Positions 1 through 64,000 of a stretch of DNA of 64,000 nucleotides are shown in pieces (position 1 is the first letter of the stretch; every line of letters begins with the position of its first letter). The stretch is taken from the IMG/VR virus record IMGVR_UViG_3300025400_000009; one strand, 5' to 3'. The stretch is from an uncultured virus (IMG/VR IMGVR_UViG_3300025400_000009) (Duplodnaviria; Heunggongvirae; Uroviricota; Caudoviricetes). The position numbers and the translations under genes were made by a program. The notes under the pieces are model-generated. The model was not told the origin of the DNA, made no database searches, and saw only the letters and a list, made by a program, of their open reading frames with translations.

Positions 1-1339
1 TTGCTGTATTGAAACTCTGTGCGTAGGTAGCTGTTGTAGCCAAACCAACCATAATGGTTGCAGTGTTAGTTGCAAAAACATTACCGTAGAAGTTTGTAGC
101 AGTTACATTACCACCAATATAAGCATTACCAGAAATACCAACGCCACCATACACTACCATTGTACCAGTAGCAGTAGATGTAGCTGGTGTATTTGGTGTA
201 TTCATTACCACAGCGATTGCTGCATTGGTTACTGTAGAAGTTGTTCCATTGGCCAGTACAAATCGCATCTGTGTACCGCTGGTCAATGTACCAAATACCA
301 AGTCACCTAAACCTGCTGTGGCATTTTGACCAACCATTAAATAACCGTCGTTTGGTCCTATTGTTGTTCCTAAACTATATAACTGTGTGCCATCAAAGGT
401 ACTGCTGGCAATACCCATGTCAATGTAAGCAGAACTCAACGAAACGTTATCTGCAGATGCAACAATATCAGTTGATGCTTTTGCACCTGGGTTAATGTTT
501 TGTACATTAACTTCCATGTAGTTGTTTAGGTTACCGGATGCTTGGAACATGGTTTGAGCAAATGGGGTAAAGTTTGTTATACCCGCGTACAATGCTCCAC
601 TGCCTGTCGCATCACCGTAGAATGTACCACTATTAGCAACCAGCGTATTCAACAAAACATTGGTTCCTGTAATAATACCTGTAACATATAAGTTACCAGT
701 TAAGTAACCGTCCCCGTTAATATTAAAACCGTTGTTACCACCGATGCCACCAGCAACATATAAGGCATTGGAACTATAAGAACTTGTACTACTTTGAGTG
801 CTGGTTACGATTAATGTTGCTACTTGATTAGTAAAACTTGGGCCGCTTGTTCCATTGCTAACCAACAATGTTCCAGCAGTACCTGGTCCGGTGAAGGCAG
901 TTGAACCAACAGCAGATTGATAAGGTACTTGACCAGCGGTACCGCCTGCTAGATTAGTAGCAGTTGTAGCACTGCCTGCACTTAAACCACTGATAGCAGT
1001 CCAAGTGGCTGTATTTGACCCAGCAGTTAGCACATATCCGTTAGTGCCTAGAGGAATAAATGCAGTTGTGCCAGCAGCACTTTGAATAGGGATGCTACCA
1101 GTAGCACCACTAGCAATGTTTGTAGCAGTAGTAGCAGTACCGGTTAAGTTACCAACATGCAGGGTAGCAGTAACAGTGCCACCGACAAATAGTCCTCCTG
1201 CAATACCTGCTCCGCCCGCAACTTGTAAGGCGCCTGAATTAGTACTAGTTGTTGCTAATGTAGATAATATTGTAGCCGTATTTTCGACCACAATACCTTT
1301 TCTGACTCTGAAGTCAGCGGTTTGTGCTGTTATTGCCAT
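1..1339 (-). CDS. Thr/Gly-rich tail fibre/adhesin-like virion protein, runs off the window's left edge (not in ORF track)
   Basis: ATG at 1339 read by hand: MAITAQTADFRVRKGIVVENTATILSTLATTSTNSGALQVAGGAGIAGGLFVGG...; no stop seen to position 1. Shares the ST.xGAL.V.GG.G motif and a QN...AS.D..A.A.N....YIDMGI block with 1742..5023. TATAAATA and GGAAAGGGA upstream. Confidence 0.8.
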   Translation of the reverse strand, partial: MAITAQTADFRVRKGIVVENTATILSTLATTSTNSGALQVAGGAGIAGGLFVGGTVTATLHVGNLTGTATTATNIASGATGSIPIQSAAGTTAFIPLGTNGYVLTAGSNTATWTAISGLSAGSATTATNLAGGTAGQVPYQSAVGSTAFTGPGTAGTLLVSNGTSGPSFTNQVATLIVTSTQSSTSSYSSNALYVAGGIGGNNGFNINGDGYLTGNLYVTGIITGTNVLLNTLVANSGTFYGDATGSGALYAGITNFTPFAQTMFQASGNLNNYMEVNVQNINPGAKASTDIVASADNVSLSSAYIDMGIASSTFDGTQLYSLGTTIGPNDGYLMVGQNATAGLGDLVFGTLTSGTQMRFVLANGTTSTVTNAAIAVVMNTPNTPATSTATGTMVVYGGVGISGNAYIGGNVTATNFYGNVFATNTATIMVGLATTATYAQSFNTA

Positions 1340-1383
1340 TTATTCGCTTCCCTTTCCACGTGTAACGGCGGTTACTGATATGT

Positions 1384-1391
1384 TATTTATA
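1384..1391 (-). promoter_or_regulatory. T4-type late promoter TATAAATA
   Basis: Exact T4 late consensus 44 nt upstream of the ATG at 1339; a gp55 homologue is in the window. Confidence 0.7.
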
Positions 1392-1423
1392 TGTTTTGGA
1401 AATTAAGGGTTAGGTACTGCTAT

Positions 1424-1739
1424 TTAGGCCGTAGTTGATGTAGTAAAACTGATTATACCTGTGCCAGAAGTAAACACATAAATGTAGTTTCCAGATGTAT
1501 TTGTAAATGAATAGTTTAGTGTTCCTGGTATAGACATAACAGCATATGTATTGGGATAACTTACTATAACCACACCTGATCCGCCATTGCCGCCGTTAGT
1601 AGCTCCCTGGCTTTGATTCTCGCCGCCGCCAGCAACTACTAAAATCTGTACTGTATTAGTAGTTAAAAAATATGTAGTTACAGGTATATGTGATTAATGT
1701 CACTGCTCCATTAAACGATAACCCGCCACTAATATTCAT
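1424..1739 (-). pseudogene. Frameshifted and probably internally deleted glycine-rich-domain virion gene
   Basis: ATG at 1739 gives MNISGGLSFNGAVTLITY... which stops after 27 codons; the +1 frame continues PVTTYFLTTNTVQILVVAGGGENQSQGATNGGNGGSGVVIVSYPNTY...YIYVFTSGTGIISFTTSTTA* (TAA 1424-1426). Span is 316 nt = 3n+1. Confidence 0.7.
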
Positions 1740-1741
1740 TA

Positions 1742-4700
1742 TTAAATCGCAATCGCAGTACGCTGTAGTTTAATAACCATTGAACTTGGGCTAGTTGGTG
1801 TAAACTTCAATACGACATTTGTACCAGAATAAGCTGCATCAAATGTTCCTAGTTCACCGTTATTAGTCATAACCGCATATTCTGTCATGTAAACATTAGT
1901 GCCACCATCTTGGAACAACATGATTTTCTCAACATGGATATTTGGCAAATCGGTGATTTGAACTGTGTACTCTGCACTTCTGTAACTGCTTGTACTAAAT
2001 GTATCCAAATATTGAGTTACGCCAGATTGTCCGCTTGATATTGTTGCGCTTACATAACTAGATTCTAAGTAAGCATTACCAGCAAATGCAGATACAGTTG
2101 TACCAACAGTACCAGTATTACCACCGTAAACTACACCGCCAACGACGACATTACCACCGACTCCAACACCACCGGTAACTTGTAGTGCGCCTGTTGTAGG
2201 ACTTGTACTATTTGTAGTAGAAGTCATGTAAACAGTATTAGTAAATGTACTAATACCATTGACTGTTAGGTTACTGGTAATAGTTGCTGTTGTAGCAGTA
2301 AAGTTACCAGCACTAGCATTACCTAAATTGATTGGGCTATTTAATGTTAATGTGCCGTCAATAGTTGTAGGACCGTGTACTGTTAAACTTGTAGCAGTCA
2401 CTACAGTAGCAGTAACACCTTGTAGGAAAGATTCACCATTGACCGTTAAGTTGCTGACAATAGTTGCTGTTGTAGCAGTAAAGTTTGTAGCAGTAGTTGA
2501 ACCTAGTGTTGTTTGACCTGTAACAGATAAAGTAGTTGCTGTAACAAGTCCGGCTGTAACACCTTGTAAAATACTTTCTCCGCCAACTGTTAAGTTATTA
2601 ACAACTGTTGCGGTGGTAGCGGTAAAGTTTGTAGCAGTTGCAGAACCAAGTATTGTTTGTCCAGTAACTGTTAAGTTACCATTTACTGTTTCATTGCCAT
2701 TTACTGTTACACTTGTTGCTGTAAATGCAGTAGCAGTAACCCCTGCTAATGTACTTTGACCAACAACATTTAATGTGGTATTAATAACAGCGGAAGTAGC
2801 TGTTAATATTGTAGCAGTAACACCTGCTAATGTACTTTGACCACTAACATTTAATGTAGTAGATGTTAAGTTAGTGGCAGTTACTGCACCACCAACAAAC
2901 AATCCGCCACTAATACCAACACCACCAGCTACTGTTAATGCGCCTGTATTGGTACTAGATACACTGGTATTTGCAGCATAGAAACTAGCAACAATGTTGC
3001 TGGCCAATGTGCCGCCAGTATGGATATAAACATATTTGTTAGCAGCATCTGTACCTAGTGTTAAGTTACCGCCATCAACATACAAGTAACCGTCATTGGC
3101 ACCGCTAATGGTCCAAGTAGCAGTGGAGAATCCACTGTTATTGATACCCATGTCAATGTAGTTAGACGAGTCAGTACCGTTATTTGCAGTTGCAATAAAA
3201 TCACTACTTGCTTGATTACCAGTACTGGTGTTTTGAATCTGTATTTGTGTATAGCCATTGACATTATTTGTCAATACCATTAATGGATTAGCTAGGCCAA
3301 TAGTACTTTGTGTAGGTCCGCCGTAGAATACGCCGCCTACATACATATTTTGAGCAACACCAACACCACCAGCTACTTGTAAAGCGCCAGTATTAGTTGA
3401 GCTTGCACCAGCTGTTCCAATAACACTGATGTTTGTAGCGGTCAAGGTCTGACCAATAATCGCACTATTAGTTACATTTAGAGCTGTATTAGTGCCGGTT
3501 ATTGCTACGTTAACAAATGTACCAGTAGTACCACTGATTGTATCTAAACCAACACCTTTTAAGAAAATGCTGCCGTTAACATTAACGTTACCACCAACCC
3601 ACAAGTCTTGGCTAATACCGGCACCACCAGTTACCATCAAGGAACCACTTGCGCCAGTTGCCGCAGTAGCATTGTTGCCGCCACCTATAGCAATGTTAGT
3701 TGTAGTGAATAAACCTTGTGTACCACCATATCCGGTTGGATTGAATTCTAAACTGGTACTAAATGCGGTTTGACCTGGTGCAGATTGGTATGGAATCTCA
3801 TAAGCCAACCCTGCTTGAATATTTGTAGCAGTAGTTGCATTACCTGCTGTCAATCCAGAAATAGATGTCCAGGTCGGTATGCCACCAGCCATTTCCAAAA
3901 TAGTGCCATTGGTGCCAGTTGCAATAAATCCAGTTTGACTTGCACCTGTTTGATATACTAGCTGGCCGACTGCACCCCCGTAGATATTACCAGGAGCACC
4001 TGCTTGTCCTAAAATAGCATTAATGTTTGTTGCGGTAATGGCGCCGGCAGCATATACACCACCTGCAACACCTAGACCACCTGCAACTTGTAAAGCACCT
4101 GTATTAGTTGAACTTACACTTGCAGTAGAGTTAACTTTAACACCACCACTAGATACCCAGTTTGCAACTCCATCATAAGTTAAACTAATATAAGCAGTTG
4201 ACGAACTTTGACCAATATATAAACCAGCACCGTTGGCTAATATGGCACTTGTGCTACCTGTACTTAAAACAAGAGCATTATCGCCTGAGCTAATGGTATT
4301 TTTGTTAACAACAAACTGTGTACCATCAACATACAAATCACCAGCAACATAGGCTGTGCCGCCAACATATAATGCACCACTAATGCCAGCGCCGCCAGTA
4401 ACTTGTAAAGCACCAGAACCATTGGCAGCACCAGTTGCCGCACTATTAGAGTTAGCAATCAAATTGCCAGATACTGTAGCAGCACCAGATACTGTTAATG
4501 TTGTAGCTGTTACAGATGTAGCAGTAACACCTTGTAATGTACTTTGACCTGTAACAACAAGGCTTGTTGCTGTCACTAAACCAGCGGTAACACCTTGTAA
4601 AATACTTTCGCCAGTTGCATAAAAAGTTGTAACAGTAGTGATTGCAGCATTTAATGCACCTAGTGTACTTTGACCTGTTACATTTAATGTGCTTTGTAGT

Positions 4701-5023
4701 GTTGCCGGACCAGTAACTGTTAAGTTAGTTGTAGTAAAGTTTGTAGCAGTAGCACTAACAAATGTAGATAATCCTGTTACATTTAAAGTATTAGTAAAGT
4801 TAACAGCATTGGTAGCAGTTAATGTACCATATACAGTCGTAGCGCCGTAAAATGTGGAAGTAGTACCGACTATTAAGTTTTTATTGATTGCGGCGCCGCC
4901 AGCAACTTGAAACGTGCCAGCTTGCGATCCTTGCGTGTACGTAGCAGTAGTAACTGGGGAGGTACCTTCTACGGATAACCCTGCTCGGGTGATAAAATCT
5001 TTAGTTAGTGATGTTAGTGCCAT
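1742..5023 (-). CDS. Long Thr-rich tail fibre-like protein (1093 aa)
   Basis: Many T.T.L.V.G.STL.GVTAT beta repeats, several STNTGALQVAGG.G motifs, C-terminal D.F....YRSA.Y.VQI...TEY...LG.F.A...L.FTP domain shared with 5043..6260. Confidence 0.75.
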   Translation of the reverse strand: MALTSLTKDFITRAGLSVEGTSPVTTATYTQGSQAGTFQVAGGAAINKNLIVGTTSTFYGATTVYGTLTATNAVNFTNTLNVTGLSTFVSATATNFTTTNLTVTGPATLQSTLNVTGQSTLGALNAAITTVTTFYATGESILQGVTAGLVTATSLVVTGQSTLQGVTATSVTATTLTVSGAATVSGNLIANSNSAATGAANGSGALQVTGGAGISGALYVGGTAYVAGDLYVDGTQFVVNKNTISSGDNALVLSTGSTSAILANGAGLYIGQSSSTAYISLTYDGVANWVSSGGVKVNSTASVSSTNTGALQVAGGLGVAGGVYAAGAITATNINAILGQAGAPGNIYGGAVGQLVYQTGASQTGFIATGTNGTILEMAGGIPTWTSISGLTAGNATTATNIQAGLAYEIPYQSAPGQTAFSTSLEFNPTGYGGTQGLFTTTNIAIGGGNNATAATGASGSLMVTGGAGISQDLWVGGNVNVNGSIFLKGVGLDTISGTTGTFVNVAITGTNTALNVTNSAIIGQTLTATNISVIGTAGASSTNTGALQVAGGVGVAQNMYVGGVFYGGPTQSTIGLANPLMVLTNNVNGYTQIQIQNTSTGNQASSDFIATANNGTDSSNYIDMGINNSGFSTATWTISGANDGYLYVDGGNLTLGTDAANKYVYIHTGGTLASNIVASFYAANTSVSSTNTGALTVAGGVGISGGLFVGGAVTATNLTSTTLNVSGQSTLAGVTATILTATSAVINTTLNVVGQSTLAGVTATAFTATSVTVNGNETVNGNLTVTGQTILGSATATNFTATTATVVNNLTVGGESILQGVTAGLVTATTLSVTGQTTLGSTTATNFTATTATIVSNLTVNGESFLQGVTATVVTATSLTVHGPTTIDGTLTLNSPINLGNASAGNFTATTATITSNLTVNGISTFTNTVYMTSTTNSTSPTTGALQVTGGVGVGGNVVVGGVVYGGNTGTVGTTVSAFAGNAYLESSYVSATISSGQSGVTQYLDTFSTSSYRSAEYTVQITDLPNIHVEKIMLFQDGGTNVYMTEYAVMTNNGELGTFDAAYSGTNVVLKFTPTSPSSMVIKLQRTAIAI

Positions 5024-5042
5024 ATTAGTGTATTACCCTTCG

Positions 5043-6260
5043 TTAGAACGCTACCGTTGTCCTTATCAATTTTATTGTCATTGTTGTTCCTGATATGTAA
5101 GGTGTAAAATACAATCTTACATTATTATCAAGTTCAACATCTGCTGAAAACTCGCCTAATACTGTGGGTCCCACTCTGCTATACTCTGTAGAATACACAT
5201 TCTGCAAGTTATCAACCAATAACAAAATCTCAACTGCTTCAAATAATGCCCCGTAACCTGCTCCTGATTCTATTTGAACTACATATTTTGCAGTTCTATA
5301 GTAGGTTACTGGATACACATCTATCACAGTTGTCGCTGTTGTATTTATTACAGTCTGCGCAGAAGTGATATCTGCGGCTAAAAGTTGTATGGCACCGCCT
5401 ATAGTGATGTTGCCGCCTACCCCAATACCGTTTTTAACTACTAGTGCTCCGGTAGTAGTGCTTGTAGAGTCTGTGGCATTGGTTAAAGTTATTACTTGAT
5501 CTGATATAGCACCGCGTGTTGTTACAGATTCTAATGTACTAATATCGCTAAAATACAAAGTATTAGAAGTAGCAGTAATTAAAATATCAGGCCCAGATTG
5601 TACAACATTGAAAAAACTAGCGGTTGTGAGTACTTGATGGGCTTGCAAATAAAGGTTCCCGCCTACCCATAAATCTCGGCCAATGCCAACACCGCCTTGT
5701 ACAACTAATGCTCCTGTTGTAGTAGACGTTGCATTTGTATTATTAGCAATATTTTCAGTACCAGTTAATGTTAAGTTTCCAGTGAGGTTAGTGGTTCCAC
5801 CAACAGTTAAGTTACCTCGAATACCAACCCCTCCAGCTACAGTTAGTGCGCCTGTAGTAGTCGAGGTCGATGCTGTTATATTTGTAAGACAAATAGTTTG
5901 ATCAGTTGTATTTCCACGAAGTGTTACTGATTCTAATGTGCTAGTATTCCATATAGTTGCGGTAAATCCCACTGTGGCAATAGCAGTATCAGTGCCAGCT
6001 AACAATGTCATAACACCTTGTGAACTGGTGTTAGATTGTGTAATATATTGATAGATAGTAGCACTGGTAATAACCACTGCGCCGCCTACGGTAGCTGTAT
6101 TACCGGTTACCACAAAATTGTAGGTAGTAACTGTAGACACATTTTGTGGTGCTACCGTTTGTATTGACCAAACTGAACCGTTCCAAATGTATGTTTGGCC
6201 GCTGGCTGTGGTATATTTTTGTCCGATTGTTGGGTTACTTGGAAATCCTAATGTTGCCAT
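5043..6260 (-). CDS. Tail fibre-like protein (405 aa), paralogue of the neighbour
   Basis: N-terminal FPSNPTIGQKY...YIWNGSVW module, three STTTGAL.V.GG.GI repeats, shared C-terminal YRTAKYVVQI...STEY...LYFTP domain. Confidence 0.75.
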   Translation of the reverse strand: MATLGFPSNPTIGQKYTTASGQTYIWNGSVWSIQTVAPQNVSTVTTYNFVVTGNTATVGGAVVITSATIYQYITQSNTSSQGVMTLLAGTDTAIATVGFTATIWNTSTLESVTLRGNTTDQTICLTNITASTSTTTGALTVAGGVGIRGNLTVGGTTNLTGNLTLTGTENIANNTNATSTTTGALVVQGGVGIGRDLWVGGNLYLQAHQVLTTASFFNVVQSGPDILITATSNTLYFSDISTLESVTTRGAISDQVITLTNATDSTSTTTGALVVKNGIGVGGNITIGGAIQLLAADITSAQTVINTTATTVIDVYPVTYYRTAKYVVQIESGAGYGALFEAVEILLLVDNLQNVYSTEYSRVGPTVLGEFSADVELDNNVRLYFTPYISGTTMTIKLIRTTVAF

Positions 6261-6272
6261 ATTTTTTACTCT

Positions 6273-7973
6273 TTATAGTTGTGCTATTTGTACCCAGAAG
6301 TAGTTTGTACCGTCAAGGATATATTGATATTCTGCCAATGTATCCGAGTTAATCCAAAAATCTCCTATGTTAGGTAATAGCGGAACTGTTGTACTTACCG
6401 TTACTTGTGGACTATATAGTTTATAGTTTTCTTGTGGATTACCGTCTGCACTATAGATACTACCTTGTACACCCACACCTCCGGCAACAGTGACTGCTCC
6501 AGATGTTTGATTTGTAGAAGGTGTAGTATCTGTTACACTAATATTAGTAGCAGTGGTTGACAACAGATTGGCATTCTTTGGAGTAGATGCTCCAATGACT
6601 ATATTATCAATGTGGCCAGTAACAGAAGGATTAACAACTACAGTGCCAATAGGACTTAACGTTACTGTTCCTGTACCTGTAGCATTTAAATTAGCGCCTA
6701 CAAATAAACTGCCGCTTAGTCCGGCGCCGCCGTAGACATTAAATGCACCAGTTGTAGTTGAAGTAGAATCATCTCCTAGTCCAACACCTACATCTGCATT
6801 TAATTCTAAATACCCCGAACCGTTGTAATAAAATACCGAACCTATATTGATTTGATTATCTAATCCGTCTACTAAGTTTGAACCTGCTATGGAAATATTG
6901 TTATTACCCTTGGTCATATTATAGGCCACTGTTGGTCCTATAAAGACATTGTAACTACCTGTTGTAAACCCAGATGCAGCGCCATGTCCAACAAATATAT
7001 TTTGATCTCCGTCATATATACTATTGCCTGCATTAGTTCCAAGAGCAATATTATCAATATTAGAAATAACACGGAATACTGTTCCGCTGTTTACATATGT
7101 TGAACCCTGTGTACTAACAGGAGTTCCGGTGCAGTTAACATCTCCTTGTGAAAATAAAGAAAATGTATCTGTAGTCAAAGATTTAGCACGGAAATAGTTT
7201 CCGTTAAGTGTACCATTAACCGTTCCAACTGTTCCGTAGATTGCTATTTCTGTACCTGTACTCAGCCCGTGATTGGGGACTGTAACAACAGTTGTAGATC
7301 CTACGGCCAATGAAGTAATGTTTCCAATAAGAACTTGAGGAATAGTACCAGCTGTGTATAAACTGCTATCACCAATCGCTATAGTATTTGTTAAGTAAGT
7401 ACCGGTACTTAGTGCATAGCGCCCAATAGCAATAGAGTTTACAGCACCGCTTGCGCCACCAGTATATAATTCTTGTAATGCACCCCATCCGATAGAAATA
7501 CTATTTTCACCATCTGCTTTACCGTCAGTAAAATTTACTTTACTAAAAGGATCTCCGGTGATAACAATGTTATTTTGATTAGGATTTCTTCCTTGTCCTA
7601 CACGCAGACCATTTATATAGATATCTTCACCTGTGTGTAATCCATTAGCAATACCGACGCCACCGTGAACAACTAAAGCACCTGTACTGGTTCCAGTATT
7701 AACAACATTACCTGTAATGTATACAATACCTGTTGTTCCAGTACCTAGTAATGTAACATTACCATCAGGTAGTAGACTATAAACTTTTCCGTTTGTAAAT
7801 TCTAAGTTACCTAAACTTGATACAAATGTAACTTGCGAACCAGAGTTAGCAACAAGTGTATAACCTGTGCTAGTGGTAGGTGTAGGCCCCAGTTGATACT
7901 GTACATTGGTTAAGTTAGCATACCCTAATGGTCCGCTACTGTTTAATCTTGATCCACTTAGTAATCCCGGCAT
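6273..7973 (-). CDS. Fibre/adhesin-like protein with YadA-head-like repeats (566 aa)
   Basis: Repeats NSISIGWGAL, NSIAIGRYAL, NTIAIGDSSL, NIALGTNAG, NIFVGHGAA, NVFIGPTVA; STGAL.V.GG motifs; C-terminal P.IGDFWINS module. Confidence 0.7.
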   Translation of the reverse strand: MPGLLSGSRLNSSGPLGYANLTNVQYQLGPTPTTSTGYTLVANSGSQVTFVSSLGNLEFTNGKVYSLLPDGNVTLLGTGTTGIVYITGNVVNTGTSTGALVVHGGVGIANGLHTGEDIYINGLRVGQGRNPNQNNIVITGDPFSKVNFTDGKADGENSISIGWGALQELYTGGASGAVNSIAIGRYALSTGTYLTNTIAIGDSSLYTAGTIPQVLIGNITSLAVGSTTVVTVPNHGLSTGTEIAIYGTVGTVNGTLNGNYFRAKSLTTDTFSLFSQGDVNCTGTPVSTQGSTYVNSGTVFRVISNIDNIALGTNAGNSIYDGDQNIFVGHGAASGFTTGSYNVFIGPTVAYNMTKGNNNISIAGSNLVDGLDNQINIGSVFYYNGSGYLELNADVGVGLGDDSTSTTTGAFNVYGGAGLSGSLFVGANLNATGTGTVTLSPIGTVVVNPSVTGHIDNIVIGASTPKNANLLSTTATNISVTDTTPSTNQTSGAVTVAGGVGVQGSIYSADGNPQENYKLYSPQVTVSTTVPLLPNIGDFWINSDTLAEYQYILDGTNYFWVQIAQL

Positions 7974-7985
7974 TTTTATATCCTA

Positions 7986-8369
7986 TTATGAGTTAGCAGT
8001 TTCAAGTACACTTAAAACTAACTGTAATGTTCCTGGTGTGTCTGCATATGCATAAACTTTATCTAGTTGTTCAAGAATTAGTTTGCCGCTTAATGGACTA
8101 CCAGCATCGTTTGGAGGGATTCCGTAGTTTACTACCAAAGGACTGATGGTATTTCCAGGTTGACCACCATTGCCCTGTGCATCTGCTAGTACAGGTCGGT
8201 TTCTGTAATGAGCAAAACTTACAGAATGAGTTTGTGTGGTTAGGTTTGCAACCTGGGCCATCAGAATGATCGATGTAATACCAATAGGTGCTGTATAAAC
8301 CGATGTCCAGTTTGTAGAAGTCAACACCGCTGTTTTTGTTTTAAATGTGTTTAATGGTAGTTGTGCCAT
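7986..8369 (-). CDS. Small virion structural protein (127 aa)
   Basis: VYTAP.G.TSIILMAQVAN...GKLILE..D...LSVLET pattern typical of small proteins beside fibre genes in T4-like phages; tight spacing in operon. Confidence 0.65.
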   Translation of the reverse strand: MAQLPLNTFKTKTAVLTSTNWTSVYTAPIGITSIILMAQVANLTTQTHSVSFAHYRNRPVLADAQGNGGQPGNTISPLVVNYGIPPNDAGSPLSGKLILEQLDKVYAYADTPGTLQLVLSVLETANS

Positions 8370-8381
8370 TTTATCTTATCC

Positions 8382-11300
8382 TTATAATGCTTCGATTGCT
8401 AGAATGAACGGTGTCATATTAGCAAATAATGATTGTACAAATGTTCTACCACTAATAACACCAGTGGCCTGACTAATAACCAAACTAGGACCGATACGGA
8501 AATCGCCGTTTTGGTCAGTCGAAGTAAAGAATACTTTACCACCGCCTAGTTGAACTGTTTCTCGTGCCTGTATAGGGTCTGCTTGTCCTACTTGAGGCAA
8601 TGCTCCGTAGTTAGTTCCAGCACCAACGTATTCAAATACATATCCAGAAGCAGATATGTAACTGCGTTGATAGAAGTTAACAGTTGCACCGTCCGGGAAT
8701 AGTGTAGGATCTGTTACTGCCTGTTCCATTTCTACAATGTGATATGTGCCTGGACGACTCCAGTAACTCAAACCAGCATAGACCATATTGTAGTTGCCGC
8801 CTGTTTCTAAATCATATATTAACTGTTGTAGGATTAATGCAACATCTCGTACACATTTTTGTGCTTGTCCGTGACTCATTGTTGCACCGTTGTATACACT
8901 AGCATAGAAATGGTTAACATATGCAACAACTTCAGCGGTCATGAAGCTCAAGTTGGCATTGATTAAATCAATAGCACTACCTGCTCCATTTGGTATTGTT
9001 CCTGTTTTTGTAATCAAACTGCTTGGGACAACACTCAATGCAGCATTTAAGTTAGTTGCAGTAACAATAGTTTCCAAATAACCAAAACGCAAATCAATAA
9101 ATGGCTGAGATGCGCTACCACCTGAAAAACTACTATTAGTTACCTGCGTTACAGTATTTTGATATGTAGGACTATAAACTGTATTGTTAATAACATAATC
9201 GGTTAATGTGTTTAGATAACGAATAGCAGCAGCATGTGCATCTATTTGGCTAACTGTGGGACCATTAAACAATGGATTTGTATTAGCCGACAAGATATTT
9301 GTTCCTGTAACATACGGTTGATTAGCAACATTACTAGTCAACACATCATAGTAAGCATTTCCTGAGAAATAAATCGTAAAGTAACTACTATTGTCAGGGA
9401 AACTTGCACCACTAGTCAATGCTTGACTTAGAGTAATACTGTTATAGTTAATGTCTACAACAGTTGTACCGGTAGCACAATAAAGAACACCATAGTTTGT
9501 ATTCACTACGGGAGGAGGATTTTGAGTTAAGAATCCAGGGGCTCCTGTATTTTGAATAGCAAGTACCGTACCAGTACTGCTAATATAATTTCCAAATTCA
9601 TCATGTTTATATGGGAATTTATCATAAGGGAAACCAAACTGGTCAATAACATAGACATTGTTTCCAATATGTACATCAGTAGTATCAACACCAGACAATG
9701 AAATTGTACCAGTTATTAAAGTACTGGTTGTAGGTTGTGCATTTAAGAACCCTTGGATAACAACACCATTAGCAGCTAGTTCCGGACTGTTATATGCACT
9801 GCTATATGAAGACGGTGGAACAACTTCCATAACCAAACTAATGTGTGGTCGATTGTCTATATCTGGAACAAAGACTTCAATATTACCTTTACTATCTGGG
9901 AAATACCCTTCTGGATAATATTGGTCTAAAGAGTTGGCACCGTATACTTCTTGTGGACTAAATGGATATGCTCTATTGATAGGATTATAAACGGTACCAC
10001 TGAATGCACGACTACCGTAACCCTTAGCAACCAAGCAAAGGTCACCAAAGTTAGCATTACTATTAACAATACTAGCAATACCACCGTTGTCAACTTGAAC
10101 ACCTACGCTGGCAAAAATTGTAAACACAGAAACTAACTGTGCATAGCCATTGTTAGTAACTTTAACACCAACGCCGCCTTGAGTTAACTGTGTAAACGCA
10201 TCATAAACAAAAGACTGGATAGGACTGCGATCACTAACTACTGAGCCATCAACTAAACTTCCGCCCATAGCACCTATCGAATCAACTTTACGACTATCCC
10301 ATGTGCTTGTGCTACCTGTTTGTGTTAAAGAAAGTGCATCAACTTCTGAGTTTTGTAATGGGAATACACGAGTATTGCCAAAATATAATGTAGCATTATT
10401 TCCTGCTCCGATGGTAGCAGTACTTAGACCAAGAATGTAGGTTCCAGTAGCCACAGGTGTTATCGATGTTATAGTAGGTGAGCTCTTTACATCTAAACCA
10501 TTAGTTCCTGTTAATGCAAATATACCTCCCCCTGCATAGACTGGTGGAGCAAAATCTGGACCTTGATTAATAATAGTACTAATAATGCCAAAGTTTCTAG
10601 CAATAGCCTGTTGTGGCATATAGTTACCACCATATTGGAAGAATGGATTGATAACTTGTTTAGCCACAGTACCAGTTATTACAGCAACAGGTTGATTATT
10701 GGCAATTTGTTGTGCAATAGAACTAATGTAACTGATTGCTTGAGTAGTTGTTGTAAGCTCGTTAGCAATATAGTTATAGCCTTGATTCCAATAACTTAAT
10801 CCTGCTTCGACACTGCGTTGATTTCCGCCTAATAATACATCTTGGCTAACAGCATCAACCATTAAACCAATGTCACGATAGCAATATCCTTGATCGTAGG
10901 CAAATGGGGTAATGCTGGCTGTTTTTGCAAGATAGGCAAGGACTTCTGCTATGATAAAACTACGGTTAGCATGTAATAGTGCCCATGCATTTTGTGCGTT
11001 AGCATCATATGATGGTGTCAAACTCTGCGGAGTTTTAGGTCCAGCAGCACTTGGTCCGTTAACAATAATTTTTGTGATCTCGGCAATCTTTTGTTTTAAC
11101 TGTTGTGCTTCTATTACAGTTGCCGGAGTATAGCCCACAACAACTTGTGGGACTACTGATTGATAAGGATTAGCAATGGTATTACCGGTTACAATATTTT
11201 GTACAATGTTTCCAATAAAGTTATAAGCTGAAATTGTTTCAGGAACTTCTGCCGGAAGCTGTGTATTGTTGTTGTAACCCCAATAGTATACACCGGATTT

Positions 11301-14300
11301 AATACTTTGAATATTTCCGCCATGTAATAAGTCAAAGGATACAGCATCAATCATATAGCCAACATCTCTAAAACATGTTGCAGTTGTATAAGATAATGTC
11401 GGATAGTTGATATACAAGTAACTCATCACACTATTTTGGAATGATGTTCGATGTGCTTGTATTGCATTATAGGCAGCAACATAGGTTGCAGTTGTGGTAG
11501 CAGTTGTTCCAAACTTAACTTGATCAGTAATACCGACTACACCATTAGAAATAATGTTTGTTATAGTACTAAACAATCCAGTAACTAATGTACCAATAGC
11601 AGGGCTACCAAATGTAGTAGCAGTATTAGCTACCAAAGAACTCAAGAAGTTAGTAGCAGAAACAATGGCAGAAACTTCTGATCCTACATTGCCTGTGTAA
11701 CTACCTTGGCTCCAATATTGTAAACCAGCAAATGTACTATCGCTTAGGCTTGCATACAACATGTCCATACCAATAGCATCGACAATCAATCCAGTGTCTC
11801 TACTGCATGTTGCTGTATTGAATACAAATGTCGAAGTAGAGTTATATGTGTAATCGATCCATGCTAGAGTTTCAGCAACTAAGAACGAACGGTTTGCTTC
11901 GATGATATTATAGGCATTTACAAAATCCTGAGAAGGATTTACAGTTAAACTAACTGGAGTAAACTCGTAGCCCGTAGGTCCATTGGTAATAATGTTTGTC
12001 AGAGTACTGACAATAGTAGTTACGGTATTGGCCACAGTAACATCAGCAAGTGGCAAACTTGTTACAGGCAGTACCTTAGTTTGATAAGGATTATATCCCG
12101 AAGGATTAGTAATCAATGTTCCGATTACAGAACCCAAGAAACTAAATGCTTGAGAAGTTGCAAATGTTTCTTGAGGGATAACTGTAGATCCATTTTGTGA
12201 ATAATAGCTCAATCCACTTTGTATTGCTTGACGATTTCCGCCGTATAACAAGTCAAACGATATTGAGTTAATAATGTAGCCAATATCTCGAACACATGTA
12301 GATGTATTAAAACTTGTTGATGGATAATTCAATCCAGCAGGACTTTCAATATAAGCAAGAACTTCGGCCTGCATATATGGAATATTAGCTTGTAGCAATG
12401 CATAGGTATTTTGTACACTACTTAATGTACTAGCTGTACCGCCATTAGAAACAATTAAATCTGTCCAACCTGAAACATTACCTCTTAGAATACTTAGAAT
12501 GGTTGCAAACTCAGTATTAACAGTTGCAACTTCTGCGGCAGTACCTGGCTGAATGTTAGTGATTTGAGTAGCATTACTATAACGAGTAATACCCAATAAC
12601 AAATCATCAGTAGCAGTTGTGTTTGTAATGACTTTGTTTGCTATAGTTTGTAGATATGCTATTGCCGCAGTGGTTGTGGTAATTTCATTAGGGATATTAC
12701 CTGTATAACTACCTTGATTGTAATATTGTAAACCGGCAAAAGTTGTTTGACTATATTTTGCTGTTGGGAATAATAAATCTGTAGCAATGCTATCAACTAT
12801 CAATCCGGCATCGCGTTGGCACTTAACCTTGTTATAAGGCAAATAACTAGGACCAGTAGGTTGTACTAGATTCCAGTTAATGTAGTTGAGTGTATTCTCT
12901 TGAATAAACTTTCTGTTGGCCTGTAACAATATTTCAGCACTTACATAGGCTGCATCTGGACCAGTACTTGTATAACTTGCAGGAGCAGCCTGAGGACCTT
13001 GTACAATAATATCTGTTACAATATTAAACAATGAACTAATAGCTGTACCAGCAACACCACCGTCTACTAAAACGGTATTGATAACCTGCGGAACATTTGG
13101 AATGTTAACTACAGGAGGAAGAACTGTACAAGTGTTATTAACGATAACATCTTGAATCAAATCATTTAAGTAGTTGATTGCAGCCACACATTGTGGAATA
13201 GAGTTAGCAATGTAACTAACTGGGCCGTTCCAATATGCATTTCCAGATTCTACTGCTTTCTGATTACCACCATAGGCAGCATCATAGGCAATATTTTCAA
13301 CTAAAATACCTGCGTCTCTATACGATAACTGTATTGTAGAAGTATCGTAGCTAACTGTTTGCATAGTTGCAGCAATAAATGCAATAACTTCTGCTTGAAT
13401 AAACGCACGATTTGCATGTAATAAAGTCCAAGCATTAACTGCGTTAGTATCGTTGGTTAGTGTTAAGTTTTGTGGAGTCTTAGGACCAGAAGCCACAGGA
13501 CCATTAACAATAATATCTGTGATAACATTGATATTATTTTGTAGAATGTTAGCTTCAGCGATAGTTCCTGGTGTTCCAGATATTACCTGTGTACTATTAC
13601 TATATTTTTTAGGAACAGATTGACCTGTTACAATGTAAGGAATGATACTTTGAATGAATGTATATGCCGCGGTTACTTGTGTTATTTCGCTAGGCACTTG
13701 TGTGGATGTTGTATAACCGTAATAGTAAACACCCGATTTCAAACTTTGTAGATTTCCGCCATGCAACATGTCAAAGCAAACAGAGTCAATAATGTAACCA
13801 ACATCTCTATAGCAAGTTGCTGTTGTAAAGTTTGAAGCAGAGTAGTTTAATCCAGAAGGAGAAACAACATAGTTGTAGACTTCTTGTTGTAAAGTAGTTC
13901 TAGCTGACTGAACAGCATTATAAGCAGCATTAATAAACACATTAGATGTAGACAAACTTTCTGGAACAACTTGATTTGTTATGTCAGTTGGAGTGCCAGC
14001 ACCTAATATAGTGGTAATAGTATTAAACAATCCGTTTGTAATCGATGTAGCAGTTGTTCCGCCAATACTAAAGTTAGTAATAGTATTTGCAACTAATGAT
14101 TTTAAGTAGTTAATAGCCGCAGTAGTTGTTGTTAACTCTCTTGCTATTTGTCCTGTATAGCCGCCTTGACTCCAGTATTGTAGGCCAGCAAATGTACTAT
14201 CGCTAGTGCTGTTGTACAACATGTCCATGCTGATTGCATCAACTATTAGTCCTACATCTCTACTACAAGTAGCAGAGTTATATGAGAATGTACCATTAGC

Positions 14301-16157
14301 AAAGGTGTTAACAAGATAAGATGCAACTTGTGCTTGTAAGAAAGGTTTATTAGCCAACATCAATGTACGAGCATTGAAAAATCCTGGATTTTGTTGACCA
14401 ACTGTGGCATTCATACCAATGGCTAGATTTTCAGCAGCGGTATAAACCCATACTGCGCCTGTATCTGTAGCAGTATATGCATCGTACAATCTAGGATTAG
14501 ATTTTGAACTCAGCAAGTTAGCGGTGGCCACTGTACCTGTAAAGTTAAGTGTAGATTGTAAACTTCCTGTATATTGTGTAGCAGCTGATCCAGCAGGGCC
14601 TGCATTAATAAAACCATTGATTGGCATATTTTCAATATAAACAGTGATGCTAGTTGTGTTAGCGGCCCATGTACCTGTACCCACGGCAACAGGAACTTGT
14701 ACAGTTTGGTCAGGAGTAAACAATGTACCGTCAACTAACCATGGTCCAGAAAGATTAGTACAGTTCTGAATATACGGCGAATGGAATAAATCGATTTGTT
14801 TTCCTGGAGGGAACGCTGTACAATATGCACCTCGGTTTGTTCCGTTTATATAACCAGTACCTGGTAACAATCCGCTACGCCCATTTAAGAACTGCATGAA
14901 TGCTAGATAGCAACCAGAGTTCATGTGGAACAAGTCTTGTGTCTTGTTGATAGGTTCGATACCTGTAGTACGAATATCTGAACCCATAACGCTAGTATAT
15001 GGTTTCAGTTGAATAGGGTTATCTTCTAAATAATGCCCCGGAGCAACACGAATTTGTGTGCCTGGTTGATAATAAGGACTTTTAACAGCACCACTAACTG
15101 TACGGCAAGCACGGCTTGGATCCATAGCACGACCGTCATTAGTGTCGTCACCGTCCATGGTTACATACAATACATTAGTAACAACCGGTGCAGTACCAAC
15201 AGGGTTATTACCGCGAACACGGATGTCACCAAATACATCCATAACGCCGCCACCGACGACATTACCGTTTTGATTCTTAGGAAGATTAATGCCGTTATTA
15301 GGACTTACAGAAATATTACCTGAGTTATTTCCTAAAAATTTTGTATAGATATTTTCTAAGTATGCTGTTGCCCAAGCAGTTCCAGTATCACCAATAGAAC
15401 TAGGTGCTACAGTTGCAGTAGAACCAGGCAATACATTGCCGCCGATATAAATGTCTTGACCAATACCAACACCACCGGTGACTGTAAATGCACCAGTAAT
15501 AGTGCTTACTGAGTTAATAGTAGCAGCAATATGAGCTTGATCTGTTGTTAATAAACCAGCAGCAGGGTTATAAGTTAAACCAAGGCTTGAAGGATAAATG
15601 CTGGCATTGTCGCCGTATAGTTGGGCTCCAGGTACAGTTAATCCTGTGGCGTCTGTAAAGGTAGGATAATAAATTTGATTATTATCAACAGGTTTAACAG
15701 TGATAAAAGAACTAGTAGAAGCTGTATTAGCATAGGCAACACGACCGTAAATATAGCCGCCGACTGCTAAATCTTGTTCGATGCCGACGCCGCCTTCAAA
15801 ATATGCCTGAGCTTGTTGGCGTTCTCCAGTACTGCTATATAATGTAGGAACTCCGTTTAAATCAAGAGTCCCAGTTACTGCACCTACCGATAATCCATAC
15901 CCGTCAATTTTTTTATTATTTACAGGGTTAATACCATTTGCATAAGGGGCGCCGCCTGGATTATCAATTGCATTACCTGGGTTATTATCGTTACTTTGAA
16001 TGTAAGCATTACTTGCTTGCAAAGTTGGAGTTAAATTATTACTTACTAAAAAGTTTCCAGTTGCCTGAACATAAGAGGTTTCTAATGTGATAGCGGTAGA
16101 AGTAATAGCGTTATTACTACTTGGAGCCACCATTCTTGAACCGATTATTTTTGCCAT
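8382..16157 (-). CDS. Very large virion protein (2591 aa): pectin-lyase-like beta-helix interrupted by tandem ~160-aa helical repeats
   Basis: LYVTMDGDDTNDG...IRVAPGHYLEDNP...SPYIQNCT start of beta-helix; resumes at DAFTQ..GGVG...NNGYAQLVSVFT; nine C-x-R-D repeats; C-terminal GGKVFFTSTDQNGDFRIG. Confidence 0.8.
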   Translation of the reverse strand: MAKIIGSRMVAPSSNNAITSTAITLETSYVQATGNFLVSNNLTPTLQASNAYIQSNDNNPGNAIDNPGGAPYANGINPVNNKKIDGYGLSVGAVTGTLDLNGVPTLYSSTGERQQAQAYFEGGVGIEQDLAVGGYIYGRVAYANTASTSSFITVKPVDNNQIYYPTFTDATGLTVPGAQLYGDNASIYPSSLGLTYNPAAGLLTTDQAHIAATINSVSTITGAFTVTGGVGIGQDIYIGGNVLPGSTATVAPSSIGDTGTAWATAYLENIYTKFLGNNSGNISVSPNNGINLPKNQNGNVVGGGVMDVFGDIRVRGNNPVGTAPVVTNVLYVTMDGDDTNDGRAMDPSRACRTVSGAVKSPYYQPGTQIRVAPGHYLEDNPIQLKPYTSVMGSDIRTTGIEPINKTQDLFHMNSGCYLAFMQFLNGRSGLLPGTGYINGTNRGAYCTAFPPGKQIDLFHSPYIQNCTNLSGPWLVDGTLFTPDQTVQVPVAVGTGTWAANTTSITVYIENMPINGFINAGPAGSAATQYTGSLQSTLNFTGTVATANLLSSKSNPRLYDAYTATDTGAVWVYTAAENLAIGMNATVGQQNPGFFNARTLMLANKPFLQAQVASYLVNTFANGTFSYNSATCSRDVGLIVDAISMDMLYNSTSDSTFAGLQYWSQGGYTGQIARELTTTTAAINYLKSLVANTITNFSIGGTTATSITNGLFNTITTILGAGTPTDITNQVVPESLSTSNVFINAAYNAVQSARTTLQQEVYNYVVSPSGLNYSASNFTTATCYRDVGYIIDSVCFDMLHGGNLQSLKSGVYYYGYTTSTQVPSEITQVTAAYTFIQSIIPYIVTGQSVPKKYSNSTQVISGTPGTIAEANILQNNINVITDIIVNGPVASGPKTPQNLTLTNDTNAVNAWTLLHANRAFIQAEVIAFIAATMQTVSYDTSTIQLSYRDAGILVENIAYDAAYGGNQKAVESGNAYWNGPVSYIANSIPQCVAAINYLNDLIQDVIVNNTCTVLPPVVNIPNVPQVINTVLVDGGVAGTAISSLFNIVTDIIVQGPQAAPASYTSTGPDAAYVSAEILLQANRKFIQENTLNYINWNLVQPTGPSYLPYNKVKCQRDAGLIVDSIATDLLFPTAKYSQTTFAGLQYYNQGSYTGNIPNEITTTTAAIAYLQTIANKVITNTTATDDLLLGITRYSNATQITNIQPGTAAEVATVNTEFATILSILRGNVSGWTDLIVSNGGTASTLSSVQNTYALLQANIPYMQAEVLAYIESPAGLNYPSTSFNTSTCVRDIGYIINSISFDLLYGGNRQAIQSGLSYYSQNGSTVIPQETFATSQAFSFLGSVIGTLITNPSGYNPYQTKVLPVTSLPLADVTVANTVTTIVSTLTNIITNGPTGYEFTPVSLTVNPSQDFVNAYNIIEANRSFLVAETLAWIDYTYNSTSTFVFNTATCSRDTGLIVDAIGMDMLYASLSDSTFAGLQYWSQGSYTGNVGSEVSAIVSATNFLSSLVANTATTFGSPAIGTLVTGLFSTITNIISNGVVGITDQVKFGTTATTTATYVAAYNAIQAHRTSFQNSVMSYLYINYPTLSYTTATCFRDVGYMIDAVSFDLLHGGNIQSIKSGVYYWGYNNNTQLPAEVPETISAYNFIGNIVQNIVTGNTIANPYQSVVPQVVVGYTPATVIEAQQLKQKIAEITKIIVNGPSAAGPKTPQSLTPSYDANAQNAWALLHANRSFIIAEVLAYLAKTASITPFAYDQGYCYRDIGLMVDAVSQDVLLGGNQRSVEAGLSYWNQGYNYIANELTTTTQAISYISSIAQQIANNQPVAVITGTVAKQVINPFFQYGGNYMPQQAIARNFGIISTIINQGPDFAPPVYAGGGIFALTGTNGLDVKSSPTITSITPVATGTYILGLSTATIGAGNNATLYFGNTRVFPLQNSEVDALSLTQTGSTSTWDSRKVDSIGAMGGSLVDGSVVSDRSPIQSFVYDAFTQLTQGGVGVKVTNNGYAQLVSVFTIFASVGVQVDNGGIASIVNSNANFGDLCLVAKGYGSRAFSGTVYNPINRAYPFSPQEVYGANSLDQYYPEGYFPDSKGNIEVFVPDIDNRPHISLVMEVVPPSSYSSAYNSPELAANGVVIQGFLNAQPTTSTLITGTISLSGVDTTDVHIGNNVYVIDQFGFPYDKFPYKHDEFGNYISSTGTVLAIQNTGAPGFLTQNPPPVVNTNYGVLYCATGTTVVDINYNSITLSQALTSGASFPDNSSYFTIYFSGNAYYDVLTSNVANQPYVTGTNILSANTNPLFNGPTVSQIDAHAAAIRYLNTLTDYVINNTVYSPTYQNTVTQVTNSSFSGGSASQPFIDLRFGYLETIVTATNLNAALSVVPSSLITKTGTIPNGAGSAIDLINANLSFMTAEVVAYVNHFYASVYNGATMSHGQAQKCVRDVALILQQLIYDLETGGNYNMVYAGLSYWSRPGTYHIVEMEQAVTDPTLFPDGATVNFYQRSYISASGYVFEYVGAGTNYGALPQVGQADPIQARETVQLGGGKVFFTSTDQNGDFRIGPSLVISQATGVISGRTFVQSLFANMTPFILAIEAL

Positions 16158-16174
16158 TTCTTATTCCTTTAGAG

Positions 16175-16182
16175 TATTTATT
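16175..16182 (-). promoter_or_regulatory. Late promoter-like AATAAATA
   Basis: One mismatch to TATAAATA, 17 nt upstream of ATG 16157, AAGGA Shine-Dalgarno between. Confidence 0.55.
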
Positions 16183-16185
16183 ACA

Positions 16186-16722
16186 TTAGCTGATTTGAAG
16201 TGAAACAGCGTAGAGCACTGGAAATGTTTTATGAGGCCATGCAGGATGGCTTTTATATCTTAATGTTATACCGAAACTTGGATCTTGTATCATATCAGAA
16301 GTTAGGTTGGTAACTTTCCATTTGGTAAGATCTCCCGAGTAAGTAGTTATTGGATATAACAAACTTTCATTTTGACTCACTGTTGTAATAAACGCTGGTT
16401 GTGCTTGATTTTCCCCGATTAACTCACCTTGATAGCAAAGTTGAATTGTATCATCTGCTATCCTACCACCACGATTCATTTCTACTGTAAGACTTATATC
16501 CGATATAGTGTCAGGAATAGAATCAAAATTAAATCCTGTCAACTGTACATACCAAGTATTATAAATTAAATCATATTTAGGACTTCTTGCTATATGCAAT
16601 AAAGGTTTTACTGTAGATATACTTGTTTTTCCTCTTGTAGTTAACAATGGAAGATTATTATCCCAAGCAATATCAACTTCTGAGTTGTCTGCATATTGTG
16701 TTACTACGGTTGGAGTGGTCAT
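16186..16722 (-). CDS. Hypothetical protein, probably structural (178 aa)
   Basis: ORF track 16186..16761; the ATG at 16722 (MTTPTVV) is preferred because the longer start lies in a terminator and GTAAATA (16727-16733) precedes 16722. Confidence 0.65.
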   Translation of the reverse strand: MTTPTVVTQYADNSEVDIAWDNNLPLLTTRGKTSISTVKPLLHIARSPKYDLIYNTWYVQLTGFNFDSIPDTISDISLTVEMNRGGRIADDTIQLCYQGELIGENQAQPAFITTVSQNESLLYPITTYSGDLTKWKVTNLTSDMIQDPSFGITLRYKSHPAWPHKTFPVLYAVSLQIS

Positions 16723-16759
16723 CCTGTATTTACCTGATTTGAATCTATGCGTAGTAAAC

Positions 16760-16786
16760 AAAAAAGGACTCCGAAGAGTCCTTTTT
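16760..16786 (-). terminator. Rho-independent terminator with C(UUCG)G loop
   Basis: AAAAAGGACTC-TTCG-GAGTCCTTTTTT on minus strand just after the 309-aa gene. Confidence 0.85.
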
Positions 16787-16802
16787 ATAAACTAATAAAA
16801 TA

Positions 16803-17732
16803 TTAGTAAGTTTGGATACCAACGCAAGCGCCGGCTTGAGTAGATACTGTACCACTAGCATTACCCCAACCTGCAACCCAACGCACTTCTGTTCCATTTG
16901 CAAATACAAAAGAACCATTTACAGTTTGACGAATAACACGAGCTTTACGGCTTGTTAACTTTGTAACAACATAAGTGCTACCATTAGCATCTTTAGCAAT
17001 AATGTTCATTTGACCTGCAACTAAAGAAGCTGCTGCCGCTGTAGAAGTTGTTAACTTGCAGATAGCACGACCTTGATCGTTTTCAACTAGATAACGATGG
17101 CTACCTTCTTGTTTTAGAATTGCCGCAGTTGTAGCTGATCCTCCTGGAATAAATGCTGTACAAGCAATATTACCTGTGTCATCTTCTTGAGCTGTTAGGC
17201 TAGCGGTAATAACTGCACCAGAACCGTTATCGCTAAATGTTAAGTTAGAAGAATTATTCCAAGTACCGTTGTTGTTTACTGTACTAGTAATGATGTTACC
17301 GTTAATAGCAGTAACATAACCGTTAATACCAGTTATTGCACCAGAAATTAACATACCAATGCTGATACCAGCTGTGGTTGATACAGTGAATGTGTTAGTA
17401 GCAGTTACACCAGAGTTAACTGTACTTGTGACTGTTGCTGGTTTAACAATAGTAATAGTAGCTGTACTGTAACCGGCGCCGACATTAGTAGCATTAATGC
17501 CTGTAATGCCACCTGCTGGGCTACCTGTTGGACTATTAATAGTCAATGCAAATGTTGCTTGTACTCCATCAGCAAGGCCTTCAGTCGGTGCTGAAACAGA
17601 TACAGTAGTACCTTGTGAATAGTGTGTACCGTTCGAAGTAAGTGCTACAGCAACACCTTTATATTTTACTGCTACGCTGGCATCGGCAGCGCCTTGTTTT
17701 ACAAAATATCTCTTTTTAATTGGACGTCCCAT
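16803..17732 (-). CDS. Virion protein downstream of major capsid, possibly head decoration (309 aa)
   Basis: Intact ORF with AAGGAG RBS; basic N-terminus MGRPIKKRYF, beta-rich body, ILKQEGSHRYLV motif; position after gp23. Function is inferred. Confidence 0.6.
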   Translation of the reverse strand: MGRPIKKRYFVKQGAADASVAVKYKGVAVALTSNGTHYSQGTTVSVSAPTEGLADGVQATFALTINSPTGSPAGGITGINATNVGAGYSTATITIVKPATVTSTVNSGVTATNTFTVSTTAGISIGMLISGAITGINGYVTAINGNIITSTVNNNGTWNNSSNLTFSDNGSGAVITASLTAQEDDTGNIACTAFIPGGSATTAAILKQEGSHRYLVENDQGRAICKLTTSTAAAASLVAGQMNIIAKDANGSTYVVTKLTSRKARVIRQTVNGSFVFANGTEVRWVAGWGNASGTVSTQAGACVGIQTY

Positions 17733-17760
17733 TTTGTTTCTCCTTTATGTTTATATGACA

Positions 17761-17814
17761 GTTCTATTGCCTACGCGGTTGGGGTTCCGCATAAACTCTC
17801 CGTTAAGAGCGAAC
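17761..17814 (-). promoter_or_regulatory. Structured 5' leader (three-way junction candidate)
   Basis: GUUC/GAAC closes CUCUU-AACG-GAGAG and UUUAUGCGG-AACCCCAA-CCGCGUAGG; lies between ATTAAATA (17819-17826) and the RBS of 16803..17732. Confidence 0.55.
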
Positions 17815-17826
17815 AGTATATTTAAT

Positions 17827-17851
17827 AAAAAACGCCCCGAAGGGCGTTTTT
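17827..17851 (-). terminator. Rho-independent terminator after major capsid gene
   Basis: AAAAACGCCC-TTCG-GGGCGTTTTTT on minus strand. Confidence 0.9.
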
Positions 17852-17876
17852 AGTGAGGTTAAAAACCAATAAAATA

Positions 17877-19055
17877 TTATTGGAAGCTAACTGTAGAGCT
17901 GTTGATAGCAACTTTGCTCAAGTAGTCAGCAGCATTGCCTAAGCTAGATGCTGTGTTGTTCAACTCGACATAGCCGTAGCGTGTCAAGAAGCCAACTACT
18001 GGTTCGAATGTTGCTGGATCTAGAACAACACCAGAGCTCATTAGAGGAATATAAGGGCAATAGAACGCAGCAGCATCTGCTTCGCTAGAACCTTTATAAC
18101 CAATCATAACTTGGTTGCTGTCAGCGCCTGTGTCGCTCAAGTAAGCGTCAACATAAATCTTCATAGCGCCATTCAATGTACCAACAAACTTGGTGTTTGT
18201 AGGAGCTTCGAAAGTGCCTTCTGTTGTACGAGCAAAAGCGCTTGTAGTAGCAGATTGAAGAATTGTCAATGCTTGGTTAGAAACAACAGCCCAGTTACCT
18301 GCGCCGCGACGTGTACGTTGGGCGATCAAGTTGCTTGCGCGGTTGATCATAATAGCTAGAGCAGCGTGTTCGTCACCAACGAAAGTTGCTGTACCGCTAA
18401 CCAAAGATTGGTCATATGTATAGTCAACTGTAGCCAAGCCACGTAGGCTAGCTAGGATTTCTTGGTCGATTTCAGCTGTGATTTCTTGTGCTAGAGCAGC
18501 CATGATTTCTGCTTCGATGTCAATACCTTGTTGGGCTTGTGCATCTTGAGCAGCTTCAAAAGTCCAGCGAGCGCTTAGTTTACGAGACTTAGCTTCAACT
18601 GGAGCTTTCAAGATTTGAATGCTCATGCGGTTACCTGGTGTACCTTCAAGTGCGCTTGTTGCGGCTGCACCTGGATAGGTAGCATTGTTGTTACCAGAAT
18701 AGGCTTGAGCGATTTTGAATGGGCTCAATGCTTCTTCACCAGCTACAACTTCGTTAGAGCTATCAGCATAACGAACACGTAGTGTGTGGATTTGACCAAC
18801 TGGACCAGTCATTGGTTGAACGCCGATGATTTCGTTGGCAATAACTGTAGGCATAACACGACGGATAACAGGTAGAATAACACGGTTAAGTGTTGCTACG
18901 TTACCAGCACTAGTTGCACCAGCAGTTGCGCTTTCAGCCAAATACTTACGGGTGTTTTCTAAGCAAACTTGCATAGAAGAACGACGAGTACCTGATAGGC
19001 CTTCAAGCAGAGCTTCTTTGGTCTCTGACCATCTTTCATTTAATAGTTGTGACAT
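17877..19055 (-). CDS. gp23: Major capsid protein, T4 gp23 family
   Basis: LPVIRRVMP..IANEIIGVQPMTGPVGQI, VEAKSRKLSARWTFEAAQD, EITAEIDQEI, AFYCPYIPL, DPATFEPVVGFLTRYG are gp23 family motifs. Confidence 0.97.
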   Translation of the reverse strand: MSQLLNERWSETKEALLEGLSGTRRSSMQVCLENTRKYLAESATAGATSAGNVATLNRVILPVIRRVMPTVIANEIIGVQPMTGPVGQIHTLRVRYADSSNEVVAGEEALSPFKIAQAYSGNNNATYPGAAATSALEGTPGNRMSIQILKAPVEAKSRKLSARWTFEAAQDAQAQQGIDIEAEIMAALAQEITAEIDQEILASLRGLATVDYTYDQSLVSGTATFVGDEHAALAIMINRASNLIAQRTRRGAGNWAVVSNQALTILQSATTSAFARTTEGTFEAPTNTKFVGTLNGAMKIYVDAYLSDTGADSNQVMIGYKGSSEADAAAFYCPYIPLMSSGVVLDPATFEPVVGFLTRYGYVELNNTASSLGNAADYLSKVAINSSTVSFQ

Positions 19056-19080
19056 TTTATTTGTCTCCTTGAATTATAAA

Positions 19081-20178
19081 TTATTTGGATAGACCCGCTA
19101 ACTTGCGGATGTCCAAAATGTTATCTAAGCCTACCTCGGCTTTCATTTCACGATTTCCAGTAACAGGTGTAGCACTTTCACTTAAAACTGCTTTCTTAGG
19201 AGCGGCTTTACGTGTCTGTCCTTCCATTACTGCTGGTAGGTATTTGTCAAAAGATTCATTTAGTTTTTGTGTTGGAACGGATTCCAACAATTCTTTCATG
19301 ATCTCTCTCTTATCGGCACCCAACGGGGCCAACAACTCGCCTAAAGCAGCTTTGCGTTCCATCAAATCTTTTGTAACGCGAAGATCGCGTTGTACGGATT
19401 CGACCAAACTTGCTTTTTCTGCAACGGCTTGTTTTGCTTCAGCTAGTTCTTGTTCTTTCTTCTTGATGATCGTTAACAATTTACTTGTTTCAGATTTCTC
19501 ATTTAGAAAGGAACCAGCAAACTCTTGTGCAAATGCTTCATAGATCTTACGACCAAAGTCATTGTTACGAGCACTGTCAATATCTTCTTTCAATTGTTTG
19601 ATTTCAGATGTTAACTTTGTAGTAACAGTGGCTTCAACAACCTTACTAGCTTGTTGAATGAAACGTTGCTTGATTTCTCCAAACTTGCTTTTTGCTTCAC
19701 GAACTAGCTTAACTTTAGTTTCAGCTAGATCTCGCTTGTCAGCAGCAAACTCGTTGATTTCTTTAGCTAGAGCGTGAACTACGAATTGCTCTAACTTGTT
19801 GAAATTCTCAGAAACTTTTTTACGGTCTCCTTGGAACTCAACCAATTCTTTTCCTAGTTGATTGATGATAAAACTTTCTAACTTTTTAGCATCTTCAGCA
19901 ATACGTTGTTTGTATTGTGCTTTTGCTTCAGCTAGGGCCTTTTTATCTTCATGCAATTCGGACATCTCAGCGGTTAGGCGATCACTTAACATCTTGTCGA
20001 TTGCTTCTACCATAACTTGTTTGTCATGTGTATACTTTTGTGCAAACTCTTCACGAAGTTCAGCAGTCACTTGGTCGCGTGTTTCTTGTAGTTTAGTCGC
20101 AAGAGCAGTTTCGACAACTTGTTGTGTCTCTACTGTCATTACACCTGACTCTACTAATTGTTTGAATGCGTCCAACAT
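19081..20178 (-). CDS. gp22: Prohead core/scaffold protein, gp22-like
   Basis: 365-aa Glu/Lys-rich coiled coil between protease and capsid genes. Confidence 0.8.
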   Translation of the reverse strand: MLDAFKQLVESGVMTVETQQVVETALATKLQETRDQVTAELREEFAQKYTHDKQVMVEAIDKMLSDRLTAEMSELHEDKKALAEAKAQYKQRIAEDAKKLESFIINQLGKELVEFQGDRKKVSENFNKLEQFVVHALAKEINEFAADKRDLAETKVKLVREAKSKFGEIKQRFIQQASKVVEATVTTKLTSEIKQLKEDIDSARNNDFGRKIYEAFAQEFAGSFLNEKSETSKLLTIIKKKEQELAEAKQAVAEKASLVESVQRDLRVTKDLMERKAALGELLAPLGADKREIMKELLESVPTQKLNESFDKYLPAVMEGQTRKAAPKKAVLSESATPVTGNREMKAEVGLDNILDIRKLAGLSK

Positions 20179-20194
20179 TTATTTCTCCTCGGGC

Positions 20195-20827
20195 TTATTT
20201 TAGACCTTTAATAATATTCAAGAGACTCTCTTGAAGATATTTCTGGGCCTTTGGATCTTCTTTTACTTCTTGTGCAACACGGAACGCTCTATTCCCGCCA
20301 CGAGCATTCATTATATGCTCGTAAACTGGAGTAGGATACGCACCTGGAGCACTGGGTTGAGCAACTACATCTACGGTGATAATTTCGAAGTCGGATACAT
20401 GGCCGTTCATGTCGTTGACATTGCCACTACCACGAGAACTCACGCCAAGTTTTACACCTGCTTCGAGCATCGTACGAACTAGTTGTCCCATTGGCGTAGG
20501 TAAAATTTTCATCTTACCATAGCCATTTGGACCTTCCATCCACATCTGAGTAATCATATGGGATACACGGTCTAAATTTACTTTTAAGTCATCAGGATGG
20601 TCAACTTCACCTAACACACTATAACCGTTTTTAATTTGGTCGTTTAATGCGTTAACTGCACGTTCAATTTCATCTACTGGGTAGACACGTTGATTTGCAT
20701 TACGGATACCACCTTGGATAGCAATGCCTTTTAGGTAAAGACTTTTGCCATCCTTGTCGTCAGACTCCATAACAATAGAAGCCTGATCGAAACTTAGGTG
20801 TTCACGTAGATAAGAATATTTGCTCAT
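20195..20827 (-). CDS. gp21: Prohead protease, T4 gp21 family
   Basis: RNANQRVYP, LGEVDHP, VSHMIT, GKMKILPTPMG, LGVSSRGSG, TVDVVAQPSAPGA motifs. Confidence 0.95.
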   Translation of the reverse strand: MSKYSYLREHLSFDQASIVMESDDKDGKSLYLKGIAIQGGIRNANQRVYPVDEIERAVNALNDQIKNGYSVLGEVDHPDDLKVNLDRVSHMITQMWMEGPNGYGKMKILPTPMGQLVRTMLEAGVKLGVSSRGSGNVNDMNGHVSDFEIITVDVVAQPSAPGAYPTPVYEHIMNARGGNRAFRVAQEVKEDPKAQKYLQESLLNIIKGLK

Positions 20828-20840
20828 CCTGTTTCTCTAA

Positions 20841-21857
20841 TTAAGCGTTGCGGTTAGGGGCGCCGTTGATAGGGCTCTTAACTTGGCCAACACTAGTTTG
20901 ACCTGCTTTGTCACCTGTTCCAGAACCAACTGGTCCGGCTGCTTTGTTGTTACCTGGGTAACCGGCACCTTGTTTGCTTAGTGTTTTAACGCCAGACTTA
21001 ACGCCATCAACGTTGTGCATACCCTTAGCAAACTTTTCACCCTTTTCTGGGTTGATACCTTTGTGTACTTTAGCAGGACTTGTGCCAGTATTGCTTTCGC
21101 CTTCTGTGTAATCTTGTGCTAGATTAGCAGCGGTTGCACCACTTTCTGGTTTACCTTTACCAGAACTTACTGCACTTTTGCCTTCGACTGGAGCACTTTG
21201 TTTTTCACCAGTGCCAGCACCTAGGTATTGACCTTGAGATTTTTGTGTGTTTCCACTGTAATCGTGGCCAACTTTCTCAACATACTCACGTGTCATACGA
21301 CGACCTTCCATGAAGCCCATTCCTTCGTCTTCATCTTCTTCGTCGCCAAATTCTTCTTCACCTTCTTCGTCACCCATTTCGGCTTCTTCTTCACCTTGGG
21401 CTTGTTCTAGTTCAGCAAAAGCGGCTTCAAGTTCAGCAATAGCGTTCTTGATGTCCATGATTGCGGAATCTTCTTGACCTTCATGACCGTGTTCGTCGTC
21501 AGCTGGAGCATCAAAGTTGTCGCCATCAGTGGAGATTTCACCACCAAAGTCGTCTGTTTCGTCACCAGTTTCGTCACTGTCCATCATGTAAGAATCTTCT
21601 AATTCTTCATCACCTTCGTCCATTTCTTCTTCTTTGGACTCGTCCATTTCTTCTTCATCGTCCGCAGCACCTTCTTCTACAGATTCATCTGCTTCTTCGT
21701 CGGCTGCTTCGTCCATTTCTTCATCTTCTTCTTCAGCGATAAGGTTTTCATAGATATCGCGTGACTTCTCGACAACGATTTCGTGGAATAGAGCGTTAGC
21801 ACCTTCCATGTCTTCGTTTACAAGTAAGTCTAGTAATTGTTCAAATTTTGTAGACAT
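20841..21857 (-). CDS. Highly acidic prohead core/internal protein (338 aa)
   Basis: Asp/Glu-rich N-terminal half with EEEMDE repeats, Gly/Lys-rich C-terminal half; sits between portal and protease, the position of T4 gp67/gp68. Confidence 0.65.
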   Translation of the reverse strand: MSTKFEQLLDLLVNEDMEGANALFHEIVVEKSRDIYENLIAEEEDEEMDEAADEEADESVEEGAADDEEEMDESKEEEMDEGDEELEDSYMMDSDETGDETDDFGGEISTDGDNFDAPADDEHGHEGQEDSAIMDIKNAIAELEAAFAELEQAQGEEEAEMGDEEGEEEFGDEEDEDEGMGFMEGRRMTREYVEKVGHDYSGNTQKSQGQYLGAGTGEKQSAPVEGKSAVSSGKGKPESGATAANLAQDYTEGESNTGTSPAKVHKGINPEKGEKFAKGMHNVDGVKSGVKTLSKQGAGYPGNNKAAGPVGSGTGDKAGQTSVGQVKSPINGAPNRNA

Positions 21858-22041
21858 GTTATTAATTTCTCCTATTAGGGTAGCGGCAAGGCTGTAGCAA
21901 TATTTACACTACAGTAATATTACGTGCTGGAAATAGGCTGAAAACGAATCGTTTTGGCCTTAAAGTGACAGAGTTAGACTCTTTTTTGACTATTTTTTGT
22001 TAAAAATATTTAGTTTCTGTATCTAAGAGTTATATAGAGCG

Positions 22042-22290
22042 TTAAGTAGTACCAGCTTCTGGTGGAGGAGCGGCATACATTTTACGCACTAAACCCATTT
22101 CTTCTCTATGTTCGCGAGTGTGTGCTTCGCTGGCTTTTCTAATGTCATTGATCATTTTTAAAGTCAAACGAGTCTTACGATAGTCGGTTCTTTTAAGGAT
22201 GTTGTCAGTGTCGTTTTGGCTGACATAACGATCATCCTCTTTAGGACCGGCTTGGTCGCGATCAAAATAAATGAATTCTCTTAAAAACAT
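22042..22290 (-). CDS. Small conserved-looking head-module protein (82 aa)
   Basis: Intact ORF with RKTRLTL..IN..RK motif; TATAAATA 5 nt upstream. Confidence 0.7.
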   Translation of the reverse strand: MFLREFIYFDRDQAGPKEDDRYVSQNDTDNILKRTDYRKTRLTLKMINDIRKASEAHTREHREEMGLVRKMYAAPPPEAGTT

Positions 22291-22295
22291 AGTGT

Positions 22296-22303
22296 TATTT
22301 ATA
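22296..22303 (-). promoter_or_regulatory. Late promoter TATAAATA overlapping the portal stop codon
   Basis: Exact consensus; contains the TAA of gp20. Confidence 0.65.
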
Positions 22304-24041
22304 CAGCAGGAGCTGCTTCCCCGGCTCCGCTACCTGCGGTTGGAACAGGAGCGCCGCCTTCTGCTGGTTCTTCTCCCATGGCTTCTGGGCTAGGTTCTGG
22401 AGCAGATAATGAACTAATATCCCCGCCAATACCGTTTGCAGTAATACCTGCACTACGCATTTCGCTACTAGCACTCAAGAATTGATCTTCATCAACATTT
22501 TCTTCTTTCCATAAGGTAGCATTTTGTGCAACTTCTTCTTTGGTTAGTCCCAAGAAACGTTCTAGAGCAAATCGTTTACTAATGAAAGGAATAGCAACCA
22601 TGGCGTTAAATGTATTAACACGGGCAGTATCCATTTCAGCTTGACGATAGGAGGCAAAGTTTTGTGGAGGATTAAATTTAATGTCAAAAATATTGCTATC
22701 TACATTGATACCTTGGGTATGTAAGTATACCTTAAACTCTGTATCAAATGGCTCATTCATCAATGATTGTAGTCGCTCGCAATACTTGTTAAATCTTAGT
22801 TCTTGAATATAGGCTGTCCCAACTCGTCCATCATTAAAGCTGCTACCTCCGTCATCGCTACTAGTTGGTAAGTAAGAACTTGGAATACGCAAAGCGCGAA
22901 ATAGTTTATTAGTAAAGTACTTAAGGTCATCAATTTCTCCTAAGTTTTGACCGCCTTGTAAGATTTCAACCTTACTACCACGACCTTCAGCAGTTGTTGG
23001 GAAGAAGTAATCTTCATTAATGCTTAAAGGATTATAACTTGCATCAATTACACTTTGGCCACCACCACCTGCACTAGGAATACGGCGTTGGTTAATTTCA
23101 TTTTTAACACGTTCAACGAATGCCATGGCCAAGTGACTAGGCATATTACCTACGTCAATGTGGAACACACGACGTTCCGGAGCACGTTGTATACGATAGA
23201 TTAAGATAGCATCTTCTAGTAGTTCTTTTTGTTTGAACACTTTAAAGATACTTTCCATTAAACTATTACCAAATGGGAAGTTGTTGTCTAACCCTTCACT
23301 CATGCTAATATGGATTACATGACGAGCATCAATAGCATATTGATTTTGATTTTCACTAAAACGACTGCTATTGGCAGTTGTAGGGAATGATCCAGTCATG
23401 CCCCTTGCCCCGCCTGCAGCGCCGCCGCCGCTTCCATAACTACCACCAAACTGGCTTCCGCCACCATTTTGATTGCTAGGTTGAATAGCAGTTGTACTTA
23501 GAGCTTCGAAGTTTGGATTAAAATCACGAATGTGATATTGTTCAGGCTTCTTGCCTTCGCTTTCATTTACAATAATCTTGTCTACTTTAGCTGGATCAAC
23601 ATACATCCATGCCTGTGTTTCTGGGTCACGAACAAAGAAACTATCACCAAATTTAAATGCATTTCGTACGATTTTAAACATACGAACAGGAAACTTGTTT
23701 AACTTACACCACTGTTGTAGGTACTTTTTAATGATTTTAATTTCAGTCGTAGTAGCTTGTTCTTTGAATTTGATTTGAAAAGGAGTACCGTTTTCTTCGT
23801 TTAGCTGTGTACAAAACTCTGCTAAAATATCAAACGCTGCGTTGACTTCACTGTCGGAATCCATTGTATCATACTGTCCATAACGCTCTAAACGGTTGGG
23901 GTGACCAGCATAAACGTCAGGAAGATAGCTAGAATAGTTTGAACGACTAGGGTTACCGCCCGAGTTTATACTCGTGCTACCACTAATGGTGCTCAGTTTA
24001 CCCGATAGATTAACGGGTGTAAAGTACTTTTTCCATGACAA
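22299..24041 (-). CDS. gp20: Portal protein, T4 gp20 family
   Basis: LLEDAILIYRIQRAPERRVFHIDVGNMP, EDYFFP..EGRGSKVEILQGGQNLGEIDDLKYF..KLFRALRIPSS, ELRFNKY..RLQ motifs. TTG start with GGAG RBS and GTAAATA at 24065-24071. Confidence 0.96.
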   Translation of the reverse strand: MSWKKYFTPVNLSGKLSTISGSTSINSGGNPSRSNYSSYLPDVYAGHPNRLERYGQYDTMDSDSEVNAAFDILAEFCTQLNEENGTPFQIKFKEQATTTEIKIIKKYLQQWCKLNKFPVRMFKIVRNAFKFGDSFFVRDPETQAWMYVDPAKVDKIIVNESEGKKPEQYHIRDFNPNFEALSTTAIQPSNQNGGGSQFGGSYGSGGGAAGGARGMTGSFPTTANSSRFSENQNQYAIDARHVIHISMSEGLDNNFPFGNSLMESIFKVFKQKELLEDAILIYRIQRAPERRVFHIDVGNMPSHLAMAFVERVKNEINQRRIPSAGGGGQSVIDASYNPLSINEDYFFPTTAEGRGSKVEILQGGQNLGEIDDLKYFTNKLFRALRIPSSYLPTSSDDGGSSFNDGRVGTAYIQELRFNKYCERLQSLMNEPFDTEFKVYLHTQGINVDSNIFDIKFNPPQNFASYRQAEMDTARVNTFNAMVAIPFISKRFALERFLGLTKEEVAQNATLWKEENVDEDQFLSASSEMRSAGITANGIGGDISSLSAPEPSPEAMGEEPAEGGAPVPTAGSGAGEAAPAV

Positions 24042-24080
24042 GATGTATTCTCCGGCTTATGGCTTATTTACCTTTATACA

Positions 24081-26381
24081 TTAGGGGTTTTGTTTTCTTA
24101 TTGAATAGAAAGTAAACCCGCCAACATTATCATAAATGTCTTGTGTATAATCCAAACCTTCTTCATGAATGTTTTTAGTATCTTGTAGTGTGCTATGAAT
24201 AGCCTTCAGTGTGCTATTTTGTTGAGACATAACTTCGCGCATTTGAGCTTGATCCGAAACTTCTTTAGTAGTATCATCTTTTTTCTTTTCTTCTTCTGTA
24301 GGTATCAATCCGCCAGCAAGTTCTCCTAGCTTGCCGCCAGCAAAACCGCCTACGCCAGCACCACCTGCCGCTAGCAATGCAAGAGATAAGCCGCCGGTTT
24401 CTGGAGCCAATCCCAATGCCAATCCATATAAAAGAGTCCCTAGTACACTTGCTCCTATTAGACCACCTGTGGCTTTTCCATATTCTTGATTTGCAGTCTG
24501 CTGATTTATTTCGCCTTTATTTTTACGTTCAGTTGTATCCGATACTTGGAACAATGCACCAATGCCTGCTAATACAGTAGTTACTTTAGATAGATAGGGT
24601 AGAATATATTTTCCAAAAAATCCAGTTACCGCAGGTCCGTATTTTTCTAATGATTTTTCAATAATGCCTCCACCTCCCCCGCCTAAGGCGGCGCCTCCTA
24701 CTGGAATAACATACATGGGATTAGTTATAGTACCAAGAGTTCCGAACCCTAATATACCTTTACCACCCCTAGCTAAAAGTATATCTCCCACTGTTTCTTT
24801 GAATAATAATGTGGCTTTTTGTGCTGCTATGTATCCGGTTAGACCAACTATAGCTAAACCTAACACAGATAATAATCCAGGAATCTTTGATAATCCGGTT
24901 ATAACCAAAGAAAATGCAGCAGCCATATGTGTAACGATAGAAGTTACAATCTTAACAGCAGGAATCATTGCATCTAATATTACAGATCCTAAGTTTTTAA
25001 AAGATTGAGATAGACTTGCAAGATCAGCTGCTTGACTTTGTTCTCTTGTTCGTTGATTTGCAGTAACCTGATCTACAAGATTTGTCCATGCTTCTCTAGT
25101 GCTTAACTCTTTGTTTATTTGGATAGTGTTTGCTCTAGCAGAAACATTAGCAGCTTGTTGAAGCTGACCACCTTTTAACAAAGCAACCTGGAATGGCAAG
25201 GATGCGTTTTCAAAATCTTGTGCTGCTGCGTACTGCATACTAGCGCCGGCTTTAGTTTGATCGCTAACAGTCTTTGTAGTATCATGAACATTTGATACCA
25301 AATTTGTTAGCTCGTTAGTAGCACCCGGTAATGCACCTGCAAACTGCCCATGGGCCGAATCTAATACAGTACCGAATAATGATAAAGACTGAAAGTTTTC
25401 CGCCATTACTTTGCCGCCACGGGCATTTGCTTCTGCTAGACCAATAACTGCTTTATCAACGGCCTGTTGCCCTTCTGTTAAACGAAGTCTAGCAAGATAG
25501 TTTTCCCACGCAGAATTTAAAGATAGTTTTTTAAGTTCAGCTTCCTGTTCTTTTCTATTTTTTCCGGTGATTTCAGCAAGTCCATCTAGTTCCTCTAGAT
25601 ATAGCCCAGTGCCTTGAGTTATACCCGTAATGTTGTTTAACTCAGATTGAGTTCGACCGCCAGTCATTTGAATATAATCTAAAGCACCTTGATTTAAATC
25701 TTCAAAAGTATAACCCAAGGCCAATAAATTTCTACCTGTATCACCAGATACAAATTCTTTACTAAATGTACTAAAAGACCTTGCTCCATCACTAACAGTA
25801 TCTCCCATTAAGGCTAGAGTACTGCTATTTTTGTTAATTAAATCTGTAAATTCCTGTAGTGTTAGATAAGAGTTAGCCGCAGCCATACGCATGTCGGTAA
25901 GACTTCCGCTAAAACTAACACCAGCATTAGTAATGCTTTGATAAGACTTAAAGTTATCTTCTTGAAATTTAAGTATAGTAGCAAATGCCAGTGAGACTTG
26001 TCCTATACCATAAGGTAGTTGGGACATGGCATTGAACACATCACTAAATGACCCTGCACCCGAAGTTATCGTTGAAGTAACCGATGCCAAGTTAGTAAAA
26101 CTAGTGTTTACCGCTTTAGTAACTAAATCTAACTTGCTTACTGTATTTGCAGCTTCGCCGGCATTTTGAGCAGTTCCTTTTAAACTTGCATTTGCTCGAG
26201 CAATAGCATCGTCGTTAAATCCTGCCCGTGTTGCCCATCGATTTATAGAATCTAAAGTTTGTTTATTACCAGCCAGACTACTTAACAATAGTTGTTTAAG
26301 TGTAGCCTCAGTAGCTGCATTATTCAGCACTACATCTTCTACACCATCCGGTCCTGTAATCGTTCCTGTTACGTCTGCCAT
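24081..26381 (-). CDS. Tape-measure-like protein (766 aa)
   Basis: Helical Ala/Leu/Gln-rich body, hydrophobic and glycine-zipper segments near the C-terminus, adjacent to a chaperone-like pair. Confidence 0.6.
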   Translation of the reverse strand: MADVTGTITGPDGVEDVVLNNAATEATLKQLLLSSLAGNKQTLDSINRWATRAGFNDDAIARANASLKGTAQNAGEAANTVSKLDLVTKAVNTSFTNLASVTSTITSGAGSFSDVFNAMSQLPYGIGQVSLAFATILKFQEDNFKSYQSITNAGVSFSGSLTDMRMAAANSYLTLQEFTDLINKNSSTLALMGDTVSDGARSFSTFSKEFVSGDTGRNLLALGYTFEDLNQGALDYIQMTGGRTQSELNNITGITQGTGLYLEELDGLAEITGKNRKEQEAELKKLSLNSAWENYLARLRLTEGQQAVDKAVIGLAEANARGGKVMAENFQSLSLFGTVLDSAHGQFAGALPGATNELTNLVSNVHDTTKTVSDQTKAGASMQYAAAQDFENASLPFQVALLKGGQLQQAANVSARANTIQINKELSTREAWTNLVDQVTANQRTREQSQAADLASLSQSFKNLGSVILDAMIPAVKIVTSIVTHMAAAFSLVITGLSKIPGLLSVLGLAIVGLTGYIAAQKATLLFKETVGDILLARGGKGILGFGTLGTITNPMYVIPVGGAALGGGGGGIIEKSLEKYGPAVTGFFGKYILPYLSKVTTVLAGIGALFQVSDTTERKNKGEINQQTANQEYGKATGGLIGASVLGTLLYGLALGLAPETGGLSLALLAAGGAGVGGFAGGKLGELAGGLIPTEEEKKKDDTTKEVSDQAQMREVMSQQNSTLKAIHSTLQDTKNIHEEGLDYTQDIYDNVGGFTFYSIRKQNP

Positions 26382-26405
26382 TGTTTTTCCAGAGTTTTCT
26401 GCGTA

Positions 26406-26413
26406 TATAAATA
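26406..26413 (+). promoter_or_regulatory. Late promoter TATAAATA for gp26-like gene
   Basis: Exact consensus upstream of GTG 26465. Confidence 0.65.
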
Positions 26414-26445
26414 CTTAAAAGAAGATAACCGTTTTATCTTAAAGT

Positions 26446-26453
26446 TATTTATT
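26446..26453 (-). promoter_or_regulatory. Late promoter-like AATAAATA for tape-measure-like gene
   Basis: One mismatch to consensus, upstream of ATG 26381. Confidence 0.5.
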
Positions 26454-26464
26454 CGGAGAAAACC

Positions 26465-27340
26465 GTGCCTGAAAACACCACATTTAATATTCCTGAGAAT
26501 CCTTTGACCATGTTCATGCGTCAACCAAAAGTCTACATCAGACTACCTAGCAACGGAGAATATTGGCCACAAGGCAGTTTAGATCTACCCGATAACAGGC
26601 AAATCGCAGTTTATTCCATGACTGCTAAAGATGAAATCTTATTGAACATCCCCGATGCCTTAATGAATGGACAAGCAGTAGTAGACGTCATTCAAAACTG
26701 TATTCCCGCAGTTAAAAATGCATGGGCAGCACCTAGTCTAGATATCGATGCCATGTTGATTGCAATACGTATTGCTACCTATGGAGAAATGATGAAAACT
26801 CCTATTAAGTTTAATGATGATTTGGAAATGGATTATCAAATAGATTTAAGAACGGTGTTAGATTCATTGATGAACAATGTTTCCTGGACTACAGCGGTGC
26901 CCATTAATGACTCAATGACTGTGTTTGTTAAACCCTTGACCTATAAACAAATAACAAAAAGTTCAATTCAAGTGTTTGAAACACAAAAAATTATTCAGTT
27001 GGCCAACAATGATTCAGTCAGCGAGGACGATAAAGTAAAACTCTTTAAACAAAGTTTTAACAAACTCACTGATTCTACAGTAGACTCTATTGTTGATAGC
27101 ATTTCTCATATAGACACAATTCAAGGTAGTGTTAGTAACCCTCAATTTATTAAAGAGTTTATTAATAATGCCGATAAAGATGTTTTCAATAAGATTCAAA
27201 AACATCTAGAAGACATGAAAGACCAAAATTCTATCAAACCCATGAAGGTACCGGTAACTCCTGAAATGCAGGAACGCGGAGTCACGGGGGATACCGTCGA
27301 TATTCCTTTGGTATTTGATTCCTCGACTTTTTTCGCGTAA
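26465..27340 (+). CDS. gp26: Baseplate hub assembly/tail chaperone, T4 gp26-like
   Basis: RQPKVYIRLPS.G, MTAKDEILL, D.DAMLIAIRIATYGE motifs; ends ...STFFA; GGAG RBS before GTG. Confidence 0.75.
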   Translation: MPENTTFNIPENPLTMFMRQPKVYIRLPSNGEYWPQGSLDLPDNRQIAVYSMTAKDEILLNIPDALMNGQAVVDVIQNCIPAVKNAWAAPSLDIDAMLIAIRIATYGEMMKTPIKFNDDLEMDYQIDLRTVLDSLMNNVSWTTAVPINDSMTVFVKPLTYKQITKSSIQVFETQKIIQLANNDSVSEDDKVKLFKQSFNKLTDSTVDSIVDSISHIDTIQGSVSNPQFIKEFINNADKDVFNKIQKHLEDMKDQNSIKPMKVPVTPEMQERGVTGDTVDIPLVFDSSTFFA

Positions 27341-27345
27341 GGCTT

Positions 27346-27564
27346 TTGTATCTTGATATTCCTGAAGTCGAAAAACTCCTTAACGACCTAGACGGAAATA
27401 CAAAAGCCATTAAAGAAGAACTGTTAAGAATATGTTGGTTTATGAGGGGAGGGGTAGGATATAATGAAAGTTATATGCTTTCTCCCGAAGACAGAGAGAT
27501 TATCACTAAGATTATCGAAAAGAACTTAGAAACAACTAAAGAAAGCGGATTACCTTTCTTCTAA
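27346..27564 (+). CDS. gp51-like hub assembly protein; possibly the C-terminal part of a -1 frameshift fusion
   Basis: CWFMRGG..Y.E.Y.LSPEDREII pattern; only a TTG start with poor RBS spacing; frame is open from 27319, overlapping the gp26 end in the -1 frame. Confidence 0.65.
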   Translation: MYLDIPEVEKLLNDLDGNTKAIKEELLRICWFMRGGVGYNESYMLSPEDREIITKIIEKNLETTKESGLPFF

Positions 27565-27570
27565 TACTAG

Positions 27571-27590
27571 AAATGAGCTAAAGCTCATTT
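27571..27590. terminator. Perfect inverted repeat at the convergence of two transcription units
   Basis: AAATGAGC-TAAA-GCTCATTT immediately after the 27564 stop. Confidence 0.55.
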
Positions 27591-27639
27591 GTTATTTCGC
27601 TCACGCTCATAACTGATTGTATTTCTTTTAATCACGACG

Positions 27640-28033
27640 TGTTAAATTTCATGTAGATTGTTTCAGTCAGACGGAACCGTTTTGCAAGGTTCCGTCTCTT
27701 TGTCTTCATGTGAGTCATCACAGCCGAGACATTGGAAGTAGGTTTTAATTATTCACCGTATGCTAATGGGCTCTGACCTTTCCCAACCTACGTCGACATC
27801 GCAGAATTATCTGCTACCTTAAACTTCGTTCCTAGTGTTTAAGTTTTTATAGCCGGTGATTTCGTATGCTAACATTCATACTATAACAATGCGTCGGGCG
27901 TATGGTTCTACCCTCTGACTCACTTCCGATTTTTCAGGATACTGGAATTCCTCCAGGGGAGTGCATCATTATGTTACGTGTCCGGTTATTCCCCGGTTTT
28001 TCCACAGCGGTATTACAAACTGGCCCGCTAACC
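27640..28033 (-). ncRNA. Candidate large structured non-coding RNA (unidentified family)
   Basis: ORF-free gap with at least ten nested helices read by eye, including long-range 27710-17/27916-23 and 27724-34/27887-97; G-U pairs favour the minus strand. Boundaries approximate. Confidence 0.6.
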
Positions 28034-28315
28034 TTAGGTGCTAGATGATATATAACCTTTTGGAATCCAACAAACAAACATACTTTTTCCTTTTTTATTT
28101 TTGCAGGTATTACATACTACCTTACCTGCATGTGGTCCAGTCGGTTCGTTGATAATTTCCCAATTATGGGATTCGTGGATTCCTAGATGTTGCCTTAGTT
28201 TATTTCTTTGATCATGCCATGCTTTGTCAAATCCAGTTTTTGGATTAGTCCAGTATGTATCATTTAAAAATGCTGTATCACTTTTATTGGTTTTACTGTA
28301 ATCAAACTTTGTCAT
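28034..28315 (-). CDS. Small Cys/His protein, possible zinc finger (93 aa)
   Basis: GPHAGKVVCNTCK...FVCWIPK motif; stop codon abuts the structured region. Confidence 0.65.
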   Translation of the reverse strand: MTKFDYSKTNKSDTAFLNDTYWTNPKTGFDKAWHDQRNKLRQHLGIHESHNWEIINEPTGPHAGKVVCNTCKNKKGKSMFVCWIPKGYISSST

Positions 28316-28319
28316 GATC

Positions 28320-28742
28320 TTATTTTTTTAATATATGTGAGCCATGTACACGGACCGAGATTTGTCCATTATAGTAGTCTGTAGATTCAAGTACTTTGCG
28401 GTCGAATTGTTCACGGGCCTCAATGTAACTACATTCTGCTTTACTACGACAGTAGTATAATATCTCTCTGCTGAAATTTTCTTTGCCTAAATTAGCAACG
28501 TCTGCACTGAGTTCGTTGCTGGAGCCATAATATTCTTGCCAGTCGCTGTCTATTTTACTGCGAATTTTCTTTTTCTTTTTTGTGCCATTTTTTAGTTTAA
28601 CAGTTTTATAAGTTGTTTTACTAAACTTTGCTAACTTCTTGCCTATATATTTTCTACCAGTGATTAAATTTGTAATCAAGTAGACAAACCCGACACAGTC
28701 ATCGGGCAGGTCTTCCACGTTTTCTCCCTGGTACTTCCACAT
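28320..28742 (-). CDS. Stand-alone GIY-YIG family nuclease (140 aa)
   Basis: GFVYLITN..TGRKYIGKK, YYGSS, F.REIL, conserved Glu (YIEAREQ) and YYN motifs. Confidence 0.85.
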   Translation of the reverse strand: MWKYQGENVEDLPDDCVGFVYLITNLITGRKYIGKKLAKFSKTTYKTVKLKNGTKKKKKIRSKIDSDWQEYYGSSNELSADVANLGKENFSREILYYCRSKAECSYIEAREQFDRKVLESTDYYNGQISVRVHGSHILKK

Positions 28743-28980
28743 CTTTATTTTTCTTCACTGGTCCTGGTTTTTTTGGATGCAGTTTCCAATGTTCATGATC
28801 TGCTTCTAAACTGGCTTGCCATAACTCATGAGATAAATGTCTCATACGTTTATATAATCTACGCATGTTCATTACCTCTTCGTCTCTAACTCTTGCGAAC
28901 TTCAGAAACGTTGCATTATAGTTATGTATATCGATAACCATTGACATATATTCTGAATACAGCTCAAGATACCGAGCCAT
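28699..28980 (-). CDS. Hypothetical protein with basic C-terminus
   Basis: ORF track 28699..29019; ATG at 28980 just after the gp46 stop is the more likely start; ends GRKRGRPAR. Confidence 0.55.
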   Translation of the reverse strand: MARYLELYSEYMSMVIDIHNYNATFLKFARVRDEEVMNMRRLYKRMRHLSHELWQASLEADHEHWKLHPKKPGPVKKNKDVEVPGRKRGRPAR

Positions 28981-28987
28981 AGCTGGT

Positions 28988-30760
28988 TCATTCGCCTGCG
29001 GAGTAACTGGTGTAACCATTTTCTTTTACCACTCGGAGCACGTTATTTACACGACCGACTAATTCATCCTTATGAGATATAAGGAAAATGTTCTTATTTC
29101 GTTCACGTGCCATTTTCTTCAATACTGCTAAAGCACTTTCAACCCCAGCACTATCCATACCTGCATCTACTAGTTCGTCAATAAACAATAAATTCAAACT
29201 TTGATACAATCCTTCCCAAACATCTCTAAAAGCAAAACTCATGGAAAGTATCAGTCGATTACGTTCGCCTCGACTTAAATTGTCAAAGTCTAAGTCTTGA
29301 CCTAGCTGTGTAATCTCAACACTCAAATCGTTTTGAAATATCACACGGTGCGGCAATCCTAATGTATCAATATAGTTACCTAATCGTTTGTTCAAATAAC
29401 TTAAATTTTGATCAATAATACGTTTACGAATAAAACTATCTTTGTTGGTTAACAGTTTTAAAAGATATTCTTGGTGATCTTTTAAACTAGTTAGTTCGTT
29501 AATCACATCCCATGTGATTTCCTGTAAAGCACTTTTCTTCAGTTCTTCAACTTGTTCAGCATAGGGATTGTTTTCATTTGCCCGTTCAGTTAGGCGTTTT
29601 TCTAAACTATCTAAGTTGTTTTTATGACCTAATGCTTCTGCTTCTGTGTCGTAAAACGTAATAGGACGCTTAGGTTGATCACCGATAGATTCCAGTTCAT
29701 TTAAAACTGGAATAAGTTCGTTGCCAATCTTAACACCATATTCTAAAGATTCGTTGTAATGTTTCTGTGCTAATGCGTTCATTTCTTCATGTTTGTGATC
29801 ATGAAGATCCTGTTCGCAAGCAGGGCATGTTTTATTTTGTAACTTTTCTAATTCTCGTTGATACTTGTCAGAAGCCTTTTCTGCTTGAATCAGTGCAGAT
29901 TCTAATGTGGCCTTTTGTTTTTGTAGACTTGTAATCTTAGAGTTGTTATCTTCCCATACTTTCAACTGAGCATGTAAATCTAATTCTTGGTTGATATTAA
30001 CAGTTGCTAGAGTCTCGATACTTTTAATCAACGAGTTTAAGTCTTGTTCTTTTTTATTTTCCCAAGCATTGCTACGAGTGATCAAACTGTCAATGCTTTT
30101 TTGAATATTTTCGTTAGCACGTTTAGTTGCTTCGATTTTAGCAGTCTCCTCAACAATTGCATCTTTAGTTTCTTTAACTGATGCCTTTAGTGACTCTGCT
30201 TTTTCACTAAGCAACGTAATGCCGAGCAGTTGTTCGATAACTTCTCGTTGATCCGCAGCCCTCATTGATAAAAAAGGTTCTGTATAAGTGTTCAATGCCA
30301 AAATGTGTTTAAACATGGTGTGTGACATTTCTAACATTTGTTCGATGGCTTTTTGTGTTTCTCGACTATCTCCCTGAGCATCGTCATCTGTTTCGTCAGT
30401 TTTTAACTGATCGTTATTAACAAACAACCTAAGCACATTTGGTTTACGCCCACGCTCAATACGATATGTATTTCCGCCTTTATCAAACTCTACAGTGACT
30501 AACATATTTTTACCGTTAATCTTATTGATCAAGTTTTCTTTCTTGATGTTTGTAAGAGCTTGACCATAGAGTGCGTAACTCAAAGCATTGATAATGGTAG
30601 TTTTACCTGTACCGTTACGTGAGCCTGTATCATCTCCTCCTAAGTCAAGGTTAGCACCTAGCACTAGAGTTAAATGTCCTTGTTCGAAATCTACGGCTTG
30701 GGTATTTTGACCCACACTCATGAAGTTCTTTACAGTTAGGTTTTTAATGTGAAAGCTCAT
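28988..30760 (-). CDS. gp46: Recombination nuclease ATPase subunit, gp46/Rad50/SbcC family
   Basis: KNFMSVG, Walker A NGTGKTT, zinc hook CPAC, signature LSRGE, LLFIDE, ISH. Confidence 0.95.
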   Translation of the reverse strand: MSFHIKNLTVKNFMSVGQNTQAVDFEQGHLTLVLGANLDLGGDDTGSRNGTGKTTIINALSYALYGQALTNIKKENLINKINGKNMLVTVEFDKGGNTYRIERGRKPNVLRLFVNNDQLKTDETDDDAQGDSRETQKAIEQMLEMSHTMFKHILALNTYTEPFLSMRAADQREVIEQLLGITLLSEKAESLKASVKETKDAIVEETAKIEATKRANENIQKSIDSLITRSNAWENKKEQDLNSLIKSIETLATVNINQELDLHAQLKVWEDNNSKITSLQKQKATLESALIQAEKASDKYQRELEKLQNKTCPACEQDLHDHKHEEMNALAQKHYNESLEYGVKIGNELIPVLNELESIGDQPKRPITFYDTEAEALGHKNNLDSLEKRLTERANENNPYAEQVEELKKSALQEITWDVINELTSLKDHQEYLLKLLTNKDSFIRKRIIDQNLSYLNKRLGNYIDTLGLPHRVIFQNDLSVEITQLGQDLDFDNLSRGERNRLILSMSFAFRDVWEGLYQSLNLLFIDELVDAGMDSAGVESALAVLKKMARERNKNIFLISHKDELVGRVNNVLRVVKENGYTSYSAGE

Positions 30761-31770
30761 AGTTCGTTATAAATCTTCAATAAAATGCTTTTATCCATTT
30801 GACCGTTTTCTAAATTAATCAATCCATCTGTAACAATCTGGTCAACACTTTCAAACATAGTTTCAGTGTTTTCATCAATCATTCCGTTAGAGTTACTTTT
30901 ATCCTGAATCAAACTAAGTTCTCGGATATCGTAAAGGTTACTAAACTCATCTTTAATATAGTTTGCTTCTTCAAAACTAATAGGGATATCTAAGTTTACT
31001 TTTAAATGCATCTTAGATTTCATGATTGTGTCTTTCTTATCAATCATCTCACTAAGTTTGAGTACTCGATACTTAGGACAGTTATCCCAGTTAATAAATT
31101 TAGGCTCGCCGCCCCATTCCATGATCATCATGCCACGTTCATCGTCCCAGTTATCTGCAAAGTTATGGGGAAAGGCATTACCAATGTACCAAACCTTGCC
31201 TTTATTCTGTCGTTTATGGAAGTGTCCCGAAAAAATATAATCAGGACCGTCAAAGTCGTCAACTTTTAATTCACCGTGGTCGGGCATTTGTACCATAGCA
31301 TTCATATAAAACAACGGCAGTTCAAAGTGTCCAAACACATATCGGCTTTTCAACTTTTTCATTTCCTTCCACTCATCCCCGACAAGCCACGGGACTAGGG
31401 TGACATCATCAAGAGTTGTTATACCCTCTACGACGGTAACTCCTGGAATATGGCGACCAAAGGCCGATGAATGAATATCACGCTTGTCTTTGTAAAACAA
31501 ATCGTGGTTGCCGGGAAACCAAAAAAACTGCTCAAAGGCAGCACCTAGTTTTTCTAAACAGCGTAGACTACTATCTAATGTGAATAGGTTTAGGCTGTTT
31601 CGGTTGTGACTCCAATCGCCAAGGAAAATGCAAGTTTCACACCCTTGCTCCTTGGCGGTTGAAATAAACCAATCTACGAATTCTTCGCAATCTTGTAAAT
31701 GTGTTGATGAATTGGACTTTAGACCATAGTGGATGTCGGTGAAACATGCCACTTTTTTAAATAGACCCAT
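30757..31770 (-). CDS. gp47: Recombination nuclease subunit, gp47/Mre11/SbcD family
   Basis: Metallophosphoesterase motifs DIH, GD, GNHD, GHFE, SGHFH; ATGA overlap with gp46. Confidence 0.95.
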   Translation of the reverse strand: MGLFKKVACFTDIHYGLKSNSSTHLQDCEEFVDWFISTAKEQGCETCIFLGDWSHNRNSLNLFTLDSSLRCLEKLGAAFEQFFWFPGNHDLFYKDKRDIHSSAFGRHIPGVTVVEGITTLDDVTLVPWLVGDEWKEMKKLKSRYVFGHFELPLFYMNAMVQMPDHGELKVDDFDGPDYIFSGHFHKRQNKGKVWYIGNAFPHNFADNWDDERGMMIMEWGGEPKFINWDNCPKYRVLKLSEMIDKKDTIMKSKMHLKVNLDIPISFEEANYIKDEFSNLYDIRELSLIQDKSNSNGMIDENTETMFESVDQIVTDGLINLENGQMDKSILLKIYNEL

Positions 31771-31791
31771 TATTATAGTTCTCCTATAAAA

Positions 31792-31820
31792 AGTATAGCG
31801 TGTACAATACTAAAGGTCAA
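31792..31820 (-). promoter_or_regulatory. Sigma70-type promoter for gp47
   Basis: TTGACC-17 nt-TATACT; -35 overlaps the gp55 stop. Confidence 0.75.
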
Positions 31821-32740
31821 GTAATAATGTCTTCGTTTTCTAGCTCTTCTTCGTCCGAGATATCTTCGCTCTTAGGCATACGCATATTTTTATATAGTTC
31901 TGCTTGGCGAGCAATTTCTTCGGCATACTCTTGGCTGTTTTGTCTTGTTAGACTTGGAGTCAATCCTGCTTCTTCCAACAAGTCATCGCGAATATTTTGA
32001 CTCTTCTTTTCAATATTTAGAATACGAGTGAATGAATTTGTTACTGCGGCAGTATAGTAGGCAAATGGATTCTCGGATTTTGATTCATCAAACTGTAGTC
32101 CAATCTGACTTAGTTGAAGAATAGCCTGTCCTTTCATTTCATCGACATAAGTATACCCACGCCAGTTGCTACGTTGGGCATAGCGTTCGCTGAGTTTGAT
32201 AAACATTTTGCCAAGATTTTCAGTAATGCGTCCGTGTTCTTTATTAAACTTACCAGTTTCGATAGGACCTTTCCAATGGCTTTTACCTACACACATTAGT
32301 TCGCCTTCGTCGTTAAACTTCCAATGTTGGAAAGGAGGAAAGTTTACTTTTTCATGACTGTCTGCACGATTTTTAACAGTCTTCTTGCGTCCCGGGGCAA
32401 GCGGGATATGATCGAATGTCATTATTCTGATTACAATATCTGTTTTTGCGATAGTTTTATAATCAGGAGTACATTCTGCTAGTTTGATTTTCTTATCGCC
32501 ATCTGCTCTTGCTTGAGCAAATGCTTGTAAACCTAGTCTTTTAGCACGAGCACGTTTGGCATCTGCTATAGTTCTAATGTTTACCTTGTCGAGACTTGTT
32601 AAAATGATATCGTGTTGTTGATATTCAGGTTGCAAAAAACTTGAAAATGAACATTTACTACGATGAATTTCTGCTAATAAGTCTCTGTTGTTTAAGTATT
32701 TTACCTTTCTGCCGGTCGGCGCGATAGTTGTTGTTGTCAT
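31817..32740 (-). CDS. gp55: Late transcription sigma factor, T4 gp55 family
   Basis: YLNNRDLLAEI, LGKMFIKL.ER...RSNWRGYTYVDEM, FDESKSENPFAYYT....NSF.RI...EKK; synteny 55-47-46. Confidence 0.88.
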   Translation of the reverse strand: MTTTTIAPTGRKVKYLNNRDLLAEIHRSKCSFSSFLQPEYQQHDIILTSLDKVNIRTIADAKRARAKRLGLQAFAQARADGDKKIKLAECTPDYKTIAKTDIVIRIMTFDHIPLAPGRKKTVKNRADSHEKVNFPPFQHWKFNDEGELMCVGKSHWKGPIETGKFNKEHGRITENLGKMFIKLSERYAQRSNWRGYTYVDEMKGQAILQLSQIGLQFDESKSENPFAYYTAAVTNSFTRILNIEKKSQNIRDDLLEEAGLTPSLTRQNSQEYAEEIARQAELYKNMRMPKSEDISDEEELENEDIIT

Positions 32741-32766
32741 ATTGTTATTATTTTCCTAACTTTTTT

Positions 32767-32794
32767 AGTTTAGCACGGAAATTGCTAGTGTCAA
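32767..32794 (-). promoter_or_regulatory. Sigma70-type promoter for gp55
   Basis: TTGACA-16 nt-TAAACT with TG extended -10. Confidence 0.7.
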
Positions 32795-32856
32795 CCGAAT
32801 CTTTAAAATATTAGCACTTTATTTAAGGTTAAATAGTATATCAAGGAATAATATTT

Positions 32857-33690
32857 ATGCCCCTTTCCGGAAACTATCAATTTGTATCTAATACACCTAC
32901 AGCAGATGTAGCCAACGCCCCTGTGGTTGGTGCTTCAGACTATAATGCTAATGTATTAGCGGCTATTGCTAAAAATCCTGCAGGTACCGTTACAGCCAGT
33001 GGCGCTGCTCGACCTGCACAAAGTATTCCGGGTGCTGAAGTAGGTGTACAGTTACAAACTCCTTTAGTTACTAATGCTAATAAAAAAACTCAAGATATGA
33101 GAGTTAGAATTCAAGTACCTACATTATATCAATCAGCAGTATATACGTCTGGCGCTGGCGGCAATTTAAAATCACTGAATAGCATTATTTTTCCATACAC
33201 TCCTCAAATTAGTTTTGAACACAAAGCCGATTATGCTACTGAAAACCCAATTCATAGTAACTATTCAATCAACTTTTATAAAAGCAGTTATGTAGGTGAC
33301 ATTAGTATTCAAGGTGTTTTCACTGTACAAAATACTACAGATGCTGTAACTTATCTTTCAACTGTGCATTTGTTAAGAGCATTGACTAAAGGTAGATTTG
33401 GTGGTAGTGATAATCTAGCTGGTAGTCCGCCGCCCATTTGTAGATTACATGCCTATGGAACTTTTATGTTAGATAGCGTTCCTATTGCTATTCAAAGTTT
33501 TAAAATAGATTTACCAAATGATGTAGATTATTTTTATTTGAACGATCCTTCATTTCTAGAAGCATCAGTTCCTACCAAATCTACTATAATTCTACAATGT
33601 AAACCTATGTACAGTAGACAGGAAATGCTTGACAATACAGTATCAGGATGGATAGGTTCTCCTGCTCAACGCCAAAAAGGATTATTATAA
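32857..33690 (+). CDS. Baseplate/tail-tube-initiator-like protein (277 aa)
   Basis: IFPYTPQI...PIHSNY...FY..S, GSPPPICRL..YG..M...VP..I.SF...LP.DVDY; first gene of baseplate operon; TTAAATA at 32829-32835. Confidence 0.6.
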   Translation: MPLSGNYQFVSNTPTADVANAPVVGASDYNANVLAAIAKNPAGTVTASGAARPAQSIPGAEVGVQLQTPLVTNANKKTQDMRVRIQVPTLYQSAVYTSGAGGNLKSLNSIIFPYTPQISFEHKADYATENPIHSNYSINFYKSSYVGDISIQGVFTVQNTTDAVTYLSTVHLLRALTKGRFGGSDNLAGSPPPICRLHAYGTFMLDSVPIAIQSFKIDLPNDVDYFYLNDPSFLEASVPTKSTIILQCKPMYSRQEMLDNTVSGWIGSPAQRQKGLL

Positions 33691-33989
33691 TGGCTGTCTA
33701 TAACTCATTAAGTCCGTATTATACAACAAATCAAGCGTATGGTTATTTGGATGTTATAAACTGGAGACAGATACCTTCAGAAGTAGATGATATTTTATAT
33801 ACCATTCCTAAAAACTATGAATTTAGACCCGATTTATTGTCTTTTGACTTATACGGTGATGTAGGTTTATGGTGGGTATTTGCTGTAAGAAATCCTCAAG
33901 TTATTCAAGATCCTGTTTTTGATATGATAGCTGGCCTACAGATTTATCTACCTAAACTAAGTTCAATTAAAGTAACTTTAGGAATATAA
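33690..33989 (+). CDS. gp53: Baseplate wedge protein, gp53-like (LysM-like)
   Basis: YEFRPDLLSFDLYGDVGLWWVFAVRNP motif; ATG at 33690 overlaps the previous TAA. Confidence 0.75.
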   Translation: MAVYNSLSPYYTTNQAYGYLDVINWRQIPSEVDDILYTIPKNYEFRPDLLSFDLYGDVGLWWVFAVRNPQVIQDPVFDMIAGLQIYLPKLSSIKVTLGI

Positions 33990-33990
33990 T

Positions 33991-36900
33991 ATGCCTAATG
34001 CAGATAATCTTTATTCACCGACTGGCTATCCTTGGCAATCAGTAACATATGGAACTCTTTCAGGCAAATCAACTGATAGTTCAGTACAACGTAAAACTTC
34101 TAATGCAGGGTGGCCTCCTACTGTAACAGGTAGCGGTGTTGGTCCTACTAAATCTAATCTAGAGGAATTAAAAGCACAACAACGAGCAACTCCTGGAGAG
34201 AATGTTTTAAACAAATATAGATCTGTATCTTATAACCTTACTTTTGCGGCTTTAAACAAATCGCAAATTAATGACCCCTCGTCATTTAATCCACAAAGAC
34301 CTGGATTTATTATTGCTTCTACAAAAGGTAAGACTCAAATGGGGCCTAGTCCGACATTTAGTAATGTTCCTGCCCCTCCGTCTACATCTGCAAGTTCTCA
34401 AGATACTACTACCTACAAATTTGTTGACGAAATAACGGGACAAGTCCAATCAAATAATGTTGTTGAAAATAATGTTCCTTCTTCTATTCCTAATGAAACA
34501 TCGGGTATAGTAAATCAACAAAATCAAACTCGCCAATCGCAAGTTGATTCTTATAATAAAGTAAGTTCTGGAAAATACGACATGTATATCGACAATGTTG
34601 ATATAGTAACACTATGTTCTTATACAAACGATGTTAAAACAGCATTGGCTACCGAAATACATTTTGAAATTGTAGAACCTTATAGCATTAATGGATTCAT
34701 GGAAGCCATACAAGCTGGCGCTTTATGGGGAGGATTTAATGATTACATTTCTGGATCTTATGCCCTGATCGTGGACTTTTATGGGTATCCAGATGACGAG
34801 GGTACTCCGGACCCTGTGCTGATTGCAGAAGCAACTCGTGTGTTTACAGTTGGTATCATAAATGCAGAAATTGATATCAATAATAGAGGAACAGTATATA
34901 AAGTAGCCGTACAACCAGTTAGTGCCAAAGCCCTAAAGGTATCGTCGTCTAGTAATACTAGAGGTATGACTATTAAAGGTAAGAGCGTAGAAGAAATGTT
35001 AAAAAACTATGCTACCATACGTAATAATCAAAACATAGATGATGCTCAATCTACTAATATTCCTGTTGCCCAAGTTGATTCTTATTCAATAATTTTTCCA
35101 AGGCTTGATGAAAACGGCAATCCTATGGTAGATAAAAACGGTAACATTATAGGAGAACCTAATGAAATTGCTAAAGCAACTCATAAACATGTAAACCCTC
35201 CTATGAACGATACTGCAACACCGGGTACAGCATATCAGGTGTCGTCACAACTAAAACAGCCTAGTAGTGCTTCCGGTTCTAATATTGTTTTTGACGAACA
35301 TCAAGCAACCTTTGCATCTGGTGTGGACATTCTAACTGTGATACAATCTGTAGTTATGGATAGTTCTTATATTGGCGATACACTAGAAGCATTTTATAAA
35401 AGCGTTAAAAATAAAACAAGTTTAGGTAGTAACATAGTTGACGAAAACGGCAACATTAAATATTTTAGTGTTATTCCAAAAGTCTATGTAAATCCTGGAA
35501 ATAACAACGAAACAAATCAGCCCCCTACAAAATATGTTTACATGGTTGTACCGCGTAAGATATTATATAATTCTGCATTACCCGGAGCTAGTCGAGATGT
35601 AATTTCTCAAAAGGTCATTAATAATCGAGTTAGTCGTGTTTACAACTATATCTATACAGGACAAAATACCGATGTATTAGATTTTAAAATAAAGTTTGAT
35701 GCACTATTTTTTGAAGAGTTACCAAAAGCAATGGGAAACTCAACACAGAATCCTTCTGCTACTAGTTCTTCTCCTAATAATTCAGCTAACATAGAACGTA
35801 ATCCTCAACCTTCTGCTCAAGCATATAATACTCCGCAGGCAACTGCTCCGCAAAAAGGAACGTATAATCAATCTTCAAATGCCCCCGACGGGCAGGTAAA
35901 TGCTAAAGATAGGATAGAGGAACCGTGGGAACAAATTAAAAAAGCCATGTATGGTGTAATAAACAATAGTAAGTCGGGATTAATCAGTGGAGAAATAACT
36001 ATATTAGGTGATCCTTTCTTTTTAACTGATGCTTCAAACGGTAATAGTTCTATGGTTTCGCCGGGAGCGTCGATAAAATCTACAGTCAACCCTTCAACTA
36101 GCGAAGTTAATATTTTAATTAATTTTAGAAATCCTACCGACCTTAATGATGGTACTGGATTTATGCAGTTTGATAATAATGAAGTAGCATTCAGCGGAAT
36201 GTATAAAATTATTTCTATTAGGCATGAATTCAAACGAGGAGTTTTTAAACAAACATTAGAAATTGTTAGATCTCCTAGTCAGGCAACAAAAACTTCTAGT
36301 CAAGAAGAAAGTACTCCGGGATCTTCTTGGAATTCTGCTGCCAATCCGAATGATCAAAGTGCAGTTAACTCCGGTCCTATACCAGCACCAGTTAACGGCA
36401 ATCAAATTAATGTAAATGCGGTAACTTCGTTGCCTACCACAACAAACTCTGACCCTGGATCATTAAGCGGAAACTTATCGGGCGCCAGTGGAGCACAAAA
36501 TTCCGTATCTTCTTTATACGGTATTGCTCCTGGAAATAACACTTCGTCGCTGGGCATTAAAGCCAGTGCTGGTGCATTATTTGCTGCTCAATCTTCTTTA
36601 AACGAATCGGCAGCATTGGTTACTTCTGCACAAAAAGTTCTCAACCAAGCAATACCTGGAACATCTTTAGCACAGGTTACTAATGTTGCATCGACACTAA
36701 ACTCGAAATTATCAAGTGTATTAAATCCCAACGCTCTTGCTGTGTCTCCTAGTTTGGCAATAAATCAAGTGGGACAAAATATAAATCAAGTGCTAAATGG
36801 CTCAGTTAATAACATTGCTAATCAGTTCAAAATAAATCCTGTGGGTCTTACTGGGTTAACTGGAGCAATATCGGGGGCATTGTTGGGTAGTTTAATAGGT

Positions 36901-37341
36901 AGCGGCAAAGGCAAACAAGTAGCAACCGCGTTAGGTGCGTTAGCGGGATTGGCTGCAACTATACCAAAAAATGTTAATCTACAGCAAGCGTCTAGTCAAG
37001 GTTTGAACATCGAAGGAATGACACAACAAGAAATAAAAAATCTACCTCCTATTGTGGCACCTCAGGTTCCTAATCTCACATCCTTTATTCCTACTACGAC
37101 CGCAGTTGGTATCAACAATCCTTTGTCTAACCTTACTTCGGGTCCGTTAGCATCAATACAAAGTGGTCAACTTGGTTCTGGATTATATCAAATAACACAG
37201 GCTACAAATATATCTACATCCGTTGAAGGAATACAACAACTTACTGGACAAGCAGCCAGTGTGGGTCAGTCTGTAATAAACACAGTTGGTAGTAAAACTG
37301 TAGCCTCATTATCACCACTTGTAAATACTATAAACGGATAA
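33991..37341 (+). CDS. Baseplate hub protein (gp27/gpD-like) with long low-complexity tail
   Basis: GEITILGDPFFL and FSGMYKIISIRHEFKRGVFKQTLEIVR motifs; sits between gp53 and spike genes. Confidence 0.6.
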   Translation: MPNADNLYSPTGYPWQSVTYGTLSGKSTDSSVQRKTSNAGWPPTVTGSGVGPTKSNLEELKAQQRATPGENVLNKYRSVSYNLTFAALNKSQINDPSSFNPQRPGFIIASTKGKTQMGPSPTFSNVPAPPSTSASSQDTTTYKFVDEITGQVQSNNVVENNVPSSIPNETSGIVNQQNQTRQSQVDSYNKVSSGKYDMYIDNVDIVTLCSYTNDVKTALATEIHFEIVEPYSINGFMEAIQAGALWGGFNDYISGSYALIVDFYGYPDDEGTPDPVLIAEATRVFTVGIINAEIDINNRGTVYKVAVQPVSAKALKVSSSSNTRGMTIKGKSVEEMLKNYATIRNNQNIDDAQSTNIPVAQVDSYSIIFPRLDENGNPMVDKNGNIIGEPNEIAKATHKHVNPPMNDTATPGTAYQVSSQLKQPSSASGSNIVFDEHQATFASGVDILTVIQSVVMDSSYIGDTLEAFYKSVKNKTSLGSNIVDENGNIKYFSVIPKVYVNPGNNNETNQPPTKYVYMVVPRKILYNSALPGASRDVISQKVINNRVSRVYNYIYTGQNTDVLDFKIKFDALFFEELPKAMGNSTQNPSATSSSPNNSANIERNPQPSAQAYNTPQATAPQKGTYNQSSNAPDGQVNAKDRIEEPWEQIKKAMYGVINNSKSGLISGEITILGDPFFLTDASNGNSSMVSPGASIKSTVNPSTSEVNILINFRNPTDLNDGTGFMQFDNNEVAFSGMYKIISIRHEFKRGVFKQTLEIVRSPSQATKTSSQEESTPGSSWNSAANPNDQSAVNSGPIPAPVNGNQINVNAVTSLPTTTNSDPGSLSGNLSGASGAQNSVSSLYGIAPGNNTSSLGIKASAGALFAAQSSLNESAALVTSAQKVLNQAIPGTSLAQVTNVASTLNSKLSSVLNPNALAVSPSLAINQVGQNINQVLNGSVNNIANQFKINPVGLTGLTGAISGALLGSLIGSGKGKQVATALGALAGLAATIPKNVNLQQASSQGLNIEGMTQQEIKNLPPIVAPQVPNLTSFIPTTTAVGINNPLSNLTSGPLASIQSGQLGSGLYQITQATNISTSVEGIQQLTGQAASVGQSVINTVGSKTVASLSPLVNTING

Positions 37342-37347
37342 TAAAAT

Positions 37348-39714
37348 ATGGCATTTGATGAACGAGCAAGAGTCCCTCCCAAAAATTCAGGACCATTCAT
37401 TGCGGTTATTACTAATCATAACGACCCTTTAAAAATGGGTCGATTAGAAGTTGCCCTGATAGACGGTATGCAAAACTCCACTACTGTCAAAGGAGAAACC
37501 TATGTTGCCAAATATTTAAGTCCATTTAGTGGCGCAACTTCTGTTGACTATGAAGGCTCCGATGCTTCCAAGTTCAGCGATGTACAAAAGAGTTATGGCT
37601 TTTGGATGATACCTCCTGACATCGGTAGTAGAGTTATGGTTATTTTTGCACAGCAAGATCCTAACCAATGTTATTGGATCGGTAGCGTACAAGATACATA
37701 TCAAAACTACATGATTCCTGGTATTGCGGCTTCGTCATCGACTTATATGACATCTGAGCAGCAGCAAAAATATAGTCAGGCTACCTATTTGCCAGTGGGC
37801 GAATACAATAAAAAGACTGAGTTATTAAAAGATCCTAGAATCGATCAAAAACCTAAACCAGTTCATCCATTCGCTGATAGACTTTTACAACAGGGTTTAT
37901 TAATGGATCCTGTTCGCGGTCCTACATCTAGTAGTGCTCGCAGAGAAACACCTAGTCAGGTATACGGAATCAGTACACCTGGCCCATTAGATCCCAAAGG
38001 ACCTGTTAGAGCCATTAACGGTGATAAGAATGTTGTTGCCCCAGTTAGTCGATTAGGTGGTTCTACATTTGTCATGGACGATGGTGATGTCAACGGACAA
38101 AATGAACTAGTTAGAATCCGTACAAGAACAGGACATCAAATCTTGTTACACAATACCAATGATTTAATTTATATCGGTAACTCTACAGGAACAACATGGC
38201 TTGAAATGACCAGTCATGGTAAGATAGATATATTTGCTCAGGATAGCATTAGTATTCATACTGAAGGTGATTTTAACTTTAGAGCAGATAGAGATTTTAA
38301 TTTAGAAGCAGGCCGTAACTTTAAAATCACAACCATGGGATCAAATGCTGGAGATGTTAGTATAACTTCTGGCGGCAACTTAAATGTTACAGGAACTAAG
38401 TTCTTAATGTCGTCGCCGGGGGATTTTAATCTTTCAGCAGGCGGCAATATGAATTTACATACCGGAGGAACTTATGGATTAAGTTCTAAATCTGATATAA
38501 ACTTATTGTCTGGTAAAAATTCTAATCTAACCGCAACATCGCAGTTTAATATAAAATCTGGTTTTAAAAATGTAGTAGCAATCACTGCTGGTACAGATAT
38601 ATCTTTAAATGCTAAAGATTCTGTTACTGTGGGAAATACTACAGATTCCCCTCCAGTGTTGTACACTGACAACTCCAGAACTCCTACTGTTGCCGATGCT
38701 GCTACTGCGCCTACAGTTACAAAACCTATATCGCCGACATTATTCAGTGTGCCGGTCCGAGATGTTTCCAAAGGTTGGCAAAATGGAAACCTATATAATG
38801 GCGGCACCTTATTGACAACTATGCAACGTGTCCCTATGCACGAGCCATGGGATCAACATGAAGATGTTAATCGTCTACAGTTTTCGTTGGCATATACTGA
38901 TGCTGGAATAGGTCCCAGTGTTAGAGCTTCTAATGGATCAGTCATTCCTGCAGGACCTAGTGCAAATACCCCTTATCCTGCACAAGCTGGTCCAGGCATA
39001 GATAATGGCGTAGTTCGCGGACAAAAATTCCCATGGAGCACTGATCAACCTTTCTTGGAAGCAGTTAAGAATGTAGCTGAAGGATTTAATTTTGACCCAT
39101 TAGATTTATTAGCAGCAATGTGGAATGAAACTGGCGGAACATATGATCCTGCTATTAAGAATCCATTAGGATCAGCTACAGGATTGATACAATTCTTAGA
39201 ATCTACTGCTAAGGATTTGGGTACTACTACAGCACAGTTAGCGCAAATGACTCGTCCTCAGCAAATGCAATATGTGCAGAAATATTTTAGTAAAGCCGGT
39301 TGGCCTAGTGGACAAGCACCTAATCCTACTATTGCCAATGTCTACATGACAATCTTCTTACCGAAGTTTAAGTTTGCATCTCCAACCACAGTGATTGCAG
39401 ATGGTACACCAGGATCTCCAACTTATCAATGGTATGCTCAAAATAGTGGGTTTGATGTTGCTCCTAAACAAGGTGTTATTACACCTGCTATGGTTGCTGC
39501 CAAAGCAAGTTTGCGTAGAATTTCTGTAGTGAATTGTTTAACTGCTGCTGGTGTGGGCATTGTCAAAGGTAAACCGGATTACTTTGTAGTTCCTGCACCA
39601 AGTACACCTAATGCTGGAACCCCTGTTACATCTAGTGACGGTACTATTGTTACAGATGGTTTGGGTAATCCTGTTACTACTTCTCCAACTTCTAGCTTTT
39701 TAGGTGGACCATAA
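37348..39714 (+). CDS. gp5: Central spike, gp5/VgrG-like, with C-terminal lysozyme-fold (SLT-like) domain
   Basis: DPLKMGRLEV and YGFWMIPPDIGSRVMVIF...YWIG OB-fold, RTRTGHQILL, beta-helix repeats, then WNETGG..DP..KN..GSATGLIQF...TAKDLG. Confidence 0.8.
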   Translation: MAFDERARVPPKNSGPFIAVITNHNDPLKMGRLEVALIDGMQNSTTVKGETYVAKYLSPFSGATSVDYEGSDASKFSDVQKSYGFWMIPPDIGSRVMVIFAQQDPNQCYWIGSVQDTYQNYMIPGIAASSSTYMTSEQQQKYSQATYLPVGEYNKKTELLKDPRIDQKPKPVHPFADRLLQQGLLMDPVRGPTSSSARRETPSQVYGISTPGPLDPKGPVRAINGDKNVVAPVSRLGGSTFVMDDGDVNGQNELVRIRTRTGHQILLHNTNDLIYIGNSTGTTWLEMTSHGKIDIFAQDSISIHTEGDFNFRADRDFNLEAGRNFKITTMGSNAGDVSITSGGNLNVTGTKFLMSSPGDFNLSAGGNMNLHTGGTYGLSSKSDINLLSGKNSNLTATSQFNIKSGFKNVVAITAGTDISLNAKDSVTVGNTTDSPPVLYTDNSRTPTVADAATAPTVTKPISPTLFSVPVRDVSKGWQNGNLYNGGTLLTTMQRVPMHEPWDQHEDVNRLQFSLAYTDAGIGPSVRASNGSVIPAGPSANTPYPAQAGPGIDNGVVRGQKFPWSTDQPFLEAVKNVAEGFNFDPLDLLAAMWNETGGTYDPAIKNPLGSATGLIQFLESTAKDLGTTTAQLAQMTRPQQMQYVQKYFSKAGWPSGQAPNPTIANVYMTIFLPKFKFASPTTVIADGTPGSPTYQWYAQNSGFDVAPKQGVITPAMVAAKASLRRISVVNCLTAAGVGIVKGKPDYFVVPAPSTPNAGTPVTSSDGTIVTDGLGNPVTTSPTSSFLGGP

Positions 39715-39724
39715 ATAGTATATC

Positions 39725-40171
39725 ATGCCCTATAAATCACTTGTAATCACTAATGCTGCCACAGTTTATCAACAACCTGCTAAGACTAGCCAGTTTTATG
39801 TAGGGTTTAGTAGCGTGGATATTTCTAACACTAACTCTAAACTTTATGATTTAGATTTAATTATGCAAGACATTCTAAATCAGTTCAACACACGCAAGGG
39901 CGAACGTGTTATGAACCCTGCATTTGGTTCTATAGTCTGGGATGTTATTATGGAACCAATGACAGACGATATTTTTCAACTGTTAAGTAACGATATAAAA
40001 ACTATTTGTACCAGTGATCCTAGAGCATATCCTATTAAAATGAATGTAAATGAACAACCAGGGGGCTACCTGATCGAAATCACAATGGTTCTAACTGGAA
40101 CTAATCAATCCCAATCGATGATTTTAAACTTTAACCAATCTACTGGGTTAACTGCTCGAACTGTACAATAA
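39725..40171 (+). CDS. gp25: Baseplate wedge protein, gp25 family
   Basis: DILNQFNTRKGERVMNPAFGSIVWD...EP...DPR motif; CATAAATA at 39710-39717. Confidence 0.9.
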   Translation: MPYKSLVITNAATVYQQPAKTSQFYVGFSSVDISNTNSKLYDLDLIMQDILNQFNTRKGERVMNPAFGSIVWDVIMEPMTDDIFQLLSNDIKTICTSDPRAYPIKMNVNEQPGGYLIEITMVLTGTNQSQSMILNFNQSTGLTARTVQ

Positions 40172-40191
40172 TATATGCGGTTTATAGCTGC

Positions 40192-40199
40192 TATAAATA
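40192..40199 (+). promoter_or_regulatory. Late promoter TATAAATA
   Basis: Exact consensus 18 nt upstream of gp6 ATG. Confidence 0.65.
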
Positions 40200-40217
40200 C
40201 GGTATAGATAAAAAATT

Positions 40218-43200
40218 ATGACTATCCCAACCACAAAATCAAAATTACTTATTACACAAGATTGGACAAAGATTTACCAATCGAAATCTAATGCAGAGTT
40301 TCAAAGTTACGATTTTGACACCCTTCGTCGTATTTTAATCAGCTATCTTCAAGAAAACTATCCTGAAGATTTTAACGACTTTATTGAAAGTAGTGAGTAT
40401 ATTGCCTTAGTGGATCTTATTTCTTATCTAGGACAAAATTTAAGTTTCCGTATCGATTTAAATGCACGTGAAAACTTTTTAGAAACAGCACAGCGCCGCG
40501 ATAGTATTCTGCGTCTAGCACAGTTAGTAAGTTATATTCCTAAACGTAATGTACCCGCAAGTGGTATGTTAAAGATTTCTGCGGTTACAACTACTGGAAA
40601 TGTATTCGATGCCAATGGCAATAACCTAGCAAACAATCCGATTATCTGGAATGATGCTACTAATGCTAACTGGTATCAACAGTTTATTACAATTTTAAAT
40701 ACCGCAATGCCTGGCTCTATGTCATTTGGTACTCCAAATGATAGAAACACAAATCTAAATGGAGTTTACACAGAACAATATATTATTAATAGTTCTAATA
40801 ATGATGTGCCGGTGTTCAGTTTCAATCAAAATATCAACGGATCTTCGATTGATTTTGAAATTGTTCCTGCTACTTTTTCTGGACAAACTTATGTTTATGA
40901 AGATACACCGTTGCCAGGAGCACCTTTTAAAATAATTTATCAAAATGATAACCAAGGCCCCGGTAGTCCTAATGCAGGCTTTTTTGCAATGTTTAAACAA
41001 GGTAGAATGTCGGCAAGCGGATTCTCCCTAGTAAATCCAGTACCTAACGAAATTGTAGGTATCAATGTTAATAATATCAATAACTCCGATGTATGGTTAT
41101 GGCAACGTAATCCTAACGGACAATATTCTACATTATGGATACAGGTTCCGGCAATCAGTGGAAATAGTGTTATCTATAATAGCCTAAGTCTAAACAATAG
41201 AAATATCTATAGTTTAAGTACTAGGGATCAGGATCAAATTGATTTAAACTTTTCTGATGGTAACTTTGGTAACTTGCCTACAGGACAGTTCCAGTTGTTC
41301 TACCGTCAAAGTAACGGAAATACATACACCATTAAGCCTGAGCAAATGGCAGGTATAACTGTTAATATTCCATATGTTGATAAAAATGGATTAAATCAAA
41401 CATTAAGTTTGATCTTAAATCTTGAATATACTGTAAGCAATAGTGCTCCGGCAGAATCAAATATTTCTATTCAACAAAAAGCTCCACAACAATACTATAC
41501 ACAAAATCGTATGGTTACTGCTGAGGATTATAATATTGCTCCGCTAACTTATACAACCAATGTTCTTAAAATTCACAGTGTTAATAGAATCAGTAGTGGA
41601 GTAAGCAAATATTTTGAACTTAGCGATGTTAGCGGAAAATATAGCCAAACAAACATCTTCTGCGATGATGGCATTTTGGCAAAAAACATTACAAGCTCCA
41701 CAACTTCTTTTAGCTATGCTACACAAAATGATATTTGGGCAGCATTTAAAAATGATTTAGATCCTGCGATTGCAAGTACCGAATTATATTCCTTCTATTT
41801 AGATTTATATAGAAAATCTCATCCTGTTTTATCTAATCCAACATTTAATCTTACATGGAACTTGTCTAATGTTGTTGCTGGTCAAAGTCGAGGATATTTC
41901 ATGGGATCTATTCCGACCATAACAGGTCAACCTAATCCTATTGTATCTCCTCAGGCAGTTGGACCACAGTACGCATCTATTTCTTATGTATTATATTATG
42001 TCACACCAGGGGCAATGATTAAATTTAGAGCACCTGACAATGTAGACAATCAAACTCAATACTTTGATGCCAATGGAAATATTACAACAACTACTCCTAG
42101 TCAAGATCCTACAGTTTCCTTATATCTATGGACCACCGTACAACAAGTTATTGGTACAGGCTCCAACAACGGTTTAGGAAATCTTAGCGATGGCACCGGT
42201 CCTATTATTTTAACCAATGTTATACCTGACGGATGTATCCCTGTGGAAGTTGTGCCTGCATATTCTAATAGCTTAGGGTATTCATTTGAAACTAGTCTTA
42301 TTAACTTATGTTCTTCTAAACTAACATTTGGTCTAACAATCAATACTTCTACAAGAACATGGAATGTAATTTCAAGTAATAACTTAAATCGAGCATTTAT
42401 CACAGACACTTCGATGTTTGATTATGCTGGAGATACAACAAACGGTCAGTTAGATGCTAGTTGGTTAGTAATGTTTATGTGGAATCCAACTTCACAAAGT
42501 TATCAAATTATATCGAAGAATGAACAGTTTATTTTCCAAAGTGCTACTCAGACTGGATTCTATGTAGATAACAATAAAATAAATTTCGACTACACAAATA
42601 ACTCAGTAGTCAAAGATAAAATTACTGTCTTGTCAGTTAATGCAGCAATAACCAATACTAATGCAATAGTTAAAGGATTTCCACTGCCTACAGATTATAC
42701 ATGGCAAATTGATAACTCAATCGTTGAAGCAGACGGGTATATTGATCCATCCACTGTGGTGATTAGTTATTATCAAGATCAAAATAGTCAACAGTTTAGT
42801 CAAATTTCTAATCCAGATAGTTTTAATAACATTGTTGGAGATAATACAACCCTAGTTACATTAAATGGTTCTACTGTTACACTCCCAGGCCGAAGCAATT
42901 TAAAATTCCAATACCAACATAATCCAAGTAATGAAGTTAGAATTGATCCTGCCAAGAGTAACATCATTGATGTTTATATGTTAACCTCGGCCTATGATTC
43001 TGCATTTAGAAACTGGCTATTAACTGGTAATGGTACAAAACCTATTCCTCCAACAACCAATGCTTTAGAAAATAATTATTCAGCTGACCTTGAACCGATA
43101 AAAACAATAAGTGATCAGATTGTTTATCAACCAGCTGTTTATAAAATACTTTTTGGCAATAAAGCAGAACCTAAGTTACAGGCAACATTTAAGGCTGTTC

Positions 43201-43511
43201 AAAGTCCAACCAGTGTTTTAAGTTCTAACTCTATTAGAAGTAAAATATTAGATGGGATTAACTCTTTCTTTGCCTTGGAAAACTGGGACTTTGGTCAAAG
43301 TTTTTATTTTAGTGAACTATCAACTTATATTATGAACATGTTAACACCTGACATTACAAACTTCTTGATTGTCCCGGTATCCAGCAACTTTGGAAATCTA
43401 TATGAAGTTTCGTGCCAAAACAATGAAATTTTTATCAGCGGAGCAACCGCAGAAAATATACAAGTTATTTCGGCAGCAACCGCGGCACAGTTAAACATTA
43501 GTGGAAGTTAA
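40218..43511 (+). CDS. gp6: Baseplate wedge protein, gp6-like (1097 aa)
   Basis: YDFDTLR..L..YL, ENFLETAQRRDSILRLAQLVSY.PKR, F.DGNFG.LP, APQQYYTQNRMVTAEDY. Confidence 0.88.
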   Translation: MTIPTTKSKLLITQDWTKIYQSKSNAEFQSYDFDTLRRILISYLQENYPEDFNDFIESSEYIALVDLISYLGQNLSFRIDLNARENFLETAQRRDSILRLAQLVSYIPKRNVPASGMLKISAVTTTGNVFDANGNNLANNPIIWNDATNANWYQQFITILNTAMPGSMSFGTPNDRNTNLNGVYTEQYIINSSNNDVPVFSFNQNINGSSIDFEIVPATFSGQTYVYEDTPLPGAPFKIIYQNDNQGPGSPNAGFFAMFKQGRMSASGFSLVNPVPNEIVGINVNNINNSDVWLWQRNPNGQYSTLWIQVPAISGNSVIYNSLSLNNRNIYSLSTRDQDQIDLNFSDGNFGNLPTGQFQLFYRQSNGNTYTIKPEQMAGITVNIPYVDKNGLNQTLSLILNLEYTVSNSAPAESNISIQQKAPQQYYTQNRMVTAEDYNIAPLTYTTNVLKIHSVNRISSGVSKYFELSDVSGKYSQTNIFCDDGILAKNITSSTTSFSYATQNDIWAAFKNDLDPAIASTELYSFYLDLYRKSHPVLSNPTFNLTWNLSNVVAGQSRGYFMGSIPTITGQPNPIVSPQAVGPQYASISYVLYYVTPGAMIKFRAPDNVDNQTQYFDANGNITTTTPSQDPTVSLYLWTTVQQVIGTGSNNGLGNLSDGTGPIILTNVIPDGCIPVEVVPAYSNSLGYSFETSLINLCSSKLTFGLTINTSTRTWNVISSNNLNRAFITDTSMFDYAGDTTNGQLDASWLVMFMWNPTSQSYQIISKNEQFIFQSATQTGFYVDNNKINFDYTNNSVVKDKITVLSVNAAITNTNAIVKGFPLPTDYTWQIDNSIVEADGYIDPSTVVISYYQDQNSQQFSQISNPDSFNNIVGDNTTLVTLNGSTVTLPGRSNLKFQYQHNPSNEVRIDPAKSNIIDVYMLTSAYDSAFRNWLLTGNGTKPIPPTTNALENNYSADLEPIKTISDQIVYQPAVYKILFGNKAEPKLQATFKAVQSPTSVLSSNSIRSKILDGINSFFALENWDFGQSFYFSELSTYIMNMLTPDITNFLIVPVSSNFGNLYEVSCQNNEIFISGATAENIQVISAATAAQLNISGS

Positions 43512-43513
43512 TA

Positions 43514-46500
43514 ATGTCAACATCAACAGTACATTCAGTTAACCTATTACCAACATATCTACAAACAAATAAAAATTCTAAATTTTTATCAAGTACTATT
43601 GACCAGTTGATTCAACCGGCACAACTTGAGCGATTGAACGCTTACATTGGTTCTACATCTACTCCAACATATCACATAGGCGATTCTTATGTTCAAGAAT
43701 CTACTGCATTAAGACAAGCATATCAACTAGACCCTGCGTTAGTAACTAACGATATTAACGGGGTTATTCAAAGTGTAGTTGCCCTTGACGATCTTGCCAA
43801 TGAGATAGCATTGGAAGGTGGCCTAACTAACAATTTTGATAGACTATTTAGAAGTCAAGTATATCCTTATTATCCTCAAATAGCAATAGATAAACTAGTA
43901 AACTATGAAAAATATTATTGGTTACCTGAGGGTCCGGAGCTAGTTAATATTGATCAAGCAGATCTTGATGTTGCAAATCAAGTCATTGGACAATCAGATG
44001 TTGTACTTACTGTAGGCAATAATAGTGTACAGTTATTAAATGGTATGATGGTTACTTTCAGCGGCGACGGTGTTAGTAATCAGTACAAATACAAAGAGTT
44101 TTTTGTAGAAGGAACAGGTACATCTATTGTATTGGTTCCCTATGACAGTTTAATCACTCCTGAAGTATCTGCTCAACAAAATCCTGATTTATTTGATAAG
44201 GCAGGGTTTGATATGTTGTCTTTTGATGACAACAGAAATATACCAGTTGATCCTCAATACATTACCATTAATCGTGCTAGTAAAGATCTAAATGCATGGT
44301 CTAGAGCCAATCGCTGGGTACATGAAGATATTATTATAGCCAGTACTGCTGCTAATAATGCAGAAGTTAAACTACCACCTTTGCAAAGAGCGTTAAGACC
44401 TATTATTGAATTTAATGCAGATATTAAACTTTTTAATCACGGTTCTGTTGCTTACAAATATGTTGATGTAGTTGACAAATATACTAAAAATGCGTTTTTA
44501 ACTATTTCTGGAACTACTATTCCGGGAACATCGAACACCAGTACTGTAGTTGTAGATGGTATACCTTTAGAGCATGGTTATCGAATCATTTTTACCAATG
44601 ACACAGATCCAACAGTACAAAATAATATCTATCAAGTTAACTTTGTAAACATCAACGGAACATATAAGTTGGTATTATTGCCAGCATCTGATAACATGCC
44701 TGAAGAAGGCGCATCTGTTATAGTTACACAAGGTACTGTATTTGGCGGAACTACATTATGGTATAATGGCACAACATGGGTATCTGCTCAACAAAAGACT
44801 GCTACTAATCAAGCACCACTATTTGATTTGTTTGACGAAAACGAAGTAAGTTATTCCGATACTCAATACTATCTAAGTAATTTTACAGGTAACAAAATAT
44901 TTGGATATAAAATTAATAACAGTAATCCTGTTGATTCTATATTAGGCCTACATGTTGATTATAGGAATATTTCTTCTATTGGAAGTTTCTTATTCACAAA
45001 CTATTTTGGAACTGATCAGATTACAGTGTCTTTATCTGGAACTACTGTTGATGTTGTTCCTACTAGTAAGACTTTCTTTAAAATAGGCAACAAATATCTA
45101 AATGTTTGGGATTCGCTACTATCCCCTCCGATTAACATTAATAGCACAGGCTATTATGATGTTCCTTTGAGTTTAACTAATAATCCGTTGAACAGTTATT
45201 TGACTGATTTTACATTAGCGGACTTTGATCAACAAGCTGTAACAAATACACGTTTAATTTCTAATGGAAATAACCCAATGGCGTTTGCTATGATGTTCAT
45301 TGGTAAAAAATCAAATAGTGTGATTGATGCTATTGAGAAGTCTTCTGATGCTTATAATCAGTTTAAGTTGGCATTGATTGCACAGGCTTCATCTATTGCC
45401 GATGTAACTGATCCTGTAAAAGTCCTTGATGAAATTTTAACTAAAATAAATCTAAGTAAAACTTCTTTAAGTCCTTATTACTTGTCTGACATGGTTGCTT
45501 ATGGTGTTGATAAAAAAACATTAACCTATACTGTAACTAATCCCAATGTTGTAACATACTCTATCAACTCAGAATTTAATCTAACTGCTAGTTCTAATAG
45601 AAGTGTACTGATTTATCTAAACGGTCGTCAGCTAACAGCAGGACAAGATTATACATTTGATCCTTATGATGCTGGTGTAACTTTTTCTATAGTATTATCT
45701 GCGGGCGATGTTATTACCATTAATGATTATAGAGATACCCGTGGTAGCTTTATACCTCCTACCCCTACTAAACTAGGATTGTATCCTAGCTTTGTTCCTA
45801 AAATCTATTCAGACAATACCTATGCTAGCGGCCCAGTAAATGTAATACAAGGGCATGATGGTAGCATTATGTTAGCCTACAATGATTATAGAGATGCAAT
45901 CATTTTAGAATATGAACTACGTGTTTTTAATAATCTTAAAGTAGCCTATAGACCTGAACTATTCGATGTTAACTCATCTAATCCTGGCGCATTTAGAGAT
46001 TCTCTAGGAACAAGTAACTATAGTTTAGACGAAGTTAATAAGATTATACAGCCTTCTTTTATCAAATGGGCAGGTACATATGGTATTGAATATATTACCA
46101 ACAACTCGTTTGATATTAACAATCCATTTACTTGGAACTATACTGGTTCTGTTTATAAAGGATTACAATATCCAAATGCATCTGCTGGTACAGGAATATC
46201 TGTTAGCGGATCTTGGAGAGCAGTATTTGAATATTTTTACGATACCGATAGACCTCACACTGCACCTTGGGAAATGTTAGGATTTGGTAAACAACCTAGC
46301 TGGTGGGATGCTGAATATGGTGTTGCTCCTTATACATCTGGTAATACAAAAATGTGGACAGATATACAAGCAGGTAACATCGCTCAGGGCCCTATTGCTG
46401 GTATTAACACTTTCTATGCTCGTCCGGGATTACTTGATATTCTTCCTGTAGATGAGTTTGGAAACTTATTATCACCGACTATTATTGGTTTAGTAGCACA

Positions 46501-49500
46501 TGCTGCTTCTCCTAATATTTCTTATAACTGGAACATTGGTAATCGAAGTCCTGCCGAAACAGCATGGCGTAGAAGTAGTTATTGGCCATTTGTTGTTCAA
46601 CGATTGTTAGCATTAACACAACCAGCAACATACTGTGCATTAATGTATGACCCTGCTAATATGAGTGTCAATAAAGCCGGACAGTGGACATATGGTTCTG
46701 CTTATTCGTTCTTGCAACTACCTAGTATGCCGATCCACGGCGAAAGTGGAGTTGCTACTAGTGGCTATGGTGTTTTTGTTAGTGAAGTAGGTCAACAAAG
46801 AACTCAAAACTATATTAATGAACTACGACAAGATTTAAAATATGTAAACTTTAATCTGTTTTATAAAGTAGGAGGATTTGTAAATCCCAATACCTTACAA
46901 ATCATTATTGATGCTTACGAACCTACAACAACAGCGCCGGGTGCTATATTACCAAACGAAAGTTATTCTTTAATTCTTAATACTAGCAATCCTATTCAAA
47001 GTATCGGTATTTCTGGAATTATTGTACAACGTACAGATGCTGGATATGTTGTTAGAGGTTATGACAGACAACAACCTTATTTTACATATTATCCTGCGGT
47101 TAGAAATGCCAACACTCCTACCATCACTGTTGGTGGGGTTACATCAGACTATGTAGCATGGACATCGGCAACTGGTGTCGGTGATAGGAACTTAACATCT
47201 CTTGATACAACTACTGCTAAGGCTGCTCCTTCTAATATATTTTATCAAGCAGGACAGATTGTTCAATACGGTAACAATTTCTATAGAGTATTGGTAGGTC
47301 ATTCTGCTGAATCAACATTTGATGCTAGTTTATATCAAATATTACCATCAATACCTACTACCGGTGGTGCCACTGTACAAGTTGCAAATTCCTTTAACAA
47401 AAATTCTGTAAAAGTTCCTTATGGTACAACTTTCACTAACATACAAGATGTATACGATTTAATCATTGGCTATGGTGCTTGGTTAACTGATCAAGGATTT
47501 GTATTTGAACAGTTTAATACCAATTTAGGAACCAATGTTGATTGGCATCTAAGCGGAAAAGAGTTTTTATATTGGAGTACACAAAGCTGGACATCATCTG
47601 GTGTTATTACATTGAGTCCCTTTGCTGACCAACTAACATTCCAAACTACAAACTCGGTAGTTAACAATATATTTGATAACTTCTATGAGTATAGTATTTC
47701 CAAGGCAGACGGTACCCCATTCCCTCAAAATAACTTATTTGTTGCTCGTCAAAGCGGGCAATTTACAATCAATGTTATTAATAGTGTTGAAGGAATTTAT
47801 TTTGCAAGATTGCTTTGTATACAAAAAGAACATGCCATAGTATTTGATAATACAGATATTTTTGGTGATATTATCTATGATATTGAAACAGGTGAACGAC
47901 AAGCAAGAATGAAACTAGTAGGGTTTAGAACCGCCAACTGGAACGGTGATTTCTTTGCTCCGGGATTTTTGTATGATGAAGCTAAGGTAGTCGAATGGAA
48001 ACCATTTACAAACTATCTTGCCAGCGATGTGGTAAAATACAATAGCCAATATTATAGTGCTATCTCTAATGTAGCAGGTACTAAGAGCTTTGTATATACT
48101 CAATGGAATATATTAAGTTCAAAACCAACAGCTGGTTTATTTTCTAACTTTGATTACAAAGTAAGTCAGTTTAACGATTTTTATAGTTTAGATATTGATA
48201 ACTTTGATTCAAGTATTCAACAGGCTGCACAAAATTTAACTGGTTATACTCCACGACCTTATTTGAATAATATATTCAGTGACCCAATCAGTCAGTATAA
48301 GTTCTATCAGGGAATGATACGTGAAAAAGGCACTGCAAATCCGATTATTAAGTTAGCCGCAGCCACTATTCAAAACTTAAACAGTAAAATAGAGTTTAAT
48401 GAAGAGTGGGCTTTCCGTGTAGGACAATACGGCTCATTTACAACTTATAATGAATTTGAAGTACCGTTAAAAGAAGGAACCTTTGTAGAGAACCCACAGA
48501 TTATTAGTTTTGTCGAATCGGTTCCAAAAGAAAGTAATAGTGTAATATATTATGCTACACCTAATGAACTAACTATTGGAACTGGCACATTACCTACAGT
48601 AGCAACAAGTACATCTACTGCTACGCTACAGTTATTACATGCAGGTTATGTGCGTTTTGATGATGTTGATGCAACAGCCTACAACTTTAGCAGTTTACTA
48701 GATATTGCCAACAACGATGTTATTAATGATGGTACAACTGTCTGGTTAGGATTTAAGCCAGATGGATCTTGGGATGTATTGCGTTATACATTCCGCTCAG
48801 CTGACATTATTGATGTTAATGCCACACAACCATTTAGTCAAATAACATTTACAACTAGCGGAACACATTCTTTATCTGTGGGACAGTTAGTTTCTGTAGT
48901 TAACTTTAATAGTGAAGTTAACGGAGTTTATACTATTTTGGAAATACCAAGCAACACTGAGTTTACAGTTGCTAGCACTCTAGGATCTATAGATTTTAAT
49001 AATCCGTCAAGCCCTGGTATGTTGTTTACTTTTGACTCTATTAGAGTTGAAACATTTGACAACTTACCTATTGACCAAACTCTGTATCGTTACAATCTCG
49101 GAAGTAAAGTATGGGTTAATACAGGTAATGGAACTGACAACAATGGTTGGGCAGTTTATGAAAAAGTATTAAACTATACCAATACTGATGTTAAAAGCAT
49201 ATCAAGTATTTCAAACGAAGGACTTGGTTATAGTATTTCTAAACCAAAAGGTAGCAAGATACTAGCAGTGGGTTCTCCATATTATACAGGAACCAATGTC
49301 GGAGGATTTGTATCTGGTAATGTAGGTTTATATGAGATTAACAACAACAAACTACAAGCAATCTCCTTTTACCAAATGTATAATACTGCTGGTACTGGTA
49401 ACTTGTATGGATATTCTGTAGCATATAATCCTATACCTTTTAGTTCTTCTACCTACGGATTAATCTTTGCCGGAGCCCCGGGAGCAAATAATAATGCTGG

Positions 49501-52500
49501 AAAAGTTTTAGTCACGGGGTTAGATACCTATATACAAACTAAACTATTAGCAACAATTACTACTTCTACATCGGGTTCTGCATTTGGTTCTAGTTTATCA
49601 GTAGTACCTACGAGTACTATTACAAGTTTATTATTTGTCGGAGCTCCGGTAGGTAATGGTGCTGTTCACTCATATACAGTAAAATCTACAGCCACAGTTA
49701 GCTCGGTCTATTCGGGTTCTGTGTCAGGCACTTCGGGATCATTATTCGGTACTTCGATTGCTACAAATAGTACAGGTAGTTTGGTAGCAATAGGTGCTCC
49801 GGGTTACTCACAGGCTACAGGGCAAGTTCGATATTACACCGGTAGTTTATCTTCATTAGGCACAATCACTTCTCCATTTGCAACAGGAACCAACTTTGGC
49901 CAATCTTTGGCAATGAGTCGAGACGGCTATTATCTTGCTGTAAGTGCTCCTAATCTAAACAATGACGATGGAAGTATAGGTGCTGTGTGCATTTATACAT
50001 TGACAAATAATGCATATGTATTAGATACAACCTTAATAAATCCAGTAATAGGTTCGACAATGAACTTTGGCATAGCTATGGATTTTACATCAGAAGCTGA
50101 TGCCTTGGTTGTTACCGCATTAGGAACAAACACTTCGGTTGTAACTTATTTTGATGAACACACAACTACCTTTGATTTAGACACAACTAGATTTACAGAA
50201 TCTGAAATAATGTCGGGCTCTGCTTATTTGTATTCACGTAGAGGTACACGATTTGTCTATAGCGAAGAACTAGTCAACGCAGAAGAAAACATTACAACAG
50301 GTACTAACTATGGAACATCTGTTTCATTAGACAACGGTGTTGTACTAGTCGGTGCTCCGGGCGGTTCAACACAACTAGTAAGTACTGCTACCAGTGCAAT
50401 CTATCAGTTTACTGCAATAGACCCAGCAGTGGTAGGATGGAATCAGTTACGAGTTCAAGACGATTTTGTATTACCTTCGGGTGTTCAAAAGATTTGTTTA
50501 GTTGATACAGTATCTAATGATATTATTAACTATTATGACTATGTGGATCCGTTAAAAGGTCAAATCGTTGGTCTTGCTGAGGAAGAACTAACTTATAAAG
50601 TTGCAAGTGATCCTGCTATATATAGCATCGGTGATTCTAAAGTAAATGTTAATAATGTATCAAACTGGCTTGACAATCAAGTAGGTCAACTATGGTGGGA
50701 TTTAAGTACTGCCAAGTTTACCTGGTATGAGCAAGGTGATTTAGAATATCGTAGAATCAACTGGAACACACTATTCCCTGGGGCTAGTATTGATGTATAC
50801 GAATGGGTTAAATCTACATTGTTGCCAAGTGATTGGGCTATTCAAGCCGACACAACTTCGGGACTTGCAAAAGGTATTAGCGGTCAACCTAAATATCCTG
50901 ACAACAGTACATTGTCGGTTACACAAGAATATGATTCTGCAACAGGTGGCTTTATTAATACCTATTATTACTGGGTTAAGAATAAAGCAACTATACCTAA
51001 TGTAGCTGATCGTAGAACCAGCGCACAGAATGTAGCTTCTTATATTGCTAACCCGTTAGCTGCTGGCCTACAGTTTGCATCTATAATAGATAAAAATACC
51101 ATAATGTTAGCTAATATTGCTACTGAGTTAAAATCTGATCAAATCAGTCTAAACTTTGCTATTGATAATACTAACAGTAAAATACCTCGTCACACAGAGT
51201 GGCAGTTAATGACAGACGGCAAAGAAACAAGCACACCACCCGGACTGTTAGAACGTAAAATGATTGATAGTTTTATTGGATATAGTACAAGTACAGGTGC
51301 TCTTGTTCCTGATCCAAAACTGTCAGCTAGAGCTAAGTTTGGTATTGGCATCAGACCTCAACAAACATTATTCAACAACAGATTTGAAGCATTGCGTAAT
51401 GTTATAGATTTTGCCAACAGCATTTTAATAGATGTTCAAGTTACCAGCAACTACAGTTTTAATAACTTAAACGCCGCTGAGCCTTTTCCTACTCAATATA
51501 CCGTAATCGAGGATGCTACAGAGTTGGATCCGGTATTTGTTGGAAGTACATCGACTGTTACAGTATTAGTTGATGCTGATTCTAACAACGGATGGGCAGT
51601 ATATGAACTACAAAATAGTAAATGGGTAAGAGTAAGAACACAAAGTTATAACACTCCATTATATTGGAAACATGTTGATTGGGTGTCTACTTCTTACGAT
51701 GCTTATCGAGATATTACTGTTGCAGTTGACGAGTTATATCAGTTGGCTGAAGTTAGTCTATCTGCCGGGCAATATGTCAAAGTTAATAATCGAGGCGACG
51801 GCAACTATATTATTCTAGAAGTAGCACCTGCTGGTACTGTTGGTGATTTTGGTAATAACTATCTAACTCGTTATATACAAAACGGTACTATTCAGTTCTT
51901 AGATACTTTATGGAATCTAGCATTTGGATGGAATCAAACATATAGTTACAGTCAAACATTGTTTGATCAAACTCCTAACAAGGAAATTCAATTTATTCTT
52001 ACTGCCTTAAAGGATGATTTGTTTATCAATGATTTAAGAGTCAACTGGAATAAACTATTCTTCAAGGCCATGAAGTATGCTGTTTCAGAGCAGCCTGCTA
52101 TTGATTGGATATTAAAAACATCGTTTATTGATGTAACTAACTATGCGGGACAGTTGACACAGCCTCCTATCTATAAGTTACAAGATAGTTCTTACTATGA
52201 AGATTTTATTAATGAAGTAAAACCCTACCATACAAAAGTTAGAAACTTTACAACTAACTTTAGTAATACAGAGTTTTCTCAAACATTGACTACTGATTTT
52301 GATTTCCCTGCATATTGGAGTACATTAACAAATAAATTTGTTACTACTCCTGTGTCAACATCGTCGTTGGTATATCCACAATATTTGTCAAACAGTGGTA
52401 CATATACTACTTCTACTGTACCTACTTTAGAAAGTTTGTTTGTAAATCCTGTTCGACAAATAACTGAGACTATGGTCTTTGACAGAATTTCTACAAGAAA

Positions 52501-55500
52501 TCAAATTGGCAGTTTGTCTGTAACAGATATTTTTATTGGTGATGGTGCTAGTACTGAATTCGTCCTAAGTTGGGTAGCACAGGCTGATAGATTTAAAATG
52601 AATCTATCTGTTACTGGCGAGTACGTATTGCCTACCGAATACACCGTTCGATATTATAAAGAAACTTATAATGGTTTTACCAAACACTATTCTAAACTAG
52701 TATTCTTAAATATTGATCAAGCTCCTGCATTAGGTGCGGTAGTTACGTTCACTTACGAAAAGAGTGTATCGTTAATGTCTGCCGTAGAACGTATTCAAAA
52801 CTTCTATGCACCGACCGCGGGTATGGCAGGTACTGCTACTGAACAACTGATGGTAGGAGTTGATGATCCTAGAACACATATCGGCGGCCAATATGAAGGA
52901 AAGAGTTTTGTAAATCCCTACGGTAATATTGTAGGCGGCCCTGATAGTCTTATTAATCCTAGTCATCTTTCTGGTACCTACGATATAAACTTATCTCAGC
53001 CTTATCCGACATGGTCAGGAACAAACTTAATAAATGCATTAGGTGTTGATCCTGCAGATTTAATCATCGAAGGTGAATATGGATTTGTAACAACAAGTTC
53101 TGCCTATGCTCCTGAAGAAGTTATTCCTGGTGTAGTTGCAGATACATTAGGTATTGATGTTTATACTCAAGCAGGGTATGTTACACCTACTATTGTAAAC
53201 GGTTCTGGAAATGTCATAGCAGGTACTTCTTGTACATTCCCGTTATCAAGTCTTCCGACTACTATCGGAAGCATTGTGGTAGCAGTTAATGGTACTGAGT
53301 TTGCATACTCAACAGTAACAAATATATCTAATACATTTAATATTGATTGGATAAACTCTGCATTGGTTATTCCTCCACAACCCACTGACGGTGTTGTGGC
53401 ATACACTATTATTGGTGTTGGATCAAACTCATCAGCTATTCCTGGAATCATTGATAGAGTAACAGTTAATACAGTAGCAAATACTACTACCGCTCAAGCA
53501 GTTAGTTTAGGTAGTTTTGATGAAGTTACAGGAGTCTTTGTAACATTAGATGGACAAATACTTTCTTCTAATATAATACCTAGCCCGTACTATCAACTTG
53601 TTCCAGCTTCTACAACATCTAACAGAGCATCTGTTATTGTTTATAATCTTCCACTGGGTATTGAAAATACATTGCAGGCTTGGTTCTTTGATAATGTAGG
53701 TACTAACTTTAATCAAGTTAATGTAAACTATATAACTGTAAATGGCCAAGCAATTTTTGATCCAAATCAGCCCACTTTTGCAGGAATAGATATTCCTAAT
53801 CCTCCGGGAAATGTTGGACCTCCGAGCTCACAGGTAATAGTAGAAGCATCGGACATAGGTAGTAATACTTCTATAAGATTATTACCACCAAGTGTTACCT
53901 ATTATACAGTGACATCTACTAGTGTTACTCAATATCAAATCAAAGATGCCTTTAACCCATTTGTAAAAGATGTTAACTACGGAGACAACGTTAATGTTTA
54001 TATAAACGGTTCTCAAATAGCATTAGGTGCAGATTTTACTTTTGACAATAACAATGTAACAATATCCAAATCTTTTAATGTCGGTGACGTTATTGCGGTT
54101 GAATCATATATGCCAAATAACTTTGCAAATCACTATAATAGTTCAACTTCAGTGACCTATGATTATGATTATATTGTAACTTTGCAAGGTAAACTAGTAT
54201 TATCACCAAACTGGTATACAAGAACTAATATAAATTATAAGATTACAACTTATACTGATCAGGATTCTATGGGTATCGAAACACAAGTGTTTAAAGGAAA
54301 TCCATATAGAACATATATTTTAGATAGACCTGTTCTAGATCAAAATTACGTTTGGGTTACAATCAACTATCCAATATCTAACACAGGTAGATCTGGAGAA
54401 CAAGTGTTAATAGGCGGCGTTGATTTCCAAGTGTTGTCTGATCAGTTAACTGTTGTTATTGGTGATGCATACGATGTTACCTCAGATTGTACTGTGGTGA
54501 TAATGAGTATTGCCGGTCCTTCTAATAAAAACATTCTAGGTTACAGATATTTTAGAAATATTCTGGGACAAGAATCTTTTACAAGACTGTCTAATAAAAA
54601 CTCTACATACCTAACACAACCGTTGTATACAACATCTACAGAAATACATGTTGCAGATTCTACAATATTAAGCCCTGCTGATCCTGGAACAAATACTCCG
54701 GGTGCAGTATTGATTTCAGGAGAATTAATAGAGTTCTATGAAAATAGCAATAATGTTTTAAGCCAACTAAGACGCGGTGCCCGTGGCACAGGTATTATTA
54801 CTACAGCAACTTTGGGTACTCGTGTAATAGATCAAGGTGTGTATCAAACTGTTCCAATAGCACCTGAACAGGCTTATCAAGAAACAGTATTAGCACAGAA
54901 TACATATACTAATGCTGCTCTAAGTAATACCTATACTATCAAATCTTCATCTATTACTGGATGGATTAATACTTTAACAGCTTCTGTTATTAGATGTGAT
55001 GGTATTTCTTTCCTAACCTCGGTATCACCGTTACCAGTTGATCCTTATACAGGTTCCTTTGTTGTCGGTAATAGAATATATTCTGTCTCTACTGCAAGTA
55101 TTGCAGCCAAAGATCAAATACAAGTTTACTATGGCGGTTATCCGTTGCGTAAAAATATTTCATATTACCAAGACACAACAGTACAACATGACAGTATATT
55201 GGAATCTCAAATACTTGGAACATTCCCTACAGTATCTTCATTGACTAATGTGTATTCTAGGTTGTCAACTGATTTACAATATACTCCGAATCCTGCATAT
55301 GTTACCACTGACACTAGTATTGTTTGGGTATACAAATCAGGACAATCGCAAGTAAATATTGATTATACTACATCAACCAATGTAGGACTTCCAGTTAAAT
55401 CTACAGGTACAACTTACCTTGTAACAAGTACTAACTTGATTTATTGGTCAACTGGTACAGGTTATATAGTAACTGCAACACTGGGATTAATTGATTCTGG

Positions 55501-55771
55501 ATTACGTCAACTACCGCCTGATTTTACTATTAACACTAGTACTCAAGTGATAACATTAAATACTTCAACAGTTAAGTTAAACACAGGAACATTGTTATCG
55601 ATTGTTATGAAACGTGTAACCTCTAGCTGGAACGATGTTGTATCTGCAGGAACTTCAACTGTTTCTCTAACATCTAGTACAAGTTTTGAAGCACAGTTCT
55701 TACAAGAAGCGCCTGCTATACTTCCTGATGTTTATTTCTATAGTGGAAATGCAATTAAAGGGAACGTATAA
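43514..55771 (+). CDS. Giant baseplate-associated structural protein (4085 aa), multi-domain
   Basis: Single uninterrupted ORF directly after gp6 (gp7 position); includes seven FG-GAP-like blades, two short CBM5/12-like modules and several Ig-like VY.NG...G.DY repeats. Confidence 0.75.
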   Translation: MSTSTVHSVNLLPTYLQTNKNSKFLSSTIDQLIQPAQLERLNAYIGSTSTPTYHIGDSYVQESTALRQAYQLDPALVTNDINGVIQSVVALDDLANEIALEGGLTNNFDRLFRSQVYPYYPQIAIDKLVNYEKYYWLPEGPELVNIDQADLDVANQVIGQSDVVLTVGNNSVQLLNGMMVTFSGDGVSNQYKYKEFFVEGTGTSIVLVPYDSLITPEVSAQQNPDLFDKAGFDMLSFDDNRNIPVDPQYITINRASKDLNAWSRANRWVHEDIIIASTAANNAEVKLPPLQRALRPIIEFNADIKLFNHGSVAYKYVDVVDKYTKNAFLTISGTTIPGTSNTSTVVVDGIPLEHGYRIIFTNDTDPTVQNNIYQVNFVNINGTYKLVLLPASDNMPEEGASVIVTQGTVFGGTTLWYNGTTWVSAQQKTATNQAPLFDLFDENEVSYSDTQYYLSNFTGNKIFGYKINNSNPVDSILGLHVDYRNISSIGSFLFTNYFGTDQITVSLSGTTVDVVPTSKTFFKIGNKYLNVWDSLLSPPININSTGYYDVPLSLTNNPLNSYLTDFTLADFDQQAVTNTRLISNGNNPMAFAMMFIGKKSNSVIDAIEKSSDAYNQFKLALIAQASSIADVTDPVKVLDEILTKINLSKTSLSPYYLSDMVAYGVDKKTLTYTVTNPNVVTYSINSEFNLTASSNRSVLIYLNGRQLTAGQDYTFDPYDAGVTFSIVLSAGDVITINDYRDTRGSFIPPTPTKLGLYPSFVPKIYSDNTYASGPVNVIQGHDGSIMLAYNDYRDAIILEYELRVFNNLKVAYRPELFDVNSSNPGAFRDSLGTSNYSLDEVNKIIQPSFIKWAGTYGIEYITNNSFDINNPFTWNYTGSVYKGLQYPNASAGTGISVSGSWRAVFEYFYDTDRPHTAPWEMLGFGKQPSWWDAEYGVAPYTSGNTKMWTDIQAGNIAQGPIAGINTFYARPGLLDILPVDEFGNLLSPTIIGLVAHAASPNISYNWNIGNRSPAETAWRRSSYWPFVVQRLLALTQPATYCALMYDPANMSVNKAGQWTYGSAYSFLQLPSMPIHGESGVATSGYGVFVSEVGQQRTQNYINELRQDLKYVNFNLFYKVGGFVNPNTLQIIIDAYEPTTTAPGAILPNESYSLILNTSNPIQSIGISGIIVQRTDAGYVVRGYDRQQPYFTYYPAVRNANTPTITVGGVTSDYVAWTSATGVGDRNLTSLDTTTAKAAPSNIFYQAGQIVQYGNNFYRVLVGHSAESTFDASLYQILPSIPTTGGATVQVANSFNKNSVKVPYGTTFTNIQDVYDLIIGYGAWLTDQGFVFEQFNTNLGTNVDWHLSGKEFLYWSTQSWTSSGVITLSPFADQLTFQTTNSVVNNIFDNFYEYSISKADGTPFPQNNLFVARQSGQFTINVINSVEGIYFARLLCIQKEHAIVFDNTDIFGDIIYDIETGERQARMKLVGFRTANWNGDFFAPGFLYDEAKVVEWKPFTNYLASDVVKYNSQYYSAISNVAGTKSFVYTQWNILSSKPTAGLFSNFDYKVSQFNDFYSLDIDNFDSSIQQAAQNLTGYTPRPYLNNIFSDPISQYKFYQGMIREKGTANPIIKLAAATIQNLNSKIEFNEEWAFRVGQYGSFTTYNEFEVPLKEGTFVENPQIISFVESVPKESNSVIYYATPNELTIGTGTLPTVATSTSTATLQLLHAGYVRFDDVDATAYNFSSLLDIANNDVINDGTTVWLGFKPDGSWDVLRYTFRSADIIDVNATQPFSQITFTTSGTHSLSVGQLVSVVNFNSEVNGVYTILEIPSNTEFTVASTLGSIDFNNPSSPGMLFTFDSIRVETFDNLPIDQTLYRYNLGSKVWVNTGNGTDNNGWAVYEKVLNYTNTDVKSISSISNEGLGYSISKPKGSKILAVGSPYYTGTNVGGFVSGNVGLYEINNNKLQAISFYQMYNTAGTGNLYGYSVAYNPIPFSSSTYGLIFAGAPGANNNAGKVLVTGLDTYIQTKLLATITTSTSGSAFGSSLSVVPTSTITSLLFVGAPVGNGAVHSYTVKSTATVSSVYSGSVSGTSGSLFGTSIATNSTGSLVAIGAPGYSQATGQVRYYTGSLSSLGTITSPFATGTNFGQSLAMSRDGYYLAVSAPNLNNDDGSIGAVCIYTLTNNAYVLDTTLINPVIGSTMNFGIAMDFTSEADALVVTALGTNTSVVTYFDEHTTTFDLDTTRFTESEIMSGSAYLYSRRGTRFVYSEELVNAEENITTGTNYGTSVSLDNGVVLVGAPGGSTQLVSTATSAIYQFTAIDPAVVGWNQLRVQDDFVLPSGVQKICLVDTVSNDIINYYDYVDPLKGQIVGLAEEELTYKVASDPAIYSIGDSKVNVNNVSNWLDNQVGQLWWDLSTAKFTWYEQGDLEYRRINWNTLFPGASIDVYEWVKSTLLPSDWAIQADTTSGLAKGISGQPKYPDNSTLSVTQEYDSATGGFINTYYYWVKNKATIPNVADRRTSAQNVASYIANPLAAGLQFASIIDKNTIMLANIATELKSDQISLNFAIDNTNSKIPRHTEWQLMTDGKETSTPPGLLERKMIDSFIGYSTSTGALVPDPKLSARAKFGIGIRPQQTLFNNRFEALRNVIDFANSILIDVQVTSNYSFNNLNAAEPFPTQYTVIEDATELDPVFVGSTSTVTVLVDADSNNGWAVYELQNSKWVRVRTQSYNTPLYWKHVDWVSTSYDAYRDITVAVDELYQLAEVSLSAGQYVKVNNRGDGNYIILEVAPAGTVGDFGNNYLTRYIQNGTIQFLDTLWNLAFGWNQTYSYSQTLFDQTPNKEIQFILTALKDDLFINDLRVNWNKLFFKAMKYAVSEQPAIDWILKTSFIDVTNYAGQLTQPPIYKLQDSSYYEDFINEVKPYHTKVRNFTTNFSNTEFSQTLTTDFDFPAYWSTLTNKFVTTPVSTSSLVYPQYLSNSGTYTTSTVPTLESLFVNPVRQITETMVFDRISTRNQIGSLSVTDIFIGDGASTEFVLSWVAQADRFKMNLSVTGEYVLPTEYTVRYYKETYNGFTKHYSKLVFLNIDQAPALGAVVTFTYEKSVSLMSAVERIQNFYAPTAGMAGTATEQLMVGVDDPRTHIGGQYEGKSFVNPYGNIVGGPDSLINPSHLSGTYDINLSQPYPTWSGTNLINALGVDPADLIIEGEYGFVTTSSAYAPEEVIPGVVADTLGIDVYTQAGYVTPTIVNGSGNVIAGTSCTFPLSSLPTTIGSIVVAVNGTEFAYSTVTNISNTFNIDWINSALVIPPQPTDGVVAYTIIGVGSNSSAIPGIIDRVTVNTVANTTTAQAVSLGSFDEVTGVFVTLDGQILSSNIIPSPYYQLVPASTTSNRASVIVYNLPLGIENTLQAWFFDNVGTNFNQVNVNYITVNGQAIFDPNQPTFAGIDIPNPPGNVGPPSSQVIVEASDIGSNTSIRLLPPSVTYYTVTSTSVTQYQIKDAFNPFVKDVNYGDNVNVYINGSQIALGADFTFDNNNVTISKSFNVGDVIAVESYMPNNFANHYNSSTSVTYDYDYIVTLQGKLVLSPNWYTRTNINYKITTYTDQDSMGIETQVFKGNPYRTYILDRPVLDQNYVWVTINYPISNTGRSGEQVLIGGVDFQVLSDQLTVVIGDAYDVTSDCTVVIMSIAGPSNKNILGYRYFRNILGQESFTRLSNKNSTYLTQPLYTTSTEIHVADSTILSPADPGTNTPGAVLISGELIEFYENSNNVLSQLRRGARGTGIITTATLGTRVIDQGVYQTVPIAPEQAYQETVLAQNTYTNAALSNTYTIKSSSITGWINTLTASVIRCDGISFLTSVSPLPVDPYTGSFVVGNRIYSVSTASIAAKDQIQVYYGGYPLRKNISYYQDTTVQHDSILESQILGTFPTVSSLTNVYSRLSTDLQYTPNPAYVTTDTSIVWVYKSGQSQVNIDYTTSTNVGLPVKSTGTTYLVTSTNLIYWSTGTGYIVTATLGLIDSGLRQLPPDFTINTSTQVITLNTSTVKLNTGTLLSIVMKRVTSSWNDVVSAGTSTVSLTSSTSFEAQFLQEAPAILPDVYFYSGNAIKGNV

Positions 55772-55776
55772 ACTAG

Positions 55777-55784
55777 CATAAATA
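55777..55784 (+). promoter_or_regulatory. Late promoter-like CATAAATA
   Basis: 5 nt upstream of ATG 55790. Confidence 0.55.
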
Positions 55785-55789
55785 TCATC

Positions 55790-56425
55790 ATGGAACAAAA
55801 ACAAATGAATACCAACACAGAAAAAAAACCCAATGAACAAGGAAACATTGCTGTTCGCGGGCATATTAAAATCTATAATCCAGAAACCGGACAAGTGTTT
55901 ATTGACAAGCCTAATGCTATTAACTATGAAACTTTTAGTATAAGTTTAGCACAAAGTGTTAGTAACCAAGGCCGAGGAATGATCGAAGGTATGGCATTTG
56001 GTAATGGAGGTACTCGCGTTGACGATACCGGTATTATTACATACCTAACACCGAACGTTATTGGTACAACTGCTGGTCTATATAATCAAACTTATTATAA
56101 AGTAGTTGATTCAAATCAAACATACGACTTGGATCCTGCTAGAAACTTTATGGAAGTTAGACATGTCGCTGGCTCATTCTATAGTGATGTTTTAGTTAGT
56201 TGTTTATTAGATTTTGGTGAGCCCAACGGCCAAATGGCCTTTGACAATGCTACTAACAGCGATGGTACATATGTGTTTGACGAACTTGGTCTTAGAGCAT
56301 ATAGTCCAAATGGTCCTGGAACTGGGCCGTTGTTAACTCATGTAATTTTTCACCCTGTGCAAAAAAGTTTGAATCGAATGATTCAGATTGATTATACCAT
56401 CCGAGTACAGAGTTTAAGTTCTTAA
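55790..56425 (+). CDS. Baseplate/tail structural protein (211 aa)
   Basis: GHIKIY...NAI, MAFGNGG, FDELGL, LLTHVIFHPVQKSLNR.IQIDYTIR pattern; operon context. Confidence 0.65.
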   Translation: MEQKQMNTNTEKKPNEQGNIAVRGHIKIYNPETGQVFIDKPNAINYETFSISLAQSVSNQGRGMIEGMAFGNGGTRVDDTGIITYLTPNVIGTTAGLYNQTYYKVVDSNQTYDLDPARNFMEVRHVAGSFYSDVLVSCLLDFGEPNGQMAFDNATNSDGTYVFDELGLRAYSPNGPGTGPLLTHVIFHPVQKSLNRMIQIDYTIRVQSLSS

Positions 56426-56435
56426 GGATAGTGTA

Positions 56436-57224
56436 ATGGCATATACAATTTTAAATAATAATAACACAGTTTTAGTAAGAGTAGCCGATGACTCTATTGA
56501 TCAATCTACCAGTGTTACTTTTGTTGGTAAAGATTATGCTGGTTACGGACAATACTATAATCAAAACCTAGTAACATTATTAACTAATTCTGCCAATCCT
56601 AACTATTCCCCTCCCGCTAATCCTTTAGGCGGCCAATTGTGGTATGATACAACATATAAAAAACTTAGAGTATTTGATGCTACTTCGGGTACATTTATAA
56701 GTGCCGGCGGAGCAACTATTGGTACTAGTCAACCTGCTGGATTAAACGCTGGTGATTTTTGGTATAATAGCAATAATGCCACACAAACAATAAATTTCTT
56801 TAATGGAAGTTCTTTTGTTACCCTTTCGACCTATCCAATGAATCAACCAACTGGATTGATTACACCTATACTACCTATTCTTAATAATACCAGTCCTCCG
56901 ATAAATCAACAAGTTTCTTTATTAGAAAACTACGGTGTAGTAAAAGGTGCATTAAGTAATAGTTCGTTTACGGTTAATGGAACTCAAAGCGTAAACATTT
57001 TTAATACAACCAGCTACACTATTACCCAGGGATTAAATATCATTGGTAATATACAAGCTTCTGCAAATGTCATTACTAACAATGTAACTGCTACTTCGAT
57101 AACTGTTAATTCTATTTCTATCGGTGCTGCGACTAGCGGAACTCCTACAAATAACACAACAGCTTCGTCTTGGTTAAAAATAGTTGTAGCAGGAACTCAG
57201 TACTTTTTACCTTTATATCAATAA
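56436..57224 (+). CDS. Short fibre/baseplate protein (262 aa)
   Basis: D..IDQSTS.TFVGK.YAGYG...N...P.NP..GQLWYD N-terminal module, paralogous to the next gene. Confidence 0.65.
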   Translation: MAYTILNNNNTVLVRVADDSIDQSTSVTFVGKDYAGYGQYYNQNLVTLLTNSANPNYSPPANPLGGQLWYDTTYKKLRVFDATSGTFISAGGATIGTSQPAGLNAGDFWYNSNNATQTINFFNGSSFVTLSTYPMNQPTGLITPILPILNNTSPPINQQVSLLENYGVVKGALSNSSFTVNGTQSVNIFNTTSYTITQGLNIIGNIQASANVITNNVTATSITVNSISIGAATSGTPTNNTTASSWLKIVVAGTQYFLPLYQ

Positions 57225-57228
57225 TACT

Positions 57229-58437
57229 ATGTCATACATTTTAACCAAAACCAGCGGTACTGTATTAACAACAGTTCGAGATGCAACAATAGATCAAACT
57301 ACAAGCCTTACCTTTGTTGGTAAAAACTTTTCTGGATATGGTCAACCTTTAGAAGAAAACTTCGTTGGGCTATTAGAAAACTTTAATAACTCTGTGTCTC
57401 CAACTAATCCAATACAGGGACAACTATGGTTTAATAATCAAACTCAGCAGTTAAATGTTTCTTATGATGGTACTAACTTTAAAGGTATTGCCAGTTTGAG
57501 CGTATGTGGATCTAGTACTATTCCAAATAATCCTGTAACTGGAGATATGATTTGGAATACATCTACTCAACAGTTATCGGTATATGATCAAACTTCTAAT
57601 GGATTTGTGTTTATCGGACCATTTGATCAAGGAACTGGCAGCTCGTGGTCATTTACTCCTGAGCAAACAAATCAATCTGTTTATCAAGCAACTATTCGTG
57701 GGCTTGTAGATGGTTTAAATGTACTAGCAATATCCAATGTTAACTATGTACCTGCAACATATCCGAGCAGTGATTTAGGCGTAGGCTCTGCTAATACATT
57801 TACAGTTGTTAAAGCTGGTATTACCTTGCCTGGAGCAGATTCTGCAACTGGAGTTTCTACAGTATCGACAACATCTGGATATATGTTATGGGGTACTGCG
57901 GCTCACTCACTATTAACATCTGGGTTGAATGTCACTGCCGCCCCTTCTGGAACATTATATATCCCTATGGTTTCTAATGCTACAGGTGCATCTAATGCTG
58001 TAGTAAACTCATCGTTTAACTATACTAATGGTGTATTAAATGCTACAGCCACTGCCGCTTACTATGCCGACTTGGCAGAGCGTTACGAAGCTGATGCTAT
58101 ATATGAACCTGGAACCGTTTTAGTAATCGGCGGCCTAAAAGAAGTTACAACTACTACTAAATTTGCTGATACAAGGGTAGCGGGTATAGTGTCTACAAAT
58201 CCTGCCTATTTAATGAATAAAGACGCCGGAAATGACGAAACTCACCCTGCAATTGCCTTAAAAGGTCGTGTTCTTTGCAAAGTTCACGGCTATATTGAAA
58301 GAGGTGATCTTTTAGTTACTAGTGACTATGCAGGATATGCTACAGCGGCTAAATCGGTATCTGAAGGATCTGTAATAGGAAAAGCCCTGCAAAGTAACTC
58401 ACAGGGCTTTGGGGTTATTGAAGTTCTTGTAGTTTAA
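57229..58437 (+). CDS. Fibre protein with C-terminal intramolecular chaperone/autocleavage (peptidase G2-like) domain
   Basis: Same N-terminal module as previous gene; YYADLAERYEAD..YEPGTVLVIGG...VAGIVSTNPAYLMN...IALKGRV.CKV.G....GDLLVTS. Confidence 0.75.
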   Translation: MSYILTKTSGTVLTTVRDATIDQTTSLTFVGKNFSGYGQPLEENFVGLLENFNNSVSPTNPIQGQLWFNNQTQQLNVSYDGTNFKGIASLSVCGSSTIPNNPVTGDMIWNTSTQQLSVYDQTSNGFVFIGPFDQGTGSSWSFTPEQTNQSVYQATIRGLVDGLNVLAISNVNYVPATYPSSDLGVGSANTFTVVKAGITLPGADSATGVSTVSTTSGYMLWGTAAHSLLTSGLNVTAAPSGTLYIPMVSNATGASNAVVNSSFNYTNGVLNATATAAYYADLAERYEADAIYEPGTVLVIGGLKEVTTTTKFADTRVAGIVSTNPAYLMNKDAGNDETHPAIALKGRVLCKVHGYIERGDLLVTSDYAGYATAAKSVSEGSVIGKALQSNSQGFGVIEVLVV

Positions 58438-59318
58438 ACTGCCATTGGAGCCTTAATGGCTTCGTGGCTTTCATAGCCTTCTAGTTCAATATCACTCATT
58501 TCAAAATCCATAATAACATTTACTTCTGGATTTAGTTTTAATGTAGGCAAGGGCAATGGTTTACGACTTATTTGCTCTTTAACTTGATCAAAATGGTTAT
58601 TGTAAATGTGAGCATCACCGATGGTAATGACCAAATCTCCAACTTCCAGATTACAAACTTGAGCGGCCATATGTGTAAACAATGCATATGATGCAATATT
58701 AAATGGTACACCTAAGAACATATCGGCACTACGTTGATACATCTGGCAACTTAACTTACCGTTAGCAACATAGAACTGAGCAAGGATATGACACGGCGGA
58801 AGAGCCATTAAATCTAACTCACCTGGATTCCATGCGGTTATAATATGTCTACGACTATATGGATCCTCTTTAATACCTTTGATGAGTTCGATCAACTGGT
58901 CATGATTTTGTAAAACAACTTTGTTGATACGCACCAAGGGCTTACGCCACTTGCGCCATTGTACTCCGTAGATTCTACCTAAGTCACCGGAATGTCTTTG
59001 AAGTTTTTTACTAGTCCAATAAGGCGCACTAGCATTATCAGACCATATTGTTTTCTTTTCAGTATAACGTTCACCGTGTAAGATTTCTCTTAGGCGTAGT
59101 TCGTCTCCACTGCCTTCTAAAAACCAAAGTAGTTCACTAACAACAGCTCTCCAGGCCAGCTTCTTTGTAGTAACTGCTGGAAAGCCTTCTGTTAAATCAA
59201 AACGCATTTGAAGACCAAATATACTACGGGTGCCTGTGCCTGTACGATCAGGACGATCGTCACCGTTTTCTAAAATGTTTTTAAGTGCGTCTAGATAGAC
59301 TTTTTCTGGATGTGTCAT
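58434..59318 (-). CDS. thyA: Thymidylate synthase (ThyA type)
   Basis: DRTGTGT, FP.VTTKK, ELLWFL.G, LG.IYG.QWR, MALPPCH, YQRSADMFLGVPFNIASY, GDAHIY.NH, terminal IKAPMAV. Confidence 0.98.
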   Translation of the reverse strand: MTHPEKVYLDALKNILENGDDRPDRTGTGTRSIFGLQMRFDLTEGFPAVTTKKLAWRAVVSELLWFLEGSGDELRLREILHGERYTEKKTIWSDNASAPYWTSKKLQRHSGDLGRIYGVQWRKWRKPLVRINKVVLQNHDQLIELIKGIKEDPYSRRHIITAWNPGELDLMALPPCHILAQFYVANGKLSCQMYQRSADMFLGVPFNIASYALFTHMAAQVCNLEVGDLVITIGDAHIYNNHFDQVKEQISRKPLPLPTLKLNPEVNVIMDFEMSDIELEGYESHEAIKAPMAV

Positions 59319-59962
59319 TCAGCAGCCGTTTCTACTTCTTTTTTCTTCTTGCTCTTTGGAGGATCAATTTCGTCTGCTTGTTTGCGTAGTACTTGAGCTT
59401 GTTTAAACAATGCATCAGCACGTGAGCGCATTTCGGCAGGAGTAAGTTCTAGACTAGCATTTTTAGATTCTGTAACAACAGGTGCAGTGGTGATTTCTTC
59501 ACCGGCGTTTACACTAGAACTTGTTGTACGAGTTGGATCATCTTTTGGAGCAGTTTTTTTCTTTTGAGTGCCATCTGTTACCGCTAAGTCTTCGATGCTG
59601 ATGCCCTTTTGTTGGGCAATCAGTTCATTTAACTCGTCTAACTGAATAGAAGCGTTTGTAGCAGGAGTCATGATAACTCCGTTGGTCGGAACCTTTTTAA
59701 GAAGACCTCTTTTGTGTAAAGATGCTAGAATGTTTTCACCATCTGGAAACTTACGAACAGCTAAAATGTCTGCTAGTTCATTTGCTTGTTGTCCACTAAT
59801 ATCTTGTACAATACTCATAATAGTATCATGCCAAGTATCTGGCAAACTGCTAGTTCCGATAACTAGCGCACTAGTTGCATCTCCGGGTAATGTGCGATAA
59901 GCAACAAGGATTTTTGCCCCGTTGTTTTTCATTTTACCCACGTGTTTCATTTCTCTTGCCAT
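59315..59962 (-). CDS. Hypothetical protein (215 aa)
   Basis: Intact ORF, GAGG RBS, ATGA overlap with thyA. Confidence 0.75.
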   Translation of the reverse strand: MAREMKHVGKMKNNGAKILVAYRTLPGDATSALVIGTSSLPDTWHDTIMSIVQDISGQQANELADILAVRKFPDGENILASLHKRGLLKKVPTNGVIMTPATNASIQLDELNELIAQQKGISIEDLAVTDGTQKKKTAPKDDPTRTTSSSVNAGEEITTAPVVTESKNASLELTPAEMRSRADALFKQAQVLRKQADEIDPPKSKKKKEVETAAE

Positions 59963-59976
59963 ATTGCTACCTCTTA

Positions 59977-60231
59977 TTAGGCTGTTGGTGCTTCAGTTTG
60001 ATCAGCTGGTTGTTGAGCCGGAGTAACAGCATTCAAGAATGTGTTTAGACGATCAAATACTTGACCAACTGATGTAGCTTCTGCGGCACCAAATGCACCG
60101 CGACGTACTGCTAAATCAACAACTGCACGTAGATTTTGTAAATCTTGAATGCTTAGTTGTGGTTGTTGTGGTTGTTCTACTGGCGCATCTCCGCCAACTG
60201 CTGTGCTTGCTACTTGTGCTTCATCTGACAT
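59977..60231 (-). CDS. Hypothetical protein (84 aa)
   Basis: AAGGA RBS; LSIQDL...VDLAVRRGAF.A.E...VG.VF..L..FL helical motif. Confidence 0.75.
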   Translation of the reverse strand: MSDEAQVASTAVGGDAPVEQPQQPQLSIQDLQNLRAVVDLAVRRGAFGAAEATSVGQVFDRLNTFLNAVTPAQQPADQTEAPTA

Positions 60232-60243
60232 TTTTATTTTCCT

Positions 60244-60525
60244 TTATGTTTTATGAATATGTGGACACCCTAAGGAAAACATTGTGAGTTCCATAGGATC
60301 TTCCATACCAACTTCTATTACCTCAGATATTTTATTATTGTTATCTAAGGCAAAAGATTTCTTAATAGTATACCTACTATTTAAGTTATAAGTAATCCAC
60401 TGATCTAACAATTTGATATCGCATAACTTTGATACTTTGACGGTGGTAAAGTGTGCTGGAATGAAACTTAACTGTCTTATTCCTAACACACTTAAAGGGT
60501 TTACTTCACCTCTAGCCAATGCCAT
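60244..60525 (-). CDS. Hypothetical protein (93 aa)
   Basis: Intact ORF tightly packed in the operon. Confidence 0.7.
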   Translation of the reverse strand: MALARGEVNPLSVLGIRQLSFIPAHFTTVKVSKLCDIKLLDQWITYNLNSRYTIKKSFALDNNNKISEVIEVGMEDPMELTMFSLGCPHIHKT

Positions 60526-60527
60526 AC

Positions 60528-61805
60528 TTAATCTTCTTTGTAGTAAGCAGTTTGACCAAATGGCGCTACGATAGTATCATTACCGTGGATGATGAACAGG
60601 CTTTCGCAGTAGTTCTCATCGCCCCAGCTACCGCATGGATAACCATCTGTAAACATAATGAAGCGTTTTGGCTCAATGCCTTCTTCCTTCATAAAGTTAT
60701 AGCAAGCATCAAAGTCAGTACCGCCACCACCTTTGGGTTCATAATCCGTGATCTCGTCGGCATTGTCGCCTGTAAACTTAACATAGTTATAAACTTCAGT
60801 GTCGAAGCAGAACAAGTCTAGTTTAAAGTCTTTGTATTCTTCCATAATGCCCTTAACTTCACCTAAGAAGTCTTGTGCCATTTTGTTGCTAATAGAACCA
60901 GACATATCGATTGCCACTGACACATCGATAGTTTCTTCGTTCATCATACCTGGCAACACGGCACCGCAATGTTGGCTCTTACGATTTGGACGTTGGAAAC
61001 TAAAGTTGCTTTTAATGATACTTTGGATGTTCATACGCAACATTTGACGCCAATCCATTTTGGGTTCAGTAAAGTCAGTAATGTAACGTTGAACGCCGGC
61101 AGGAATACGACCGGCCCCGGCTGCTTGAGCTGCCGCTACCATGGCTTCTTTGATTTCGTCCTTGATCTTTTTCTTTTCTTCTTCAGTTAGTTTAGGACGA
61201 CCTTTGCCCTTGCCCTCGCCGTCAACTTCTTTACCATCGCCGCCGTCACTTTCTTCATCGCCATCACCGTCCAAATGTTCGTCTAACAACTCACCGATTT
61301 CTTCCCAAGAAATCTTTTCAGCATTTTCGTACAAGTGATCATAGATCTGTTCGTAACTCCAGCCACGATACTTATTATCTTGGAAGATTTTAATATCTTT
61401 TGGAACTTCTCCAATGCGTTCGTCTTTTAAGATTTGATTAACAGCATAGTCGGCGGCAATGTTTGACAACTGACCATCACGATTATCGCGGCGTCCCAAA
61501 TGGTCAAACACATTATGTAGTACTTCGTGTGCAAAACCAAATTCACATTCTTTTGGAGTTAATTTATTAACAAAATCGTTACTGTAATAGAAGTTCCGTC
61601 CATCTGTAGCCAAAGTACTACACCAGTCACTGGCATCGATTAGTTTCATACGAGTGGCCATGTTGCCAAAGAATGGGTGACGTAACAACAAACCAATACG
61701 AGCGGTTACAAGTTTTTCAACAATCTTGTTTTTTTCCGATTCAGAAAATACTTTACGTTCTGCTTTTGCTAGTTTTTTATTTGCTGTAGAAGTTTGAGTA
61801 GACAT
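60528..61805 (-). CDS. HExxH metallopeptidase-like + vWA domain protein (DUF2201-like)
   Basis: T.ATDG, AHEVLH, NIAADYAVN, acidic linker, MIDAS DMSGS, GGGGTDF, FTDG. Confidence 0.88.
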   Translation of the reverse strand: MSTQTSTANKKLAKAERKVFSESEKNKIVEKLVTARIGLLLRHPFFGNMATRMKLIDASDWCSTLATDGRNFYYSNDFVNKLTPKECEFGFAHEVLHNVFDHLGRRDNRDGQLSNIAADYAVNQILKDERIGEVPKDIKIFQDNKYRGWSYEQIYDHLYENAEKISWEEIGELLDEHLDGDGDEESDGGDGKEVDGEGKGKGRPKLTEEEKKKIKDEIKEAMVAAAQAAGAGRIPAGVQRYITDFTEPKMDWRQMLRMNIQSIIKSNFSFQRPNRKSQHCGAVLPGMMNEETIDVSVAIDMSGSISNKMAQDFLGEVKGIMEEYKDFKLDLFCFDTEVYNYVKFTGDNADEITDYEPKGGGGTDFDACYNFMKEEGIEPKRFIMFTDGYPCGSWGDENYCESLFIIHGNDTIVAPFGQTAYYKED

Positions 61806-61826
61806 TACTGCTCCTGTTAAAATACT

Positions 61827-61855
61827 ATTATACTAAAATTTATCTAGTTTGTCAA
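61827..61855 (-). promoter_or_regulatory. Perfect sigma70 consensus promoter
   Basis: TTGACA-17 nt-TATAAT upstream of the vWA gene. Confidence 0.85.
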
Positions 61856-61856
61856 T

Positions 61857-61876
61857 AAAAAAGGGGCCTAAGCCCC
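61857..61876 (-). terminator. Rho-independent terminator after the AAA ATPase gene
   Basis: GGGGC-TTAG-GCCCC-TTTTTT on minus strand. Confidence 0.8.
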
Positions 61877-61880
61877 AATT

Positions 61881-62960
61881 TTATTCCATAGCCTGGATAA
61901 TGAACTTACCGTATTTGTCGTGGAAGCGATCAAAGTTCTTTAACTTAGACGCATCAAACGGCAATTGATAGTTCGTGAGCGCCACTTTGGCCCCCATCAC
62001 AACCAACTCAGTTGGGAAATTGTCCATCATGAAGCCGAAGAAGTTATCTGCCATCTTGTCCCAATCTTTAACCTTCTTTTGGCTAGCGGTTTGGAGTTCG
62101 TAACACATAGACACTGTCAAAGAATACATAGCAGAAATTTCTTTGATATCACATTTAATAACTTTGCCGTTCAAAATGTCTGCTGGGTTAGGCATTTGTT
62201 TGGCAACACGACGGTGAGCCATGAACTTAACAGCAAGACCTTCACCAATAGCACCAGCAACCAAATCGGTCAAAGTACCTTCTGGCAAGTCGTCGTCCTT
62301 TAGCAAGTCGCTAACAAAGCTCCAAGAACGGGGAGTAGCAAACGCACGGCTTGAAGATTTTGGATCAAAATCATACAAGTCTTGTTTAGCAAAGCCAACA
62401 TAGCCAACAACCTGTTCGTGAACCTTGTTGTTAACAGCCCATTCTTGCCAATCTTCAAAATCACTCTTCAATTCTAAGTGAACGAAACGGTTAGCCAACG
62501 GAGCAGGCATACGATAAGTAACACCTTTATCGCTTTCGCGGTTACCAGCGGCAACAATACTAACACCATCTGGCAACTTGTAAGTACCAACACGGCGATT
62601 CAAAACCAACTGGAAAGCCGCTGCCTGTGTAGCAGGAGCCGCAGAGTTCAACTCGTCCAAGAACAGGATAGCAGTAGAGTTAGGATCAGTGGGCAATTCA
62701 GCAGGAGGAGCCCAACTCATTGTGTTAGCATTGGCATCAAAGTATGGAATACCTTTAATGTCAGTGGGTTCCCAAAGGCTCAACCGAACGTCGATAACTT
62801 CTCGACCTTGTTTGTCACCAATCTGTTTAACAATATCGGATTTACCAATGCCTGGAGGGCCCCACATGAATACAGGGCGTTGAATCTTAACGCACTTCTC
62901 GATACTACGCTTGGCTTCGTTAGGCGTAACGGTGCGATTTGAACTGATCTTTTCTGCCAT
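61881..62960 (-). CDS. MoxR-like AAA+ ATPase
   Basis: Walker A GPPGIGKS, Walker B LFLDE, AAGNR, PLANRF, ATPRSW; ATG at 62960 preferred over TTG 62966. Confidence 0.9.
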   Translation of the reverse strand: MAEKISSNRTVTPNEAKRSIEKCVKIQRPVFMWGPPGIGKSDIVKQIGDKQGREVIDVRLSLWEPTDIKGIPYFDANANTMSWAPPAELPTDPNSTAILFLDELNSAAPATQAAAFQLVLNRRVGTYKLPDGVSIVAAGNRESDKGVTYRMPAPLANRFVHLELKSDFEDWQEWAVNNKVHEQVVGYVGFAKQDLYDFDPKSSSRAFATPRSWSFVSDLLKDDDLPEGTLTDLVAGAIGEGLAVKFMAHRRVAKQMPNPADILNGKVIKCDIKEISAMYSLTVSMCYELQTASQKKVKDWDKMADNFFGFMMDNFPTELVVMGAKVALTNYQLPFDASKLKNFDRFHDKYGKFIIQAME

Positions 62961-63020
62961 AGTCAACTTTCTTAAGTTAAAAAAATATTTTACTGTTGCA
63001 CTCTGCTTCAGTATGTAACT

Positions 63021-63049
63021 ATTGTAACGCAGATCTGTGTTTAAGTCAA
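63021..63049 (-). promoter_or_regulatory. Sigma70-type promoter for the AAA ATPase gene
   Basis: TTGACT-17 nt-TACAAT; -35 lies in the last codons of the upstream gene. Confidence 0.75.
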
Positions 63050-63424
63050 TGGAGTTTTTGGTTTTTTTGCTTTAGCGGCACTGTATCTTACAATGTTGCC
63101 AGAAAACAACACTAGCTGAATAGCCATTTTTTCATCAAATACATAGATTTCATCTTTGGTAATATACCAAGGGCTTTCGATTAGATTATCTAACCAAATA
63201 ATAACTTGATTAGTATATTCTACAGGTTCATCTAATGTAACTTTATGTGCTTTGATATGAGCAGTTAATCGAGCAAACCCTTCGTCAGTTAATCTAAGCC
63301 CGCCCTTTTCTTTATTACGATAGTTAAACCACCATTGTGGTAACAACTTACGAATGGATTTTTCATCCGTGGGTAGATTAAACTGTTCTGCAATATATCG
63401 GGTAATATCAATCTTCAGAGTCAT
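63041..63424 (-). CDS. Hypothetical protein (127 aa)
   Basis: Intact ORF; WW.N.R.K..GGLRLT.EG motif. Confidence 0.7.
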   Translation of the reverse strand: MTLKIDITRYIAEQFNLPTDEKSIRKLLPQWWFNYRNKEKGGLRLTDEGFARLTAHIKAHKVTLDEPVEYTNQVIIWLDNLIESPWYITKDEIYVFDEKMAIQLVLFSGNIVRYSAAKAKKPKTPLT

Positions 63425-63707
63425 TGGTTAACTTTTCTCCAGTAACCAATTTATAGACAGAAAAATCTTGAGTATTAAACTGTTTATTAAGTTTTTCAGC
63501 AAGATTATGGGCATGACCGGCATTTGAAAATGATACTTTTTTATATTTAGGACCAATTTTCTGTGCAAGAATACTACTAGTTTTTAAATTAATAGGCTTG
63601 TCTTGATAAAATACAGCCCAAATAGCCTCAGCATCTAAAACTTGTTCTGTTTTATACGTCTTTTTATTGGTTAGTTCTAATAATATGGTTGGCTTGGGTC
63701 TGCTCAT
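63408..63707 (-). CDS. Hypothetical protein (99 aa)
   Basis: ATG at 63707 (MSRPKP) with GGAG RBS and AATAAATA at 63730-63737 preferred over the ORF-track start; GPKYKKVSFSN.GHA.NLA.KLN motif. Confidence 0.7.
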   Translation of the reverse strand: MSRPKPTILLELTNKKTYKTEQVLDAEAIWAVFYQDKPINLKTSSILAQKIGPKYKKVSFSNAGHAHNLAEKLNKQFNTQDFSVYKLVTGEKLTNDSED

Positions 63708-63735
63708 ATACGCTCCATAAGTGCGTATATATTTA

Positions 63736-63954
63736 TTAAAAACTGTTAAAACCGCCACCGTCCATTTTAATAACAATAGTTTCGTCGCTGGTATTAGGGC
63801 CGCCTGCTAATCTTGTCATAACCAAAGATAAACTATTCTGTAAATCAGTTACTTCTTTAAGACTTAGCACTAGATTTTTTTGATTACTTTTAATAGCAAT
63901 CCGTGCTTTATTTAAAAAATCTTCGATTGGTAATGTGTTTATTGTATTACTCAT
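63736..63954 (-). CDS. Hypothetical protein (72 aa)
   Basis: Intact ORF ending in MDGGGF motif, packed in operon. Confidence 0.6.
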   Translation of the reverse strand: MSNTINTLPIEDFLNKARIAIKSNQKNLVLSLKEVTDLQNSLSLVMTRLAGGPNTSDETIVIKMDGGGFNSF

Positions 63955-64000
63955 TTGATTTAATCTCTTTTATTAATACCGTTTTTAATTCTTCTTCAGT
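63947..64000 (-). CDS. 3' end of a gene entering from the right edge
   Basis: ...TEEELKTVLIKEIKSNE* overlapping the next ATG. Confidence 0.4.
   Translation of the reverse strand, partial: TEEELKTVLIKEIKSNE

Follow-up and report, generated by a model that had tools for sequence, protein, structure and literature searches.

The window analysed here, a 64-kb stretch of viral DNA, is part of the genome of a T4-like myovirus, with PHROG matches to a major head protein, portal, late sigma factor, baseplate wedge, and baseplate hub. Pfam searches add a gp51-like baseplate protein, SbcC-like and SbcD-like proteins, and a SegE-type GIY-YIG domain, and the phage uses a T4-type late promoter motif, as all four of the four TATAAATA sites lie upstream of late genes. 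Plus-strand genes on the left and minus-strand genes on the right converge on a gap of non-coding DNA, with the minus-strand side made up of SbcD-like, SbcC-like, orf106, GIY-YIG, and orf93 genes. The surroundings of the gap are as follows:

26465-27340, plus strand: gp51-like gene (Pfam)
27346-27564, plus strand: orf72 (ORF list)
27565-28033: gap, with no ORF longer than 48 aa
28034..28315, minus strand: orf93, the neighbour upstream of the RNA element, confined to the subgroup of relatives to which the window belongs
28320..28742, minus strand: gene for a 140-aa GIY-YIG protein with a SegE-type domain only (Pfam PF19835, 6.6e-34)

A query with the gp51-like protein recruited 80 related viral loci, and the GIY-YIG gene is found in 70 of them at 73-100% identity; this makes it a gene conserved throughout the phage group rather than a sporadic insertion, the sequences of the remaining 10 loci being apparently cut short. 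The idea that its product is a homologue of T4 endonuclease II (DenA) was dropped because no PDB sequence matched it at E<=0.01. The product of orf93 matched no Pfam or PHROG family, and ARAGORN detected no tRNA or tmRNA genes in the window. The initial annotation had described positions 27640-28033 as a large, ornate RNA in a region of raised GC content; the latter point proved weak, with values of 0.415-0.43 in the gap and 0.31-0.445 in neighbouring coding DNA, which served as the comparison.

The whole gap was recovered by blastn in just seven of the 80 loci, the rest having in common only the first 45 nt, which correspond to a terminator hairpin. A 17-nt pattern taken from the gap led to 49 viral contigs, all of them homologous over most of the element. 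Once duplicates and fragments had been removed, there remained 30 distinct full-length copies, which were aligned on the plus (A2) and the minus (A3) strand; these comprise the window's subgroup of 10 with the outliers L093 and L095, and a second subgroup of 18. The block conserved among these copies, from which the ends of the element are provisionally read, runs from a hairpin at the orf93 stop codon (5') to the terminator hairpin (3'), with 27640-28033 as its core. Wherever a locus extends far enough, the element lies in a single orientation directly 3' of the stop codon of the GIY-YIG gene, or of orf93 where this is present. The RNA of the window is 100% identical in four further contigs, and the RNA retains 83-89% nucleotide identity across phages in which the flanking gp51-like protein is at 54-64%. 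In one relative (L006) identity to the window is 98-100% from the element rightwards and only 60-65% (at the protein level) leftwards. No match to the window was found by blastn in the phage GenBank collection, and BLAST did not find the window RNA in 401 genomes of the bacterial order that holds the bacterial copies described below. A 2023 survey of viral structured RNAs lists motifs of 29-151 nt in the part accessible to us (PMC10690425); four motif strings of the RNA are absent from the searchable portion of its supplements, although parts of the RNA may already be listed there.

At least twelve helices make up the fold of the RNA, among them a long-range helix of 9 bp and a pseudoknot. Its parts, ordered 5' to 3' on the minus strand, with pairing percentages and compensatory (double) changes taken from the 30 copies, are:

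About 27568-28044, minus strand: whole structured element of ~475 nt, a conserved block in 30 distinct copies
28029-32 with 28040-43 (28029..28043), minus strand: hairpin S0, 94.2% paired, one pair with double changes
28007-10/28025-28, minus strand: hairpin P1 (GCGG/CCGC), 100% paired, two pairs with a double change (in one sequence), with a conserved 14-nt loop that begins GCCAG
27982-85/27993-96, minus strand: hairpin P2 (CCGG/CCGG), outer two pairs 100% paired (GC:17 CG:12 and CG:26 UA:4)
27942-46/27952-56, minus strand: hairpin P3a, in the window's subgroup only, six covarying variants
27883-91/27964-72, minus strand: long-range 9-bp helix P5, which surrounds P3a and a subgroup-specific insert, 95.6% paired, four pairs with double changes
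27864-68/27877-81, minus strand: hairpin P6 (GUAUG/CAUAC) with conserved loop AAUGUUAG, 99.3% paired, four of five pairs with double changes
27753-58/27854-59, minus strand: long-range helix P7, three main arm variants, each with a core of 5-6 Watson-Crick pairs
27818-24/27837-43, minus strand: hairpin P8, conserved loop with AGGAACGAAG, 90.4% paired, four pairs with double changes
27801-05/27810-14, minus strand: variable hairpin P9, 5 bp in the window and 3 bp or about 20 bp in relatives
27738-43/27786-91, minus strand: helix P10, 98.3% paired, one pair being GC:19 GU:11 and a second showing a double change
27768-70/27782-84, minus strand: helix P11, inside P10, 100% paired
27704..27716, minus strand: box R1, 13 nt, RNA sense GACUCACAUGAAG
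27669-78/27688-97, minus strand: 10-bp hairpin P12, between boxes R1 and R2, 99.3% paired
27775-78 with 27665-68, minus strand: candidate pseudoknot PK between the P11 loop and the segment just 3' of P12, 92.5% paired
27647..27659, minus strand: box R2, 13 nt, RNA sense AAUCUACAUGAAA
27633..27641, minus strand: mini-hairpin P13 (CAC GUC GUG), loop UUC in nearly all relatives
27596-27609, minus strand: repeat UGAGCG UGAGCG AA
27571-27590, minus strand: terminator-like hairpin, found by a terminator scan that called it on the plus strand, conserved in relatives of both classes described below

The S0 loop, ACCUAAG, contains the TAA stop of orf93 (28034-28036), and in the second subgroup, as read from the alignment, the GIY-YIG ORF stops at this same S0 TAA. 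Five of the P3a variants are fully Watson-Crick (CTGGA/TCCAG, GTCAG/CTGAC, GTGGG/CCCAC, CTAGG/CCTAG, and GTGAG/CTCAC) and the sixth, GTCAG/CCGAC, has one A.C; the second subgroup carries a different covarying hairpin at the same place. P5 holds a tandem of wobble pairs kept as UG in 30 of 30 copies and GU in 29 of 30. The main arms of P7 are TCACCG/CGGTGA in five sequences, TACCGT/ACGGTT in five, and TACACA/TGTGTT in 12; this helix crosses P10 and so forms a pseudoknot, and it stands outside the formal count of pairs because MAFFT misaligns one of its arms. PK is counted as unproven because its pairing is almost invariant. The stem letters of P13, which stands outside the formal count, vary widely among the aligned copies while pairing is kept.

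Helices were defined from alignment columns that stay Watson-Crick while varying, after which wobble pairs were counted, and the same 54 pairs in 10 helices were read on either strand. On the minus strand 96.7% of 1617 cells hold a standard pair, compared with 84.7% on the plus strand, and the numbers of pairs changed on both sides are 19 and 20. The covariation score is 0.262 on the minus strand (shuffled mean 0.128, reached by none of 500 shuffles) and 0.178 on the plus strand (0.066, none of 500), while the best slid controls give 43.2% paired with a score of 0.060 and 37.9% with a score of 0.054, respectively. This shuffle control overstates significance, because the structure was derived from the same sequences that were used for testing and these form two tight subgroups. 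P5 falls from 95.6% paired on the minus strand to 65.9% on the plus strand because its conserved tandem U.G/G.U turns into two mismatches, and one pair of P12 (UG:20 CG:9) likewise becomes a mismatch when read on the plus strand. Across S0, P1, P2, P5, P6, P7, P8, P10, P11, P12, and PK, 242 cells are G.U on the minus strand and 23 are A.C, the latter being G.U on the plus strand. RNAalifold energies of the two subgroups are lower on the minus strand (-167.6 vs -162.7 and -150.6 vs -136.4). As a single sequence, the gap folds better than its dinucleotide shuffles on both strands, with z of -4.39 on the plus and -2.56 on the minus strand. The plus strand gives the better reading for two candidate helices, 27650-55/27975-80, where 28 of 30 copies have U.G on plus and thus C.A on minus, and 27710-17/27916-23; both are unproven. 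On this comparative evidence the gap holds a real, conserved, structured RNA of ~475 nt, read from the minus strand.

What the initial annotation had proposed from a single sequence survives the 30-copy comparison in part. All 11 of its pairs of arms are complementary where they were placed, nine of them perfectly; 28005-10/28025-30 pairs at 5/6 positions on the plus and 6/6 on the minus strand, and 27724-34/27887-97 at 9/11 and 10/11. Eight of the 11 are supported by the comparison (P1, P2, P3a, P6, P8, P9, P10, and P12), and three are not. Of the latter, 27710-17/27916-23 is confined to the window's subgroup, and 27724-34/27887-97 and 27847-52/27881-86 were rejected because the second subgroup does not keep them and they are incompatible with P5 and P6. 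The multi-branch topology that had been drawn to enclose the arms is thus not the conserved one, though helices within it are real. The comparison contributes further helices that the first list lacks: P5, P7, P11, S0, the mini-hairpin P13, and possibly PK. The remark that G-U pairs favour the minus strand is borne out by the wobble and pairing counts above, and the broader description, a large, conserved, structured non-coding phage element on the minus strand with no Rfam match, stands. Nothing points to the ribozyme that had been offered as one possible identity.

The most unusual part of the element is its pair of boxes, R1 and R2, which are direct repeats 47-57 nt apart and not complementary to each other. 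Their 7-nt cores are identical to one another within a copy while differing between lineages. This holds in 29 of 30 copies of the window's class (class 1, four haplotypes), in 42 of 42 copies of a sister class found in the same slot (class 2, six haplotypes; a further class-2 copy, L024, fell outside the core pattern and was left out of the 42, but matches by eye), and in four of four bacterial copies (three haplotypes), for a total of at least 13 core haplotypes. No complement to the boxes lies at a consistent place within about 4 kb. Pairing of R2 with the 5' leader in class 2 is good in few copies only and is not general, and pairing of R2 with GUAGGUU or CACGUA in class 1 is not kept. Ribosomal bypass was also considered, as GGA-UAA occurs at both boxes of many class-2 copies about 50 nt apart, and was rejected because no ORF reads into R1. 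The simplest reading would be a single partner that recognises the two boxes and evolves together with them.

The boxes belong to a 3' layout with a fixed order: ACUC with the 7-mer (R1), a stable hairpin, GU(G/C)UGAC, and AUCU with the same 7-mer (R2), followed by the UUC mini-hairpin, a GAGCG-GAGCGAA repeat, and a terminator-like hairpin. By inspection, all of these parts are present in the window, in class 2, and in the four bacterial copies. The statistics behind a common module are weak. A sequence-only model of the 3' module found L099 at E=0.015 in a search of 139 kb and, searched against 541 nt, matched the window at 27640-27669 on the minus strand at E=0.006, with a plus-strand match beside it at E=0.016. 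By nhmmer, the best E-value for the 3' module was 0.038, and 17 of the 23 reported matches (17 of 35 sequences) fell at the same place.

Class 2 comprises 43 other distinct relatives in which the same slot holds about 400 nt with no long open frame and no blastn similarity to class 1. In all 24 loci tested, the first 141 nt of the class-2 element are the Polynucleobacter-1 motif, RF01718, adjoining the GIY-YIG gene on the same strand and scoring 75-123 bits (gathering score 37 bits; Rfam model 141 nt). The conserved block continues for 260-340 nt past the Rfam model, which suggests that RF01718 is the 5' domain of a longer RNA, and total length is about 400-480 nt in both classes. In its original description, Polynucleobacter-1 is presented as a likely RNA, likely cis-regulatory ("cis-reg: y"), with 16 representatives from Burkholderiales of fresh water or estuary (Weinberg et al. 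2010, PMC2864571). The element of the window resembles it in slot and strand, lying in the position that class 2 occupies directly after the GIY-YIG stop codon. By eye, it also resembles it in the first hairpin, which follows GG(C/U)UAGCG and has a loop beginning G(G)CCA. On inspection the 3' layout is common to both RNAs, and both come from fresh water.

These likenesses stop short of a family assignment, as the middle 300 nt of the two classes have no detectable similarity. RF01718 did not match the window at gathering, nor at E<=10 on 801 bases or on 191 bases, and matched none of 22 other class-1 loci. A model built from 35 class-2 5' parts (hairpins P1 and P2), searched against the 139 kb that the class-1 loci make up, matched nothing at E<=10 and gave 1.2 bits (E=5) at the expected place in the window. 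A joint MAFFT alignment of both classes over their whole length was unusable (1262 columns), and an apparent single-linkage between the classes came solely from the common distal part. Statistical support for homology between the classes being weak, the window RNA was not filed under RF01718; we call it a distinct class, class 1, that occupies the same slot and, on inspection, has its 3' architecture in common with class 2. No Rfam family matches the element, in the window or in 22 other class-1 loci, yet it has relatives: RF01718 occupies its slot in every sister tested, and by inspection the 3' layout is held in common.

The bacterial order sampled for further copies was reached via a chance locus in a Thiobacillus sp. 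metagenome-assembled genome. Among 151 genomes of this order, RF01718 scored above its cut-off in three and below it in a fourth. A 15-nt Polynucleobacter-1 pattern run on a genome collection gave 120 loci, all of them chance matches, of which the class-2 profile matched none. The bacterial copies are oriented divergently to a DUF6641 gene; the RNA strand carries no gene immediately upstream, and there is no GIY-YIG gene nearby. Further 3' come boxes like those of the phages, the GAGCG repeat, and a hairpin ending in a U-rich stretch, and a same-strand ORF begins ~40 nt after the terminator, the genes that follow being unrelated. Two islands were examined: one carries an integrase and ZorB/C/D-like genes (MotB/OmpA, EH_Signature, and SNF2-Mrr), a domain set that we take to be Zorya, and the other carries SNF2, methylase, and ResIII genes. 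In their gene arrangement the bacterial copies look like an independent RNA gene carried by mobile DNA.

Known RNA families other than Polynucleobacter-1 offer no better home. At gathering thresholds, Rfam 15 matched only freshwater-2 in the whole window, outside the gap, and at E<=10 a search of 801 bases at the gap gave two chance-level matches only, both outside the core, and one of 191 bases gave none. The families against which the initial annotation had proposed a check, and those it had been unable to recognise, were all unmatched in the window (GOLLD, ROOL, HEARO, OLE, group I/II introns, RNase P, tmRNA, and tRNA), in agreement with the ARAGORN result. A group I intron carrying the GIY-YIG ORF was likewise rejected: the start of the GIY-YIG gene overlaps the preceding ORF, so that a 5' intron half would have no space, and downstream of the element the window has no minus-strand ORF. 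GOLLD and ROOL (RF01998 and RF03087) are large, ornate, phage-linked RNAs, and RNAs of this type were found first in lake metagenomes. The class-1 RNA is like them in being a multi-helix, pseudoknotted RNA of several hundred nucleotides carried by phages and mobile DNA, and differs in being smaller (about 475 nt) and away from tRNA genes. Large ornate RNAs are the subject of a cryo-EM preprint (10.1101/2024.12.08.627333). Type III antitoxins (ToxI) offer a further comparison: direct repeats that are mutually identical and differ by lineage, here spaced 47-57 nt apart, followed by a terminator and then, in most relatives, a gene. Phages are known to carry antitoxin look-alikes. In the window RNA only the 13-nt boxes are repeated, not whole units, and there is a large extra structured domain. 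A type III toxin-antitoxin RNA was rejected, given the lack of whole-unit tandem repeats and of a conserved toxin-like gene downstream, with none in the window.

Since the element starts at the preceding stop codon, it would most likely be made as the tail of a minus-strand gp47/gp46/GIY-YIG/orf93 transcript, ending at the hairpin at 27571-27590. We lean toward the view that the RNA functions as a stable product rather than as a cis-regulatory switch of an adjacent gene, given that the gene present downstream in most relatives is missing from the window. That gene, which encodes a low-complexity protein, lies on the same strand after the terminator in 58 of 71 loci and starts about 20-60 nt on. 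In a rival view, the RNA is a long cis-acting leader or attenuator of the next minus-strand gene, which the window would have lost while keeping the leader. The homology of this ORF among the 58 loci, the ORF ~40 nt past the terminator in bacterial copies, the attenuator-like placing of a terminator between RNA and gene, and the "cis-reg: y" score given by the discoverers of Polynucleobacter-1 (PMC2864571) all suit a leader. We nevertheless think it rather unlikely: the RNA is intact in the window and in L006 with no downstream gene, the genes downstream of the bacterial copies are unrelated to those of the phages and to each other, and 450-500 nt is long for such an element. Moreover, the UGAGCG repeats match the 5' arm of the terminator and not its 3' arm, so there is no obvious anti-terminator. 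It is less probable still that the RNA is a 3' untranslated element of the GIY-YIG/orf93 mRNA controlling stability or nuclease level, for example by blocking a 3' exonuclease or binding the nuclease. A simple hairpin would be enough for stability, the class-2 homologues in bacteria have no GIY-YIG gene nearby, and RNA class does not track GIY-YIG relatedness, with the GIY-YIG protein of the window 73-91% identical to those of class-2 phages and only 53-59% to full-length matches of the other class-1 subgroup. In favour of such an element, the RNA invariably begins at that gene's stop codon, which itself sits in the loop of a conserved hairpin, and RNA and gene co-occur in all loci that cover both.

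The remaining explanations place the function on the other strand, in the DNA, or nowhere. A DNA role, whether in replication as an origin, in recombination or packaging as a signal, or in regulation through operator boxes, would suit the recombination junction suggested by the jump in identity of L006 at the element and the concertedly changing direct repeats, which are typical of paired protein-binding sites, and a single-stranded DNA form tolerant of G.T would be compatible with the pair counts. We regard it as very unlikely, including the replication or packaging signal that the initial annotation had named as its alternative, because the wobble asymmetry (242 vs 23) is strongly one-stranded, whereas duplex or cruciform DNA predicts symmetry, and because the homologues on bacterial chromosomes are framed like small, independent genes; the P5 tandem G.U, kept in 29-30 of 30 copies, points the same way. 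A plus-strand RNA, convergent with the GIY-YIG gene, has slightly poorer prospects. Although the single sequence folds better on plus, a plus-strand terminator-scan match lies just upstream, and two candidate helices use U.G on plus, the drop from 96.7% to 84.7% paired and of P5 to 65.9% weighs against it, as does the reading of the sister class on the minus strand by Rfam. A TATAAAT-like motif just upstream in some copies is not conserved across copies, and a T4-type late promoter, tried as a start for a plus-strand RNA, is not conserved in front of the element. Short inverted repeats are common in AT-rich intergenic DNA, and three of the helices first proposed are not conserved, which could suggest chance structure in a decaying pseudogene or leftover spacer. 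We give this hardly any weight, as it is refuted by an RNA identity of 83-89% where the gp51-like protein is at 54-64% and by compensatory changes in 19 pairs; no frame is open beyond 52 codons.

In the favoured reading, class 1 is one form of an RNA filling this slot across a group of T4-like freshwater phages, and class 2 is the other form, with the Polynucleobacter-1 motif as its first third. R1 and R2, flanking P12, would be recognition or processing sites for one partner, protein or nucleic acid, and this partner would differ between phage lineages. A more speculative extension, which we think improbable, is that mobile or defence islands of freshwater Burkholderiales and the T4-like phages that probably infect these bacteria share one RNA family of 450-500 nt, that the co-evolving boxes are lineage-specific recognition or cleavage sites for a partner in phage-host conflict, and that the phage copies, among them the class-1 form that has no downstream gene, are decoys or mimics of a host RNA. 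If true, this would represent an RNA-based counter-defence of a new kind, with RF01718 covering only the 5' third of the true RNA.

In conclusion, the element fills the Polynucleobacter-1 slot of T4-like freshwater phages without matching Polynucleobacter-1. Bacteria and phages have few large, intricate RNAs of unknown function, and each has led to new biology; the one described here adds a well-supported class of about 475 nt that is absent from Rfam and known in no fewer than 30 distinct natural variants. The Polynucleobacter-1 motif of 141 nt, which has stayed uncharacterised since 2010, is seen to head a conserved non-coding block of 400-480 nt that occurs both in T4-like phages and in bacterial islands with restriction-type defence genes and those we take to be Zorya. 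The concerted direct boxes, which no ordinary helix explains, provide a handle for experimental work on this RNA.

In the window, orf93 precedes the 5' end of the structured RNA; in the second subgroup of class-1 copies (e.g., L113 and L081), the preceding ORF is the GIY-YIG one, slightly longer there. Both kinds of ORF finish with Ser-Asn/Ser-Thr-stop (28034-28044 in the window), within one conserved hairpin. Because the stop lies inside this hairpin, the reading frame of the preceding ORF enters the RNA element.

At the 3' end, the repeat UGAGCG-UGAGCGAA comes before a hairpin, and the 5' arm of that hairpin carries the repeat a third time (AUGAGC). This arrangement is kept 3' of the RNA in phage class 1, to which the window belongs, and in phage class 2, the other sequence occupying the same slot in sister phages; bacterial copies also keep it, as a GC-richer form. 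The repeat followed by the hairpin is found at:

27571-27609, window
about 5690-5730, class-2 locus L004
bacterial loci L250-L252

A comparison of the window with the related locus L006 shows identity of 98-100% from the RNA rightwards (orf93, GIY-YIG, orf106, and the SbcC-like gene), versus only 65% and 60% for the gp51-like and orf72 proteins, and this difference places an apparent recombination junction at the RNA's distal end.

A same-strand gene for a low-complexity protein follows the RNA in 58 of 71 related loci; the window and L006 are without one. Examples are:

5072-5656, minus strand, L004
5064-5630, minus strand, L042
1796-2719, minus strand, L052

These proteins are A/G/P/Q/T-rich, 168-760 aa long, have the N-terminus M-K/R-I-x-E/D-I/L in common and often carry a C-terminal FLG motif, and they cluster into one family, for which composition may account in part.

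The conserved non-coding block of class 2 begins with the 141 nt of Rfam Polynucleobacter-1 and continues for another 260-340 nt with conserved hairpins of its own (L004, L013, L015, L024, L037, L064, and 18 more loci). The Rfam family seems to cover no more than the RNA's 5' third. In two bacterial genomes (L254 in G051 and L255 in G093), copies of the class-2 RNA are housed in islands, and a divergent DUF6641 gene adjoins the RNA in both. One island carries a phage-type integrase with MotB/OmpA, EH_Signature, and SNF2-Mrr genes, a set we take to be Zorya-like, and the other carries SNF2, DNA methylase, and ResIII genes.

Elsewhere, the window contains:

8382-16157, minus strand, giant ORF of 2591 aa with tail-fibre-like PHROG matches
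17730-17811, minus strand, freshwater-2 RNA (RF02980; Rfam score 62.3 bits, gathering score 49.9)
31817-32740, gp55-like sigma factor gene
43514-55771, plus strand, giant ORF of 4085 aa
60528-61805, minus strand, 425-aa protein with a match (2.1e-109) to a PHROG that bears the annotation HNH endonuclease
1384-1391 and 22296-22303, minus strand, exact TATAAATA
26406-26413 and 40192-40199, plus strand, exact TATAAATA

The freshwater-2 RNA is flanked by the major head protein gene (17877-19055) on one side and by the next minus-strand ORF (16803-17732) on the other. The 425-aa protein may be a second homing-type nuclease. Structural genes lie immediately downstream of all four TATAAATA sites, in the same direction, and shuffles predict 9.5 sites, which suggests that TATAAATA marks T4-type late promoters, used with the gp55-like sigma factor, and is avoided elsewhere.
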